A DNA stretch of 64,000 bases, taken from contig NC_052149.1 in assembly GCF_902713615.1 (NCBI RefSeq), positions 127,165,256 through 127,229,255 of the forward strand, read 5' to 3'. Position numbers and translations under genes: made by a program. Origin of the DNA: Scyliorhinus canicula (lineage: Eukaryota). The notes below the pieces were generated by a model, which was not told where the DNA came from, ran no database searches, and was given only the letters and a program-made list of their open reading frames with translations. This document shows positions 1 to 64,000 of the stretch, piece by piece. Within the stretch, counting starts at the first letter, position 1, and each line of letters opens with the position of its first letter.

Positions 1-699
1 CGGCTGTACAAACCCACTGAGAACTGACTCTGTTTTTACAAATGTAATCTGTTGAGGAGGGAACGAGGAGGGTTGATGACGGGAGTGAGTTTGATGTTGA
101 CAACATGGGTTTTCCAAGGATTTTGACAAGTTTCCAATGACAGACATGTGTGAAAATGAAAAGCTGATGGAATCCAAGGGAAAGTGACAAATTGGGCTGG
201 ATTCTCCGTGTTCCAGCCGAGTGTTCCTTCGCAGCTCACTATTCATCGGCACAGGGATTAATGACTCCTGCCGCTTGTCAATGGAATTTCCTATGGAAGC
301 CACCCCACATGGCCGTGAATCCCACGGGCAGGGGAGGCACTGCTGTCGATTAAAGTGAATCACAGAGACTGGAGATTTCAAATTGTTTCAGTGTAAGGAG
401 GTAAAGGTTTGATGTTAAACTGGTTGAATCATTTTGGAATGTTGATTAAACATTTGTGAATGGTGGAGTAGGCGGGAACGTCCTGTGCGGGAACGTCCAG
501 TTCACCAGCCGCATGATTCCTGGCCATGTTCCATTCACTGGCGGCTGGATTCTATCTTCCCACCTATTGTCAATGGGATTTGCCATAGCAACCACCCCAC
601 ACCGCTGTGAAACCCACTGGCTGTGCTGCTGGCGGGAAAATTCAATCGCAACAACAGGACAAATCCGGCCCCTATTTCTGGCGGTCTTGTGTCCAGCTC

Positions 700-1500
700 A
701 CACCCCCAGCCAAGCTGCCCCAGTTTAGATACAAAACTGGCATCGACCCAACAATGGGGAAAATTACCCAGGGATCTCCAGTCCACAAGAAGCTGGACAA
801 ATCCAATCCGGACAATTACTGTCCCATCAGTCAACTCTCAATCATCAGCAAAATGATGGGTGTTGTTTCAACAGTGCTCTCAACACTTACTCAGCAATGA
901 CCTGCTCATTGACACTCAGTTAAGGATCTGCCAGGGTCACTCAGCTCCTGACCTCATTATCGCCTTGGTTCAAACATGGACAAAAGAGCAGAACTCCAGC
1001 GGTGAGGCCAGAGTAACTTCCCTTGACATCGAGGCAGCATTTGACCGAGTTGGTCATCAACAAGCCCGAGCAAAATTGGAGTTGATGGGAATCAGAAGGG
1101 AAACTCTCCGCTGGTTGGAGTCATACCCAGCACAAAGGAAGATGGCTGTTGTTTGGGGTTTTAACTCTCCAATCTATATTAATGAGCTGGATGAAGGCAA
1201 TGAGAGTATTGTGGCTAAATTTGCTGATGATAAAATGATAGGTCGGAAAGCAAGTTGTGAGGAGGATACAGAGTCTGAAAAGGGAAATCTAGAATTAGTG
1301 GACACAGTTTAAAAATAAGGGATCTCCGTTTAAGGTGGAGATGAGGAGGAATTTCTTCTCTGAGAGGGTCGTTAGTTTTTGGATTTCTCTTTCCCAGAGA
1401 GCAGTGCATGCTGGGGCATTGAATATATTCCAGGCTGAGTTCGACAGATTTCTGATTGACGAGGGTCAAGGGTTATGGGGACCGACAGGAAAGTGGAGAT
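700..1500 (+). mobile_element. Degenerate CR1/L2-type LINE reverse-transcriptase fragments
   Basis: Translations YCPISQLSIISKMM, LDIEAAFDRV and KFADD match CR1-clade RT motifs; frameshifted; boundaries approximate. Confidence 0.8.
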
Positions 1501-2329
1501 TGGGCCATTTTTAAAAGTTAATTTATGGGATGTGTGGGTCTGAAGTGGGAACCTGCCATCGTGACCTTGTCCAGCCTACAAGTGACTCCAGATCCGCAGT
1601 AATGTTTTGACTCTGAAATGTCCTCTGGAATGGCCGAGCAAGACACTCAGTTCAAGGGCAATTAGGGATGGGCAATAAATGCTGGCCCAGCCAGAGATCA
1701 CACATCACATCAAACAATAAAAATATCTCCAGGGATTTTCAGGAATATTGCATCAGGAATATCGGACTGAACTCGACCCAAAGAGAAAGTAACTGAGAGT
1801 CTCCCCAAAAGCCTGGAACACTGAAGCCACTGGATTGTGAGCCCTGCTGGACCTGTTTGTCATCAGAACTTTGCTAAGAGATAAGCAGGGAGTGGAGAGA
1901 GCAGAGTTAAAGCTGGGGGAAGTGGGACCTCGGTGTCTCACTGTGCTGCTGCTGCTGCTGTGATCAGTTATATCAGAGAGTGTGACAGGGAGCCAGAGCT
2001 CACATCAAACTCTGCCCGTGTCTGTCACACGCAGACTGACAGGAGTCTAGTGAGTGATTTCACTCCATGGTCCAGGAATGTGAACACAGTCTGCAAACGT
2101 CCAGATCTCCTCCACACGGTGGGTAAAAGCTGCTTACTTATATCTTGCTGCTTAAAGGGGGGAATGGAACTAAAGAAATACAGCTGGGCACCCTGTTCTG
2201 CACAGTGTTCTTCAATGAACCATTTCATTCACTGCAGTTCCCCACTAACACCTTCAACTATTCAGCATTTGTGTTTGAGAAAGTTTCAGTATTGAAAGGG
2301 TAAATAACGGAGGATTGGGGTTTACTTAC

Positions 2330-2364
2330 TCAGTCTGAGCTTGGTTCCGTTACCGAACGTAAGC
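2330..2364 (-). CDS. IGKJ: Ig light-chain kappa-type J segment J1 (LTFGNGTKLRL)
   Basis: FGxGT motif; splice donor A|GTAAGT at 2330/2329; 23-RSS immediately upstream. Confidence 0.96.
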
Positions 2365-2403
2365 CACACTGACAGCTTCCAGTGCAGGGGCTGTACAAAA
2401 ACC
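2365..2403 (-). promoter_or_regulatory. 23-bp-spacer RSS of J1
   Basis: Plus strand: heptamer CACACTG 2365-2371, 23-nt spacer, consensus nonamer ACAAAAACC 2395-2403. Confidence 0.95.
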
Positions 2404-2760
2404 TCTGCTCTCTGCTTCACTCACTCACTCTCACCCTCTCTCTGTCTCTCTCTGTCTCTCACTCACTACTGTCTTTCTCTCTCACTCTTTATCTCTCTCT
2501 GTTTCTCTCAATGTCTCTGTGTTTTGTTGGGAGAGTTGAGAATTCTAAGTTTAGATGATAAATCTTTCAGCTGCTCTTCATATTTGGACATGGAGAGTAA
2601 GAGAGAAGCTTGAGGCCTTCAGTGAGCTGTGGACACCACAGGGACTGGAGTGTATAGTGGACAGTGAGAATAATTTGTACAGTTTCCTTTCTTGTGTTTA
2701 TTATATGTTGTCTAAAACTGTGGGATGTGTCAGTACAGGAAGTGGGGCTGTGTGTATTGA

Positions 2761-2788
2761 GGTTTTTGTAAGGCTCTGTATCACTGTG
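2761..2788 (-). promoter_or_regulatory. 12-bp-spacer RSS of V1
   Basis: Minus strand CACAGTG-ATACAGAGCCTT-ACAAAAACC; heptamer and nonamer are both consensus. Confidence 0.97.
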
Positions 2789-3087
2789 TAGGGGGTAGCT
2801 GCTGTACTGCTGACAGTAATAATCAGCGACATCCTCATCCTGTACATTGCAGATTGTCAGGGTGTATTGTATTCCAGATCCACTGCCAGTGAATCGGACC
2901 GATGTTCCTGTGAATCTGCTTGATGTGCTGTAAATCAGCAGAGTGGGTTTCTGACCTTCCCGCTGCTGATACCAAGCAATGGAGCTGCCAGAGTACGTGA
3001 TGGCCGTACAGGTGATGGTTGCGGTCTGGCCCAGGCTCAATGACAGCACCGTGGGAGACTGGGTCATGATGATGTCTCCACTGATAC
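2789..3087 (-). CDS. IGKV: Ig light-chain kappa-type V exon V1, open reading frame
   Basis: Acceptor CAG|GT at 3088/3087; [42 protein letters not shown]; both canonical Cys and Trp present; V 12-RSS / J 23-RSS polarity is kappa-type. Confidence 0.96.
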
Positions 3088-3273
3088 CTGAGGGGTAATA
3101 GAGAAACAGAGTGAAGTAAGAACTGTCACAGAAAGAGCCTGTACAATGAGATATTGTTGGAGACACTGACTGTTCCTCTGCTTTCAGCATTTTCCCTTCA
3201 ATCACAAATCAGTAGAATTGGATTGAAATGGAGAGCAGGAAAATATTCAAGGTGGAAGGAGAGAGATTTGTAC

Positions 3274-3322
3274 CTGCGATGCAGAATGCCAGAGGCCAGA
3301 TCAGCTGGATGGCTGAAATCAT
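3274..3322 (-). CDS. IGKV: Leader exon of V1 (MISAIQLIWPLAFCIA/G)
   Basis: ATG at 3322; 49-nt phase-1 exon; donor G|GTACA; splices in frame to G-ISG-DIIM. Confidence 0.93.
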
Positions 3323-3382
3323 GGTGTCTGCTCCTGTCCCTGTGCCTGGTTACTGATAAACTCTCCCTTCACTGGGCTCTGC

Positions 3383-3479
3383 TTTATAAAGCTGCAGCCT
3401 GTGAGAGTCTGACTGCCCGTTCCTCAGTATGTAAATGGTATGAGGCAGAGACACCACGTCAGCACCTTCACTTCCTCTT
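3383..3479 (-). promoter_or_regulatory. V1 promoter: TATA, octamer variant, CRE-like half site, PU.1 site
   Basis: TTTATAAA 3383-3390; sense ATTTACAT 3429-3436 (1 mismatch to ATTTGCAT); AAGAGGAAGTG 3469-3479; all conserved in the V2 promoter. Confidence 0.75.
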
Positions 3480-3654
3480 CTTCTCTCTCACTCACTCCCT
3501 CAGTATCCCTCAGTCTCTGCTCTCTCTCACTCTCTCTATCTGTCTCTCTGTCTTGTTCCTCCTGTCTCTCTCACTATTTGCTCTCTCCCACTTTCCTTCT
3601 CCCTCATTTTATTTCTCTCTTTGTCCGTCTGTCTACTTATCTCTGTCCCAGAAG

Positions 3655-3870
3655 AGGGAACAACCTCCTGGTATCCACTTTCTCAGTCCCCTCAGGATCT
3701 TATATTTCAATAAGATCACCTCTCATTCTTCTGAACTCCAGTGGTTCAGACTTCCTTCTGGCCAAACTGGCCAAAATTTCTTCCAAAGATCGACCCGTCA
3801 TCCCAGGAATGAGTCGCGTAAATCTTTGCTGATCTGTTTCTAACACAGTATCTTTTATCAAATAAAGAGA
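3655..3870 (-). mobile_element. CR1-type LINE 3' fragment
   Basis: Minus translation RLIPGM..EFRRMRGDLIE, typical of the CR1 ORF2 C-terminus. Confidence 0.7.
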
Positions 3871-3873
3871 CCT

Positions 3874-4085
3874 GGGGCAGCACGGTGGCACAGTGGTTAG
3901 CACTGCTGCCTCACGACGCTGAGGAGCCGGGTTTGAATCCCGGCCCCGGATCACTGTCCGTGTGGAGTTTGCACATTCTCCCCGTGTCTGCATGGGTCTC
4001 ACCCCACAACCCAAAGATGTGCAGGGTAGGTGGATTGGCCACGCTAAATTGCCCCTTAATTGGAAAAATTTAGAAATAAATAAAT
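3874..4085 (+). mobile_element. tRNA-derived SINE (V-SINE/HE1-like)
   Basis: Head GGGGCAGCACGGTGGCACAGTGGTTAGCACTG with A/B-box-like sequence, central CACTGTCCGTGTGGAGTTTGCAC core, A-rich tail. Confidence 0.85.
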
Positions 4086-4089
4086 GGGA

Positions 4090-5653
4090 AAAAATAATGA
4101 GATCAAATCTAGTATGCTTGCGTCCAGTAGGTCTTCCAGTAGTGTCTGTCGTGGTGGTTGTGGGTATGTCGTTGTCTCCTTTCGTAGGAAGTTCTTTAGT
4201 TGCAGGTAGCTTAGCTCGTTCCCCCGGCCAGCTGGAACATCTCTGTCAGTTCGCCCAGTGTTGCGATCCTGCCATCCGTGTATAGGTCCCTGACTGTCAG
4301 TGTCTCTCTGTCCTGTCCCCAACTTTTGAAGGTGGCGTCAGTCAGCCCTGGCGTGAGCTTTACCCAACATTTTGGTCAGGCCAAATTACTGCCGTAGTTG
4401 GTTCCAGGATTGGAGAGTGACTATCACCACCGGGCTGCGGGAGTGCTGCCGTGGCGAGGGACCGGAGGGAGGTCCCCATGCAGGAGGCTGCCTCCGCACG
4501 CACCCACTCGGCTTCTGGCTCCTTGATCCATCCCCTTACGTGCTCGGCCGTCGCTGCCTAGTGGTAGAATTGTAGGCCCCCATACGAATGCCATGATTAG
4601 TTTGTCTAGTGCGTTGAAAAAGGCCTTGGGGATGTAGATCGGGATGGATCTGAATAGGAAGAGAAACCTGGGCAGTACATTCATTTTGATCATCTGGACT
4701 CTCCCCGCGAGGGAGAGCGGGAGTGTGTTTCATCTTTGCAGGTCCTTTCTTACTTCCTCCGTCAGGCTGGTGAGGTTCCATTTGTGGATCCCTTTCCAGT
4801 CATGGGCTATTTGGATCCCCCAGGTAGCGGAATTTGTGTCGGGCTTGTTTAAACAGCAGCCCCTTTAGTGCTGCCCCCCCCCCCCCCCCCCCTCATTTGT
4901 GGGTGTACTGGGAAGATCTCGCTTTTGCTCATGTTGAGTTTGTAGCCCAAGAAGGCACCAAACTCTTTCAGGAGCGCGATGATTCTGTCCATGCTGCTTT
5001 GTGGGTCCGAGATGTAGAGGAGCAAGTCATCTGCATAGAGTGAGACTCTGTGCTCTCTGCCTCCCCTTCGGATCCCCCTCCAGCTTTTTGTTGCTCTGAG
5101 CGCAATTGCTAGTGGCTCGATCGCTAGTGCGAACAGCAACGGGGACAGTGGGCATCCTTGTCTGATGCCCCTGTGCAGCTGGAAGTATCGGGAGTTGGTG
5201 TTGTTTGTCCGTACGCTCGCCATGGGAGCGCTATATAGGAGTTTTACCCAGGAGATGAATCCTGTTCCAAGCCCAAACCGCTCCAGTACCTCCATGAGGT
5301 ATTTCCATTCGACTCTGTTGAAGGCCTTTTCTGCGTCTGGGGAGACAATCACCTCTTGTGTTCTCTCCCCAGATGGGGTCATTATCACGTTCAGCAGGCG
5401 CCTAATGTTGGAAGTAAGCTGTCTGCCTTTGACAAAGCCCGTCTGGTCCTCTGCTACCACCTCTAGCACGCAGTCTTCTAGCCTTTTGGCTGGAATCTTG
5501 GCCAGTATTTTGGCATCTGCGTTCAGTAGTGAGATTGGTCTGTATGACCCACATTCCATTGGGTCTTTGTCTTTCATAGGTATCAACGAGATTGAGGCCT
5601 GTGCTAGCGTGGGTGGCAGTGTGCCCTTAGCCAGCGAGTCTGTGAACATTTCC
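4090..5653 (-). mobile_element. L1-clade LINE ORF2 fragment (RT), truncated at both ends
   Basis: YRPISLLNADAKIL, DAEKAFNRV, QGCPLSPLLF and SLYADD motifs (ORF 4849-5649); downstream pieces frameshifted. Confidence 0.9.
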
Positions 5654-6120
5654 TCAATTGAACGCGAGACGAGTTGCTGTACAAAAGTATGGCTTTAATC
5701 AGCTAGATGTTAGCCCTGCGGTCGATGACAGTATAAGGACGACCGCCGGGAGTACTGGGTATTTATACCCCGCCCTGGAAGCAGGGTTAACTCAGCCTCT
5801 CAACCAATCGGGGAGCCGTCACATGACTGGTATCAACCAATCAATCGAGAAGCACATGACCGACTAGGGCCAATGGTAAGCCGGTGTTCTGCACCAATGG
5901 CAGGCAGCTATGCTTATCATACCACCACATTCACCCCTTGCGGAGAAAGAAGCCGGAGGGTGGGGGGGGGGGGGGGGTGTCAACGAGAGCTGGTGGGGGA
6001 GAACTGGTGGTATGAGCAGTAATGAGAGAAGGAAAAAAAATGTATCCTTGGCTTCCCACTGGCCCAGACATTTAACAACAGTGTATACTGTCCACACAAG
6101 GTCCATGGTGGTGTTGAAAG

Positions 6121-8540
6121 TTAAATGGACTCGATCAGCCTTTTCGTTGCCCGTGACGTCCTGGCAGACCGCCGCAGTGGAGTTGGTGACGCTGGTTCAG
6201 CCGATGGTGGCGGTTCAGCTGATGTCCTGGAGTCCGGGAGCGATGGTCCTTGAACTGTCTCCGTAACCCGGGCTGGTGGTGGAGACGCCATGGATGGGGG
6301 AGGGGTGGCCTGGGTGGGGCGCTGGGAGAAAAAGAACAGGGGGGGGGGTCTGTGGGGGGGGGGGGGGGGCCGCCCGCCGGCGGGTGCAAGGTCCCGGAAG
6401 GAGACCATGCCCTGCCGACCGTCGGGGTACTCCATATACGCATACTGCGGGTTAGCGTGGAGTAACTGGACTTGTTCCACCAACGGGTCGGACTTGTGCA
6501 CCCGCACATGCTTCCGGAGCAAGATGGGTCCGGGGGCGGCCAGCCACGTTGGGAGAGAGGATCCGGAGGACGACCTCCTGGGGAAAACAAGAAGACGTTC
6601 ATGAGGTGTCTGATTTGTTGCAGTACAGAGGAGGGAGCGGATAGAATGTAGGGCATCGGGGATCACCTCTTGCCATCGGGAAATAGGGAGATCTCTGGAC
6701 CGGAGGGCCAGTAGTATGGTCTTCCAGATGGTACCATTCTCCCGCTCGACCTGTCCGTTACCCCGGGGGTTATAGTGGTTGTCCTGCGAGAGGCAATGCC
6801 CCTGTTGAGCAGGAATTGACGCAGCTCGTTGTTCATAAATGAGGACCCCCAATCGCTATGTATGTACGCGGGGTAGCCGAACAGGGAGAAGATGGAGAGG
6901 AGGGCCTTAATGACGGTCGATGTGGTCATGTCGGGGCAGGGAATGGCAAAGGGGAAGCGGGAGTATTCGTCGATTACCGCCAGGAAGTAGATGTTGCAGT
7001 TGCTAGAGGGAAGGGGCCCCTTGAAGTCAATGCTGAGACGCTCGAAGGGGCGGGGTGCTTTGATCAGGTGTGCGCGCTCGGGGCGGTAGAAGTGCGGTTT
7101 GCACTCTGCGCAGACGTGGCAGTCACGGGTTACTGTCCTGACTTCCTCGATGGAGAAGGGCAGGTTGCGGGCCTTTATTAAATGATAGACACGGGTCACC
7201 CCTGGATGGCAGAGGTCCGCGTGGAGGGAGCGGAGGCGGTCTATCTGCGTGCTGGCGCAGGTACCGTGGGACAGGGCATCAGGAGGCTCATTGAGCTTCC
7301 CAGGACGATACAAGATCTCATTGTTGTACGTGGACAACTCGATCCGCCACCGTAAGATCTTGTCATTCTTAATCTTGCCCCTTTGTGCATTATCAAACAT
7401 GAAAGCTACTGACCGTTGGTCTGTGAGGAGGGTAAACTTCCTGCCGGCCAAATAGTGCCTCCAATGTCGCACAGCTTTGACTATGGCCTGGGCTTCCTTT
7501 TCCACAGAGGGGTGGCGGAGTTCGGAAGCCTGGAGGGTTCTGGAGAAGAAGGCCACGAGTCTGCCCGCTTGGTTCAGGGTGGCCGCCAGAGCTACTTCTG
7601 ATGCGTCGCTCTCGACCTGGAAGGGGAGGGACTCGTCGATGGCGCGCATTGTGGCATTTGCGATGTCCGCTTTAATGCGGCTAAAGGCCTGGCAGGCCTC
7701 TGTCGACGGCGGGAAGGTTGTGGTTTGAATGAGGGGACGGGCCTTGTCGGCGTAATTGGGAACCCATTGGGCGTAGTAAGCAAAGAAACCCAGGCAGCGT
7801 TTGAGGGATTTGAGGGTATTGGGGAGGGGGAGTTCCATTAGGGGGCGCATGCGTTCGGGGTCGGGGCCTATCACTCTGTTACGCGCTACGTAACCGAGGA
7901 TGGCTAGACGGTCAGTGCTAAACACGCATTTATCCTTATTGTACGTGAGGTTAAGGAGTTTTGCGGTTTGGAGGAATTTCTGGAGGTTGGGGTCATGGTC
8001 CTGCTGATCATGGCCGCAGATGGTGGCATTATTGAGATACGGGAGGGTAGCCCGTAATCCGTACTTGTCGACCATTTGGTCCATCTCCCTTTGGAAGACC
8101 GAGACCCCATTTGTGACACCGAATGGAACCCTAAGGAAGTGGTAGAGGCGCCCATCAGCCTCGAACGCGGTGTACTTGCGGTCACTCACGCGGATGGGGA
8201 GCTGGTGATAAGCGGACTTAAGGTCCACAGTGGAGAAGACTTTGTATTTCGCGATCTTGTTTACCATGGTGGAAATACGGGGGAGAGGATACGCATCTAG
8301 TTGCGTAAACCGGTTGATGGTCTGGCTATAATCGATGACCATCCGGTTTTTCTCCCCAGTTCGGACCACCAGCACTTGGGCTCGCCAGGGACTGTTGCTG
8401 GCCTCGATGACCCCTTCCTTCAGCAACCCTTGGACCTCGGACCCGATGAAGGTCCGGTCCTGGGCGCTGTACCGTCTGCTCCGTGTCGCGACGGGTTTGT
8501 GATCAGGGGTGAGATTAGCAAACAAGGAGGGGGGGTCCAC
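6121..8540 (-). CDS. Gypsy A pol (RT, RNase H, integrase), frameshifted near 6800
   Basis: 625-aa ORF with PFGVTNG, YLNN, ESDAS, HHCC (H-PG..C..C) and DFKGP/DEYSR integrase motifs; continues in ORF 6121-6852. Confidence 0.9.
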
Positions 8541-8682
8541 TTTGAGGGACGTGAGGCTGCAGACAATGAGAGGGGGGTATAGGGCCGCCGAATTGGAAGG
8601 TCAAGCTCTGCAGGTTACACTGGAAGTCCAGTCCTAGGAGTGCCGGTGCACAAAGGTCAGGGAGGACGAGGAGTTTATAATT

Positions 8683-10167
8683 TTAAAAAACCTTCCCTTG
8701 GACCGTGAGGTCCGCGATGCAGCAGCCGGTGATGCGGACGGAGTGCGAACCTGAGGCTAACCCGATTTTGTGTTTTACAGGATGGACAGGGAGCGCGCAG
8801 CGTCTTACCGTGGCAGGGTGAACGAAGCTCTCCGTACTCCCGGAGTCCAGCAGGCAGCCCGTCTTGTGGCCGTTGAGGTGGATCAGCATCGTTGTTTTGG
8901 CGAGCGTGCGTGGCCGTGACTGGTCGAGTTGAATGGCCTCGAGCCATGGAGAAGAACCATCGTCGTAATCATCGTCGGCCGAGTAGTAGCTGGCAGAACC
9001 TTGTGTGCCAGTCCAGGATGGTGGTGCCCAGGATCCGCACGTGGAGTCGGCGCCCCAAGATAGCGGCGCCCAGGACCCGCACGTGGAGTCGGTGCCCCAA
9101 GATGGCGGCGCCCAGGACCCGCACGTGGAGTCGGGATCCCAAGATGGTGGCGCCCAGGACCCGCACGTGGAGTCGGCGCCCCAAGATGGCGCCGCCCGCG
9201 AGGCCCTCGTGGTTGCTGGGGGCGGGGTTAGCGATGCCGGCGGGCCGACCGGAGCGGCTGAGAGCGGGGGCCGAGAGGTGCGCAGTCCAGGCGCAGGGGC
9301 CGGGGGGCGGGGGGGGGGGGGGGGGGGGGGGGTGGGAGTTGCGTGGTGCGCTGGAAGGGACCGGAAGGCCCCGGAGGAGAGGGGGATGCACGCAGGCCAG
9401 GCGCACGGGCCCGGGGGCGGGGGGGGAGAGAGTTGCACGGTGCACTGGAAGGGCCCGGAAGGCCCCGGAGTAGAGGGGGAGGCACGTAGGCCAGGCGCAG
9501 GGGCGGCGGGGGGGAAGATTAGCTCGATGCGCTGGAGGGGCCCGGAAAGGCCCGGCGGGGGGGAGAGATTGGCGCGGCGGATGCCGGTGGGGAAGCATGC
9601 CAGGAGGCCCAGGGCGCTGCAGTGCAGCTGGGGACATAGGCGCAGGCGTGTAAAGCGGCGACCTCTAGGGAGGTGGAGAGAGTCCGTGCCTCAATTAGGC
9701 TGAGGTCGTCTTTCTCCAGCATCCGGATGGCGGATAGCGGGAGACTGCATCCCAGCCACGTAAGCATCTCTAATCAGAAGTTCCATGTGCTCCGTGGCTG
9801 AAACTTGGAGGCAGGTGCAATTCCTCCCCAGGACAGCGAGGGCCTGGTAAAATTCGTCTAATGACTCACCGGGGAGCTGTTGTCTGGTAGCCAGCAGATG
9901 TCGGGCGAATACTCTGTTTAACGGTTTAAGAAACTGTCCTTTCAGCTTATCCATGGCCGCATCGTAATCTTTTTCCCCTTTTATCGTCGCGTAGGCCGCC
10001 ATGCCCACGCTGGAGTGGAGGATGTGAAGCTTCTGTGCCATGGTGGTGGGGCTGTTTGCGGACGCCAGGTAACCATCGAAACATGCCTGCCAATGTTGAA
10101 AGATTTCTGAGGCGTTCTGAGTCTGCGAGCTGATGCGGAGGCATTCGGGCTTGATCTGGAACTCCAT
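8683..10167 (-). pseudogene. Gypsy A gag-protease, frameshifted
   Basis: MEFQIKPECL..HWQACF..ARHLLATR (homologous to gag of B, C, D); Pro-rich linker; LLDSGS protease. Confidence 0.85.
9013..9197. repeat. 42-bp tandem repeat (about 4.4 copies) inside Gypsy A gag
   Basis: Unit CCAAGATGGCGGCGCCCAGGACCCGCACGTGGAGTCGGCGCC; encodes APPSWDPDSTCGSW-type repeats on the minus strand. Confidence 0.9.
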
Positions 10168-10477
10168 CTTCAAAAATCTAGCTGATTCAATTGATGAGCC
10201 ATCAATCGAACGCGATACGAGTTGCTGTACAAAAGTTAGGCTTTAATAAGCTAGCAGTTAGCCCTGCAGTCGACTACAGTAAATGGCCGACCGCCGGGCA
10301 TTCTGGGTATTTATACCTCGCTCTGAGGCAGGGTTAACTCAGCCTCTCGACCAATCGGGGAGCCGTCACATGACTGGTTTCAACCAATCGGTCGAGAGGC
10401 ACATGACCGACCAGGGCCAATGGTAAGCCAGTGTTCTGCACCAATGGCAGACAGCTATGCAAATCATACCATCACAC

Positions 10478-11230
10478 AGATGGAGTATAATGTGGAGAAA
10501 TGTGAGCTTGTTCACTTTGTTAGGGGGAATAGAAAAGCAGAATATTATTGAAATGGAGAGAGACTGCAGAAAGCTGTGATACAGAGGGATCTGGGCGTCC
10601 TTGTGTATGAATCACAGAAAGTTAACCTGCAGGTACAGCAAGTGATGAGGAAAGTCAATGGAATGTTGTCCTTTATTACACGGGGGATGGAGTATAAAAG
10701 TAGGGAAGTCTTGCTCCATCTATACAGCACATTGGGGAGACTACACCGTGAGAACTGGGTACAGTGTTGGTCTCCTTACTTAAGGACGGATATTCCAACA
10801 TTAGAAGCACAACATTGAGGGCCGAAGGGCCTGTTCTGTGCTGTACTGTTCTATGTTCTATGTTCTAGTTCAGCGAAGGTTCACTGGGCTGATTCCACTG
10901 AGGAATGGAATGTCTAATGAGGAAAGGTTGAGCTGGTTGGGTCTGCACTCATTGCAGAATTAGAGGTGATCTTATTGAAACATATAAGATTCCGAGGGAG
11001 CTTGACAGGGTGGATGCTGAGAGAATGTTTCCCCTTGTGGGGAATCGAGAAATAGTGGACAGTTTAAAAATAAGGGATCTCCATTTAAGGTGGAGATGAG
11101 AAGGAATTCCTTCTCTCAGAGGGTTGTTAGTTTTTGGAATTCTCTTTCCCAGAGAGCAGTGCATGCTGGGACATTGAATATATTCCAGGCTGAGTTCGAC
11201 AGATTTTTGATTGGGGGTCAAGGGTTATGG
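10478..11230 (+). mobile_element. CR1-type LINE fragment with an embedded HE1/HER1-like tail
   Basis: QRDLGVLV..ENWVQCWSPYLR; tail GAGGGCCGAAGGGCCTGTTCTGTGCTGTACTGTTCTATGTTCTA near 10818-10866. Confidence 0.8.
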
Positions 11231-12077
11231 GGTCAGGCAGGAAAGTGGAGTTTGGGCCATTTTTAAAAGTTAATTTATGGGATGTGTGGGTCTGAAGTGG
11301 GAGCCTGCCATCCTGAACTTGTCCGGCCTACAAGTGACTCCAGATCCTCAGTAATGTGTTGACTCTGAAATGTCCTCTGGAATGGCCGAGCAAGACACTG
11401 AGTTCAAGGGCAATTAGGGATGGGCAATAAATGCCAGAGATCACACATCACATCAAACAATAAAAATATCTTCAGGGATTTTGAGGAATATTGGATCAGG
11501 AATAAATATCAGACTGAACTCGACCCAAAGAGAAAGTAACTGAGAGTCTCCCCAAAAGCCTGGAACACTGAAGCCACTGGATTGTGAGCCCTGCTGGACC
11601 TGTTTGTCATCAGAACTTTGCTAAGAGATAAGCAGGGAGTGGAGAGAGCAGAGTTAAAGCTGGGGGAAGTGGGACCTCGGTGTCTCACTGTGCTGCTGCT
11701 GCTGCTGTGATCAGTTATATCAGAGAGTGTGACAGGGAGCCAGAGCTCACATCAAACTCTGCCCGTGTCTGTCACACGCAGACTGACAGGAGTCTAGTGA
11801 GTGATTTCACTCCATGGTCCAGGAATGTGAACACAGTCTGCAAACGTCCAGATCTCCTCCACACGGTGGGTAAAAGCTGCTTACTTATATCTTGCTGCTT
11901 AAAGGGGGGGAATGGAACTAAAGAAATACAGCTGGGCACCCTGTTCTACACAGTGTTTTTCAATGAACCATTTCATTCACTGCAGCTCCCCACTAACACC
12001 TTCAACTATTCAGCATTTGTGTTTGAGAAAGTTTCAATATTGAAAGGGTTAATAACGGAGGATTGGGGTTTACTTAC

Positions 12078-12112
12078 TCAGTCTGAGCTTGGTTCCTTTA
12101 CCGAACGTAAGC
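12078..12112 (-). CDS. IGKJ: Kappa-type J segment J2 (LTFGKGTKLRL)
   Basis: FGKGT motif, intact GTAAGT donor and 23-RSS. Confidence 0.95.
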
Positions 12113-12151
12113 CACACTGACAGCTTCCAGTGCAGGGGCTGTACAAAAACC
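12113..12151 (-). promoter_or_regulatory. 23-RSS of J2
   Basis: CACACTG 12113-12119, 23 nt, ACAAAAACC 12143-12151; identical to the J1 RSS. Confidence 0.95.
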
Positions 12152-12482
12152 TCTGCTCTCTGCTTCACTCACTCACTCTCACCCTCTCTCTGTCTTTCAC
12201 TCACTCATGTCTTTCTCTCTCATTCTTTCTCTCTCTGTTTCTCTCAATGTCTCTTTTTTTGGGAGAGTTGAGAATTCTAATTTATGTCAAAAATCTTTCA
12301 GCTGCGCTTCATATGTGGACATGGAGAGTAAGATGGAAAATTGAGGCCTTCAGTGAGCTGTGGACACCACAGGGACTGGAGTGTGTAGTGGACAGTGAGA
12401 ATAATTTCCTTTCTTGTGTTTATTCTATATTATATAAAACTGTGGGATGTGTCAGTGCAGGAAGTGGGGCTGTGTGTATTGA

Positions 12483-12510
12483 GGTTTTTGTAAGGCTCTG
12501 TATCACTGTG
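12483..12510 (-). promoter_or_regulatory. 12-RSS of V2
   Basis: CACAGTG-ATACAGAGCCTT-ACAAAAACC; identical to the V1 RSS. Confidence 0.97.
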
Positions 12511-12813
12511 TTGGGGGGTAGCTGTGATACTGCTGACAGTAATAATCAGAGACATCCTCATTCTGCACATTGCTGATTGTCAGGGTGTATCATGTTCCAG
12601 ATCCACTGCCGGTGAATCGGTCGGAAATTCCTGCGAATCGAGTTGCTGTATTGTGGATCAGCAGAGCGGGTTTCTGACCTTCTCGCTGTTGATACCAATG
12701 AAGATAACTGCTGCTAACAGATTGACTGGCCGTACAGGTGATGGTTGCTGTCTGGCCCAGGCTCAATGATAGCACCGGGGGAGACTGGGTCATGATGATG
12801 TCTCCACTGATAC
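12511..12813 (-). pseudogene. IGKV: Kappa-type V exon V2 with one in-frame TGA in FR3
   Basis: ..[32 protein letters not shown]; stop at 12590-12592; the frame is otherwise intact. Confidence 0.93.
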
Positions 12814-12999
12814 CTGAGGGGTAATAGAGAAACAGAGTGAAGTAAGAACTGTCACAGAAAGAGCCTGTACAATGAGATATTGTTGGAGACACTGACTGTT
12901 CCTCTGCTTTCAGCATTTTCCCTTCAATCACAAGTCAGTAGAATTGGATTGAAATGGATAGCAGGAAATTATTCAAGGTGGAAGGAGAGAGATTTGTAC

Positions 13000-13048
13000 C
13001 TGCGATGCAGAATGCCAGAGGCCAGATCAGCTGGATGGCTGAAATCAT
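13000..13048 (-). CDS. IGKV: Leader exon of V2
   Basis: Identical 49-nt exon to the V1 leader; ATG 13048; donor at 12999. Confidence 0.9.
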
Positions 13049-13108
13049 GGTGTCTGCTCCTGTCCCTGTGCCTGGTTACTGATAAACTCTCCTTTCACTG
13101 GGCTCTGC

Positions 13109-13205
13109 TTTATAAAGCTGCAGCCTGTGAGAGTCTGACTGCCCGTTCCTCAGTATGTAAATGGTATGAGGCAGAGACACCACGTCACCACCTTCACTTC
13201 CTCTT
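13109..13205 (-). promoter_or_regulatory. V2 promoter (TATA, octamer variant, PU.1)
   Basis: TTTATAAA 13109-13116; ATTTACAT 13155-13162; AAGAGGAAGTG 13195-13205. Confidence 0.75.
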
Positions 13206-13768
13206 CTTCTCTCTCACTCCATCCCTCCCTCCCGTCTGCTTCTCTTCAACTGTACCTGTGGCTCAGTCTCTGCTCTCTCTCTCTAATTTCCTTTCTACTT
13301 CCCCCTCTATGGTGGTATGACTAGTAGGTTTACGGGACCTCAGAGCCGTGCTGCCATTGGTGCAGAGGACTCGCTGCCCATTGGCTCAGGCAGGTCATGT
13401 GTCTCTCTGCCAATTGGCTGAGGCTAGTCATGTGACTGCTCGCCGATTGGCCGAGAGGCCGGTAGCCCCTCCTACAAGGCGGGGTATAAGTACCTGTAAC
13501 AGCCAGCAGTCGGCCTTTCTCTGTCAGTCGACTGCCGGGCACACAACTAGTTCATTAAAGCCTGATGTTTGAAACTTCTTCACGACTCGAGTCCGATTGA
13601 TGGCACATCAATTTAATGAACTAAAAATTTGAAATGGAGCTACGGATCAAGCCAGACTGCCTCCGCATCAGCCCGCAGGCTACAAACGCGTCAGCAACTT
13701 TTAAACTTTGGCTGGCGTGCTTCAACAGCTACCTCACCACTACGGACAGCCATCCCACAAAGGAGCAG

Positions 13769-14719
13769 TGTTGCTCGTTTTACTGGAGTGTGATTAACAC
13801 GCCTCCGTTTAAAGGCCGTGTGCTTAACACTACTATGGCTCTGTATGTGTAATTATGCTCGGAGTCGCCAGGTGCCATATCAGACACCGTCACAAGTATA
13901 TCAAGGTCAGGTTCAAAGTAATAAATCTATACACCGATTAGTAAGTCCAAACGATTGGTGTTTATTATAACAAATATAATAAATACACATGCATACGCTA
14001 AAGAGACTAACTTACTTCTAATACTAAACAACTAAATACTTATCTAGACAGGAACAGGCAAGGTCAGGGAGCAAGGCCTTCGTCCCGTTCTTGGTCTGTA
14101 ACTTTCTGATTCGCAAAGTTGTCAAGGGCTAGCAAGGTCTGGATCACGTAGCGATCGTTGTGTTGGCACTTACAGTTCGATGGGTGAGGCTCAACGGCTG
14201 GTGATGAAACTGGAGTCAGGATGCGATGTAACAGGTCTGGGCCGGAGCAAAACAACAGACCTGGGCCGGAGCAAAACAACAGACCAAACCATGTGTGGGA
14301 CCTACTCTTAAAGGTCCCAGGAGGTTCAGGCCCCCTTGGGGCGGCTCCCTCATCGATTGGGTCTTTCCCAATCAATATCTTTCAAACTCCCCAATCCTAG
14401 GGTCGTTCCTCGATGGGTGGGGCGGTCCCTACGGCTCTTTGTGTTGATTGCTTTGGCGCCATTCTGTCTGGGCTTCTATGGAAAAGTATCCATCGATACT
14501 TAAGTGTTTCTATTGTCCGGGGTCTGGATCTGGATCACCTCATTACTATGCAGATCTGTTTCCCATTTGCACCTTTGGCTGAAACTCTGCACCTGGCTTC
14601 TGTACGTGCAAAATGTAAAACAGTCTTCTGCAAGCTGTTTGTCCTCACTATGACTGTTTTTCCCTGCAGTCTTAGCAGTTCTCCGTTTTGTAGCCCAGTG
14701 TCCATCTTAGATGGCTACA
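13769..14719. mobile_element. Solo LTR (951 bp) inserted in Gypsy B gag
   Basis: TG..CA ends; 4-bp TSD GCAG (13765-13768 and 14720-14723); gag resumes EQKLHILHS; related to 35585-36493. Confidence 0.85.
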
Positions 14720-15334
14720 GCAGAAACTCCACATCCTCCACTCGTGCTTGGGCACCGCCGTTCACTCGATGATAGAGGATGAACAGGACTATGACGCAGC
14801 CATGGATCTCCTGAAAGGACATTTTCTCAGGCCTGTAAATCAAGTCTATGCGCGGCACCTCCTGGCTACAAGGCAACAGTTCCCCGGTGAGTCCCTTGAT
14901 GAATTCTATCGGGCCCTCATTATCCTGGGGAGAAATTGCGCCTGCCCGCAAGTTACAGCGGCAGAACACACTGAACTGCTAATCCGGGATGCCTTCGTCG
15001 CAGACATGCAATCTTCTCAAATACACCAGTGGCTGCTGGAAAAGGACACTTTAAGCCTCACTGAGGCACGGACCCTCGCATCCTCTCTGGAGGTTGCCGA
15101 CCAAAACGCCCGCGCATATGCCCCCGGCCACGCGGCAGCCCCTTGGGCAATGTGGCACGCAACCCCCCTCGCCCCCTCCGATTCCGACCCCTCCCCAGGC
15201 CTGCGCTGCAGGGTGCCCCGATAAGCTCACGGGGCCCCGCTGTTATTTCTGTGGCCAAGCTAAGCACCCCCGCCCGCGCTGTCTGGCCCGCTTCGCAGTC
15301 TGCAAGAGCTGCGGTAAAAAGAGCCCCTTCTTTT

Positions 15335-15627
15335 GGGCAGCACGGTAGCATGGTGGTTAGCATAAATGCTTCACAGCTCCAGGGTCCCAGGTTCGATTCC
15401 CGGCTGGGTCACTGTCTGTGTGGAGTCTGCACGTCCTCCCCGTGCGGGTTAGGTGGATTGGCCATGCTAAATTGCCCGTAGTGTCCTAAAAAGTAAGGTT
15501 AAGGGGGGGTTGTTGGGTTACGGGTATAGAGTGGATACGTGGGTTTAAGTGGGGTGATCATTGCTCGGCACAACATCGAGGGCCGAAGGGCCTGTTCTGT
15601 GCTGTACTGTTCTATGTTCTATGTTCT
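15335..15627 (+). mobile_element. HE1-like SINE in Gypsy B gag
   Basis: tRNA-like head; tail GAGGGCCGAAGGGCCTG..(TTCTATG)n shared with CR1-type LINE ends. Confidence 0.85.
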
Positions 15628-15910
15628 CTGTTGTCTGCCAGTCCAAGTCGGTCGCTGCTGTTCTGCGCAGCGACCGCGGCTCACCCCCCCCCCCCCCGCC
15701 CCCCGTGCATCCCCAAGGCTCCGTGTGGCCCATGGTACTCCCTGCCCCCGCCCCCAGCCACCACGAGTGACCCATGGGCGCTGCCATCTTGGGACCCCAA
15801 CTCCACGTGCGGGCCCCGGGCGCTGCCATTTTGGGGCCCCGACTCCACGTGTGGCCGACGGGCGCCGCCATCTTGGGTCAACATGGAGGACCCCACCGCT
15901 GAACACTGAC

Positions 15911-16235
15911 TTGTGGATAGCACAACTGTTTCACAGCTCCAGGGTCCCACGTTCGATTCCGGCTTGGGTCGCTGTCTGTGCGGAGTCTGCACATCCTCCC
16001 CGTGTGTGCGTGGGTTTCCTCCGGGTGCTCCGGTTTCCTCCCACAGTCCAAAGATGTGCGGGTTAGGTGGATTGGTTCATGCTCAATTGCCCTTAGTGTT
16101 GGGTGGGGTTACTGGGTTATGGGGATAGGTGGAGGTGTTGACCTTGGGTAGGGTGCTCTTTCCAAGAGCCGGTGTAGACTCGATGGGCCAAATGGCCTCC
16201 TTCTGCACTGTAAATTCTATGACTATGACTATGAC
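15911..16235 (+). mobile_element. SINE (5'-truncated) in Gypsy B
   Basis: SINE core plus a GATGGGCCAAATGGCCTCCTTCTGCACTGT..(CTATGA)n tail. Confidence 0.8.
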
Positions 16236-16635
16236 TCGCTGCAGTGTCTCTGGACCAATCGCGGCCCCGCACGCTCTCCACGGCGACTACGTAAATTTTC
16301 CTCAATGGACACGAAACGAGCTGCCTACTAGACTCCGGGAGCACAGAGAGTTTTGTCCACCCTGACTCGGTAAGACGCTGCGCGCTCCCCGTTCACCCGG
16401 TCAAGCACAAAATCGCCCTGGCTTCAGGTTCACACTCCGTCCACATCACCGGGTGCTGCGTAGCGGACCTCACGGTCCAGGGGAGGGTTTTTAAAAATTA
16501 CAACTCCTCGTCCTTCCCCGTCTCTGTGCACCGGCACCTTTAGGACTGGATTTCCAGTGCAACCTGCAGAGCTTAACCTTCCAATTCGGCAGCCCTATTC
16601 CCCCCCTTACTGTCTGCAGCCTCGCGTCCCTCAAG

Positions 16636-18725
16636 GTGGACCCCCCTTCCTTGTTTACGAACCTCACCCCAGATTCCAAGCACGTCGCCACTAGGAGCAG
16701 ACGGTACAGTGCCCAGGACCGGACCTTCATCAGGTCCGAGGTCCAAAGGCTGCTGAAGGAAGGAGTCATTGAGGCCAGCAACAGTCCCTGGCGAGCCCAA
16801 GTGCTGCTGGTTAGGACTGGGGAGAAAAACTGGATGGTCATTGACTACAGTCAGACCATCAACAGGTTTACGCAGCTGAACGCGTATCTTCTCCCCCGTA
16901 TCTCCGACCTGGTTAACAGGATCGCGAAGTACAAAGTCTTCTCCACGGTGGACCTTAAGTCCGCCTATCACCAGCTCTCCATCCGCGCGAGTGACCGAAA
17001 GTACACTGCGTTCGAAGCGGATGGGCACCTCTACCACTTTCTAAGGATTCCATTCGGTGTCACAAATGGGGTCTCGGTCTTCCAAAGGGAGATGGTCCGA
17101 ATGGTGGACCAATACGGTTTACGGGCAACCTTCCCCTATCTCAATAATGTCACCATCTGTGACCATGACCAGCAGGACCATGACACCAACCTCCGCAGAT
17201 TCCTCCGAACCTCAAAACTCCTTAACCTCACGTATAATAAGGATAAGTGCGTGTTTAGCACCGACCGTCTAGCCATCCTCGGCTACGTAGTGCGTAACGG
17301 AGTGATAGGCCCCGATCCCGAATGTATGCGCCCCCTAATGGAACTCCCTCTTCCCAACCTCCGCCAAGCCCTCAAACGCTGTCTGGGCTTCTTTTCTTAT
17401 TATGCCCAGTGGGTCCCTAACTGCACCGACAAAGCCCGCCCCCTCATCCAATCCAACACTTTTCCACTGTCGATGGAGGCCCGCTGGGCCTTTAGCCGCA
17501 TCAAAGCGGATATCGCAAAGGCCACGATGCATGCTATCGACGACTCCCTCCCATTCCAGGTCGAGAGCGACGCGTCCGATGTAGCTCTGGCGGCCACCCT
17601 GAACCAAGCGGGCAGGCCCTCCATGCTTCCGAACTCCGCCATTCCTCGGTAGAGAAGGAGGCACAGGCCATAGTTGAAGCTGTGCGATACTGGAGGCACT
17701 ATCTGGCCGGCAGGAGGTTCACCCTCCTCACAGACCAATGGTCAGTGGCCTTTATGTTTGATAATGCACAGATTTCTGGACCGAAGGGCCAATAGGACGG
17801 TCTTCCAGACCGTACCATACTCCGACAAGATCTTGCGGTGGCGGATCGAGTTGCCCACGTACAACTACGATATCTTGTATCGTCCTGGGAAGCTCAACGA
17901 GTCTCCTGCTGCCCTGTCCCGTGGTACCTGCGCCAGCGCGCAGATAGACCGCCTCCGCACCCTCCACGCGGACCTCTGCCATCCAGGGATAGCCCACTTC
18001 TATCACTTTATCAAGACCCACAACCTGCCGTACTCCATTGAGGAGATCAGGACTGTGACCAGAGATTGCCACATTTGCGCAGAGTGCAAGCCGCACTTTT
18101 ACCGCCCCGAGCAAGCGCATCTGGTAAAGGCGTCCCGTCCTTTTGAACGTCTTAGTATGGACTTCAAGGGTCCCCTCCCCTCCAACAACCGCAACATCTA
18201 CTTACTAAGTGTGATTGACGAGTACTCCCGCTTCCCTTTCGCCATCCCCTGCCCCGACATGACCACGACAACCGTCATCAAGGCCTCCTCTCCATCTTCT
18301 CCCTGTTCGGTTACCCCGCGTACATCCACAGCGACCGGGGTTCCTCCTTTATGAGCAACGAACTGCGTCAATTCCTGCTTAGCAGGGGCATCGCCTCGAG
18401 CAGGATGACCAGTTATAACCCCCGGGGTAACGGACAGGTCGAGCGGGAGAATGGTACGGTCTGGAAGACCGTCCTACTGGCCCTACGGTCCAGACATCTC
18501 CCGATCTCCCACTGGCAAGAGGTCCTCCCAGACGTCCTACACTTGATTCGGTCTCTCCTCTGCACTGCCACGAACCAAACACCTCATGAACGTCTTCTTG
18601 TTTTCCCCAGGAAGTCGTCCTCAGGATCCCCTCTCCCGACCTGGCTGGCCACCCCCGGGCCCATCTTGCTCCGGAAGCATGTGCAGGTGCACAAGTCCGA
18701 CCCATTGGTTGAACAAGTCCAGTGA
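16636..18725 (+). pseudogene. Gypsy B pol (RT-RNase H-integrase), frameshifted
   Basis: ORFs 16636-17652, 17674-18354 and 18351-18725, closely similar to Gypsy A pol. Confidence 0.9.
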
Positions 18726-19659
18726 CTCCACACTAACCCGTAGTACGCGTATGTGGAGTATCCCGACGGACGGCAGGACACGGTCTCCCTTCGGGACCTG
18801 GCACCCGCCGGTGTGCGGCCACACCCCCCCCTCCAGTCCCAACCGCCCCGGCGCCCCCAGCGCTCCCGCAACCCAGCGCACAGGAACCCCTCCCCCGGCC
18901 AGAGTTCCATTCGCACCGACCAGGGGTACGAACACAGGACCACGACCGCCGCTCCCGGAGTCACGCACGACCACCGACCCGACGTCACCGGCACCGCTGC
19001 GACGGTCCAGCAGAACATCGAGGATGCCCGTCAGACTGATCGAGTCGATCTGATGTTCCACTGGACTTTACGTGTTGTTTAGTGTTCCCATGTACAAAGT
19101 TGCACGTCTTTTTTCTTTCTTTCTCGCTTTCTCTTTTGTTTTGTTTATCCTTTGTTGTTCAGAAGTGAATTGTGTATTGCTGTTCTGTTGCACATTGTCG
19201 CGGGCCAGTGGGCAGCCACCAGATACACCAGGTACACCTCATTCTCTCTAGTCAGACCGCCAGTCTGACACCCCCACCCCCCCCAACCACACCCCCCCCA
19301 CCCCCCCACCCCCGCTTTTCTTGCTCCTCCTCTCTCTCCCCCCGGCTTCTTTCTCCACAAGGGGTGAATGTGGTGGTATGACTAGGAGGTTTATGCTACC
19401 TCAGAGCAGTGCTGACATTGGTGCAGAGGACTCGCTGCCCATTGGCTCAGGCAGGACATGTGTCTCTCTGCCAATTAGCTGGGGCTAGTCATGTGACTGC
19501 TCGCCGATTGGCCGAGAGGCCGGTAGTCCCTCCTACGAGGTGGGGTGTAAGAACCCACAACAACCAGCAGTCAGCCTTTCTCTGTAAGTCGACTGCCGGG
19601 CACACAACTAGTTCATTAAAGCCTGATATTTGGAACTTCTTCACGACTCGAGTCCGATT

Positions 19660-21047
19660 TTTTTTAAAAAATAATTTTTATTAAGGTTTTCACAAAATAT
19701 AAACAACAAAACAATATTAACAGAATAACCATGGTAAATACCCAAGAACAACACCCACCCCCCTACAAAAGCAACTACTAAATCAAAAACAAAAAAAAAA
19801 CAAACAACAGAAAGGAAAGAGATAACACCCACCACATCCAACAAACCCATGTACACACTTCTCCCTCCCACCAAACCCAATCCCCCCCCCCCCTCCCCTC
19901 CCGGGTTGCTGCTGCTGATGGCCTATTTCCCTACCGTTCCGCCAGGAAGTCCAGGAAAGGCTGTCACCGCCTAAAGAACCCTTGTACTGATCCTCTCAGG
20001 GCAAATTTCACCTTCTCCAATTTGATGAACCCCGCCATATCATTGAGCCAGGCCTCCACGCTTGGGGGCCTCGCATCCTTCCACTGAAGCAAGATCCTCC
20101 GCCGGGCTACTAGGGACGCAAAGGCAAGAACACCGGCCTCTTTCGCCTCCTGCACTCCCGGCTCCACTGCAACCCCAAAAATTGCGAGTCCCCAGCCTGG
20201 CTTGACCCTGGATCCCACAGCCCTCGACACCGTCCTTGCTAGCCCCTTCCAAAACTCCCCCAGCGCTGGGCATGCCCAAAACATATGGGCGTGGTTCGCT
20301 GGGCTCCCCGAGCACCTGGCACACCTGTCTTCGCCCCCGAAAAACCTCGTCCCAGTCATGTGGGCCTTATGCAGCACCTTGAACTGTATGAGGCTAAGCC
20401 TCGCACAGGAAGAGGAGGAATTCACTCTGTCCAGGGCATCCGCCCACGTCCCCTCCTCAATCTCCTCACCCAGCTCCTCTTCCCATTTACCCTTCAGCTC
20501 CTCCACTGAGGCCTCGTCTACCTCCTGCATTACGCGGTATATGTCCGAAATCCTCCCTCCTCCAACCCACACCCCCGAGAGCACCCTGTCCCGTACCCCA
20601 CGTGGGGGCAGCAGAGGAAACCCCTCCACCTGCCGCTTGGCAAACGCCCTATCCTGCATGAACCTAAACATGTTCCCTGGGGGGAGCCCAAACTTCCCCT
20701 CTAACTCCCCCAGGCTCGCGAGCCTCCCCTCCACAAACAGGTCCCTCAACCTCCTGATACCTACCCTGGGCCAGCCCAGAAATCCGCCATAAATGCTCCC
20801 TGGAATAAACCGGTGGTTCCCCCGTATCGGGGACTCCATCAAGCCCCCACCTCCCCCCTATGCCGTCTCCATTGCCCACAAATATTGAGGGTAGCCGCCA
20901 CCACCGGGCTCGTGGTATACCTCGTTGGAGGGAGCAGCAACGGTGCCGTTACCAGCGCCTCCAGGCTCGTGTCCACACAGGACGCCATCTCCATCCTCTT
21001 CCATGCTGCCCCTTCCCTGTCCATTACCCACTTACACACCATCCACA
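19660..21047 (-). mobile_element. 5'-truncated L1-clade LINE inserted in the U5 of the Gypsy B 3' LTR
   Basis: ORF2 C-terminus (LIQFKVLHKAH, C..C..H..W.C); T-run at 19660; 14-bp TSD ACTCGAGTCCGATT at 19646-19659 and 21048-21061. Confidence 0.93.
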
Positions 21048-21269
21048 ACTCGAGTCCGATTGATGGCACATCACCCACTCTGTATCGGTTTCTCAGTTTC
21101 TGCCTCTGCCTCTCTCTCTGGCTGTCTCCCTGTATTCGCCTTCCTGTGTCTATCTCTCCCTTTCTCTCTCTCGCTCTGCCTCTCTCTCTCTCTCCCGCTC
21201 TCCATCGTTCTGTAATTCTCTAACTGATCTCTATAGTAGGAGTTACTATTACTGGAGATTGGAACATGT

Positions 21270-21910
21270 TGAGTGCAGCAGTTAAATGCTTCCCTTTCAC
21301 TCTCTCTATCACTGTCTACCCCTCGCTCTCTCTTCCCCACACTCTCCCAGGTGGATCACAGTTAAATGCTTCCCTTTCTCTCTCTCTATCATTGTCTACC
21401 CCTCGCTCTCTCTTTCCCACACTCTCCCAGGTGGATCACAGTTAAATGCTTCCCTCTCTCTCTCTGTCACAGTCTGCTCCTCGCTCTCTCTATCCCACAC
21501 TCTCCCAGGTGGATCACAGTTAAATGCTTCCCTCTCTCTCTCTCTCTCTGTCACAGTCTGCTCCTCACTCTCTCTATCCCACACTCTCCCAGGTGGATCA
21601 CAGTTAAATGCTTCCCCCTCTCTCTCTCTCTGTCTCAGTCTGTTCCTCGCTCTCTTCCCACACTCTCCCAGGTGGATCACAGTTAAATGCTTCCCTCTCT
21701 CTCTCTCTCTCTGTCACAGTCTGTTCCTCGCTCTCTCTTTCCCACACTCTCCCAGGTGGATCACAGTTAAATGCTTCCCTCTCTCTCTCTCTCTGTCACA
21801 GTCTGTTCCTCGCTCTCTCTACCCCACACTCTCCCAGGTGGATCACAGTTAAATGCTTCCCTCTCTCTCTCTCTCTGTCACAGTCTGTTCTTCGCTCTCT
21901 CTTTCCCACA
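21270..21910. repeat. About 80-bp minisatellite, ~8 copies, with an internal variable (CT)n
   Basis: CTCTCCCAGGTGGATCACAGTTAAATGCTTCCC(CT)nGTCACAGTCTG..; GTTAAATGC recurs every ~80 nt from 21281 to ~21850. Confidence 0.95.
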
Positions 21911-21954
21911 CTCTCCCTCTCCTCTGCTCCACCAATGGATGCTGTCCCTTGACC

Positions 21955-22992
21955 CCAGAGGTTGATGGAAAAAGTGAAGTCGTATGGGTTTCAGGGTGTA
22001 CTAGCTAGATGGATAAAGAACTGGCTAGGCAACAGGAGACAGAGAGTAGTGGTGGAAGGGAGTGTCTCAAAATGGAGAAGGGTGACTAGTGGTGTTCCAC
22101 AGGGATCCGTGCTCGGACCACTGTTGTTTGTGATATACATAAATGACCTGGAGGAAGGTATAGGTGGTCTGATTAGCAAGTTTGCAGATGATACTAAGAT
22201 TGTTGGAGTTGCAGATAGCGAGGAGGACTGTCAGAGAATACAGCAAAATATAGATAGATTGGAGAGTTGGACAGAGAAATGGCAGATGGAGTTCAATCCA
22301 GACAAATGCGAGGTGATGCATTTTGGAAGATCTAATTCAAGAGCGTACTATACGGTCAATGGAAGAGTCCTGGGGAAAATTGATGTACAGAGAGATCTGG
22401 GAGTTCAGGTCCATTGTACGCAGGTTGATAGAGTGGTCAAGAAGGCATACAGCATGCTTGCCTTCATTGGTTAGGCCACATAAAGGTGGATGCTTTAGAG
22501 AGGGTGCAGAGGAGGTTAACCAGATGTTGGCTGGTATGGAATGTGGGAGCTATGAAGAAAGGTTGAGTAGATTAGGATTGTTTTCATTGGAAAGATGGAG
22601 GTTGAGGGGAGACCTGATTGAGGTCTACAAAATTATGAGAGGTATGGACAGGGTGGATAGCATCAAGCTTTTTCCAAGAGTGGGGGTGTCAATTACAAGG
22701 GGTCACGATTTCAAGGTGAGAGAGGGAAAGTTTAAGGGAGATGTGCGTGGAAAGTTTTTTATGCAGAGGGTGGTGGGTGCCTGGAACGCTTTGCCAGAAT
22801 GCTTTGGTAGAGGCGGGCAAGATAGCATCATTTAAGATGCATCTGGACAGATATATGAACGGGCGGGGAACAGAGGGAAGTAGATCCTTGGAAAATAGGC
22901 AACAGGTTTAGATAAAGGTCTGGATCGGCGCAGGCACGGAGGGCCAAAGGGCCTGTTCCTGTGCTGTAATGTTCTTTGTTCTTTGTTCTTTG
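21955..22992 (+). mobile_element. CR1-type (HER1-like) LINE 3' part
   Basis: GVPQGSVLGPLLF, KFADDTK, QRDLGV; 3' tail GAGGGCCAAAGGGCCTGTTCC..(TTCTTTG)n. Confidence 0.92.
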
Positions 22993-23040
22993 TATGTCTT
23001 CTCCAGGAGTTAGAGCCCCTTTCCCATCTTGTATCTCCAA

Positions 23041-26000
23041 TGGGCCCTCCAATAGAGAGCAGTAAACATGGGCCTCCTTCCCACTGGACCCTCCAATAGG
23101 GACCTGTAAACATGGGCCTCTTTACCTCTAGACCCTCCAATAGGGACCAGTAAACATTGGGCCTCCTTCCCACTGGACCCTCCAATAGGGACCAGTAAAC
23201 ATGGGCCTCCTTCCCACTGGGCCCTCCAATAGGGACCAATAAACATGGGCCTCCTTCCCACTGGACCCTCCAATAGGGACCAGTAAACATGCGTCTCCTT
23301 CCCACTGGACCCTCCAACAATAACCAGTAAACATGGGCCTCTTTCCCACTGACCCTCCAATAGAGACCAGTAAACATGGGCCTCTTTCCCACTGGACCCT
23401 CCAATAGGGACCAGTAAATATGGGCCTCCTTCCCACTGGACCCTCCAATAGGGACCAGTAAACATGGGCCTCCTTCCCACTGACCCTCCAATAGGGACCA
23501 GTAAACATGGGCCTCCTTCCCACTGGATCCTTCATTCGGGACCAATACACATGGGCCTCCTTCCCACTGGATCCTTCATTCGGGACCAGTAAACATGGGC
23601 CTCCTTTCCACTGGATCCTTCATTCGGGACCAGTAAACATGGGCCTCCTTCCCACTGGATCCTTCATTCAGGACCAATAAACATGGGCCTCCTTCCCACT
23701 GGACCCTCTAATTGGGACCAGTAAACATGGGCCTCCCTCCCACTGGACGCTCCAATAGGGACCAGTAAACATGGGCCTCCTTCCCACTGGACCCTCCAAT
23801 AGCGACCAGTAAACATGGGCCTCCTTCCCACTGGACCCTCCAATAGGGACCAGTAAACATGGGCCTCCTTCACACTGGATCCTTAATTCGGGACCAATAA
23901 ACATGGGCCTCCTTTCCACTGGATCCTTCATTCGGGACCAATAAACATGGGCCTCCTTCCCACTGGACCCTCCAATAGGGACCAGTAAACATGGACCTTT
24001 TTTCCCACTGGACCCTCCAATAGAGACCAGTAAACATGGGCCTCCTTCCCATTGGACCCCCCAATAGTGACCAGTAAACATGGACCTTTTTCCCACTGGA
24101 CCCTCCAATAGGGACCAGTAAACATGGGCCTCCATCCCACTGGACCCTCCAATAGGGACCAGTAAACATGGGCCTCCTTCCCACTGGACCCTCCAATAGT
24201 GACCAGTAAACATGGGCCTCCTTCCCACTGGATCCTTCATTCGGGACCAGTAAACATGGGCCTCCTTCCCACTGGACCCTCCAATAGAGAGCAGTAAACA
24301 TGGGCCTCCATCCCACTGGACCCTCCAATAGGGACCAGTAAACATGGGCCTCCTTCCCACTGGACCCTCCAATAGTGACCAGTAAACATGGGCCTCCTTC
24401 CCACTGGACCCTCCAATAGGGACCAGTAAACATGGGCCTCCTTCCCACTGGACCCTCCAATAGGGACCAGTAAACATGGGCCTCCTTCCCACTGGACCCT
24501 CCAATAGTGACCAGTAAACATGGGCCTCCTTCCCACTGGACCCTCCAATAGGGACCAGTAAACATGGGCCTCCTTCCCACTGGACCCTCCAATAGAGCCC
24601 AGTAAACATGGGCCTCCTTCCCACTGGACCCTCCAATAGGGACAAGTAAACATGGGCCTCCTTCCCACTGGACCCTCCAATAGTGTCCAGTAAACATGGG
24701 CCTCCTTCCCACTGGACCCTCCAATAGAGAGCAGTAAATATGGGCCTCCTTCCCACTGGACCCTCCGATAGGGACCAGTAAACATGGACCTTTTTCCCAC
24801 TGGACCCTCCAATAGAGACCAGTAAACATGGGCCTCCTTCCCACTAGACCCTCCAATAGGGACCAGTAAACATGGGCCTCCTTCCCACTGGATCCTTCAT
24901 TCAGGACCAATAAACATGGGCCTCCTTTCCACTGGATCCTTCATTCGGGACCAGTAAACATGGGCCTCCTTCCCACTGGACCCTCCAATAGGGAGCATTA
25001 ACATGGGCCTCCTTCCCACTGGTTCCTTCATTCGGGACCAATAAACATGGGCCTCCTTTCCACTGGATTCTTCATTCGGGACCAATAAACATGGGCCTCC
25101 TTCCCACTGGACCCTCCAATAGTGACCAGTAAACATGGACCTTTTTCCCACTGGACCCTCCAATAGAGACCAGTAAACATGGGCCTCCTTCCCACTGGAC
25201 CCTCCAATAGGGACCAGTAAACATGGGCCTCCTTCCCAATGGACCCTCCAATAGATAACAGTAAACATGGGCCTCCTTCCCACTGGACCCTCCAATCGAG
25301 CCCAGTAAACATGGGCCTCCTTCCCACTGGACCCTCCAATAGGGACTGGCAAACATGGGCCTCCTTCCCACTGGACCCTCCAATAGGGACCAGTAAACAT
25401 GGGCTTCCTTCCCACTGGACCCTCCAATAGTGACCAGTAAACATGGACCTTTTTCCCACTGGACCCTCCAATAGGGACCAGTAGACATGGGCCTCCTTCC
25501 CACTTTACCCTCCAATAGTGACCAGTAAACATGGGCCTCCTTCCCACTGGACCCTCCAATAGGGACCTGTAAACATGGGCCTCCTTCCCACTGGACCCTC
25601 CAACAGTAACCAGTAAACATGGGCCTCCTTCCCACTGGATCCTTCATTCGGGACCAATAAACATGGGCCTCCTTTCCACTGGTTCCTTCATTCGGGACCA
25701 GTAAACATGGGTCGCCTTCCCACTGGATCCTTAATTCGGGACCAATAAACATGGGCCTCCTTCCCACTGGACCCTCTAATTGCGACCAGTAAATATGGGC
25801 CTCCTTTCCACTGGACCCTCCAATAGGGACCAGTAAACATGGGCCTCCTTCCCACTGGACCCTCCAATAGTGACCAGTAAACATGGACCTTTTTCCCACT
25901 GGACCCTCCAATAGAGACCAGTAAACATGGGACTCCTTCCCACTGGACCCTCCAATAGGGACCAGTAAACATGGGCCTCCTTCCCAATGGACCCTCCAAT

Positions 26001-29000
26001 AGAGACCAGTAAACATGGGCCTCCTTCCCACTGGACCCTCCAATCGAGCCCAGTAAACATGGGCCTCCTTCCCACTGGACCCTCCAATAGGGACTGGCAA
26101 ACATGGGCCTCCTTCCCACTGGACTCTCCAATAGGGACCAGTAAACATGGGCCTCCTTCCCACTGGACCCTCCAATAGGGACCAGTAAAAATGGGCCTCC
26201 TTCGCACTGGATCCTTCATTCGGGGCCAATAAACATGGGCCTCCTTTCCACTGGATCCTTCATTCGGGACAAATAAACATGGGCCTCCTTCCCACTGGAC
26301 CCTCCAATAGTGACCAGTAAACATGGACCTTTTTCCCACTGGACCCTCCAATAGAGACCAGTAAACATGGGCCTCCATCCCACTGGACCGTCCAATAGGG
26401 ACCAGTAAACATGGGCCTCCTTCCCACTGGACCCTCCAATAGTGACAAGTAAACATGGGCCCCCTTCCCACTGGACCCTCCAATAGTGACCAGTAAACAT
26501 GGGCCTCCTTCCCACTGACCCTCCAATAGAGACCAGTAAACATGGGCTTCCTTCCCACTGGACCCTCCAATAGTGACCAGTAAACATGGACCTTTTTCCC
26601 ACTGGACCCTCCAATAGGGACCAGTAGACATGGGCCTCCTTCCCACTTTACCCTCCAATAGTGACCAGTAAACATGGGCCTCCTTCCCACTGGACCCTCC
26701 AATAGGGACCTGTAAACATGGGCCTCCTTCCCACTGGACCCTCCAACAGTAACCAGTAAACATGGGCCTCCTTCCCACTGGATCCTTCATTCGGGACCAA
26801 TAAACATGGGCCTCCTTTCCACTGGATCCTTCATTCGGGACCAGTAAACATGGGCCTCCTTCCCACTGGATCCTTCATTCGGGACCAATAAACATGGGCC
26901 TCCTTCCCACTGGACCCTCCAATAGGGACCAGTAAACATGGGCTTCCTTCCCACTGGACCCTCCAATAGGGACCAGTAAACATGGGCCTCCTTCCCACTG
27001 GACCCTCCAATAGGGATTAGTAAACATGGGCCTCCTTACCACTGGACGCTCCAATAGGGACCAGTAAACATGGGCCTCCTTCCCACTGGATCCTTCATTC
27101 GGGACCAATAAACATGGGCCTCCTTCCCACTGGACCCTCTAATTGCGACCAGTAAATATGGGCCTCCTTTCCACTGGACCCTCCAATAGGGACCAGTAAA
27201 CATCGGCCTCCTTCCCACTGGACCCTCCAATAGTGACCAGTAAACATGGACCTTTTTCCCACTGGACCCTCCAATTGAGACCAGTAAACATGGGCCTCCT
27301 TCCCAATGGACCCTCCAATAGAGACCAGTAAACATGGGCCTCATTCCCACTGGACCCTCCAATCGAGCCCAGTAAACATGGGCCTCCTTCCCACTGGACC
27401 CTCCAATAGGGACTGGCAAACATGGGCCTCCTTCCCACTGGACCCTCCAATAGGGACCAGTAAACATGGGCCTCCTTCCCACTGGACCCTCCAATAGGGA
27501 CCAGTAAACATGGGCCTCCTTCCCACTGGATCCTTCATTCGGGGCCAATAAACATGGGCCCTCTTTCCACTGGATCCTTCATTCGGGACAAATAAACATG
27601 GGCCTCCTTCCCACTGGACCCTCCAATAGTGACCAGTAAACATGGACCTTTTTCCCACTGGACCCTCCAATAGAGACCAGTAAACATGGGCCTCCATCCC
27701 ACTGGACCCTCCAATAGGGACCAGTAAACATGGGCCTCCTTCCCACTGGACCCTCCAATAGTGACAAGTAAACATGGGCCCCCTTCCCACTGGACCCTCC
27801 AATAGTGACCAGTAAACATGGGCCTCCTTCCCACTGGACCCTCCAATAGAGACCAGTAAACATGTGCCTCCTTCCCACTGACCCTCCAATAGGGACCAGT
27901 AAACATGGGCTTCCTTCCCACTGGACCCTCCAATAGTGACCAGTAAACATGGACCTTTTTCCCACTGGACCCTCCAATAGGGACCAGTAGACATGGGCCT
28001 CCTTCCCACTTTACCCTCCAATAGTGACCAGTAAACATGGGCCTCCTTCCCACTGGACCCTCCAATAGGGACCTGTAAACATGGGCCTCCTTCCCACTGG
28101 ACCCTCCAACAGTAACCAGTAAACATGGGCCTTCTTCCCACTGGATCCTTCATTCGGGACCAATAAACATGGGCCTCCTTTCCACTGGATCCTTCATTCG
28201 GGACCAGTAAACATGGGCCTCCTTCCCACTGGATCCTTCATTCGGGACCAATAAACATGGGCCTCCTTCCCACTGGACCCTCTAATTGCGACCAGTAAAT
28301 ATGGGCCTCCTTCCCACTGGACCCTCCAATAGGGACCAGTAAACATGGGCCTCCTTCCCACTGGACCCTCCAATAGGGACCAGTAAACATGGGCCTCCTT
28401 CCCACTGGACCCTCCAATAGGGATTAGTAAACATGGGCCTCCTTACCACTGGACGCTCCAATAGGGACCAGTAAACATGGGCCTCCTTCCCACTGGATCC
28501 TTCATTCGGGACCAATAAACATGGGCCTCCTTTCCACTGGATCCTTCATTCGGGACCAATAAACATGGGGCTCCTTCCCACTGGACCCTCCAATAGTGAC
28601 CAGTAAACATGGACCTTTTTCCCACTGGACCCTCCAATAGTGACCAGTAAACATGGACCTTTTTCCCACTGGACCCTCCAATAGGGACCAGTAAACATGG
28701 GCCTCCTTCCCACTGGACCCTCCAATAGGGACCAGTAAACATGGGCCTCCTTCCCACTGGACCCTCCAATATGGACCAGTAAACATGGACCTTTTTCCCA
28801 CTGGACCCTCCAATAGAGACCAGCAAACATGGGCCTCCTTCCCACTTTACCCTCCAATAGTGACCAGTAAACATGGGCCTCCTTCCCACTGGACCCTCCA
28901 ATAGTGACCAGTAAACATGGGCCTCCTTCCCACTGGACCCTCCAATAGGGACCAGTAAATATGGGCCTCCTTCCTTCTGGACCCTCCAATCGTGACCAGT

Positions 29001-29161
29001 AAACATGGGCCTCCTTCCCACTTTACCCTCCAATAGTGACCAGTAAACATGGGCCTCCTTCCCACTGGACCCTCCAATAGGGACCAGTAAATATGGGCCT
29101 CCTTCCCACTGGACCCTCCAATAGGGACCAGTAAACATGGGCCTCCTTCCCACTGGACCCC
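23041..29161. repeat. 44-bp minisatellite, about 139 copies, with two unit variants and higher-order blocks
   Basis: Unit CCAATAGGGACCAGTAAACATGGGCCTCCTTCCCACTGGACCCT and variant TCATTCGGGACCAATAAACATGGGCCTCCTTTCCACTGGATCCT. Confidence 0.98.
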
Positions 29162-29889
29162 TCACCCTCTCCAGGTCAGTCTACTCCATTAACCTCTATC
29201 CTTTTAACCTCAGTCTTTGATCAATCTTCCGAAAGTCCCCAATCCCCTCCCCCGTTACTCTTACTTCAGCTCTGTGAAACATTCTGGGATGTTTTGTACA
29301 TTAAGGCACGATTTAAATTCAGGTTGTGTGGGGATTTCACGTGGAGGCAGAATTGGACAAAGTGGTGATGGCTCCTGCAGTCAAATATCCTACTGAGAGG
29401 ATCCAGACTTTCACACACAGAATAGGAAAGCATTGAGGCTGCATTTTTATAAAATTATCCATTCCTGGCATGAGGGCGTCGCTGGTTGGACAAGCATTTA
29501 TTGCCAATCATAATTTCTCCTGAGAAGGTGTTGGTGAGCTGTCTTCTTGAACCACTGCAGTCCATATGGTATGGGTGCAGCAACAGTGCTGATTGCGAGT
29601 GAGTTCTGCAATGTTTACCCATAGTGAAGGAACAGCTGATATGTTCCCAATTCAGCACAGTGAATTTCTTGGAAGAGAACTTCCAGGTGGTGGTGTTCCC
29701 AGGTATCTGCTGCCTTTGTCCTTCTAGATTGTTGTGGTTGTGGGTTTTGAGGAGGATGTTGAAGGAACCTTGGTGAGTTGCTGCAGTGCATCAGTGGTGG
29801 AGGGTGTGAATACCGAGGGTGGTGGATGGGGAGCCAATCAAGCGGCTGCTTTGCCCTGGATGGTAAAAAACAAATTACTGCGGATGCTG

Positions 29890-30564
29890 TGTCATGTGAG
29901 AGTACCTTCAAGAAATGGGTGTTTATAAATGGGTGTGTATATAAGTATCTGTAGTGATAGTACCTTTAAGAAATGGGTGTTTATAAATGGGTGTGTACAT
30001 ATAAGTATCTGTAGTGAGAGTACCTTTAAGAAATGGGTGTTTATTACGGCAGTGATGTCAGAGAATGGGTGGAGCTTGACTGTCTGTCAGCTTTTTACTT
30101 TCGCTTCAGGCTTTTTGCTGCAGGGTGGGTTTGGTTTCATTTTAGTTGTGGAGAAGCTGCAATCGCAGCAGGATGTGTGTGAATCCCTGGAAGCTTATGA
30201 ATGTTCATTTGGAATTTTCAAAGTGGTAACTGTTCTCAATAGTGAATTTAAACCTGATCTTTGTGTTAAAAGGGTCTTTTGTCTTCTGAATGTTGTTTGG
30301 GAATTTATTAACGATTACTTAGTGTTGTATTCTTTGGGGGTTGTATTTGAATTAATAGTTGCTAAGATGTTCACTGTATGTTTGAAAAAGGTTGACTTGA
30401 GTTCATAGAACAAACATTGTTTTGCTTTAACAAATACGTTAGATGTCTGCTGTACCACACCTGTAGAATGGGCCGTGTGCTCCCCATACCACAATCTATT
30501 AAACGTTGTGGGTCAGGTGAACGCCATGATATACTTTGGGTTTTTTAAACCTTGGCCCATAACA
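29890..30564 (+). mobile_element. Solo LTR related to the LTR at 36496-37072
   Basis: TGTCATG..CCCATAACA ends; 4-bp TSD GCTG; 3' half similar to 36496-37072. Confidence 0.88.
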
Positions 30565-31486
30565 GCTGGAATCTGAAATGCAAGATAAAATGCTGGAAAA
30601 TCTCAGCAGGTCTGGCAGCATCTGTAGGGAGAAAAAAGAGCTAACGTTTCGAGTCCGATGACTCTTTGTCAAAGCTTTGAGATTTTCCAGCCTGGGGCTG
30701 TTTAGCACAGGGCTAAATCGCTGGCTTTGAAAGCAGACCAAGGCAGGCCAGCAGCACGGTTCAATTCCCGTAACAGCCTCCCCAAACAGGCGCCGTAATG
30801 TGGCGACTAGGGGATTTTCACAGTAACTTCATTGAAGACTACTTGTGACAATAAGCGATTTTCATTTCATTTCATTTCTGTTTCATTGTCCTGGATGGTG
30901 TCGAGCTTCTTGAGTGTTGTTGGAGCTGCGCTCATCCAGGGAAGTGGGGAGTATTCCATCCCACCCCTGACTTATGCCTTGTAGATGGTGGACAGGCTTT
31001 GGGGAGTCAGGAGGTGAGTTACTCACCACAGGATTCCCAGCCTCTGACCTGCTCTTGTAGCCACAGTATTTATATGGCTGGCCCAGATCAGTTTCTGGTC
31101 AATGATAACCTCAGGATCTTTGAAGTGGGGGATTCAGTGATGGTAATGCCAGTGATGTCAAGGGGCAATGGTTAGATTGTCTCTTGTTGCAGCCGGTCAT
31201 TGCCTGGTACCTGTGTGGCGTGAGTGTTACTCGTCATTGTCAGCCCAAACCTGAAATAGTTTCCTTTGTGTCGCACATGATTCCAGCCAGCAATGAGTTT
31301 TCTCACAATTCCCATTGTTTCCAGTTTTCCTAAGTTCCTTGATGCCAGACTTGGTCAAATTCTGCCTCGATGTCAAGCGCATCCACACTCACCTCACCAC
31401 TGGCGTTCAGCTCTTTTGGCTATATTTGAACCAAGGCTGTAATGAGGTCAGGATCTGAGTGACTGAAACTGAGAATCAGGGATCTG

Positions 31487-31900
31487 GGGCTGGATTCTCC
31501 GGTCACCGGCGGCAAAATCGCGTTCGGAGATCAGCCGGAGAATCAAAGTTCCTGACCAAATCAGGGTGGCACTGCTTTTGCGATGCTCCAACCCCTCTGA
31601 GTACGCCGCGTGACGTATCGACGGCCTCAGGACATTGCCTGAGGCCCACCCCCCCAACGGCGTTGGTCACGTGTGGTCTCATCCGTCAGGAACCCGGCGT
31701 AGCGGCTTCGGACTCAACCCAGCTCCAGCACAGTCGGTGGAGGGATGATTTGCAGGCAAGGGGGTCTTTATCAGGGACTGGGGGACTGCGGGGGGAGGGG
31801 GGGGGTTGATCTGGGGCGCGCGAGCCGGCTGAAGGGGGGACGGCGCAGCCACTGCAATTCTCCATGCCATTTTGGCAGCTAGAGCCGGGTGCAATGGAGG
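31487..31900. mobile_element. PIF/Harbinger-type MITE fragment
   Basis: Starts with the GGGCTGGATTCTCC terminal motif; internally similar to 44747-45250 and 53712-54365. Confidence 0.6.
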
Positions 31901-33699
31901 GTATTCTCAAAGTGAAGGTGGGACTTTGTCTCCACAAGGACTGTGTGGTGGTCACTCCTACCAATACTGTCATGGACAGATGCAGTTGAGGCAGGCAGGT
32001 TGGTGAAGTCAAGTATGTTTCTTCCTCATGTTGGTTCCCTCATTACTTGCCACAGACCCAGTCGAGCAGCTATGAAAATCGCTTATTGTCACGAGTAGGC
32101 TTAAATGAAGTTACTGTGAAAAGCCCTTAGTCGCCACATTCCGGCGCCTGTCCGGGGAGGCTGATACGTGAATCGAACCGTGCTGCTGGCCTGCCTTGGT
32201 CTGTTTTCAAAGCCAGCGATTTAACCCAGTGAGCTAAACCAGCTATGTCCTTTAAGACACGACCAGCTCGGTCAGTAATGGTGCTACAGCAACACTGTTC
32301 ATGATGGACATTGAAGTCCCCCACCCAGAATACAATTTACCCTTTTTCCACCCTCAGTGTTTCTTCCACTAAGTGTTCAACATGGTGGAGTTCTGATTCA
32401 TAAACTGCAGTTGATGGTAACCAGCAGGAGGTTTCCTTGTCCATGTTTGACTGGTACCATGAAGCTACATGGAGTCAGGATTCAATGTTGAGGATTCCCA
32501 GGGTGATTCCCTCCTGACTGTATACCACTGCGCCCCCACCTCTGCTGGGTCTGTCCTGCCGGTGAGACAGGACATACCCAGGGATGCTGATGGTGGTGTC
32601 TGGGACATTATCTGTAAGGTATGATTCTGTGAGTGTGACTATGTCAGGCTGTTGCTGACTAGTCAGTGGGACAGCTCTCCCAATTCTAACACAAGCCCCC
32701 AGATATCAGGAAGGAGGACTTTGCAGGGTCGACAGGGCTGGGTTTGCCGTTGTTGTTTCCGGGGTCTATGTCGATGCCGGGAGGTCTGTTCGGTTTCATT
32801 CCTTTTAGAATTTTCAGCGGTTTGATACAACTGAGTGGCTATTTCAGAGTCAACCACATTGCTGTGGGTCTGGAGTCACATGTAGGCCAGACCAGGTAAG
32901 GACGGAAGATTTCCTGCCCTGAAGGACATTAGTTGACCAGGTGTGTTTTTACGACAATCGACAATGGTTTGATGGTCACCATTACTGAGACGAGTTTTTA
33001 ATTCCAGATTTATTCATTGAATTTAAATTCCACCCGCTGCCATGGTGGGATTTGAACCTGTGACCAGAGCATTAGCCTGGGCCTCTGGATTACTAGTCCA
33101 GTGACATTACCACTACACCACGGCCTCCCCCACATTGTGCTGTGGGGCTCCATGGAACTGTATCCCAGCATGAAGTGTCCCTCAGGAGGGGAGAGGGAAT
33201 GTTCGGAGCCCTGAGCTCCATTTCCCAGCCCAGGCATTTTGTCTTCCAATGAATGAATGAGATGCCAATTTGGAGCCAGGTTAGGGACAGTCTCGTGCTG
33301 TGGACCCAGGTCTACAAGAGGCAATTGGAGATATCCCTGAAAGGGAAAGATTTGCTGGGTTATGGGGATAGAGAGGAGGAGTGGGACTAATTGGGTAAGT
33401 CACAGCACGATGGGCAGAATGGCCTCCTTCTGTGCTGGAAGATTTGAGGCAGTGGACACAGTTCACAGTTTTCTCCCGTGTCAGTAACAAACATCCAGCT
33501 GCTCTGAGCCCCTTCTTTCACTTCCTCTGTTGGTTCTGTTTCAATCTTCCGATCTGACAGTCTTTGCTGTTATTTTTTACACTGGGGGTTTCTGCTGTGG
33601 TCTGAATCTCTAACAATAACTGTCCAATCAGTGTAAAGAACAGCAGCTAAGAGCAGTCAGGACTGAGGAGCCAGGCTCACTGGGAAACACATTGGGAAG

Positions 33700-34400
33700 A
33701 TCAAAGCCATCGTCTTCAGCTCCCGATACAAACTCCATCCCTCTCCCTGAGCACTGTCTGCTGCTCAACCAGACTCTTTACAACATTGGCCTCATCTCTC
33801 TGTTCCTCCACAATTCCCAGCTTCCCACTATTTAGAAATGACTCTGATTTCTCTTTCTTTGGTCCAAAGTGGATGATTTCACAGGCCCACATTGAACTCC
33901 ACCTGCCATTGTCTTCAGTCCCCATCACAATCTCTGTTCCCCAGACACTGATTCCATCCCTCTCCCTGGGCCTCTCTGACTCTGAACCACACAGTTCACA
34001 GCCATGGTGTCCTATTTGACCCTGAGATGACCTTCCCACCACATCATCCGCTCCATCACTAAGACGGCCTATTTCCCCCTCGGTAACATCGCCCGAGTCC
34101 GTCCTGCCTCACATCATGTGCTGCTGAGAATCTCCTCCATGTCTTTGTTCCCTCTAAACGTGACTATTCCAATGTGTCCTGGCCGGCCTCACACCTACCA
34201 CCCTCCGTAAACATCAGCTGATCCAAAACTCTGCTGCCTGGATCTGAACTCACACCAAATCCCGTTCACCCATCATCCCCTCTTCTCACTGACCGACACT
34301 GACTCCCGGTCCAGCAATGCCTCGATTTTAAATTCTCATCCTTGTTCTCAAACCTCACCCTGTCCTCCACCCTCCCTATCTCTGTAACCTCCTCCAAGCT
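33700..34400 (+). mobile_element. L2-type LINE 3' fragments
   Basis: Similar to L2 ORF2 C-terminal and 3' sequence (CCACATCCGCTCCATCACTAAGAC..AAACTCTGCTGCC); degenerate. Confidence 0.55.
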
Positions 34401-34509
34401 GCCTAACTTACTGTGGTCAGTAATAAAGGATTAATGTCTCTCTATTCCTTCATCCAAGTCAGTGAAAAGCTGAGGCTCCAGATCAGATCCCTCAGGATAT
34501 CATTATTAT

Positions 34510-35080
34510 GGGCGGCACGGTAGCACAGTGGTTAGCACTGTTGCTTCACAGTGCCAGGGACCCAGGTTCGACTCCAGGCTTGGGTTACTGTCTGTCCAGA
34601 ATCTGCACGTTCTCCCCCTGTCTGCATGGGTTTCCTCCGGGTGCTCCGGTTTCCTCCCACAAGTCCCGAAAGATGTGCTGTTCGGTAATTTGGTCATTCT
34701 GAATTCTCCCTCTGTGACCCGAACAGGCGCCGTGTGGTGTCAAGGGGCTTTACACAGTAACTTCATTACAGTGTTAATGTAAGCCTACTTGTGGCACTGT
34801 CTGTGTGGAGTTTGCACTTTCTCCCCGTGTCTGCGTGGGTTTCCTCTGGGTGCTCCGGTTTCCTCCCACAGTCCAAAGGTGTGCAGGTTAGGTGGATTGG
34901 CCATGATAAATTGTCTTTATGTCCAAAAAGATTGGTTTGGGTTACTGGGTTTCAGGGATAGGGTGGAGGTGTGGGCTTAGGTAGAGTGTTCTTTCCAAGG
35001 GCCGGTGCAGACTCGATGGGCCGAATGGCCTCCATCTGCACTGTAAATTTTATGATCTATGAATCTTGCGGAGATTCTAT
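34510..35080 (+). mobile_element. Two adjacent tRNA-derived SINEs
   Basis: SINE head at 34510; a second SINE core from ~34790 with a (TATGA)n tail. Further SINEs at about 30690-30880(+), 32075-32245(-), 46020-46440(-), 47490-48025(+) and 48588-48920(+). Confidence 0.8.
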
Positions 35081-35584
35081 GATAACTCTATGATAACTAA
35101 TAAAGATTATTATTCACATCTTGCTGATTGGAAGACACTCACATTATCCCTACTCCCTGTCTCCTACCTCCTAACTAATTCCTTATCCATGGAAAAAGAT
35201 TTTCTCAAATTCCATATGCTTCCAATTTTATTCACAACCTCTCATGTGGAACCTTCGCGAATGTCTTCTGAATATCCATACACCAACTTCTGCAGCTATT
35301 CCCATATCTACCATATTGGTGACCTCGTTAACAAATGTAACCAGATAAGTTAAACATTTTTAAATCCCTTTTTAAATCCATGCTGACTCTCTTGTATCAG
35401 TTCATATTTCTCACTCATTTTGTGTCTAGTCACAAATTCGAGTCACTTCCCAGCAACAGACCTAAAACTAAGATGTTAGTTGTGAAAGACTCTAGTAAAA
35501 AGCTAGCACAGACACAAGGGGCTGAATGGCCTCCTCCTGTACTGTCGACATATCTGGCTCCTTGACTGAAACATATGGATAGTG

Positions 35585-36493
35585 CTTTGCTCGTTCTGGG
35601 TGAGTGCGCTTTACACTCAAATGGCTCTGTTTTATTCCTTAGCTCTAGGGTCGCCAGGTATCCTTATGATACCACCACGAGGTTCAAGTTCAAGTTCAGA
35701 CCAATGACTCAATGCACCAGTTAGTAAGTTCAAGCAAGACACGTTTATTATTACACGGTTATTTACTACTCATGCATATAACACTAAAAGACTAGGCTAT
35801 TCCTACCACTAACAGGCCAATACTTATCTGGAATAAGGGAACTGCCGGATCAGGGAACAATGGCCTCTTGCTTTGTCCTGAATCCACAGGCTTCCAGTTG
35901 GTGTGGACTAAAGGGGTCAGGAGTGTCTACTCTCGTAGCGTGCGTTGTATGACACTTACTTGATGGCGGCTGCTGACCAGGCCTCTCCTTCCCACGGTCT
36001 TCTGCTGCAAAGGTGTTCTGCTGGGAGGGCCGTCTGGTCAAGAAGAAAGAATCAGTCCTGGGACCTGACTTTTATAGGTCCCAGGGGCTTCGCATCCTTC
36101 AGGGCGGACCCTCTATAAACCTGCAATCGATTGGGTCTCTTCCCAATCGATTGATTTGAATTTCCCCAATAACGGGGCTGTTCCTTGATCACTGGGCGGT
36201 TCTTTCCACCTTATTTGTGTCCTTTGTCTCAGACTCCACCGGCGCCGGGATGTCTGACCTTCTATAGAATGTTTCAACCTCTTCTAATTGTTGTGTCCAT
36301 TGTGCCTGGGAATCACTGGGAATCACTCACTTAATATGCGCAGCTCGTTAGTTACAATTCTGTCTGGTTTCTTTAGCAGCTGGAATACAGGGGATTCTGC
36401 AAACTGCTTGTCTCTTTGCAACTGTCCATTTTTCCCTGTAACCTTTGTGTTCTTCCATTTTGTGTGAGGAAATGGCCAACCCAGGTGGCTACA
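35585..36493. mobile_element. Solo LTR (909 bp), same family as 13769-14719
   Basis: Ends GGTGGCTACA; 4-bp TSD AGTG (35581-35584 and 36494-36497); decayed 5' TG. Confidence 0.8.
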
Positions 36494-37105
36494 AGTGTCA
36501 TGAGAATGTCGCTTGAAGAAATGTTTGGCTCCTCATGTTACTGCAGTGATGTTAGTGTGTGGGTGGAGCTGACTTCTGGCTCTATTTTTTAGTTTCACTT
36601 TGAGAAAACCTTGGATGTGTCTGTGTTTTTTTTGGTTTTGTTTTCAGTGTTGCAGCTGAAGCCAGACAAAGCAGCTATACTGTTGATCTCTCTGCCATGA
36701 AAAGACTATCTCTTGATCCTTTGATGAATTCAGAATTATAAATGTTTTCAGCAGTGAATGTAAACCTGATGTGCTTCTGTTAAAAGTTGTTTCTTTTGTC
36801 TTCTGGATGTTGTTTGGTAAGTTATTAAGGATTACTTAGTGTTGTATTCTTTGGGGATTGTATTTGAATTAATGGTTGCTAAAAATGTTTTAAAAAGGTT
36901 AATTTGAGTTCATAGAATAAATATTGTTTGCTTTAAAAAATACTTTTCCATTTCTGCTGCACCACACCTGTAGAGTGGGCCGTATGCTCCCCATACCACA
37001 ATCTATTAAAAGTTGTGGTTCAGGTCAATTCCATGATACACTTTGGGGTTCTCTAAACCCTGGCCCATAACAAACTGGGGGCTCGAGGGGATAAAAGACT
37101 ATCTA

Positions 37106-37290
37106 TTAGTCGGGTCGGGTCGGGGGGGGGGGTCGGGTCGCGGGGGGAATCGGGTCGGGGGGGGGTTGGGTTGGGTTGGGGGGGGTCGGGTCGGGTCGGG
37201 GGGGGTCGGGTCGGGGGGGGGTCGGGTCGGGGGGGTGGAGGGGGTCGGGTCGGGGGGGTTGGGTCGGGGGGGGGGTCGGGTCGGGTTGAC
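37106..37290. repeat. G-rich (GGGTC/GGGTT)n low-complexity tract
   Basis: Direct reading; lies just 3' of the Gmr1 PBS. Confidence 0.9.
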
Positions 37291-37793
37291 ATTGATCCTG
37301 AGCTGCTGCGACCTGTCTGGTAGTGGTACATGAATTTTAGTTGCTGTATCTATGCTCTGAATATATATTAACATTACCTGTCTAATATTTTTCGCTAAAG
37401 GAGCACGGACGAATTCAAGCCTCTGAAATTGTAGCTTCTATGCCTGTGGCCATGTGGCCATCCGCCATGTTTGTGCGGGGCGGCCTGGGGGAGGGCGGCC
37501 ACTGCGCATGCGCTGGTTGGCACCGGCCCAACTGTGCATGCGCGGGACCCGAGTCTTTTACGCGGCGCTGGGTCTCTGACGCCGGTCACGCACTCCTTGA
37601 TGGCGCCCTCTAGCACATGGCGCCCCGGGAGACTGCCCGAGTTGCCGGTACCTTGAGCCGACCCTACCGGAGGAGGTATCTAGGACGTATGAGGATGTGA
37701 AAAAAATCCATCTTAGGTGCATATGAACTAGTGCCTGAAGCCTACAGAAAAATGTTTAGAAATTTAAGGAAAGAATTTGGTCAAACATACATG

Positions 37794-38356
37794 GGGCGCG
37801 ATTCTCCGCTGCCCACGATGGGTCGGAGAATAGCGGGAGGGCATCCCCGACATTTTTCAAGCCCTCCCGCTATTCTCCCCCCCCCCCCCCCCCACACCCG
37901 CCCCACGACATGAATCGCTGCTCACCATTTTTTACAGCGAACAGCGATTCTCCCCAGGCCGAAGGGCCGAGTGCCCAGGCCTTTACAACCGTTTTTACGG
38001 CAGCAAACACACCTGCTTGCTACCATCGTAAAAACGGCCGTAACATGCCCGTTCTGGACATCCAGGGCCCCGATTGGCACGGCCGTGCCAAGGGGGCATG
38101 GGCCCGCGATCCGTAACAGACACACTCTTTCTCCCTCCGCCGCCCCACAGGATCAGTCCGTGGGGCGGTCGAGGGAGATGACGGCCCCGTGCATGACGGT
38201 CGCTAAGTCCGCGATGCCGTGCTTCACAGGGCCCCGCTCCTAGCCCCACCCAGGGGGGTGAATCAGGTCCCGGGAGGGGGCGCGGAGGCTGCCGTGAAAC
38301 ACGGCCAGTTTCACGGCAGCCTTTACGATTCGCCGCATTTGCGGAGAATCGTGCCC
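37794..38356. mobile_element. PIF/Harbinger-type MITE inserted in the Gmr1 gag
   Basis: TIRs GGGCGCGATTCTCCG / CGGAGAATCGTGCCC; 3-bp TSD ATG; removing it restores ..EFGQTYMEFERIK.. Confidence 0.9.
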
Positions 38357-40736
38357 ATGGAGTTTGAAAGGATCAAACAGAATAATTTTGACAGGTGGAT
38401 AAGGGCTTTGAAAATAGTCCAAACATATGAAGCTCTCAGAGAAATTATACTTTTGGAGGAGTTTAAAAATTCAATTCCTGATGTAGTGAGAACTCATATG
38501 GAAGTGCAGAGGGTTAAAACTGCGAGATTAGCAGCAGAAATGGCAGATGATTATGAATTAGTTCATAAATCAAATGTTAGTTTCTGACATCAGTTTCAGC
38601 CGGTGAGTGATAGAAACTGGGGACATGAGAAATACTCAAGTCCTAAAGGTAAAGGTGATCTGATGGGAGATAATAAGGAAAATGTACCTCAGATTAAATA
38701 AGAAATCCAGGATGGTGGAAAATAAATGAAAAGTTACAAACGCTTTCACTGTAATAAACTAGGCCATATAAGTCACAGTGTTGGTGGTCGAAGAAAAGCA
38801 CTGGGAAGGCTGATGTGGTAAAACAGAATAAGACAGTGGGGTTTGTTAAAGTGGTAAAGGAAAGCCCAAGTGAAGCGAAGGAAGTGCAAAAGATTGTACA
38901 GCCTGTTCAAGAAGTAATTGTTAAGAAGGTGCCAGATGTTTTTAAAGAATTTACTTGTGTGGGTAAAGTTTACTCATGTGTATCAGGAGGAGCAGGTAAA
39001 GAAGTCACAATTTTAAGAGATACGGGAACTAGTCAATCTTTAATGGTAAGAGATGAGGAGGCAAGAATATTGCCAGAAAATGTGGTAACATGTGGAATTC
39101 AGGGTGAGGGGTGTATTGTCCCATTATATAAGATAAGATTGGAAAGTCCAGTGAAGAGTGGTGAAGTGGTAGTAGCAGTAACAGAGAAACTATTTTGTCC
39201 AGGAATACAGTTTACCTTGGGTAATGATATAGCTGGATCGCAGATGGGAGTGATACCTACTGTGGTTGCTAAGCCGGTGGAAAATCAGACAACTGAAGGA
39301 TTGAAGGACGAGTATCCTGGGATTTTTCCGGATTGTGTAGTAACAAGGTCACAAAGTCACAGATGAAGAAAAGAGGAGAAATCAAAGAGTGAAGATGACG
39401 TTGAAGTGCAATTGTCAGAAACAATTTTTGATGAGATGGTTGAAAAAGAACAAGAACAGGTGGAGGATTAGGCGGATATTTTTAGTTCAGGAAAATTGGT
39501 GGAGTTGCAACAGAAAGATGTAGAAATAAACTAGATGTATCAGAAAGCATAGACAGAAGAGGAATCTGAGAGTATACCAGAGTGTTATTACCGCAAAAGT
39601 GACGCCTTGATGAGAAAATGGCGACCTACATATGCAGGCGGATGAAAAGTGGGCAGAAGTTCATCAAGTAGTATTGCCGGTAGGGTAAAGAAAGGAAGTG
39701 TTGTGAGTTGCACTTGAGGTACCAGTGGGAAGTCATTTGGGAATAAGGAAAACTCAAGTAAAATACAAAAACATTTTTATTGGCCTGGACTTCATAAAGA
39801 TGGAGTTAAATTTTGTCAATCATGTCACACATATCAAGTGAGAGGGAAACCTCAAGCAGCGATAAAACCAGCGCCCTTAATACCCATTCCAGCATTTGAA
39901 GAATCTTTTACGAGGGTCCTAATTGATTGCCGTAGGACTGCTTCCTAAAACAAAAAGTGGGGATCAATATCTTTTGACGATAATGAATGTGTCTACTAGG
40001 TTTCCAGAGGCCATTCCAGTACGTAATATTGCAGCTTTACTAGATATGGACTACCCACAGAAATACGATCGGATCAAGGATCAAATTTTACCTCAAGATT
40101 ATTCAAAGAAGTTATGGATAACTTAGGAATAAAACAATTTAAATCAACTGCATACCATCCAGAATCACAGGGAACGTTGGAAAAGTGGCATCAGACATTA
40201 AAGACAATGTTGAGGGCTTATTGTCAAGATTATCCAGAGGATTGGGATAAAGGAATTCCAATCGTACTGTTTGCAATTAGGGATGGACCTAATGAGTCAA
40301 CCAAATTCAGTCCTTTTGAACTAATTTTTGGTCATGAAGTAAGAGGACCACTTAAATTGATTAAGGAAAAATTGGTGAGTGAGAAATCAGAACTTACATT
40401 ATTGGATTACGTGTCAAATTACAGGGAACGATTAACTAGAGCACGCAAATAGGCTAGACAACATTTAAAAATTGCACAAAATGTGATAAAATGGGTAGTG
40501 GACAAGAAATCCAAAGTTCATGGTTTTGCCAGTAGAGATAAAGTTTTAGAGTTGTCACCAGTGGTAGGTGAGCCTTTAAAAGCTAGGTTTTGTGGACCTT
40601 ATCAGATTGAAAGGAAATTAAGTGAGGTGAATTATGTGGTAAAAACACCAGAGAGAAGGAAGACTCACTGAGTGTGTCACGTGAATTTGTTTAAAAGGTA
40701 CTTTGAAAGGGAAGGAGAGAAAAAGGAGGAGGTTTT

Positions 40737-40957
40737 TTTTAATAAATTTAGATTATCCAATTATTTTTTCCAATTAAGCGGCAATTTAGCGTGGCCAATC
40801 CACCTACTCTGCACATTTTTGGGTTGTGGGGGCGAAACCCACGCAAACACGGGGAGAATGTGAAAACTCCACACGGACAGTGACCCAGAGCCGGGATCGA
40901 ACCTGGGACCTCAGCGCCGTGAGGCGGTTGTGCTAACCACTAGGCCACCGTGCTGCG
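40737..40957 (-). mobile_element. SINE between Gmr1 integrase and RT
   Basis: 15-bp TSD AAAGGAGGAGGTTTT at 40722-40736 and 40958-40972; tRNA-like head on the minus strand. Confidence 0.92.
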
Positions 40958-41962
40958 AAAGGAGGAGGTTTTAATGATTCCAACTCAAAGTGACAAACCA
41001 AATCCAGATGACTTGGAATTTGACATACTTCAAATTAAATTGGAAAATGAGGATGTTCTTAAAAATTGGGACACATCGTTGAGTTACCTTCCAGAGGAAA
41101 AACAGACTGACCTGAAAGAGTTATTGATATCACATGGGCAAGTATGTGGAGATAAATTGGGAAGTACTAAAATGGCTATACATGATGTAGATGTGAGAAA
41201 TGCTGTTCCAATCAAACAACATCCAGATAGACATAACCCTTTAAAATTGGCACAGGTTAACAAAGAGATTGAGAGTATGCTTAAAAATGGCATAATTGAA
41301 GTAGGTTGCAGCCAATGGAGTTCACCCATAGTGATGGTACCTAAACCAGACGGTACCCAAAGGCTGTGTGTGGACTATAGAAAGGTTAATGCAGTTACAA
41401 GAACGGATTCTTATCCTATCCCACGTTTGGAGGATTGCATTGAGGAAGTGGGACAATCAGCTTTTATTTCCAAACTGGATTTACTTAAAGGTTACTGGCA
41501 GGTACCTTTATCCGAAAGGGCGAAGGCGATTTCAGCGTTTGTGACTCCAGATGCTATATACCAATTCAAAGTTATGCCATTTGGCATGAAAAACGCCCCA
41601 GCCACATTTCAACGATTAACTAACAAAATCATTTCAGGATTACCCAATTGTGCGGTATACATCGATGATCTGGTATTTAAAACATCTGATGGAGTTATTC
41701 GATCGACTTCAGGAGGTGGGTTCGGTGATAAACCTAGCCAAAACTGAATTGGAAAAGCCCAAGTCACTTTCCTTGGCCATACAATCAGACAGGGTCGAAT
41801 GGTCACATGGGATGTGAAACCAACGGTTATTGAGGAGTTTCCAATACCCTCAAGACGAAGGAAAATAATGCAATTTCTTGGCATGAGTGGGTTTGATCGA
41901 GCATTTGTGCAAAAGCTTTGCAGTGTGATTGCTCCACTGATGGACTTGCTGAAGAAACATTG

Positions 41963-43112
41963 ATAGTGAGAGACCCGATGCAGTAAAAAGGTATTGACCG
42001 TTTCCTCGTGCCAGGTATAGTGAGAGAACCGGTGCAGTAAAACGGTATTGACCGTTTCCTCGTGCCAGGTATAGTGAGAGAACCGGCGCAGTAAAACGGT
42101 ATTGACCATTTCCTAGTGTCAGGTATAGTGAGAGACCCAGTGCAGTAAAACGGTATTGACCGTTTCCTAGTGTCAGGTGTAGTGAGAGACACGGTGCAGT
42201 AAAACGGTATTGACCGTTTCCTAGTGTCAGGTATAGTGAGAGACACAGTGCAGTAAAACGGTATTGACCGTTTCCTAGTGTCAGGTATAGTGAGAGACCC
42301 AGTGCAGTAAAACGGTATTGACCGTTTCCTAGTGTCAGGTGTAGTGAGAGACCCGATGCAGTAAAAAGGTATTGACCGTTTCCTCGTGCCAGGTATAGTG
42401 AGAGAACCGGTGCAGTAAAACGGTATTGACCATTTCCTAGTGTCAGGTATAGTGAGAGACCCAGTGCAGTAAAACGGTATTGACCGTTTCCTAGTGTCAG
42501 GTGCAATGAGAGACCCGGTGCAGTGAAACGGTATTGACCGTTTCCTAGTGTCAGGTATAGTGAGAGACACGGTGCAGTAAAACGGTACTGACAGTTTCCG
42601 AGTGTCAGGTAGTGAGAGATTCGGTGGAGTAAAACGGTATTGACCGTTTCCTAGTGTCAGGTGTAGTGACTGACCTGGTGCAGTAAAACGGTATTGACCG
42701 TTTCCTAGTGTCAGGTATAGTGAGAGACACGGTGCAGTAATACGGTATTGACCGTTTCCTAGTGACAGGTGTAGTGAGAGATCCGGTGCAGTAAAACGGT
42801 ATTGACCGTTTCCTAGTGTCAGGTATAGTGACTGACCCGGTGCAGTAAAACGGTATTGACCGTTTCCTAGTGTCAGGTGTAGTAAGAGATCCGGTGCAGT
42901 AAAACGGTATTGACCGTTTCCTAGTGTCAGGTGTAGTGAGAGACCCGGTGCAGTAAAACGGTATTCACCGTTTCCTAGTGTCAGGTATAGCGAGAGACCC
43001 GGTGCAGTAAAATGGTATTGACCGTTTCCTAGTGTCAGGTATAGTGAGAGACACGGTGCAGTGAAACGGTATTGACCGTTTCGTTGTATCAGGTGCAGTC
43101 ATTGACCCGGTG
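41963..43112. repeat. 54-bp minisatellite, about 21 copies, with an internal palindrome
   Basis: Unit GTGAGAGACCCGGTGCAGTAAAACGGTATTGACCGTTTCCTAGTGTCAGGTATA; contains AAACGGT-ATTG-ACCGTTT. Confidence 0.97.
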
Positions 43113-43131
43113 CAATATAACATTTTTTATC

Positions 43132-44014
43132 TGTCCAGTTGAGATACTTTCAACCAGTGCCATTAGTCAAAGGTTTCACCTCGGTCTCTTTTAATAAAGA
43201 GCAGAACAAGGACGAGTTCAAAATTGTTTATTTCATAAAGTTAACACATAAATTAACTCGAATATATGTACAAGAAACACCCAAAGTTTGGATCTATTAC
43301 CTGCAAGGTTGGTCTGGTTGAAGGATGTGTTCAATTGCTGAATCCCTCTGGTCCGTCGTCACAAAGGTGGGTCTCGCTGGCACCATCATCCTTCCGGCCA
43401 GTTCTTTCCATAGTTCCCACGCTTGGTCGCTGTGACCCAAGTGTCTATTTTTATCCCCTTTTCCTTCATGCTCTTTTGCCATTGCTTCTGCCTATGAGGC
43501 TTCGGGATGGGCTCCCAGCACCCAATGGTCCAGTTGATAAATTGTTGACAGGACACTTGGACCCTCCCCAGGTGTCCATTTTGAATAATGTGGCCTGCAT
43601 GTACCCTTTGCCAAATAAGGTAACGGCAGGAAATCGGGATGCTAAGGAGTCAGGCTCAATCTAGGCTCTGGACAATGTTCAGGTGCACATCAATAATGTT
43701 CGATGATCTCTTGATAGGGGATTGACAGGGCAGGTCTAGATAGCCTGCCTGATTCTGTATGTTCGAACTTGGCCAAGTCCGAATTCCCAGCAGGCCATTT
43801 GCTAAGCTGACTGTAGTTTAATTTAACGTGTCCAACTCTTTAATTTAGGATATCCAATTTTAGTTGGGCTAAAATTAGGTCTGCGAGGTCACCACAGTCC
43901 CTTGTCTTGATCTAGTGATCGTCAGCGACCGGATCTCACAACCCCACCAAACCATCTGAATGAGCAGATATCCGAATCGTGGACTCAGCAAAACTATTTC
44001 CCTCAACTGTGACA
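43132..44014 (-). mobile_element. Possible solo LTR
   Basis: TGTCCAGTT..AACTGTGACA imperfect inverted ends, with AATAAA- and TATA-like motifs on the minus strand; no TSD found. Confidence 0.35.
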
Positions 44015-44746
44015 GCCAACTTGATAAATAACAGAGGTAATGGGAAACAAACTACACTCAATACATGTACATGGCTTCAAGTATAAAATACATATATACA
44101 ATGGTGAAATTAAATAATAATTTAAAAAGACAAGATATACATCATAGTTCTTCCTCCTCAAATCTTCCATGCCGTCGGACTACACCTTCTGTATCCAAGC
44201 GCCGAGTTAGTTCTTTCTCTCACCTGATGAATTTGAGGGTGAGGATGGCAATGTACACAGATGCGTGTAGAATCCCTATTACGGTCGGGTGTGACAGGAG
44301 ACAGACCCTTGGGTGAATTTGAATGTTCAAACCACAATCCTCAAGGCCTTCCCACCAAATAGTGACTAATTTCAATAATGTCGTGTGGTGTTCTTTGTGT
44401 TGCTTATTCAGGATGGATTGCGTAGTGTTCCACAAAGAATGTAACTTTTACTTAAACAAAGCTATGATTTTATTTACACTACTAAACTGGGTTTGACACT
44501 TAGTCCTTATTAAAATACAGAATTGGTCAATACCATCTAACTACTGCTAATCTGACGAACTGGTATAACTTTAGTCTAACCTTCGCACACTAACTGCTCT
44601 GATGACCTCGCTCTAGCTGTCTCCTGCTTACTCCTCCCCTAAGGTCCAGCATCACTGCTTTATATAATAGTGTCTGCAGCTCCCTCTGGTGGCTATTCGT
44701 GGTACTACATTCATCCTTGTAATGCTGACAGTTACGATAATATCAC

Positions 44747-45250
44747 GGGCTGAATTCTCCGATTCTGAGGCTATGTCCCCACGCGGCGTGGGAACGGTTA
44801 CGCAAGGAAAATTGGCACAAAACGGACAGCAATTCCCAGTTTGCTGGGGGCTAGCAGGACGACAGCGTAGAGCACTTGGCTCTAACTGCTGATGCACTGC
44901 AGAGAATTGCTGGGTCCATGGCCGTGCATGCACACGGCGGCAGCCTGCAGCGGCCGTGCCAGGCTTCATGGCGGAGGTCCGCAGCCGCCACGCTGAGTTC
45001 CCGACGGATGTGACTAAGAGAGACCCACGGCGTCGGGAACTTGGCCAGTCGGGAGCGGAGCATTGGGTAGCAGGTCTCAGGCAATGTCCTGAGGCTGTTG
45101 ATATGTTGCACGGTGCACTACTAGAGTATGCCGCTTTGGAAGGGGCGGAGCATCCCGAAAGCGGCACCGCCCCCGATTTGGTCATAAACTTGGATTTTCC
45201 GGCCATTCGCCAAACGCAATTTCAGCGTCGGTGACCGGAGAATCCAGCCC
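44747..45250. mobile_element. PIF/Harbinger-type MITE
   Basis: TIRs GGGCTGAATTCTCC / GGAGAATCCAGCCC; flanks CAC/CTC. Confidence 0.85.
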
Positions 45251-46479
45251 CTCATGTCTTTCTTTATTTTCCCTGTTTGTTGCACCACTTGGACGAAGGT
45301 TTGAGCGTAGTTACCTATTGTGTCCGAATTTATTGGAGTTTTTTGGGCAGAAGTGTTATCAGATCTATCCATGTACTTCCCCAGAGTTTGTCCCAATTCC
45401 TTGCTTGTGTTCTTCCTGACTTCTCCCTCCGGTGTTTGTCTACAATCTCAATTAGCCCTATTCTGGCAGGGATGTGTGACCTAAGGCAAAGGTGGTGTTG
45501 GGTATGTCACAAGTTGCTGCCCCATACCGGTACTTTGCTATTGAGGTGGTGATGCAATATTCTCTCTCCCTCCTGTAAACTACCCGGGTGACATCCCTTT
45601 CCATATTCTGAATTTCCAAAGTTGAAGTTAGGTCAGTCGATGTCCTGAATCTGCACAGAACATGCTCGTTCTCATACACCAGGTATGGGACACCACAGTT
45701 TTGTCTGTGTGTTCACATCTTTACAGGCTGGCGCCTATTAGCTTCCCTCTTTTCTCAACCATGTTAGAAGTTTCGAGTTGAGATGTCTGTCCAGAAAGCA
45801 CAGTTTGAATGGACGCTGAAGATAAAACAATCAGAATGTTTAACAAGAGACCTTTGAAAAACAATGATGTTATCTCAGATAAAGAATATGTGCTGATAAA
45901 CACCTGGGACTTTAAATCTAAAAACAAATTCACACACATGAGGAAGGGTTTTTTTCAATGTTGATTTTATAAATTACAATTCTTACAAAGTTCAAAGGCT
46001 TGGTTCCTGAAAAATAATAATAATAATAATCGCTTATTGTCACAAATAGTCTTCAATGAAGTTACTGTGAAAGCCCCTCGTTGCCACATTACGGCACCTG
46101 TTCGGGGAGGCCGGTACAGGAATTGAACCCGCACTGCTGGCCTTGTTCTGCATCACAAACCAGCTGCTTAGCCCACTGTGCTAAACCAGACCCTAGTTCT
46201 CAACTAGAATTTTTTATTTTAAAATGTTTGACAACAGTTGACACTAATTCAAATGCTGCCAGCTCCCATCTATAGAATCCCTACACTGCAGAAAGAGGCC
46301 AATCAGCCCATCGGGTCTGCACTGACCCTCGGAAGGAACACCCATCTCAGCCCATTCCCCTGCCCTATCCCTGAAATCCCACCTATTGATCATGGCCAAA
46401 CCACCCAATGTGCATCTCTTTGGACTGTGGGGGGAAACCGAAGTGTTATATTACTTGGTTTAAGTAATATATGTCATTG

Positions 46480-49087
46480 CTAACTGTAGATGATGTTGAA
46501 GTACACTTGAGTCTTCGAAGTAAACTGAAAGTTGACGCTCTCAGTGATGACCCGTTGTAACTGGACCACACTCTCAAAATCCACTGCAATGGCCAGGTGA
46601 CTCTGGTACATGGCTGCCTGTGACAGGGCAGCCCTGCCCTGGGCCTCAGCCACCAACTGTACAGATGGCTCCAGGCCTTAGACACCTTGACCCATAGCCG
46701 AAACCTTCACCACCCCCAAGGCCTCCACTGTGGATGCCACCTGTGTGGGATTGGCCTGGGGGCCACGCATGGTCGGCACCACCTCCTGCTCCTCCAACTG
46801 CAACAGCAGGCGCTGGATGCTCACCGACAACTCATCAAGTAGTTCCTGGCTCTGCGACTGAATCTTCACAATCGATGGGACTGTGCATTGCAGAAGCCTG
46901 AGACCTGTCTGGATGACAGCTTATCCCTGGGGCTCACCGTCCAACGTCCACCCACTCGGGGGTTCCTACCTCCTCCTACTGCACTGCAGCACTTTTATGG
47001 TGTGCACCAGATAGTGCCCCAGGAGCCTCTTCACTAACCGAGTTGGGGGTCTCTGGGATGGGGGAGAGTGTTGGAGACAGCTGTGACGGTAGGTCGGTGA
47101 TTTCCCCGGATTCGGGCTCTGCGGTATCAAGGGATGTGGGCCGAGGGCTGCTGTTGCTGTCCGTACCCTCGTCGTCGCTGCTCTCCACTTGTGGTTGTGG
47201 TTGGACGCATAATTGCGTCACAGCCGGTGGGGAATGGTGGTGGTGGTGGCGTAGGAGTGTGGGGGTGGTGGTGGTGGCATGGTGGTGTGGGCGGTGGCGG
47301 TGGTGGGTGGGTGTGGGGACTTGGGTGGTGGAGAGGGGATGTGGGTGGCAAGGGGGTGTGGGGGGTGGTGTGCGGTTGAAGGGTGTGGCGCTGGTGTGGG
47401 TGTAGAGGTGGATGGAGGGATGGGGTTGGTGGTGGTGGTGGGGTGGGGGCATGGGGGCAGGAGGGGGGGGGTGCGACACAGGTGCCATGGGGAACCGGAA
47501 CTCAACAGAGTCTCACTTCCCGAAAGACGTGCTGTTAGGTAATTTGGACATTCTGAATTCTCGCTCTGTGTACCCGAACAGGTGCCGGATTGTGACGACT
47601 AGGGCTTTTCACAGTAACTTCATTACAGTGCTAATGTAAGCCTACTTGTGACAATAATAATGATTATTAATGAATAAAAGGGCAGCACAGTGGCACAATG
47701 GTTAGCACTGCTGCCTCACAGCTCCAGGGACCCAGGTTCAATTCCGGCCTCGGGTCACTGTCTGTGCGGAGTTCACTCTTTCTCCCCGTGTCTCCATGGG
47801 TATCCTCCGGGTGTTCCCGTTTCCTCCCACAATCCAGAAGATGTGCAGGCTAGGTGGATTGGCCATGCTAAATTGCCCCTTAGTGTCAAAAGATTAGGTG
47901 GGATTACCAGGTTATGGGGATAGGAGGTGAGGACTTAAGTAGGATGCTCTTTCCAAGGGCTGGTGCAGACTCGATGGGCAGAATGGCCTCCTTCTGCACA
48001 GACAATTCTATGATTCTATGATTCCTCACCTGATGCCAACCTCCGCCTCGGCGACTGCCCTTTCCCCGGGCACACCGACCACATCCAGTGCCCTCTGTTC
48101 CACTGCTGTGAGAGGCCTCAGGTCTGGCAATGCCCCTCCAGTCTTCTCCCTCTCACCACGATTATGAGCGGCCCTCTCCTGGGAGGGGGGAAACAGAAAA
48201 TGCACAATGTTTGACAGTCCAATACATGCAGCCCAGGGGGTGGGTATCTGATGGCTTCATGACCAGGGCACCCGGCCATGGTGGCCAGTATGGGTGCCAG
48301 CATGTGGTGCAGGGTGGGTTCGGCCACCATCTGGCTGGGGACGGAGGGTGTGGAATTACAGATGTGTGACACAGGGGCTGGTGCTCGGGGCACAGTGCTG
48401 CCTACTCACCCTGGCCGCCCTGAGGAGGTCATGCAGTTTATTTCGGCACGGTTGGCCAGTCCTAGCGGTGTTGCCCATGACGCTCACGACCTCTGCCACC
48501 TGTATCCAGGCCTGACGAACAGTGACGGCTGGCAATCTCCTTCCCACTCTGGGTACAGGCTTGTGAGCCTCCTGAGTGTCAATTCTGGGGCAGCACAGTA
48601 ACACGGTGGTTAGCACAGGTCCAGGGTCCCAGATTCGATTCCCGGCTTGGGTCACTGTCTGTGCGGAGTCTGCACGTTCTCCCCGTGTCTACGTGGGTTT
48701 CCTCCGGGTGCTCCGGTTTCCTCCCACAGTCCAAAAATGTGCAGGTTAGCTAGACTGGCCATGCTAATTGGCCATCCCTTAGTGTCCAAACAGGTTGGGT
48801 GGGATTACTGGGTTACGGGGATAGGGTGGATGTGTGCGCTTGGGTAGGGTGCTCTTTCCAAGGGCCGATGCAGATTCGACGGGCTGAATGGCCTCCTTCT
48901 GCACTGTAAATTCTCTAATTCTGAACCCGGTGAATCAATCACCGCTTCTCATTAGAATCGATCGTGCCCTACGTTGCGCCAGTGCTAGCCCCTTAATGGT
49001 CGGCAAATCGGTTCAGGTGCGGCGCCAATTTTACTGTTGTAGAAGCCCACGGTATCAACACTCTCTCAGGAATGGAGAATCCAGCCC
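46480..49087 (-). mobile_element. Harbinger element fragment encoding a decayed Myb/SANT-like protein
   Basis: AWIQVAEVVSVMGNTARTGQPCRNKLHDL trihelix-like motif (48420-48570); coiled C-terminal pieces at ~46700-46870; terminal GGAGAATCCAGCCC at 49074-49087; interrupted by SINEs. Confidence 0.7.
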
Positions 49088-50615
49088 AGAGTTTGGAAAA
49101 AGGACACAACATACAAACTTTTTCAGAGAACTGAATTTATTAATCTGGCCCTCAGCTGTGACATTGGAACCGGACAGCGGGAGATAAACAAAGATCCAGA
49201 GGCAGAGACCCTTCTTGGACAGGAGGTACGGGAAGCACAATAACATTTCTGATCAGTTTACCACAGGAAGATAATAATGGAACATATCGGTGGGGAGCAG
49301 TGGGGGAGGGGGGCAATATATATTCCTGGGAGTGGGAAAGAGTGGGTGGGTGGACCAGGTCGGATCCCGGAGATATCTGGTTCTGAGCTCCAATAGGCCC
49401 CTTCTAATGACAACATGAGAATGTTGTGCTGAATCTCAGCATCACATCATCTGCCCCTGTAATACCCTGAAACACATCAGTAATGATTCTGTCACTGTGC
49501 TGTCAGTTAAACCTCTTGAAGGGGCTTTCAAGACAGTCCAAACCTGCCCTACACAGGGCAGCTTTCTGATGGATTTATTCACTGATTTTATTGACCTTTA
49601 TTTAGCCGGGTGGGTCAATTGTGAACCAATTCTCATTTACAACAACAACCTGGACAAGAGGCTAACATCACAGCAACAGGAATTACAAAATACAATTCAT
49701 TGAAACAGGAAAAACAATCAAATACAAATGAGCAGTGAAAGAGAATTGACAGTTTATCCAGTACAAGTATCAGTTAACAGAGCTTTAACCCTTCAGTGAA
49801 AGGCCATGGACAGGATGAGATTGCGATCCGGAGGATTAGAGAGTGAGAATGATCACACCTTCTGCTTACAGATCACTGACTCCTTTACGATGGAGAACTT
49901 TCATCGTGTGGGTAGATCCCTCACTGGTTCTGTATTCAGCCCATGGAGGGACGGTGTGTTAAACATCGACGACACCCCAGGCCGAATGGCTTGGGTAGCG
50001 GTGGAGAGGAGCCTGACCACAACCAGGAGGTTGATGGAACAACACTGTGGAATATTCCCAAGGGGAAGGGTTCAGGTGAACCACACCACAGGGAATGCTG
50101 GGAAACTGGAGGATTCAGCTGGAAATGGAATCAGGATGGAGAGAATGCCGTAGAAATGGTGGGAAGGAGGGAGCGCGGCAGCAACTGGTACATCTGTTAC
50201 AGTCTTAATATTCGGTCTATGTGTTTGCTGTTATCCGAGACTGTTTGTATCCAAAGTGGTTCAGATGGGAATGTTGGCCAATAAAGGGTCCACATTAGAA
50301 TCCAATGTGTCTGAAATTCCCCTCCCTGGGAATACACAAAAATCAGCAACATTTATGAAGGTTTTGCAATTTAAGGAAATGATGGTTCTGGGCCCAGTTC
50401 AGGTTATTGGAACTTAGACAAAGCTGTCAGAGAACAGCAGGACAGCAAACCTGAATCCCACTGGACTCTAGTAGGATCTGAGAGCCAATAACGGGTGAAT
50501 AGTCTTGGGGATGTCCGGCCTGGGCCGGGTAGAGCCTGACCAGGGGTCCAAAGGAGGGACTTAAGTGGGGTAACTGAAATGAACACATATTTGGATTGAT
50601 GTTTAAACATTCATT

Positions 50616-52662
50616 GCCCCGTGTCCCCCTTGCTTTTTGCGTTGGCAATTGAGCCTCTGGCCATGGCGCTCAGGGAGTCGGGGAGGTGGAGGGGTCTGGT
50701 GCAGGGTGGGGAGGAGCACCGAGTGTCGCTGTATGCGGACGACTTGCTGCTGTATGTAGCAGATCCGGTAGGGGGAATGCCGGAGGTGATGGAGATTCTT
50801 GCTGAGTTTGGGAGTTTCTCGGGCTATAAGTTGAACCTGGGCAAGAGTGAGCTGTTTGTCATACACCCGGGAGATCAGGAGGAGGGGATTGGTAGGCTCC
50901 CTCTAAAGAGGGCAGTGAGGAGTTTTAGGTACCTGAGGGTTCAGGTGGCTAGGAGCTGGGGGATTCTGCACAAGCTCAATTTTACTAGGTTGGTGGAGCA
51001 GATGGAGGAGGAATTTAAAAGGTGGGACATGCTGCCGCTGTCGTTGCCGGGTAGAGTACAGTCCGTTAAAATGACGGTGCTCCCGAGGTTTTTGTTTTTG
51101 TTTCAGTGCCTCCCCATTTTCATTCCGAGGGCCTCTTTTAGGAGGGTGAACAGCAGCATTCTGGGATTTGTTTGGGCGCACAGGACTCCGAGGGTGAGGA
51201 GGGTCTTTTTGGAGCGGGGCAGGGATAGAGGGGGGCTGGCGCTGCCCAACCTCTCTGGGTACTATTGGGCGGCTAATGTCTCGATGGTACGCAAGTGGGT
51301 AATGGATGGGGAGGGGGCAGCATGGAAATGGATGGAGATGGCGTCCTGTGGAGGCACGAGCCTGAAGGCACTGGTAACGGCGCCGTTGCCGCTCCCTCCA
51401 ATGAAGTACACTACGAGCCCGGTGGTGGCGGCTACCCTCAAGATTTGGGGGCAGTGGAGGTGACACAGGGGGGAAGTGGGGGGCTCGGTGGAGGCCCCGC
51501 TGCAGGGGAACCACCGGTTTGTCCCAGGGAACATTGATGGCGGGTTCCTGGGGTGGCACGAGGCAGGCATAAGGAGGTTGGGAGACCTGTTCATTGACGG
51601 GAGGTTTGCGAGCCTGGGTGAGCTGGAGGTGAAGTTTGAGCTCCCCCCGGGGAATATGTTCAGGTACCTTCAGGTCAAGGCGTTTGCTAGGCGGCAGGTG
51701 GAGGGGTTCCCTTCGCTGTCCCCGTGGGGGGTAAGGGATAGGGTGCTCTCGGGGGTGTGGGTCGGGGATGGGAAGGTGTCTGACATCTACCAGGTGATGC
51801 AGGAGGGGGAGGAGGCGTCGGTAGATGAGCTGAAGGCTAAGTGGGAAGTGGAGCTGGGGGAGCAGATTGAGGAGGGGACATGGGCGGACGCCCTGGAGAG
51901 GGTGAACTCCTCCTCTTCATGTGCGAGGCTTAGCCTCATCCAGTTCAAGGTACTGCACAGGGCTCATATGTCCAGGATGAGGATGAGTAGGTTTTTTGGG
52001 GGTGAGGACAGGTGCATTAGGTGTTCGAGGAGCCCAGCGAACCATGCCCATATGTTTTGGGCATGCCCAGCACTGGGGGAATTCTGGAAGGGGGTAGCAA
52101 GGATGGTGTCGAGGGTGGTAGGATCCAGGGTCAAATCAGGCTGGGGACTCACGATATTTGGGGTTGGGGTGGAGCCGGGAGTGCAGGAGGCGAAAGAGGC
52201 TGGTGTTTTGGCCTTTACGTCCCTAGTAGCCCGGCGGAGGATCTTGTTGCAATGGAAAGGTGCGAGATCCCCAAGTGTGGAGACTTGGATCAATGACATG
52301 GCGGGATTCATTAAGCTGGAGAAGGTCAAATTCGCCCTGAGGGGGTCGGTACAAGGGTTCTTTAGGCGGTGGCAGCCTTTCCCCGACTTTCTGGCTCAAA
52401 GATAGGGAACTAGGCCGGCGGCAGCAGCAACCCGGGGGGGAGGGGGGGAAAAGGGGGGGTGGTTTCAGGGGGGCATTGTTTATGTTAATTTAATTTATTG
52501 TTAATTTATTTTGTTTTTTATTGGGTTTTGGGGGGGGGGGGGGTTTGTTATATGCGTTGTTATGGTGCCGGGGGGTGTTTATTATGGTTATTGTTGTTAT
52601 TATTATTATTGTTTTGTTGTTATACATGTTTCAAAAATCTCAGTAAAAATTATTTAAAAAAA
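50616..52662 (+). mobile_element. 5'-truncated L1-clade LINE with poly(A) tail
   Basis: RT SLYADD through the C-terminal Cys/His motif; 11-bp TSD AAACATTCATT at 50605-50615 and 52663-52673; TTT/AAA target; same family as 19660-21047. Confidence 0.95.
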
Positions 52663-53711
52663 AAACATTCATTAATAGCTTTAGAATAGACAACTGTGAT
52701 GAGAGCTCTTTATAGACATGATGGGAAATTTAGCCACTGCTATAGGCCTAATGGGAACCTTAGCCAAGGATAGTTCCAGAGGCAGATGTCCCAGCAGTTA
52801 TAACAATAACAACTTTCACAGACATTCATTGCTGAACAGGCCAAGAAGGAGATCAGGGGAAACTGAAGACCAGGCCCAAGGCCGAGGTGTGGGATAATGG
52901 GAACATGTGCTGATGGTGTGATGAATGGAGGAATTTAGGAATATTTCATCCTAAATATTGGGGCAATGTCAGGGTTAAAAGATTGGGGTTTATAGTGTGT
53001 TTGACTGCAGGGCTCATGGTTTTAAAAGGATTTTGCTTTGCCTCGCCTGGGAGCTTTTAGGAGCCGGAAGGTGAATTTGAACATAGTAAGAAGTCTTACA
53101 ACACCAGGTTAAAGTCCAACAGGTTTGATTCAAACACGAGCTTTCGGAGCGCGGCTCCTTCCTCAAATTGAACATAGGAATGTATTTTCATTCTGAGCTA
53201 ATGCAGTGTAGTTTGACTGGGGAAATTCTCTGGGAAGTTAATGTACTTTCAGCCTGGAGAGGTAATTTATTCATCAGCTTGGGGTGATGATGCCAAATAA
53301 TAATAAATAATGCCAAATCTCTATTTCTTCATGCAATCACTCCTGGACTTCATCATTCTTTCCGCCTAGTCTTATAAAATTAACTAAAATATGGAGTTAG
53401 AGTTAGGTTTAGGGTTAGGGTTAGGTCCTAGCCACTGTTGGGGTCGGGTCTGGAGTCGTAATAATGGAATGGTCAGGTTAGTGAAGGAATTAATAAGAAA
53501 CATTCTAATGAAACACAGCAAAATAAGAACTATAAATATTTGTTACAAAGCCTGTGTCACTGAGAGAGGCACCATCACAGACTGAGGTTTGCTCTCTCCA
53601 GAATTTGCTTGAATAAATAATTACTGACAGGAAACTCACAGATTCAGTCAATTGGGATTTTCTGAAAACATTCGATATGATGATGCGCGAGAGTTAGTGA
53701 CAAAGGATCAA

Positions 53712-54365
53712 GGATTGGATTCTCTGCTTCACGAAGCTGTGAACGCAAATCTGGAAATTGAAAAATCTCTCCAATTTTGAGACTATCTCCTGAGGTCGGC
53801 ATGGGAATGATGGCATCATACGACCGAAAAATCGCCGCAAAAGGCCACTGATCCTCCATGTAGATGGGGTCTAGCATCAAAGCAGCGTTGAGCACCCGGC
53901 TCTAGCTGCCGTTACGGCCGGAGAATTGCCGGGTCCATGGATGCGCATGCAAACGGCAGCGGCCTGCAGCAGTCGCGCATGCAACATGGCACCGGCCCCA
54001 CGTGGACCCGGCCTGCCAAATATTGCTCAACCTTTGGCCAGGCTTGCGACACCTGGACAGTGTCCCCAGCCGCTGCCAAAGTGCCCCCTGCCGCGGATCG
54101 TCTCTCCTACGACTGTAGCGGCCCTGGATTGAGTCCGCAACCACAGAGACCCACGCCGTCGGGAACCCGGCCAGTCGGGGTCGGAGCATTCGGGGGCGGG
54201 CCTCAGGTAACGTCGATACGCCACGCGGCGTACTCCTAGAGTGCACCGCTTTGGAGGGGGCAGGACATCGCGAAAACGGAGCCACTCCCAATTTCGGCGC
54301 AAACGGGGATTTTCCGGCCAATCGCTAAACGCGATTTTGATGTCGGAGACCGGAGAATCCCGCCC
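53712..54365. mobile_element. PIF/Harbinger-type MITE
   Basis: 3' TIR GGAGAATCCCGCCC; degenerate 5' TIR; similar to 44747-45250. Confidence 0.65.
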
Positions 54366-54575
54366 CAGATTCCCCCGACACGAATTCCAATACCATGCTC
54401 CAGTCCCTCGCTGGTAGCGAAATCCTCTTCACAAAAGTCACGCGGGCGTGAATTGTGCAAGTATTTACCGGCGGGGCCTGGGCGCCATGGCTGCTGAGGG
54501 GGAACGAGAAGGTGAGGAAATTTTTAAAAACTCTCCAAAATTGTCAGGCTTGTTGAGGGGGGTGTCTGCCAGGGC

Positions 54576-54609
<34 letters not shown>

Positions 54610-55488
54610 GTAGCGGGAGTGACTTGGTGACAGGTCCATGCACTCGGAGTGTCCCCTCGAGATCAGGGTGGCCAAGCTCAGACCCCCATTGCTGCAGTCA
54701 GTGTTTTAAACACACCCCTTTGCTGCTACTTACAGGCCCCTGACTTCACTCTGCTGACTGCTCATTGTGTTCTGTAAATGTTCACAGAGCCTCTGGTCAT
54801 CTGGGAACCCACCCAGGCCGTCCCTCTGGAAACCCTCAGACCCCAGCTGGCCCATCAACAGGGTGGACGTGGCCAAGCTCACTCAGGGGCCCACCAGGTG
54901 CTGTCACTCCTCAGTGAACTCACCAGAAGCCCAGCCCCACTGCAGGGGAAGCAGGGGAATAGCAGAACTCACCCCAGACAAAGGACACATGCACTGTGGC
55001 CTTTAACACCCTCCCTGGCACAGTGCCCCTCTCAGGGCAGGGGCCTCACCAGCCCACCCCTCAGGACCACCAGCTGTCTCCAAGCCCTGCCTGCCCACCG
55101 TGCCCCTGCTCCCATCCATCCTGCCCCCGGTCAGGTTGCCACCACCTGTGTGTCACACCCAGGACCCACATCACACTGCAGCTACACTCCCAGCAGACGC
55201 ACACTTCCCTCACTCACCCCCATCTGTAGGGCCTTCCCACACACAAATCTCCAGTGTGGACGCGATTGGTGGCACATGGTGACCTCCACCACTGCACAAC
55301 CAGGTGCCACCCTGCTGGCAGGATAACACGCGACCCAGCCAGTGAGGGGAAACAGAACCAGTACCCCTGTTGACAGTGACAGGTGGTGAAGACAGAGGAT
55401 CCCCACATCACAGGCCCAGTGCCACTCACTGATGGGGACAGGGCTGCAGTAAGGACAGCATCATATTTGGTGAGGGATGGGAGTGGGG

Positions 55489-55524
<36 letters not shown>

Positions 55525-56117
55525 GACGTGTTGAGGCTGGTGCTGCAGTATATCTAAGGGCTAGCATGTAACCTGTTGCCATTGGATGGGTGAGGGGATG
55601 CTCATCTTGCTAACATGTCTTCCCTTTCCCCCCCTGCGGAGAATGAAGTTCGGAGTATAGACAACAGCAATGCTGACTATCTACCTGGCCACAGCTGGCA
55701 CTGCAGGTGCACAGAGACTGGGGGAATAGTGCCTGCTCGAGGAGGACCCGGCACAAGTGGAGCCTGCCCAAGGGGCCAGATGGTGAGGCTCAAGTGTCGG
55801 CTGTTCAACAGGCTGAGCAGCAGGTGTGAAGGAGGCGCTGATTCAGGGCACGTGTATATCATTGGCGCCTGTCCTTCGAGGAGCTGCTGGACCCCTTGTG
55901 CCACCACAGACTTCGGCTAACCAGTGAGATGATGGGCCACCTGGGCCAGATGGTGGTACACCTGGCACCCTGGGGTTTTGGAGGAGGGCACCTGCTTCTG
56001 GTGGCCGTCATAAAGCTCTGGATTTTTCCAGGGCATGAGCGGGAACTTGTGCAAACATCCATACACAGGTGTTTCTGCAATGTAATGGATGCCCTATGTG
56101 CCCGGGTATCAGGTTAT

Positions 56118-59100
56118 TGTGGTAGCCACCACTGTTGTATATATTAGGTGATTTGTGGTAAGGCCCTGTGCTACAGATACGGGGGTAGTTTCCTGCCTGC
56201 TGGCTCCGCCCAGTAGGCGGAGGATAAATATGTGTGCTCCCTGTACAGCAGCCATTTCGCCAGCTGCTGTAGGAGGCCACACATCTTAGTATAATAAAGC
56301 CTCGATTACATTCAACTCTTGTCTTTATGTAATTGATCGTGCATCAATTTATTATACTAAAGTTTTCAGAAGATGGACCTCCGCATCAAACGGGATTGCC
56401 TGCAGCTGTATCCGCAAGCAGACAATGCCGAAAAGGACTTTGAACATTGGCTAGCCTGTTTTGAAGCTTACATCGGGTCTGTGCCAGACCCAATTCCGGA
56501 AGCTCAGAAGATTCAGATCCTCCACACGCGGCTGAGCTCAAACGTCTTTCCGCTTATCCAGGATCCGCCGACCAACGAAGACGCCATGGTGCTACTGAAA
56601 GAAAGCTACGCTCAGCGGACGAACATGCTTTACGCCAGACACATTCTCTCCACGTGTAGTCAACTCCCTGGTGAGTCAGTAGAAGATTTCTGGCGTGCTC
56701 TAATTCCCCTAGTCAGAGACTGTGACTGTCAGGCCGTCACGGCCACGGGACACTCGAACTTACTGATGAGAGACGCTTTTGTTAGGGGGATAGGGTCAGA
56801 TTACATCCGGCAGCACGTCTTAGAAGGGGCCACACTCGACCTCGCGGCTATCAAAAAGCTTGCGCTCTCGCTGAAAGTCGCCTCGTGCAACATCCAGGCC
56901 TACACCCCCGGCCGCGCAGCCCACCCCTCCTACGCATCGTGGACTCCGCAGACGGCCACCCCATCGGGGACCCCACTCAGCCAACCCCATGCCTGTGCCT
57001 CGCGCCCACCAACCAACCCCGGGGCCCCAAATGTTACTTCTGTGGGCAGCCAAAACATCCCCGACAATGCAGCCCGGCCCTGAGCACCCTTTGCAAGGCC
57101 TGCGGCAAGAAGGGGCACTTCGCAGCGGTGTGCCAGGCTCGCTCAGTCGCCACTATTGTTCCGACCTCCCCCACATATGGCCAGTGGGGGCCGCCATCTT
57201 CCCCTCCTCGGACCACGTGCGGCCCGTGGCACCGCCATCGTACCAGGACCCATGTCCCCCGGCATCCCATCATCAGCCACCATCGACGATCAGCCACGTC
57301 TCGCCTCGGTCACGATTGACCAGTCTTGCCCACGCAACCTAGCAACTGTCTCCACCAACGTGAAAATCGATGGGCACGCGATCCCGTGCCTGCTGGACTC
57401 CGGGAGCACCGAGAGCTTGATCCATCTCGATACAGTAAGGCACTGCTACCTCGCGGTACACCCCGCTAACCAGAGAATCTCCCTGACCTCCGGATCCCAC
57501 TCCGTGGCGATCGGGGGTACTGCATGATGCTTGTTCAATGACTACAGAAGCGAGATTGGATGGCAATTGAAGGCTTTATTGGACTAGATGTTTCCCCCAG
57601 CAGCGCAGGTACAGAATGCAGCAGCTGGGGAGACACAGGCTCTTATACTCCACCTTACTGGGGTGAACCAGCAGGCAAGCTTCACCAATGATATTGCTGC
57701 CTCAGGTACCTCCCACACCAATGGCCTTACAGCATCAACCTGGGAACCTGGGTACTGTCATACCCCTAATACCAACTACCACATTCACCCCCTGTTAAAA
57801 AAAGAGTCCGGCGGGGGGGGGGGGGGGGGGGGGGGGGGTGGTTCGCGTTATACAGTGGTAGAGGTTGAGGTTATGGTGGTACCCGTTATACAGTGGTACA
57901 GTGTTTTGCCTTGTTACATGTCACAACTATTTACAGTATTTATTTACATGTACATCTCAAAATGAAGCAATTAGTCGATTGGGGGCCCTGGTCGTCCTCT
58001 GTGACCGTCGCAGTTTCAGCGGTGATGCAGGTGCCAGCTCGGGCATCCGTGGCTCCGGGAGCGTGGCTTTGGCTTCTTCGGTAGCTTCATCACCCCTGGG
58101 TGGGACCAGTGGGAGAACCGATCCACCTGGGAGCGGCTGTGGGGTGCGCCAGAATGAGGGAGGGTGGGTAGGTCGGGGGGGGGGGGGGGGGTGTGGGTGG
58201 GCATCCAGCAGTCGGCAGGTCCCGTAGGGAGACCCTATCCTGCCGGCCGTCGGGGTACGCCACGTAGGCGTACTGAGGGTTAGCGTGAAGGAGGTGGACC
58301 CTCCTGGCCAATGGGTCCGACTTGTGTGCCCGCACATGTTTGCGGAGCAGAATGGGTCCAGGAGCTGCCAGCCAGGTTGGGAGCGAGGTCCCGGAGGAGG
58401 ACTTCCTAGGGAAGACAAGGAGACGTTCGTGAGGTGTTTGGTTGGTTGTGGTACACAGCAGTGATCGGATGGAGTGGAGTGCATCGGGAAGGACCTCCTG
58501 CCAGCAGGAGAATGGGAGATTCCTGGACCATAGGGCCAGGGGGACAGTCTTCCAGGCCGTTCCATTCTCCCTCTCTACCTGTCCATTTCCCCAGGGGTTA
58601 GAACTGGCCTTCCTGCTCGAGGCAATGCCCTTGCTGAGCAGGAATTAACGCAGTTCATCACTCATGAAGGAGGACCCCCTATCGCTATGAATGTAGGCAG
58701 GGAATCCGAACAGGGAGAAAATGCTTTGGAAGGCTTTATGACGGTGGCTGCGGTCATGTCGGGGCAGGGGATGGCAAATGGGAACCGGGAGTACTCGTCA
58801 ATCACATTCAGGAAGTACGTGCTGCGGTCGGTGGAGGGGAGGGGCCCTTTGAAGTCCATACTGAGGAGTTCAAAGGAACCTTTCAAAGCCATGGATTGGA
58901 TTAGTGGACGGGCCTTGTCCGCATAATTGGGGACCCACTGGGCGTAATATGAAAAAAATCCCAGGCAGCGTTTCAGGGCCTTGGAGCAGTGGGGGAGGGG
59001 AAACTCCATGAGGGGGCGCATGCGTTCGGGGTCTGGGCCTGTAACTCCATCATGCATTATGTAGCCGAGGATGGCTGGACGGTCTGTGCGGAACACACAT

Positions 59101-62100
59101 TTGTCCTTGTTGTCGGTGAGATTAAGGATTTTTACGGTATGGAGGAATTTGCGGAGGTTGGTTTCGTGGTCCTGCTGGTCGTGGCCGCAGATGGTGACAT
59201 TATTGAGATACAGAAACGTGGCCCGCAAACCGTACCGGTCAACCATTCAGTCCATCTCCCGTTGGAAGACCGAGACTCCGTTTGTGACACCGAAGGGAAA
59301 CCTTAGAAAGTGGTAGAGCCGCCCATCTGCTTCGAATGCAGTGTATTTACGGTCGCTAGGGCAGATGGGGAGCTGATGGTAGGCGGGCTTGAGGTAAACC
59401 GTGGAAAAGACCTTGTATTGTGCAATCTGATTGACCAGATCAGATATGCGGGGGAGAGGGTATGCGTTGAGCTGCGTATACCTGTTGATGGTCTGACTAT
59501 AATTGATGACCATCCTGTGCTTCTCCCCGGTCTTTCCAACCACTACTTGAGCTCTCCAGGGGCTGTTGCTGGCCTCGATAATACCTTCCTTCAGTAACCG
59601 CTGGACATCCAACCTAATGAAGGTCCGGTCCTGGGCACTGTACCGTCTGCTCCTGGTGGCGACGGGTTTGCAATCCGAGGTGAGGTTCGCAAAAAGGGAT
59701 GGCGGCTCGACCTTGAGGGTCGCGAGGCTGCAGACAGTGAGGGGGGAGGGGCGGCCGAATTTAAAGGTTAAGCTCTGGAGGTTGCATTGGAAGTCTAACC
59801 CTAGGAGCGTGGCAGCGCAGAGGTGAGGGAGGACGTAGAGTCGGAAATTTTTAATTCTCTTCCCTGGACTGTGAGGTTAGCTACGCAGAACACTTTGATC
59901 TCTACAGAGTGAGAGCCGGAGGCCAGGGAAATTCTTTGGTTAACTGGGTGTATGGGAAGAGAACAGCGCCATACCGTGTTGGGGTGTATGAAGCTCTCTG
60001 TGCTCCTGGAGTCAATCAGGCAGGATGTTTTGCGCCCGTTGATGAGCACGGTCGTCGTCACGGTCAAGAGCGTTCGGGGCCAAGACTGGTCCAGGGTCGC
60101 TGACGCGAGTCCTGGTAAAAGTTGAAGATTTTCCTCGGAGGGTGTGTGGTCATCCGAGTTGATCCGGGTTGCACATGGCTGGGGGTGGGCAAGGTGGCGG
60201 TGCCCACGCATCGCATATGGTCCCTGGGGAACAAGATTGCGGCACCTGGGGCCCGCACGTGGCTCGGGAAAGCGAAGATGGCGGCGCCCGCTGCCCGCAC
60301 GTGGCCCATGGATAGAGTTGTGGTGGCGGCCGTGGTTCGCCCCCGGAGACAGCAGCGACCGCCCGGGCCTGGAATACAACCATGAAATGGCCCTTTATGC
60401 CGCACCCTTTGCAGGTGGAGGAGCGGGTCGGGCAGATCTGCCGGGGGTGCTTAGCCTGCCCGCAAAACTAACAGCGGGGCACCCCGGGGTTGCGTGGTAG
60501 CCATGCGGCACAAGCTTGTGGGGGGATGGGGGATGCATCGGAGTCGGCCGCGGGGGGTTCCACTCTGCCCAAGGGGCTGCCGTGCAGTCGGTGACATTCG
60601 CACAGGCGTTTCGGGCAGCCATATCCAGGGAGCTAGCAAGGGCCTGTGCCTACTTGAGGCCTAGTGTCTCTTTCTCCAGCAACCACTGATGGATTTGGGA
60701 GGACAGCATACCTACAACGAATGCGTCCCGGATTAAAAGTTCTGTGTGGTCGCTGGCTGAAACTTGCGGACAGTCACAGTTCCTACCTAACACCACGAGC
60801 GCACGGTAGAATTCACCCAGCGATTCCCTGGGGATTTGCCGCCTCGTCGCTAGCAGATGTCGGGCGTAGACCTGGTTTACTGGGCGAATATAGTGTCCTT
60901 TCAACAGGGCCATCGCGGCCTTGAAATTGTCCGCATCCTCGGTGAGGGTGTAGATCTCTGGGCTCACCATCGAGTGAAGAACTTGCATCTTCTGGTCCTC
61001 CGTGGGTGTAGTTGTGGCCATTCTGCGGTACCCGTTGAAGCACGCCAGCCAGTGTTTGAAGGTTGCCGCTGAGTTTGCCGCGTGGGGGTTGAGTTGCAGA
61101 CACTCCGGCTTGATTCGGAGCTCCATTCTTTAAAATCTAGTCCAATAAATTGATGCTTGACCAATGACTCCAGAAGTGAGATTGGACGACAATTGAAGGC
61201 TTTATTGGACTAGATGTTTCCCCAGCAGCGCAGGTACAGAATGCAGCTGCTGGGGAGACACAGGCTATTATACTCTGCCTTACTGGCGGAACCAGCAGAC
61301 AGGCTTCACCAATGATCTTGCTGTCTCAGGTACCTCCCACACCAATGGTCTTACAGCATCAATCTGGGTACCGTAATACCTCTAATACTGACTACCACAC
61401 TACATACCACTCTCACTGTCCAGGGCGTAGAATTCAGCGGCTCCCGCCTCTACGTCCTCCCTAATCTCTGCGCTGCCCTGCTACTCGGCCTGGACTTCCA
61501 GTGTAACCTCCAGAGCCTAACATTGAAATTCGGCGGGCCCCTACCACCCCTTACTGTGTGCGGCCTTGCGCCCTCAAGGTCGACCCACCTTCCCTATTTG
61601 CAAACTTAACCCCAGATTGCAAACCCGGCGCCACCAGGAGCAGACGGTACAGCACCCAGGACAGGACCTTCAACAGGTCTGAAATCCAGCGGCTGCTTCG
61701 GGAAGGCATCATTGAGGCCAGCAACAGCCCCTGGAGGGCCCAAGTGGTAGTTGTAAAAACCTGGGAGAAACATAGAATGGTCGTGGACTACAGCCAGACC
61801 ATCAATCGGTACACGCAACTCGACGCTCCCACGCATATCTGATATGGTCAATCAGATTGCTCAGTACTGGGTCTTCTCAACTGTAGACCATAAATCCACC
61901 TACCACCAGCTCCCCATCCGTAAGGCGGACCGCCCACACACTGCCTTCAAGGCAGACGGCCGCCTTTATCACTTTGTTAGGGTTCCCTTTGGCGTCACCA
62001 ACGGGGTCTCGGTTTTCCAACGGGAAACGGACCGAATGGTTGACCGGTACGGGCTGAGGGCCAGTTTTCCATACCTAGACAATGTCACTATCTGCGGCCA

Positions 62101-63651
62101 CGATCAGCAGGACCATGATGCCAACCTTGCCAAATTTCTCCACACCGCCACTCTCCTCAACCTAACTTATAACAAAGAGAAGTGCGTGTTCAGCACGACT
62201 CGCTTAGCCATCCTCGGCTATGTGGTCCAGAACGGAGTTCTAGGGCCTGATCCCGACCGCATGCGCCCCCTCATGGAACTCCCCCTCCCCGACTGCCCCA
62301 AGGCCCTCAAACGTTGCCTGGGGTTCTTTTCTTACTACGCCCAGTAGGTCCCCAATTATGCAGACAAGGCCTGCCCACTCATCCAATCCACTCTTTTTCC
62401 CAGAACGGCCGAGGCTCACCAGGCCTTCAACCGGATTAAGGATGACATCGCCAAGGCCGCGATGCATGCAGTCAACGAGACGTTACCATTTCAAGTCGAG
62501 AGCGATGCATCAGACGTCGCTCTAGCCGCCACTCTCAACCAGGCAGGCAGGCCCGTGGCATTCTTTTCACGAACCCTTCATGCCTCTGAAATTCAGCATT
62601 CTTCCGTCGAAAAAGAGGCCCAAGCCATCGTTGAAGCTGTCGGCATTGGAGGCATTACCTGGCCGGCAGGAGATTCACTCTGCTCAGTGACCAACGGTCA
62701 GTAGCCTTCATGTTCAACAACACACAGCGGGGCAAGATCAAAATTGATAAAATCTTGAGGTGGAGGATCGAGCTGTTCACCCACAACTACGAGATTTTGT
62801 ATCGCCCCGGTAAGCTCAACGAGCCCCCCGACACCCTATCCCGAGGTACATGTGCCAGCGCACACGTGGACCGACTCTGGACTCTACACGACAACCTTTG
62901 TCACCCGGGAGTCACACATTTGTACCACTTCATCAAGGCCCGCAACCTGCCCTCCTCTGTCGACCCGTTGGTTGAGAGGGTACAGGTACTCCACGCCAAC
63001 CCACAGTACGCCTGTGTAGCGTACCCCGATGGCCGCCAAGATACTGTCTCCCTCAGGGACCTGGCACCAGCTGATTCCACACACACACACACCCCTCCGT
63101 TCCGGCGCCATCCTCCCCTCACCCGGCGCACCCAGCTGCAACCCCTGCCCACGCCCGAGGATGACGAGGATTTCGGCATGCTCCCGGAGTCACCAAGGAC
63201 CAGACCGACACCGGAATCGCTGCCACCACTGCGGCGCTCCCAACGGCAGATCAAGGCTCCGGACCGACTGAACCTGTAACTTGTTCAGGATTCGTAAATC
63301 ACCATATATATATATTCTGTATAATTCTCCTCCACCCCGCTGGACTCAATTTTTTTCCCTGTACGTTAAAACTTCTACTTGTATATAGTTCTCCACCACC
63401 TCCCCCGGACTCAATTTTAACAGGGGGTAGTCACCACTGTTGTATATATTAGGTGATTTGTGGTAAGGCCCTGTACTACAGGTACAGGGGTAGTACCCTG
63501 CCTGCTGGCTCCGCCCAGTAGGCAGAGTATAAATATGGGTGCTCTCCGTACAGCAGCCATTTCGCCAGCTGCTGTAGGAGGCCACACATCTTAGAGTAAT
63601 AAAGCCTCGATTGCATCCAACTCTCATCTTTGTGTAATTGATCGTGCATCA
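56118..63651 (+). mobile_element. Gypsy LTR retrotransposon C
   Basis: 5' LTR 56118-56346; 3' LTR ~63425-63651 (5' end deleted); perfect 5-bp TSD GTTAT; gag ATG 56373; pol ~61560-63279 with an integrase deletion near 62960. Confidence 0.95.
57525..61399 (-). mobile_element. Gypsy LTR retrotransposon D nested in the protease of C
   Basis: 5' LTR 61151-61399; 3' LTR 57525-57783; PPT AGGGGGTGAA; TSD CTGCA/CTACA; gag ATG 61126; RNase H deleted (RT fused to the integrase core near 58880). Confidence 0.95.
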
Positions 63652-64000
63652 GTTATATAACCTCTAACCTGGACTACACTACCAGGATGCCCGGACGTGG
63701 GATTTGTTGCCTCCTCTGACATTCCCCAGGTCCAGGAGGTGAGCTATGGCACACATGTCCCCAACAAACACCAGGGGGTGCCCTTCATCAATAGGCAGGG
63801 GCTCTACTCCCCGAATGTGCAGTTGGCCCCAAACCGACACCGAGGCCTGTTATAACAATGCCGATGCATCCACCAGGAGCCTCATTGAGCGGTGGATCAG
63901 CATTCTGAAGATGTGCTTCCGATGCCTGGATCGGTCAGGTTAGTCCCAGGAGGGTCTCTAACATCGTGCTGGCCGCCTGCTGTGTCCTGCACAACATCAC

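Follow-up and report, generated by a model that had tools for sequence, protein, structure and literature searches.

How does an LTR retrotransposon initiate reverse transcription when the sequence next to its 5′ LTR does not look like a tRNA-binding site? This question is raised by four Ty3/Gypsy elements, here named A to D, in a 64-kb window of the Scyliorhinus canicula genome (i.e. the whole stretch of DNA analysed, to which all coordinates refer), none of which carries a TGG-starting tRNA primer-binding site. The original prediction for this locus held that the primer-site position is instead occupied by a sequence forming a covarying duplex with the element's own LTR, and that the elements are candidates for self-priming. 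This core reading is supported by the comparative sequence evidence presented below: with a probability of roughly 0.78, these elements represent a Mag-like, chromodomain-less Ty3/Gypsy lineage that is primed by its own RNA, in a manner similar to Tf1 and without a tRNA.

Self-BLAST of the window placed element A on the minus strand, with its 5′ LTR at 10192-10476 and its 3′ LTR at about 5654-5929 (89 % identity), and element B on the plus strand, with a 5′ LTR at 13308-13610 that starts with TaTGGTGG and ends with ..CACATCA. The 3′ LTR of B (19369-19660, plus strand) is 92 % identical to its 5′ counterpart and contains the same TAGTTCATTAAA, the last ~10 nt being lost or diverged. Element C, also on the plus strand, has LTRs at 56118-56346 and 63423-63651 (91 % identity) and is flanked by a 5-bp target-site duplication (TSD), GTTAT; nested inside it on the minus strand is element D, with a 5′ LTR at 61151-61399 and a 3′ LTR at 57525-57783 (91 % identity). 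Pfam searches of the pol pieces in the window identified protease, RT, RNase H and integrase, arranged in the order typical of Gypsy elements. Among the matches listed, the closest proteins are those of Scyliorhinus canicula and S. torazame, followed by rays and then by a very large set of invertebrate proteins with 51-66 % identity. All four elements are broken, the longest ORF being a 625-aa pol piece in A; considering also that the LTR pairs are only 89-92 % identical, there is no sign of recent activity in the window. The value of these copies therefore lies in the rule that they reveal, the copies themselves being old and broken.

The window harbours further repeats. A satellite array with a 44-nt unit extends over approximately 22990-29000 and comprises at least 137 overlapping copies of a 300-nt reference, about 60-96 % identical, while self-BLAST offsets revealed tandem arrays at 41963-43121 (period of ~54 nt) and 21279-21917 (period of ~80 nt) with ~90 % identity between units. 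A 2.2-kb direct repeat (1282-3501 and 11039-13227, 93 % identical) flanks A and reaches almost to B; it may have arisen by local duplication, or else represent the two LTRs of a far larger element that was entered by A. The one tRNA gene called in the window by ARAGORN, a Thr-AGT on the minus strand (33038-33124), is with 87 nt long for a tRNA and may be a SINE or a pseudogene.

Reverse transcription needs a primer directly beside U5, and the sequence at this position is therefore where the primer anneals. The LTR end at ..CATCA is secure because the 3′ LTRs of C and D continue through it, ending with ..GTGCATCA and ..AAGCATCA, respectively, and in C the LTR is immediately followed by the TSD GTTAT. 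Clean TSDs and LTRs that are 99-100 % identical place the boundary at the same position in invertebrate relatives. In A and B, the 3′ LTRs depart from their 5′ LTRs 10-13 nt short of ..CATCA and at nearly the same place, i.e. after GATTGA or GATT (5640-5660 and 19650-19665).

With this boundary, element B has a primer-binding site, TTTAATGAACTA (13612-13623), that does not start with TGG and that is separated from the LTR end (13610) by a single spacer base, A (13611). All 12 nt of the site are complementary to the candidate self-primer segment TAGTTCATTAAA (13548-13559), which forms a homologous block in the two-arm alignment described below; the last six bases of this segment are the hexamer ATTAAA (13554-13559), and GCCT comes next. 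The interval 13560-13611 thus spans the 51 nt from the predicted junction A/GCCU (the slash denoting the junction) to the LTR end, plus the spacer. The gag ATG (13634-13636) opens an N-terminal motif, MELRIKPD.., that is common to invertebrate relatives. In element C, the segment TTAGTATAATAAA (56286-56298) within the 5′ LTR is matched at 13/13 positions by the site TTTATTATACTAA (56348-56360), with the gag ATG at 56373-56375; the copy of the segment in the 3′ LTR (63591-63603) is mutated. Element D, on the minus strand, has the segment ATCTAGTCCAATAAA (61201-61215) within its 5′ LTR and the site TTTATTGGACTAGAT (61135-61149), which pair at 15/15 positions, the gag ATG being located at 61124-61126 and the 3′ LTR copy of the segment at 57575-57589. 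In element A, likewise on the minus strand, the site TTGAATCAGCTAGAT (10176-10190; gag ATG at 10165-10167) matches the segment of its own 3′ LTR, ATCTAGCTGATTAAA (5694-5708), at 14/15 positions, and the decayed copy in its 5′ LTR (10242-10256) at only 11/15.

The coordinates and counts of the original prediction were right on re-measurement, i.e. exact reverse complements of 12, 13 and 15 nt in B, C and D to an LTR segment ending with ATTAAA or AATAAA, starting one base past ..CATCA, the 14/15 match of A to its own 3′ LTR, and a gag ATG 24-27 nt past the LTR in all four elements. None of 3000 dinucleotide-preserving shuffles of each LTR equalled the observed duplex length, the shuffle maxima being 9-12 nt.

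Relatives were collected, as had been proposed together with the original prediction, by protein look-up and by using a pol alignment to scan contigs from metagenomes. This yielded 25 further families with the same layout, from an ant genome (family L004, from Cyphomyrmex costatus), another NCBI genome, and ENA and JGI contigs, which together with the four shark elements make up 29 non-redundant families in which both the layout and the covariation between LTR and post-LTR sequence recur. Many of these relatives are young, with 97-100 % identical LTRs and clean 5-bp TSDs. The order is the same throughout: the LTR segment is followed by RCCU, and a loop spanning 24-70 nt leads to the LTR end, which reads (A/T/G)CA. 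A single spacer base, an A in 26 of the 29 families, separates this end from the complementary site, and the gag ATG usually lies 11-35 nt from the start of the site. The junction reads GCCT in 19 families, ACCT in five, GCCA in two, and ACCA, GCTC and GCGT in one each. Constancy of the loop, which had also been predicted, holds for the shark families, with 49-52 nt from segment to site, but not for the wider lineage with its 24-70 nt.

The sites start with TTTAWY, TTTTAA, TCTTCA or similar, there being at least 27 different sequences among the 29 families. As in A to D, none starts with TGG, and no tRNA-type site was found at any assessable locus of the relatives. Intact relatives (L013, L017 and L018) measure 4.0-4.2 kb and encode a single gag-pol ORF of 1213-1238 aa, which starts 15-18 nt after the beginning of the site and ends 13-30 nt before the 3′ LTR; therefore, no other primer site fits. 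The idea that four families had each replaced a tRNA site has to be given up; the trait was inherited from a deep metazoan lineage.

Some loci call for separate comment. L003 (Trichinella) was left out, as its LTR pair was not found. L072 seemed to be a counter-example and was dismissed as such: at L072:5786-10200, the LTRs on both sides belong to an L013-type element whose strand is opposite to that of the pol match, and the expected 19-nt site is present on the strand of these LTRs. An inverted interior or nested copies may account for this. In L071 and L074, which represent a more distant family (48 % pol identity), a 13-bp LTR complement begins 8 nt further from the presumed ..CATCA-A end (at about 5680-5745 in L074), and no 3′ LTR was found there to fix the boundary.

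The compensatory covariation claimed for the four shark elements is borne out by the 29 families. Over the first 12 bp of the duplex, 340 of 348 pairs are Watson-Crick pairs, one is G·U and seven are mismatches, the latter being confined to old copies (A, L060 and L061). Within a family, the duplex has a median of 14 contiguous bp (range 11-19), compared with a mean of 4.3 bp and a maximum of 11 bp when a site is paired with the LTR of another family. Pairs were counted on a gap-free MAFFT alignment of both arms from 17 families: 88 % of the cells are paired, versus 68 % after shuffling and 30-46 % with the partner slid by one to three columns, and 54 cells are changed on both sides, versus 16.6 in the shuffles. 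None of 500 shuffles equalled these values. RNAalifold, run without any hint, predicts a 13-bp helix between LTR and site and no other, with compensatory changes in 10 of the 13 pairs and one-sided changes in none, and this helix is present in the minimum-free-energy fold of nearly all family leaders. Two pairs of sister families (L017 and L018 as well as L008 and L009) differ by one substitution, which is found in both LTRs and, complemented, in the site; therefore, the change passed through replication as a unit. In tRNA-primed retroviruses, the primer-binding site is re-copied from the primer in every cycle. Considering that a helix kept for its folding alone should show G·U pairs, their near-absence suggests that the site described here is likewise re-copied from its primer each cycle.

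The sequence comparisons thus show where the site is located, that it complements the LTR and covaries with it, that no space is left for a second one, and that the arrangement extends across the lineage. Alternatives to self-priming were weighed against these observations. Chance or low-complexity, A/T-rich sequence might produce such complementarity, or the LTR boundary might have been misplaced and the true site lie elsewhere, e.g. at TGGCACATCA, the TGG-starting sequence left where the 3′ LTRs of A and B diverge 10-13 nt early. We reject this possibility as having next to no probability, since the shuffle and cross-family controls exclude chance, and a misplaced boundary is contradicted by the 3′ LTRs of C and D, the TSD of C and the young invertebrate relatives. 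In all of these the LTR ends after ..CA, which rules out TGGCACATCA, located within the LTR end, as a hidden site. Alternatively, the primer might be a small RNA of the host, such as a tRNA or a tRNA half, the match to the LTR being secondary. Internal parts of tRNAs are indeed used by some LTR elements, e.g. half-molecules of tRNA-Met or tRNA-Ile as primers in copia lineages (PMC6317226). However, the sites vary with their own LTRs, each of the at least 27 different sequences matching the LTR of its own family and none starting with TGG, and single substitutions co-occur in both LTRs and the site. Changes of this kind, in hosts from ants to sharks, cannot be tracked by a host RNA of constant sequence, and we regard this explanation as very improbable.

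An unlikely but more substantial objection is that the duplex may act as RNA structure only, i.e. in occlusion of the 5′ poly(A) signal, packaging, dimerisation or translation control, with something else priming. In HIV-1, for instance, a poly(A) hairpin lowers the use of the 5′ signal. In 19 of the 29 families, AATAAA or ATTAAA forms the end of the paired LTR segment; the pairing partner of this segment is found only at the 5′ end of the RNA, and the helix is the dominant structure predicted for the leader. On the other hand, 10 of the 29 families lack a canonical hexamer at this position (carrying GTTAAA, TGAAGA or others), and in L004 and L009 an AATAAA is unpaired, being located in the loop. 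Therefore, masking of the poly(A) signal in the 5′ LTR, which the original prediction had added as a consequence of the duplex, cannot be its general role; as a second role, it is plausible in the 19 families whose duplex contains one of the two canonical hexamers. Furthermore, a primer must anneal next to U5, which is precisely the sequence of the site, and the early start of the ORF leaves no space for another one. A helix maintained by folding would also be expected to contain G·U pairs, of which there is one in 348. Self-priming by the element's own RNA is thus the reading that we retain.

As to the identity of these elements, the Mag family is characterized by two adjacent CCHC knuckles, one ORF, and the lack of a GPY/F motif and of a chromodomain (PMC5408684), and its members measure ~4 kb (PMC4131045). 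The consensus of our alignment contains two adjacent CX2CX4HX4C knuckles in Gag, at approximately residues 213 and 233 in L006, L013, L017 and L018. A GPY/F motif was not present in the intact ORFs, and no chromodomain was detected by Pfam in the pol pieces of the window or in the Pfam lists of the 120 homologues listed. The families also resemble the Mag lineage (Mag, SURL and Jule; A-, B- and C-clades) in their size of ~4 kb, short LTRs, a single gag-pol ORF without a frameshift, and a wide distribution in animals including vertebrates. The lineage is thus probably Mag-like, judged by these features rather than by placement in a tree, and, in contrast to Tf1 and the sushi chromoviruses, it has no chromodomain at the integrase C-terminus.

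Self-priming itself has precedents. In Tf1 and Tf2 of S. pombe, a self-primer in R pairs with the primer-binding site and is cleaved off by the RT (PMC5341516), while for Tj1 of S. japonicus the primer-binding site was described as complementary to the mRNA 5′ end and self-priming was proposed (PMC4600332). Self-primers have moreover been predicted for the Tf1/sushi group in fungi and vertebrates, for Tcn1 in non-seed plants and for TAR, a Ty1/copia group of plants (PMC6317226; PMC4600332); the plant survey inferred self-priming by the same method as used here, i.e. from the complementarity between the 5′ LTR and the post-LTR sequence (PMC6317226). The elements described here share with Tf1, Tf2 and Tj1 the lack of a tRNA site and a primer-binding site by the 5′ LTR that complements their own R region, but differ from these fungal chromoviruses in being animal, chromodomain-less and Mag-like. 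Tcn1, TAR and the Tf1/sushi group likewise belong to other lineages (chromoviruses and copia), and a link to the poly(A) hexamer is not reported for them in the parts of the literature available to us. With tRNA-primed Ty3/Gypsy elements and retroviruses, our families have in common the position of the site directly after U5, whereas TGG and a constant match to a host RNA are absent and the site varies with the element's own LTR.

The Tf1 primer consists of the first 11 nt of the mRNA, and it is not removed. The duplex of 11-19 bp found here is of a similar length. In contrast to Tf1, the poly(A) hexamer marks the end of the segment, usually as part of it, and the conserved RCCU comes next; the loop comprises only 24-70 nt, so that the strong-stop DNA would be unusually short. 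No statement on priming in the Mag lineage was found in the searchable full-text literature, and older papers on SURL, Jule and Tf1/sushi may contain an earlier mention. What appears to be new, as far as comparative evidence can indicate, is a Mag-like lineage of animals that would self-prime in the manner of Tf1, from a primer whose 3′ end is located in the poly(A) hexamer region.

Cleavage, extension and strand transfer are inferred here by analogy with Tf1 and Tf2 (PMC5341516; PMC4600332), and copy-back as well as the start and end of the RNA are proposed in the same conditional sense. In the genomic RNA, the LTR segment ending with AWUAAA would fold back across the loop of 24-70 nt (49-52 nt in the shark families) and pair with the site, whereupon the RT/RNase H of the element would cut at the conserved junction A/RCCU, just as the RT of Tf1 cleaves where its primer duplex ends. 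The only sequence hint of such cleavage is the junction itself, conserved across the 29 families. The new 3′ OH would be located exactly where the end of a primer is required, one base from the LTR end, and its extension would produce a very short strong-stop DNA of about 33-70 nt, for which the interval 13560-13611 would provide the template in B (about 52 nt). This DNA would then transfer to the 3′ R by means of the short stretch that separates the junction from the poly(A) site; for this first strand transfer, the remaining R overlap would be very short, ~10-25 nt by our estimate. Finally, plus-strand synthesis would copy the primer back into the site, thereby keeping the duplex Watson-Crick and carrying any mutation of the LTR segment into the site. 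In its full form, i.e. that a major animal-wide Gypsy lineage (Mag-like; insects, marine invertebrates and sharks) needs no host tRNA because its RNA is cut just after the poly(A) hexamer and the cut end acts as the primer, an undescribed variant of self-priming, we give this proposal slightly worse than even odds.

One element of it that bears on the comparison with Tf1 is the start of the RNA. A putative TATA-like box, GTATAAGT, is located at 13484-13491 (plus strand) in B, and each of the four shark LTRs contains a TATAA-like box, located 66-69 nt upstream of the hexamer and 57-63 nt upstream of the segment. L004, L005 and L006 also have one, 45-62 nt before the segment; no such box was found in the other invertebrate families. 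The position of the box suggests an RNA start 25-33 nt upstream of the segment, whereas the Tf1 primer is located at the very 5′ end of the mRNA. The original prediction of a primer of 42-45 nt, 'unlike Tf1', assumed a start ~30 nt upstream and was derived from the TATA-like box only. With a start 25-33 nt upstream, the primer would have a 5′ tail, which has no precedent in Tf1, and the 3′ end of the plus-strand strong-stop DNA made on such a long-tailed primer cannot anneal; therefore, the duplex of 11-19 bp would be in keeping with an RNA that begins at the 5′ border of the segment, as in Tf1. With a start downstream of the segment, the 5′ copy of the segment would be absent from the RNA. 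Between the 5′ border of the segment and a position 25-33 nt upstream, the chances are about even.

RNA-seq reads on the LTR and leader of B were few, mostly less than 95 % identical and in both directions, with no start site, poly(A) tail or pile-up among them. However, 46 RNA reads run upstream of gag (13634) with ..GCATCA-A-TTTAATTAACTA, representing a fifth shark variant of the site, which is transcribed across the LTR end.

A palindrome or hairpin, differing in sequence, is found between the TATA-like box and the primer segment of each shark LTR, i.e. CAGTCGACTG in both A and B, and stems of 7 bp in C and 10 bp in D (at approximately 10262-10290, 13520-13540, 56250-56275 and 61220-61255 for A to D, respectively); the start site predicted for the sharks would fall within it. 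Rfam gave no match in 13300-13700.

Tf1 also needs a U5-IR stem-loop adjoining its duplex. Of the 24 families with CCT at the junction, 16 have a small hairpin, RCCU..AGG, that begins exactly there and recalls this stem-loop; 4.6 were expected, and none of 5000 shuffles equalled the observed number. The hairpin lies within the first ~30 nt past the junction and was found in L002, L006-L010, L013, L020, L024, L027, L035, L053, L055, L060, L061 and L079, but is absent from the four shark families. Under a looser criterion, i.e. any stem of at least 4 bp after the junction, there was no excess (21 versus 19.8 in shuffles).

In the searchable literature, descriptions of self-priming have so far concerned two plant groups and the Tf1/sushi chromoviruses. 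If our reading is true, self-priming would extend to a widespread group of animal retrotransposons, whose very compact LTR would link primer choice to its poly(A) region. The rule, consisting of the A/RCCU junction, one spacer base and a duplex of 11-19 bp, is simple and testable on leader RNA with recombinant RT. In addition, the near-absence of G·U pairs offers a way to separate, by sequence alone, a re-copied primer site from an ordinary RNA helix. There would also be consequences for annotation: surveys based on complementarity to tRNAs, such as one that searched for primer sites with 12 nt of tRNA sequence (PMC13524379), would score such elements as lacking a primer site, and annotation tools for which a tRNA site is mandatory would largely overlook the lineage. 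By the same token, defences directed at tRNA-primer sites would not recognize this lineage, and silencing by 3′ tRNA fragments would miss such elements.
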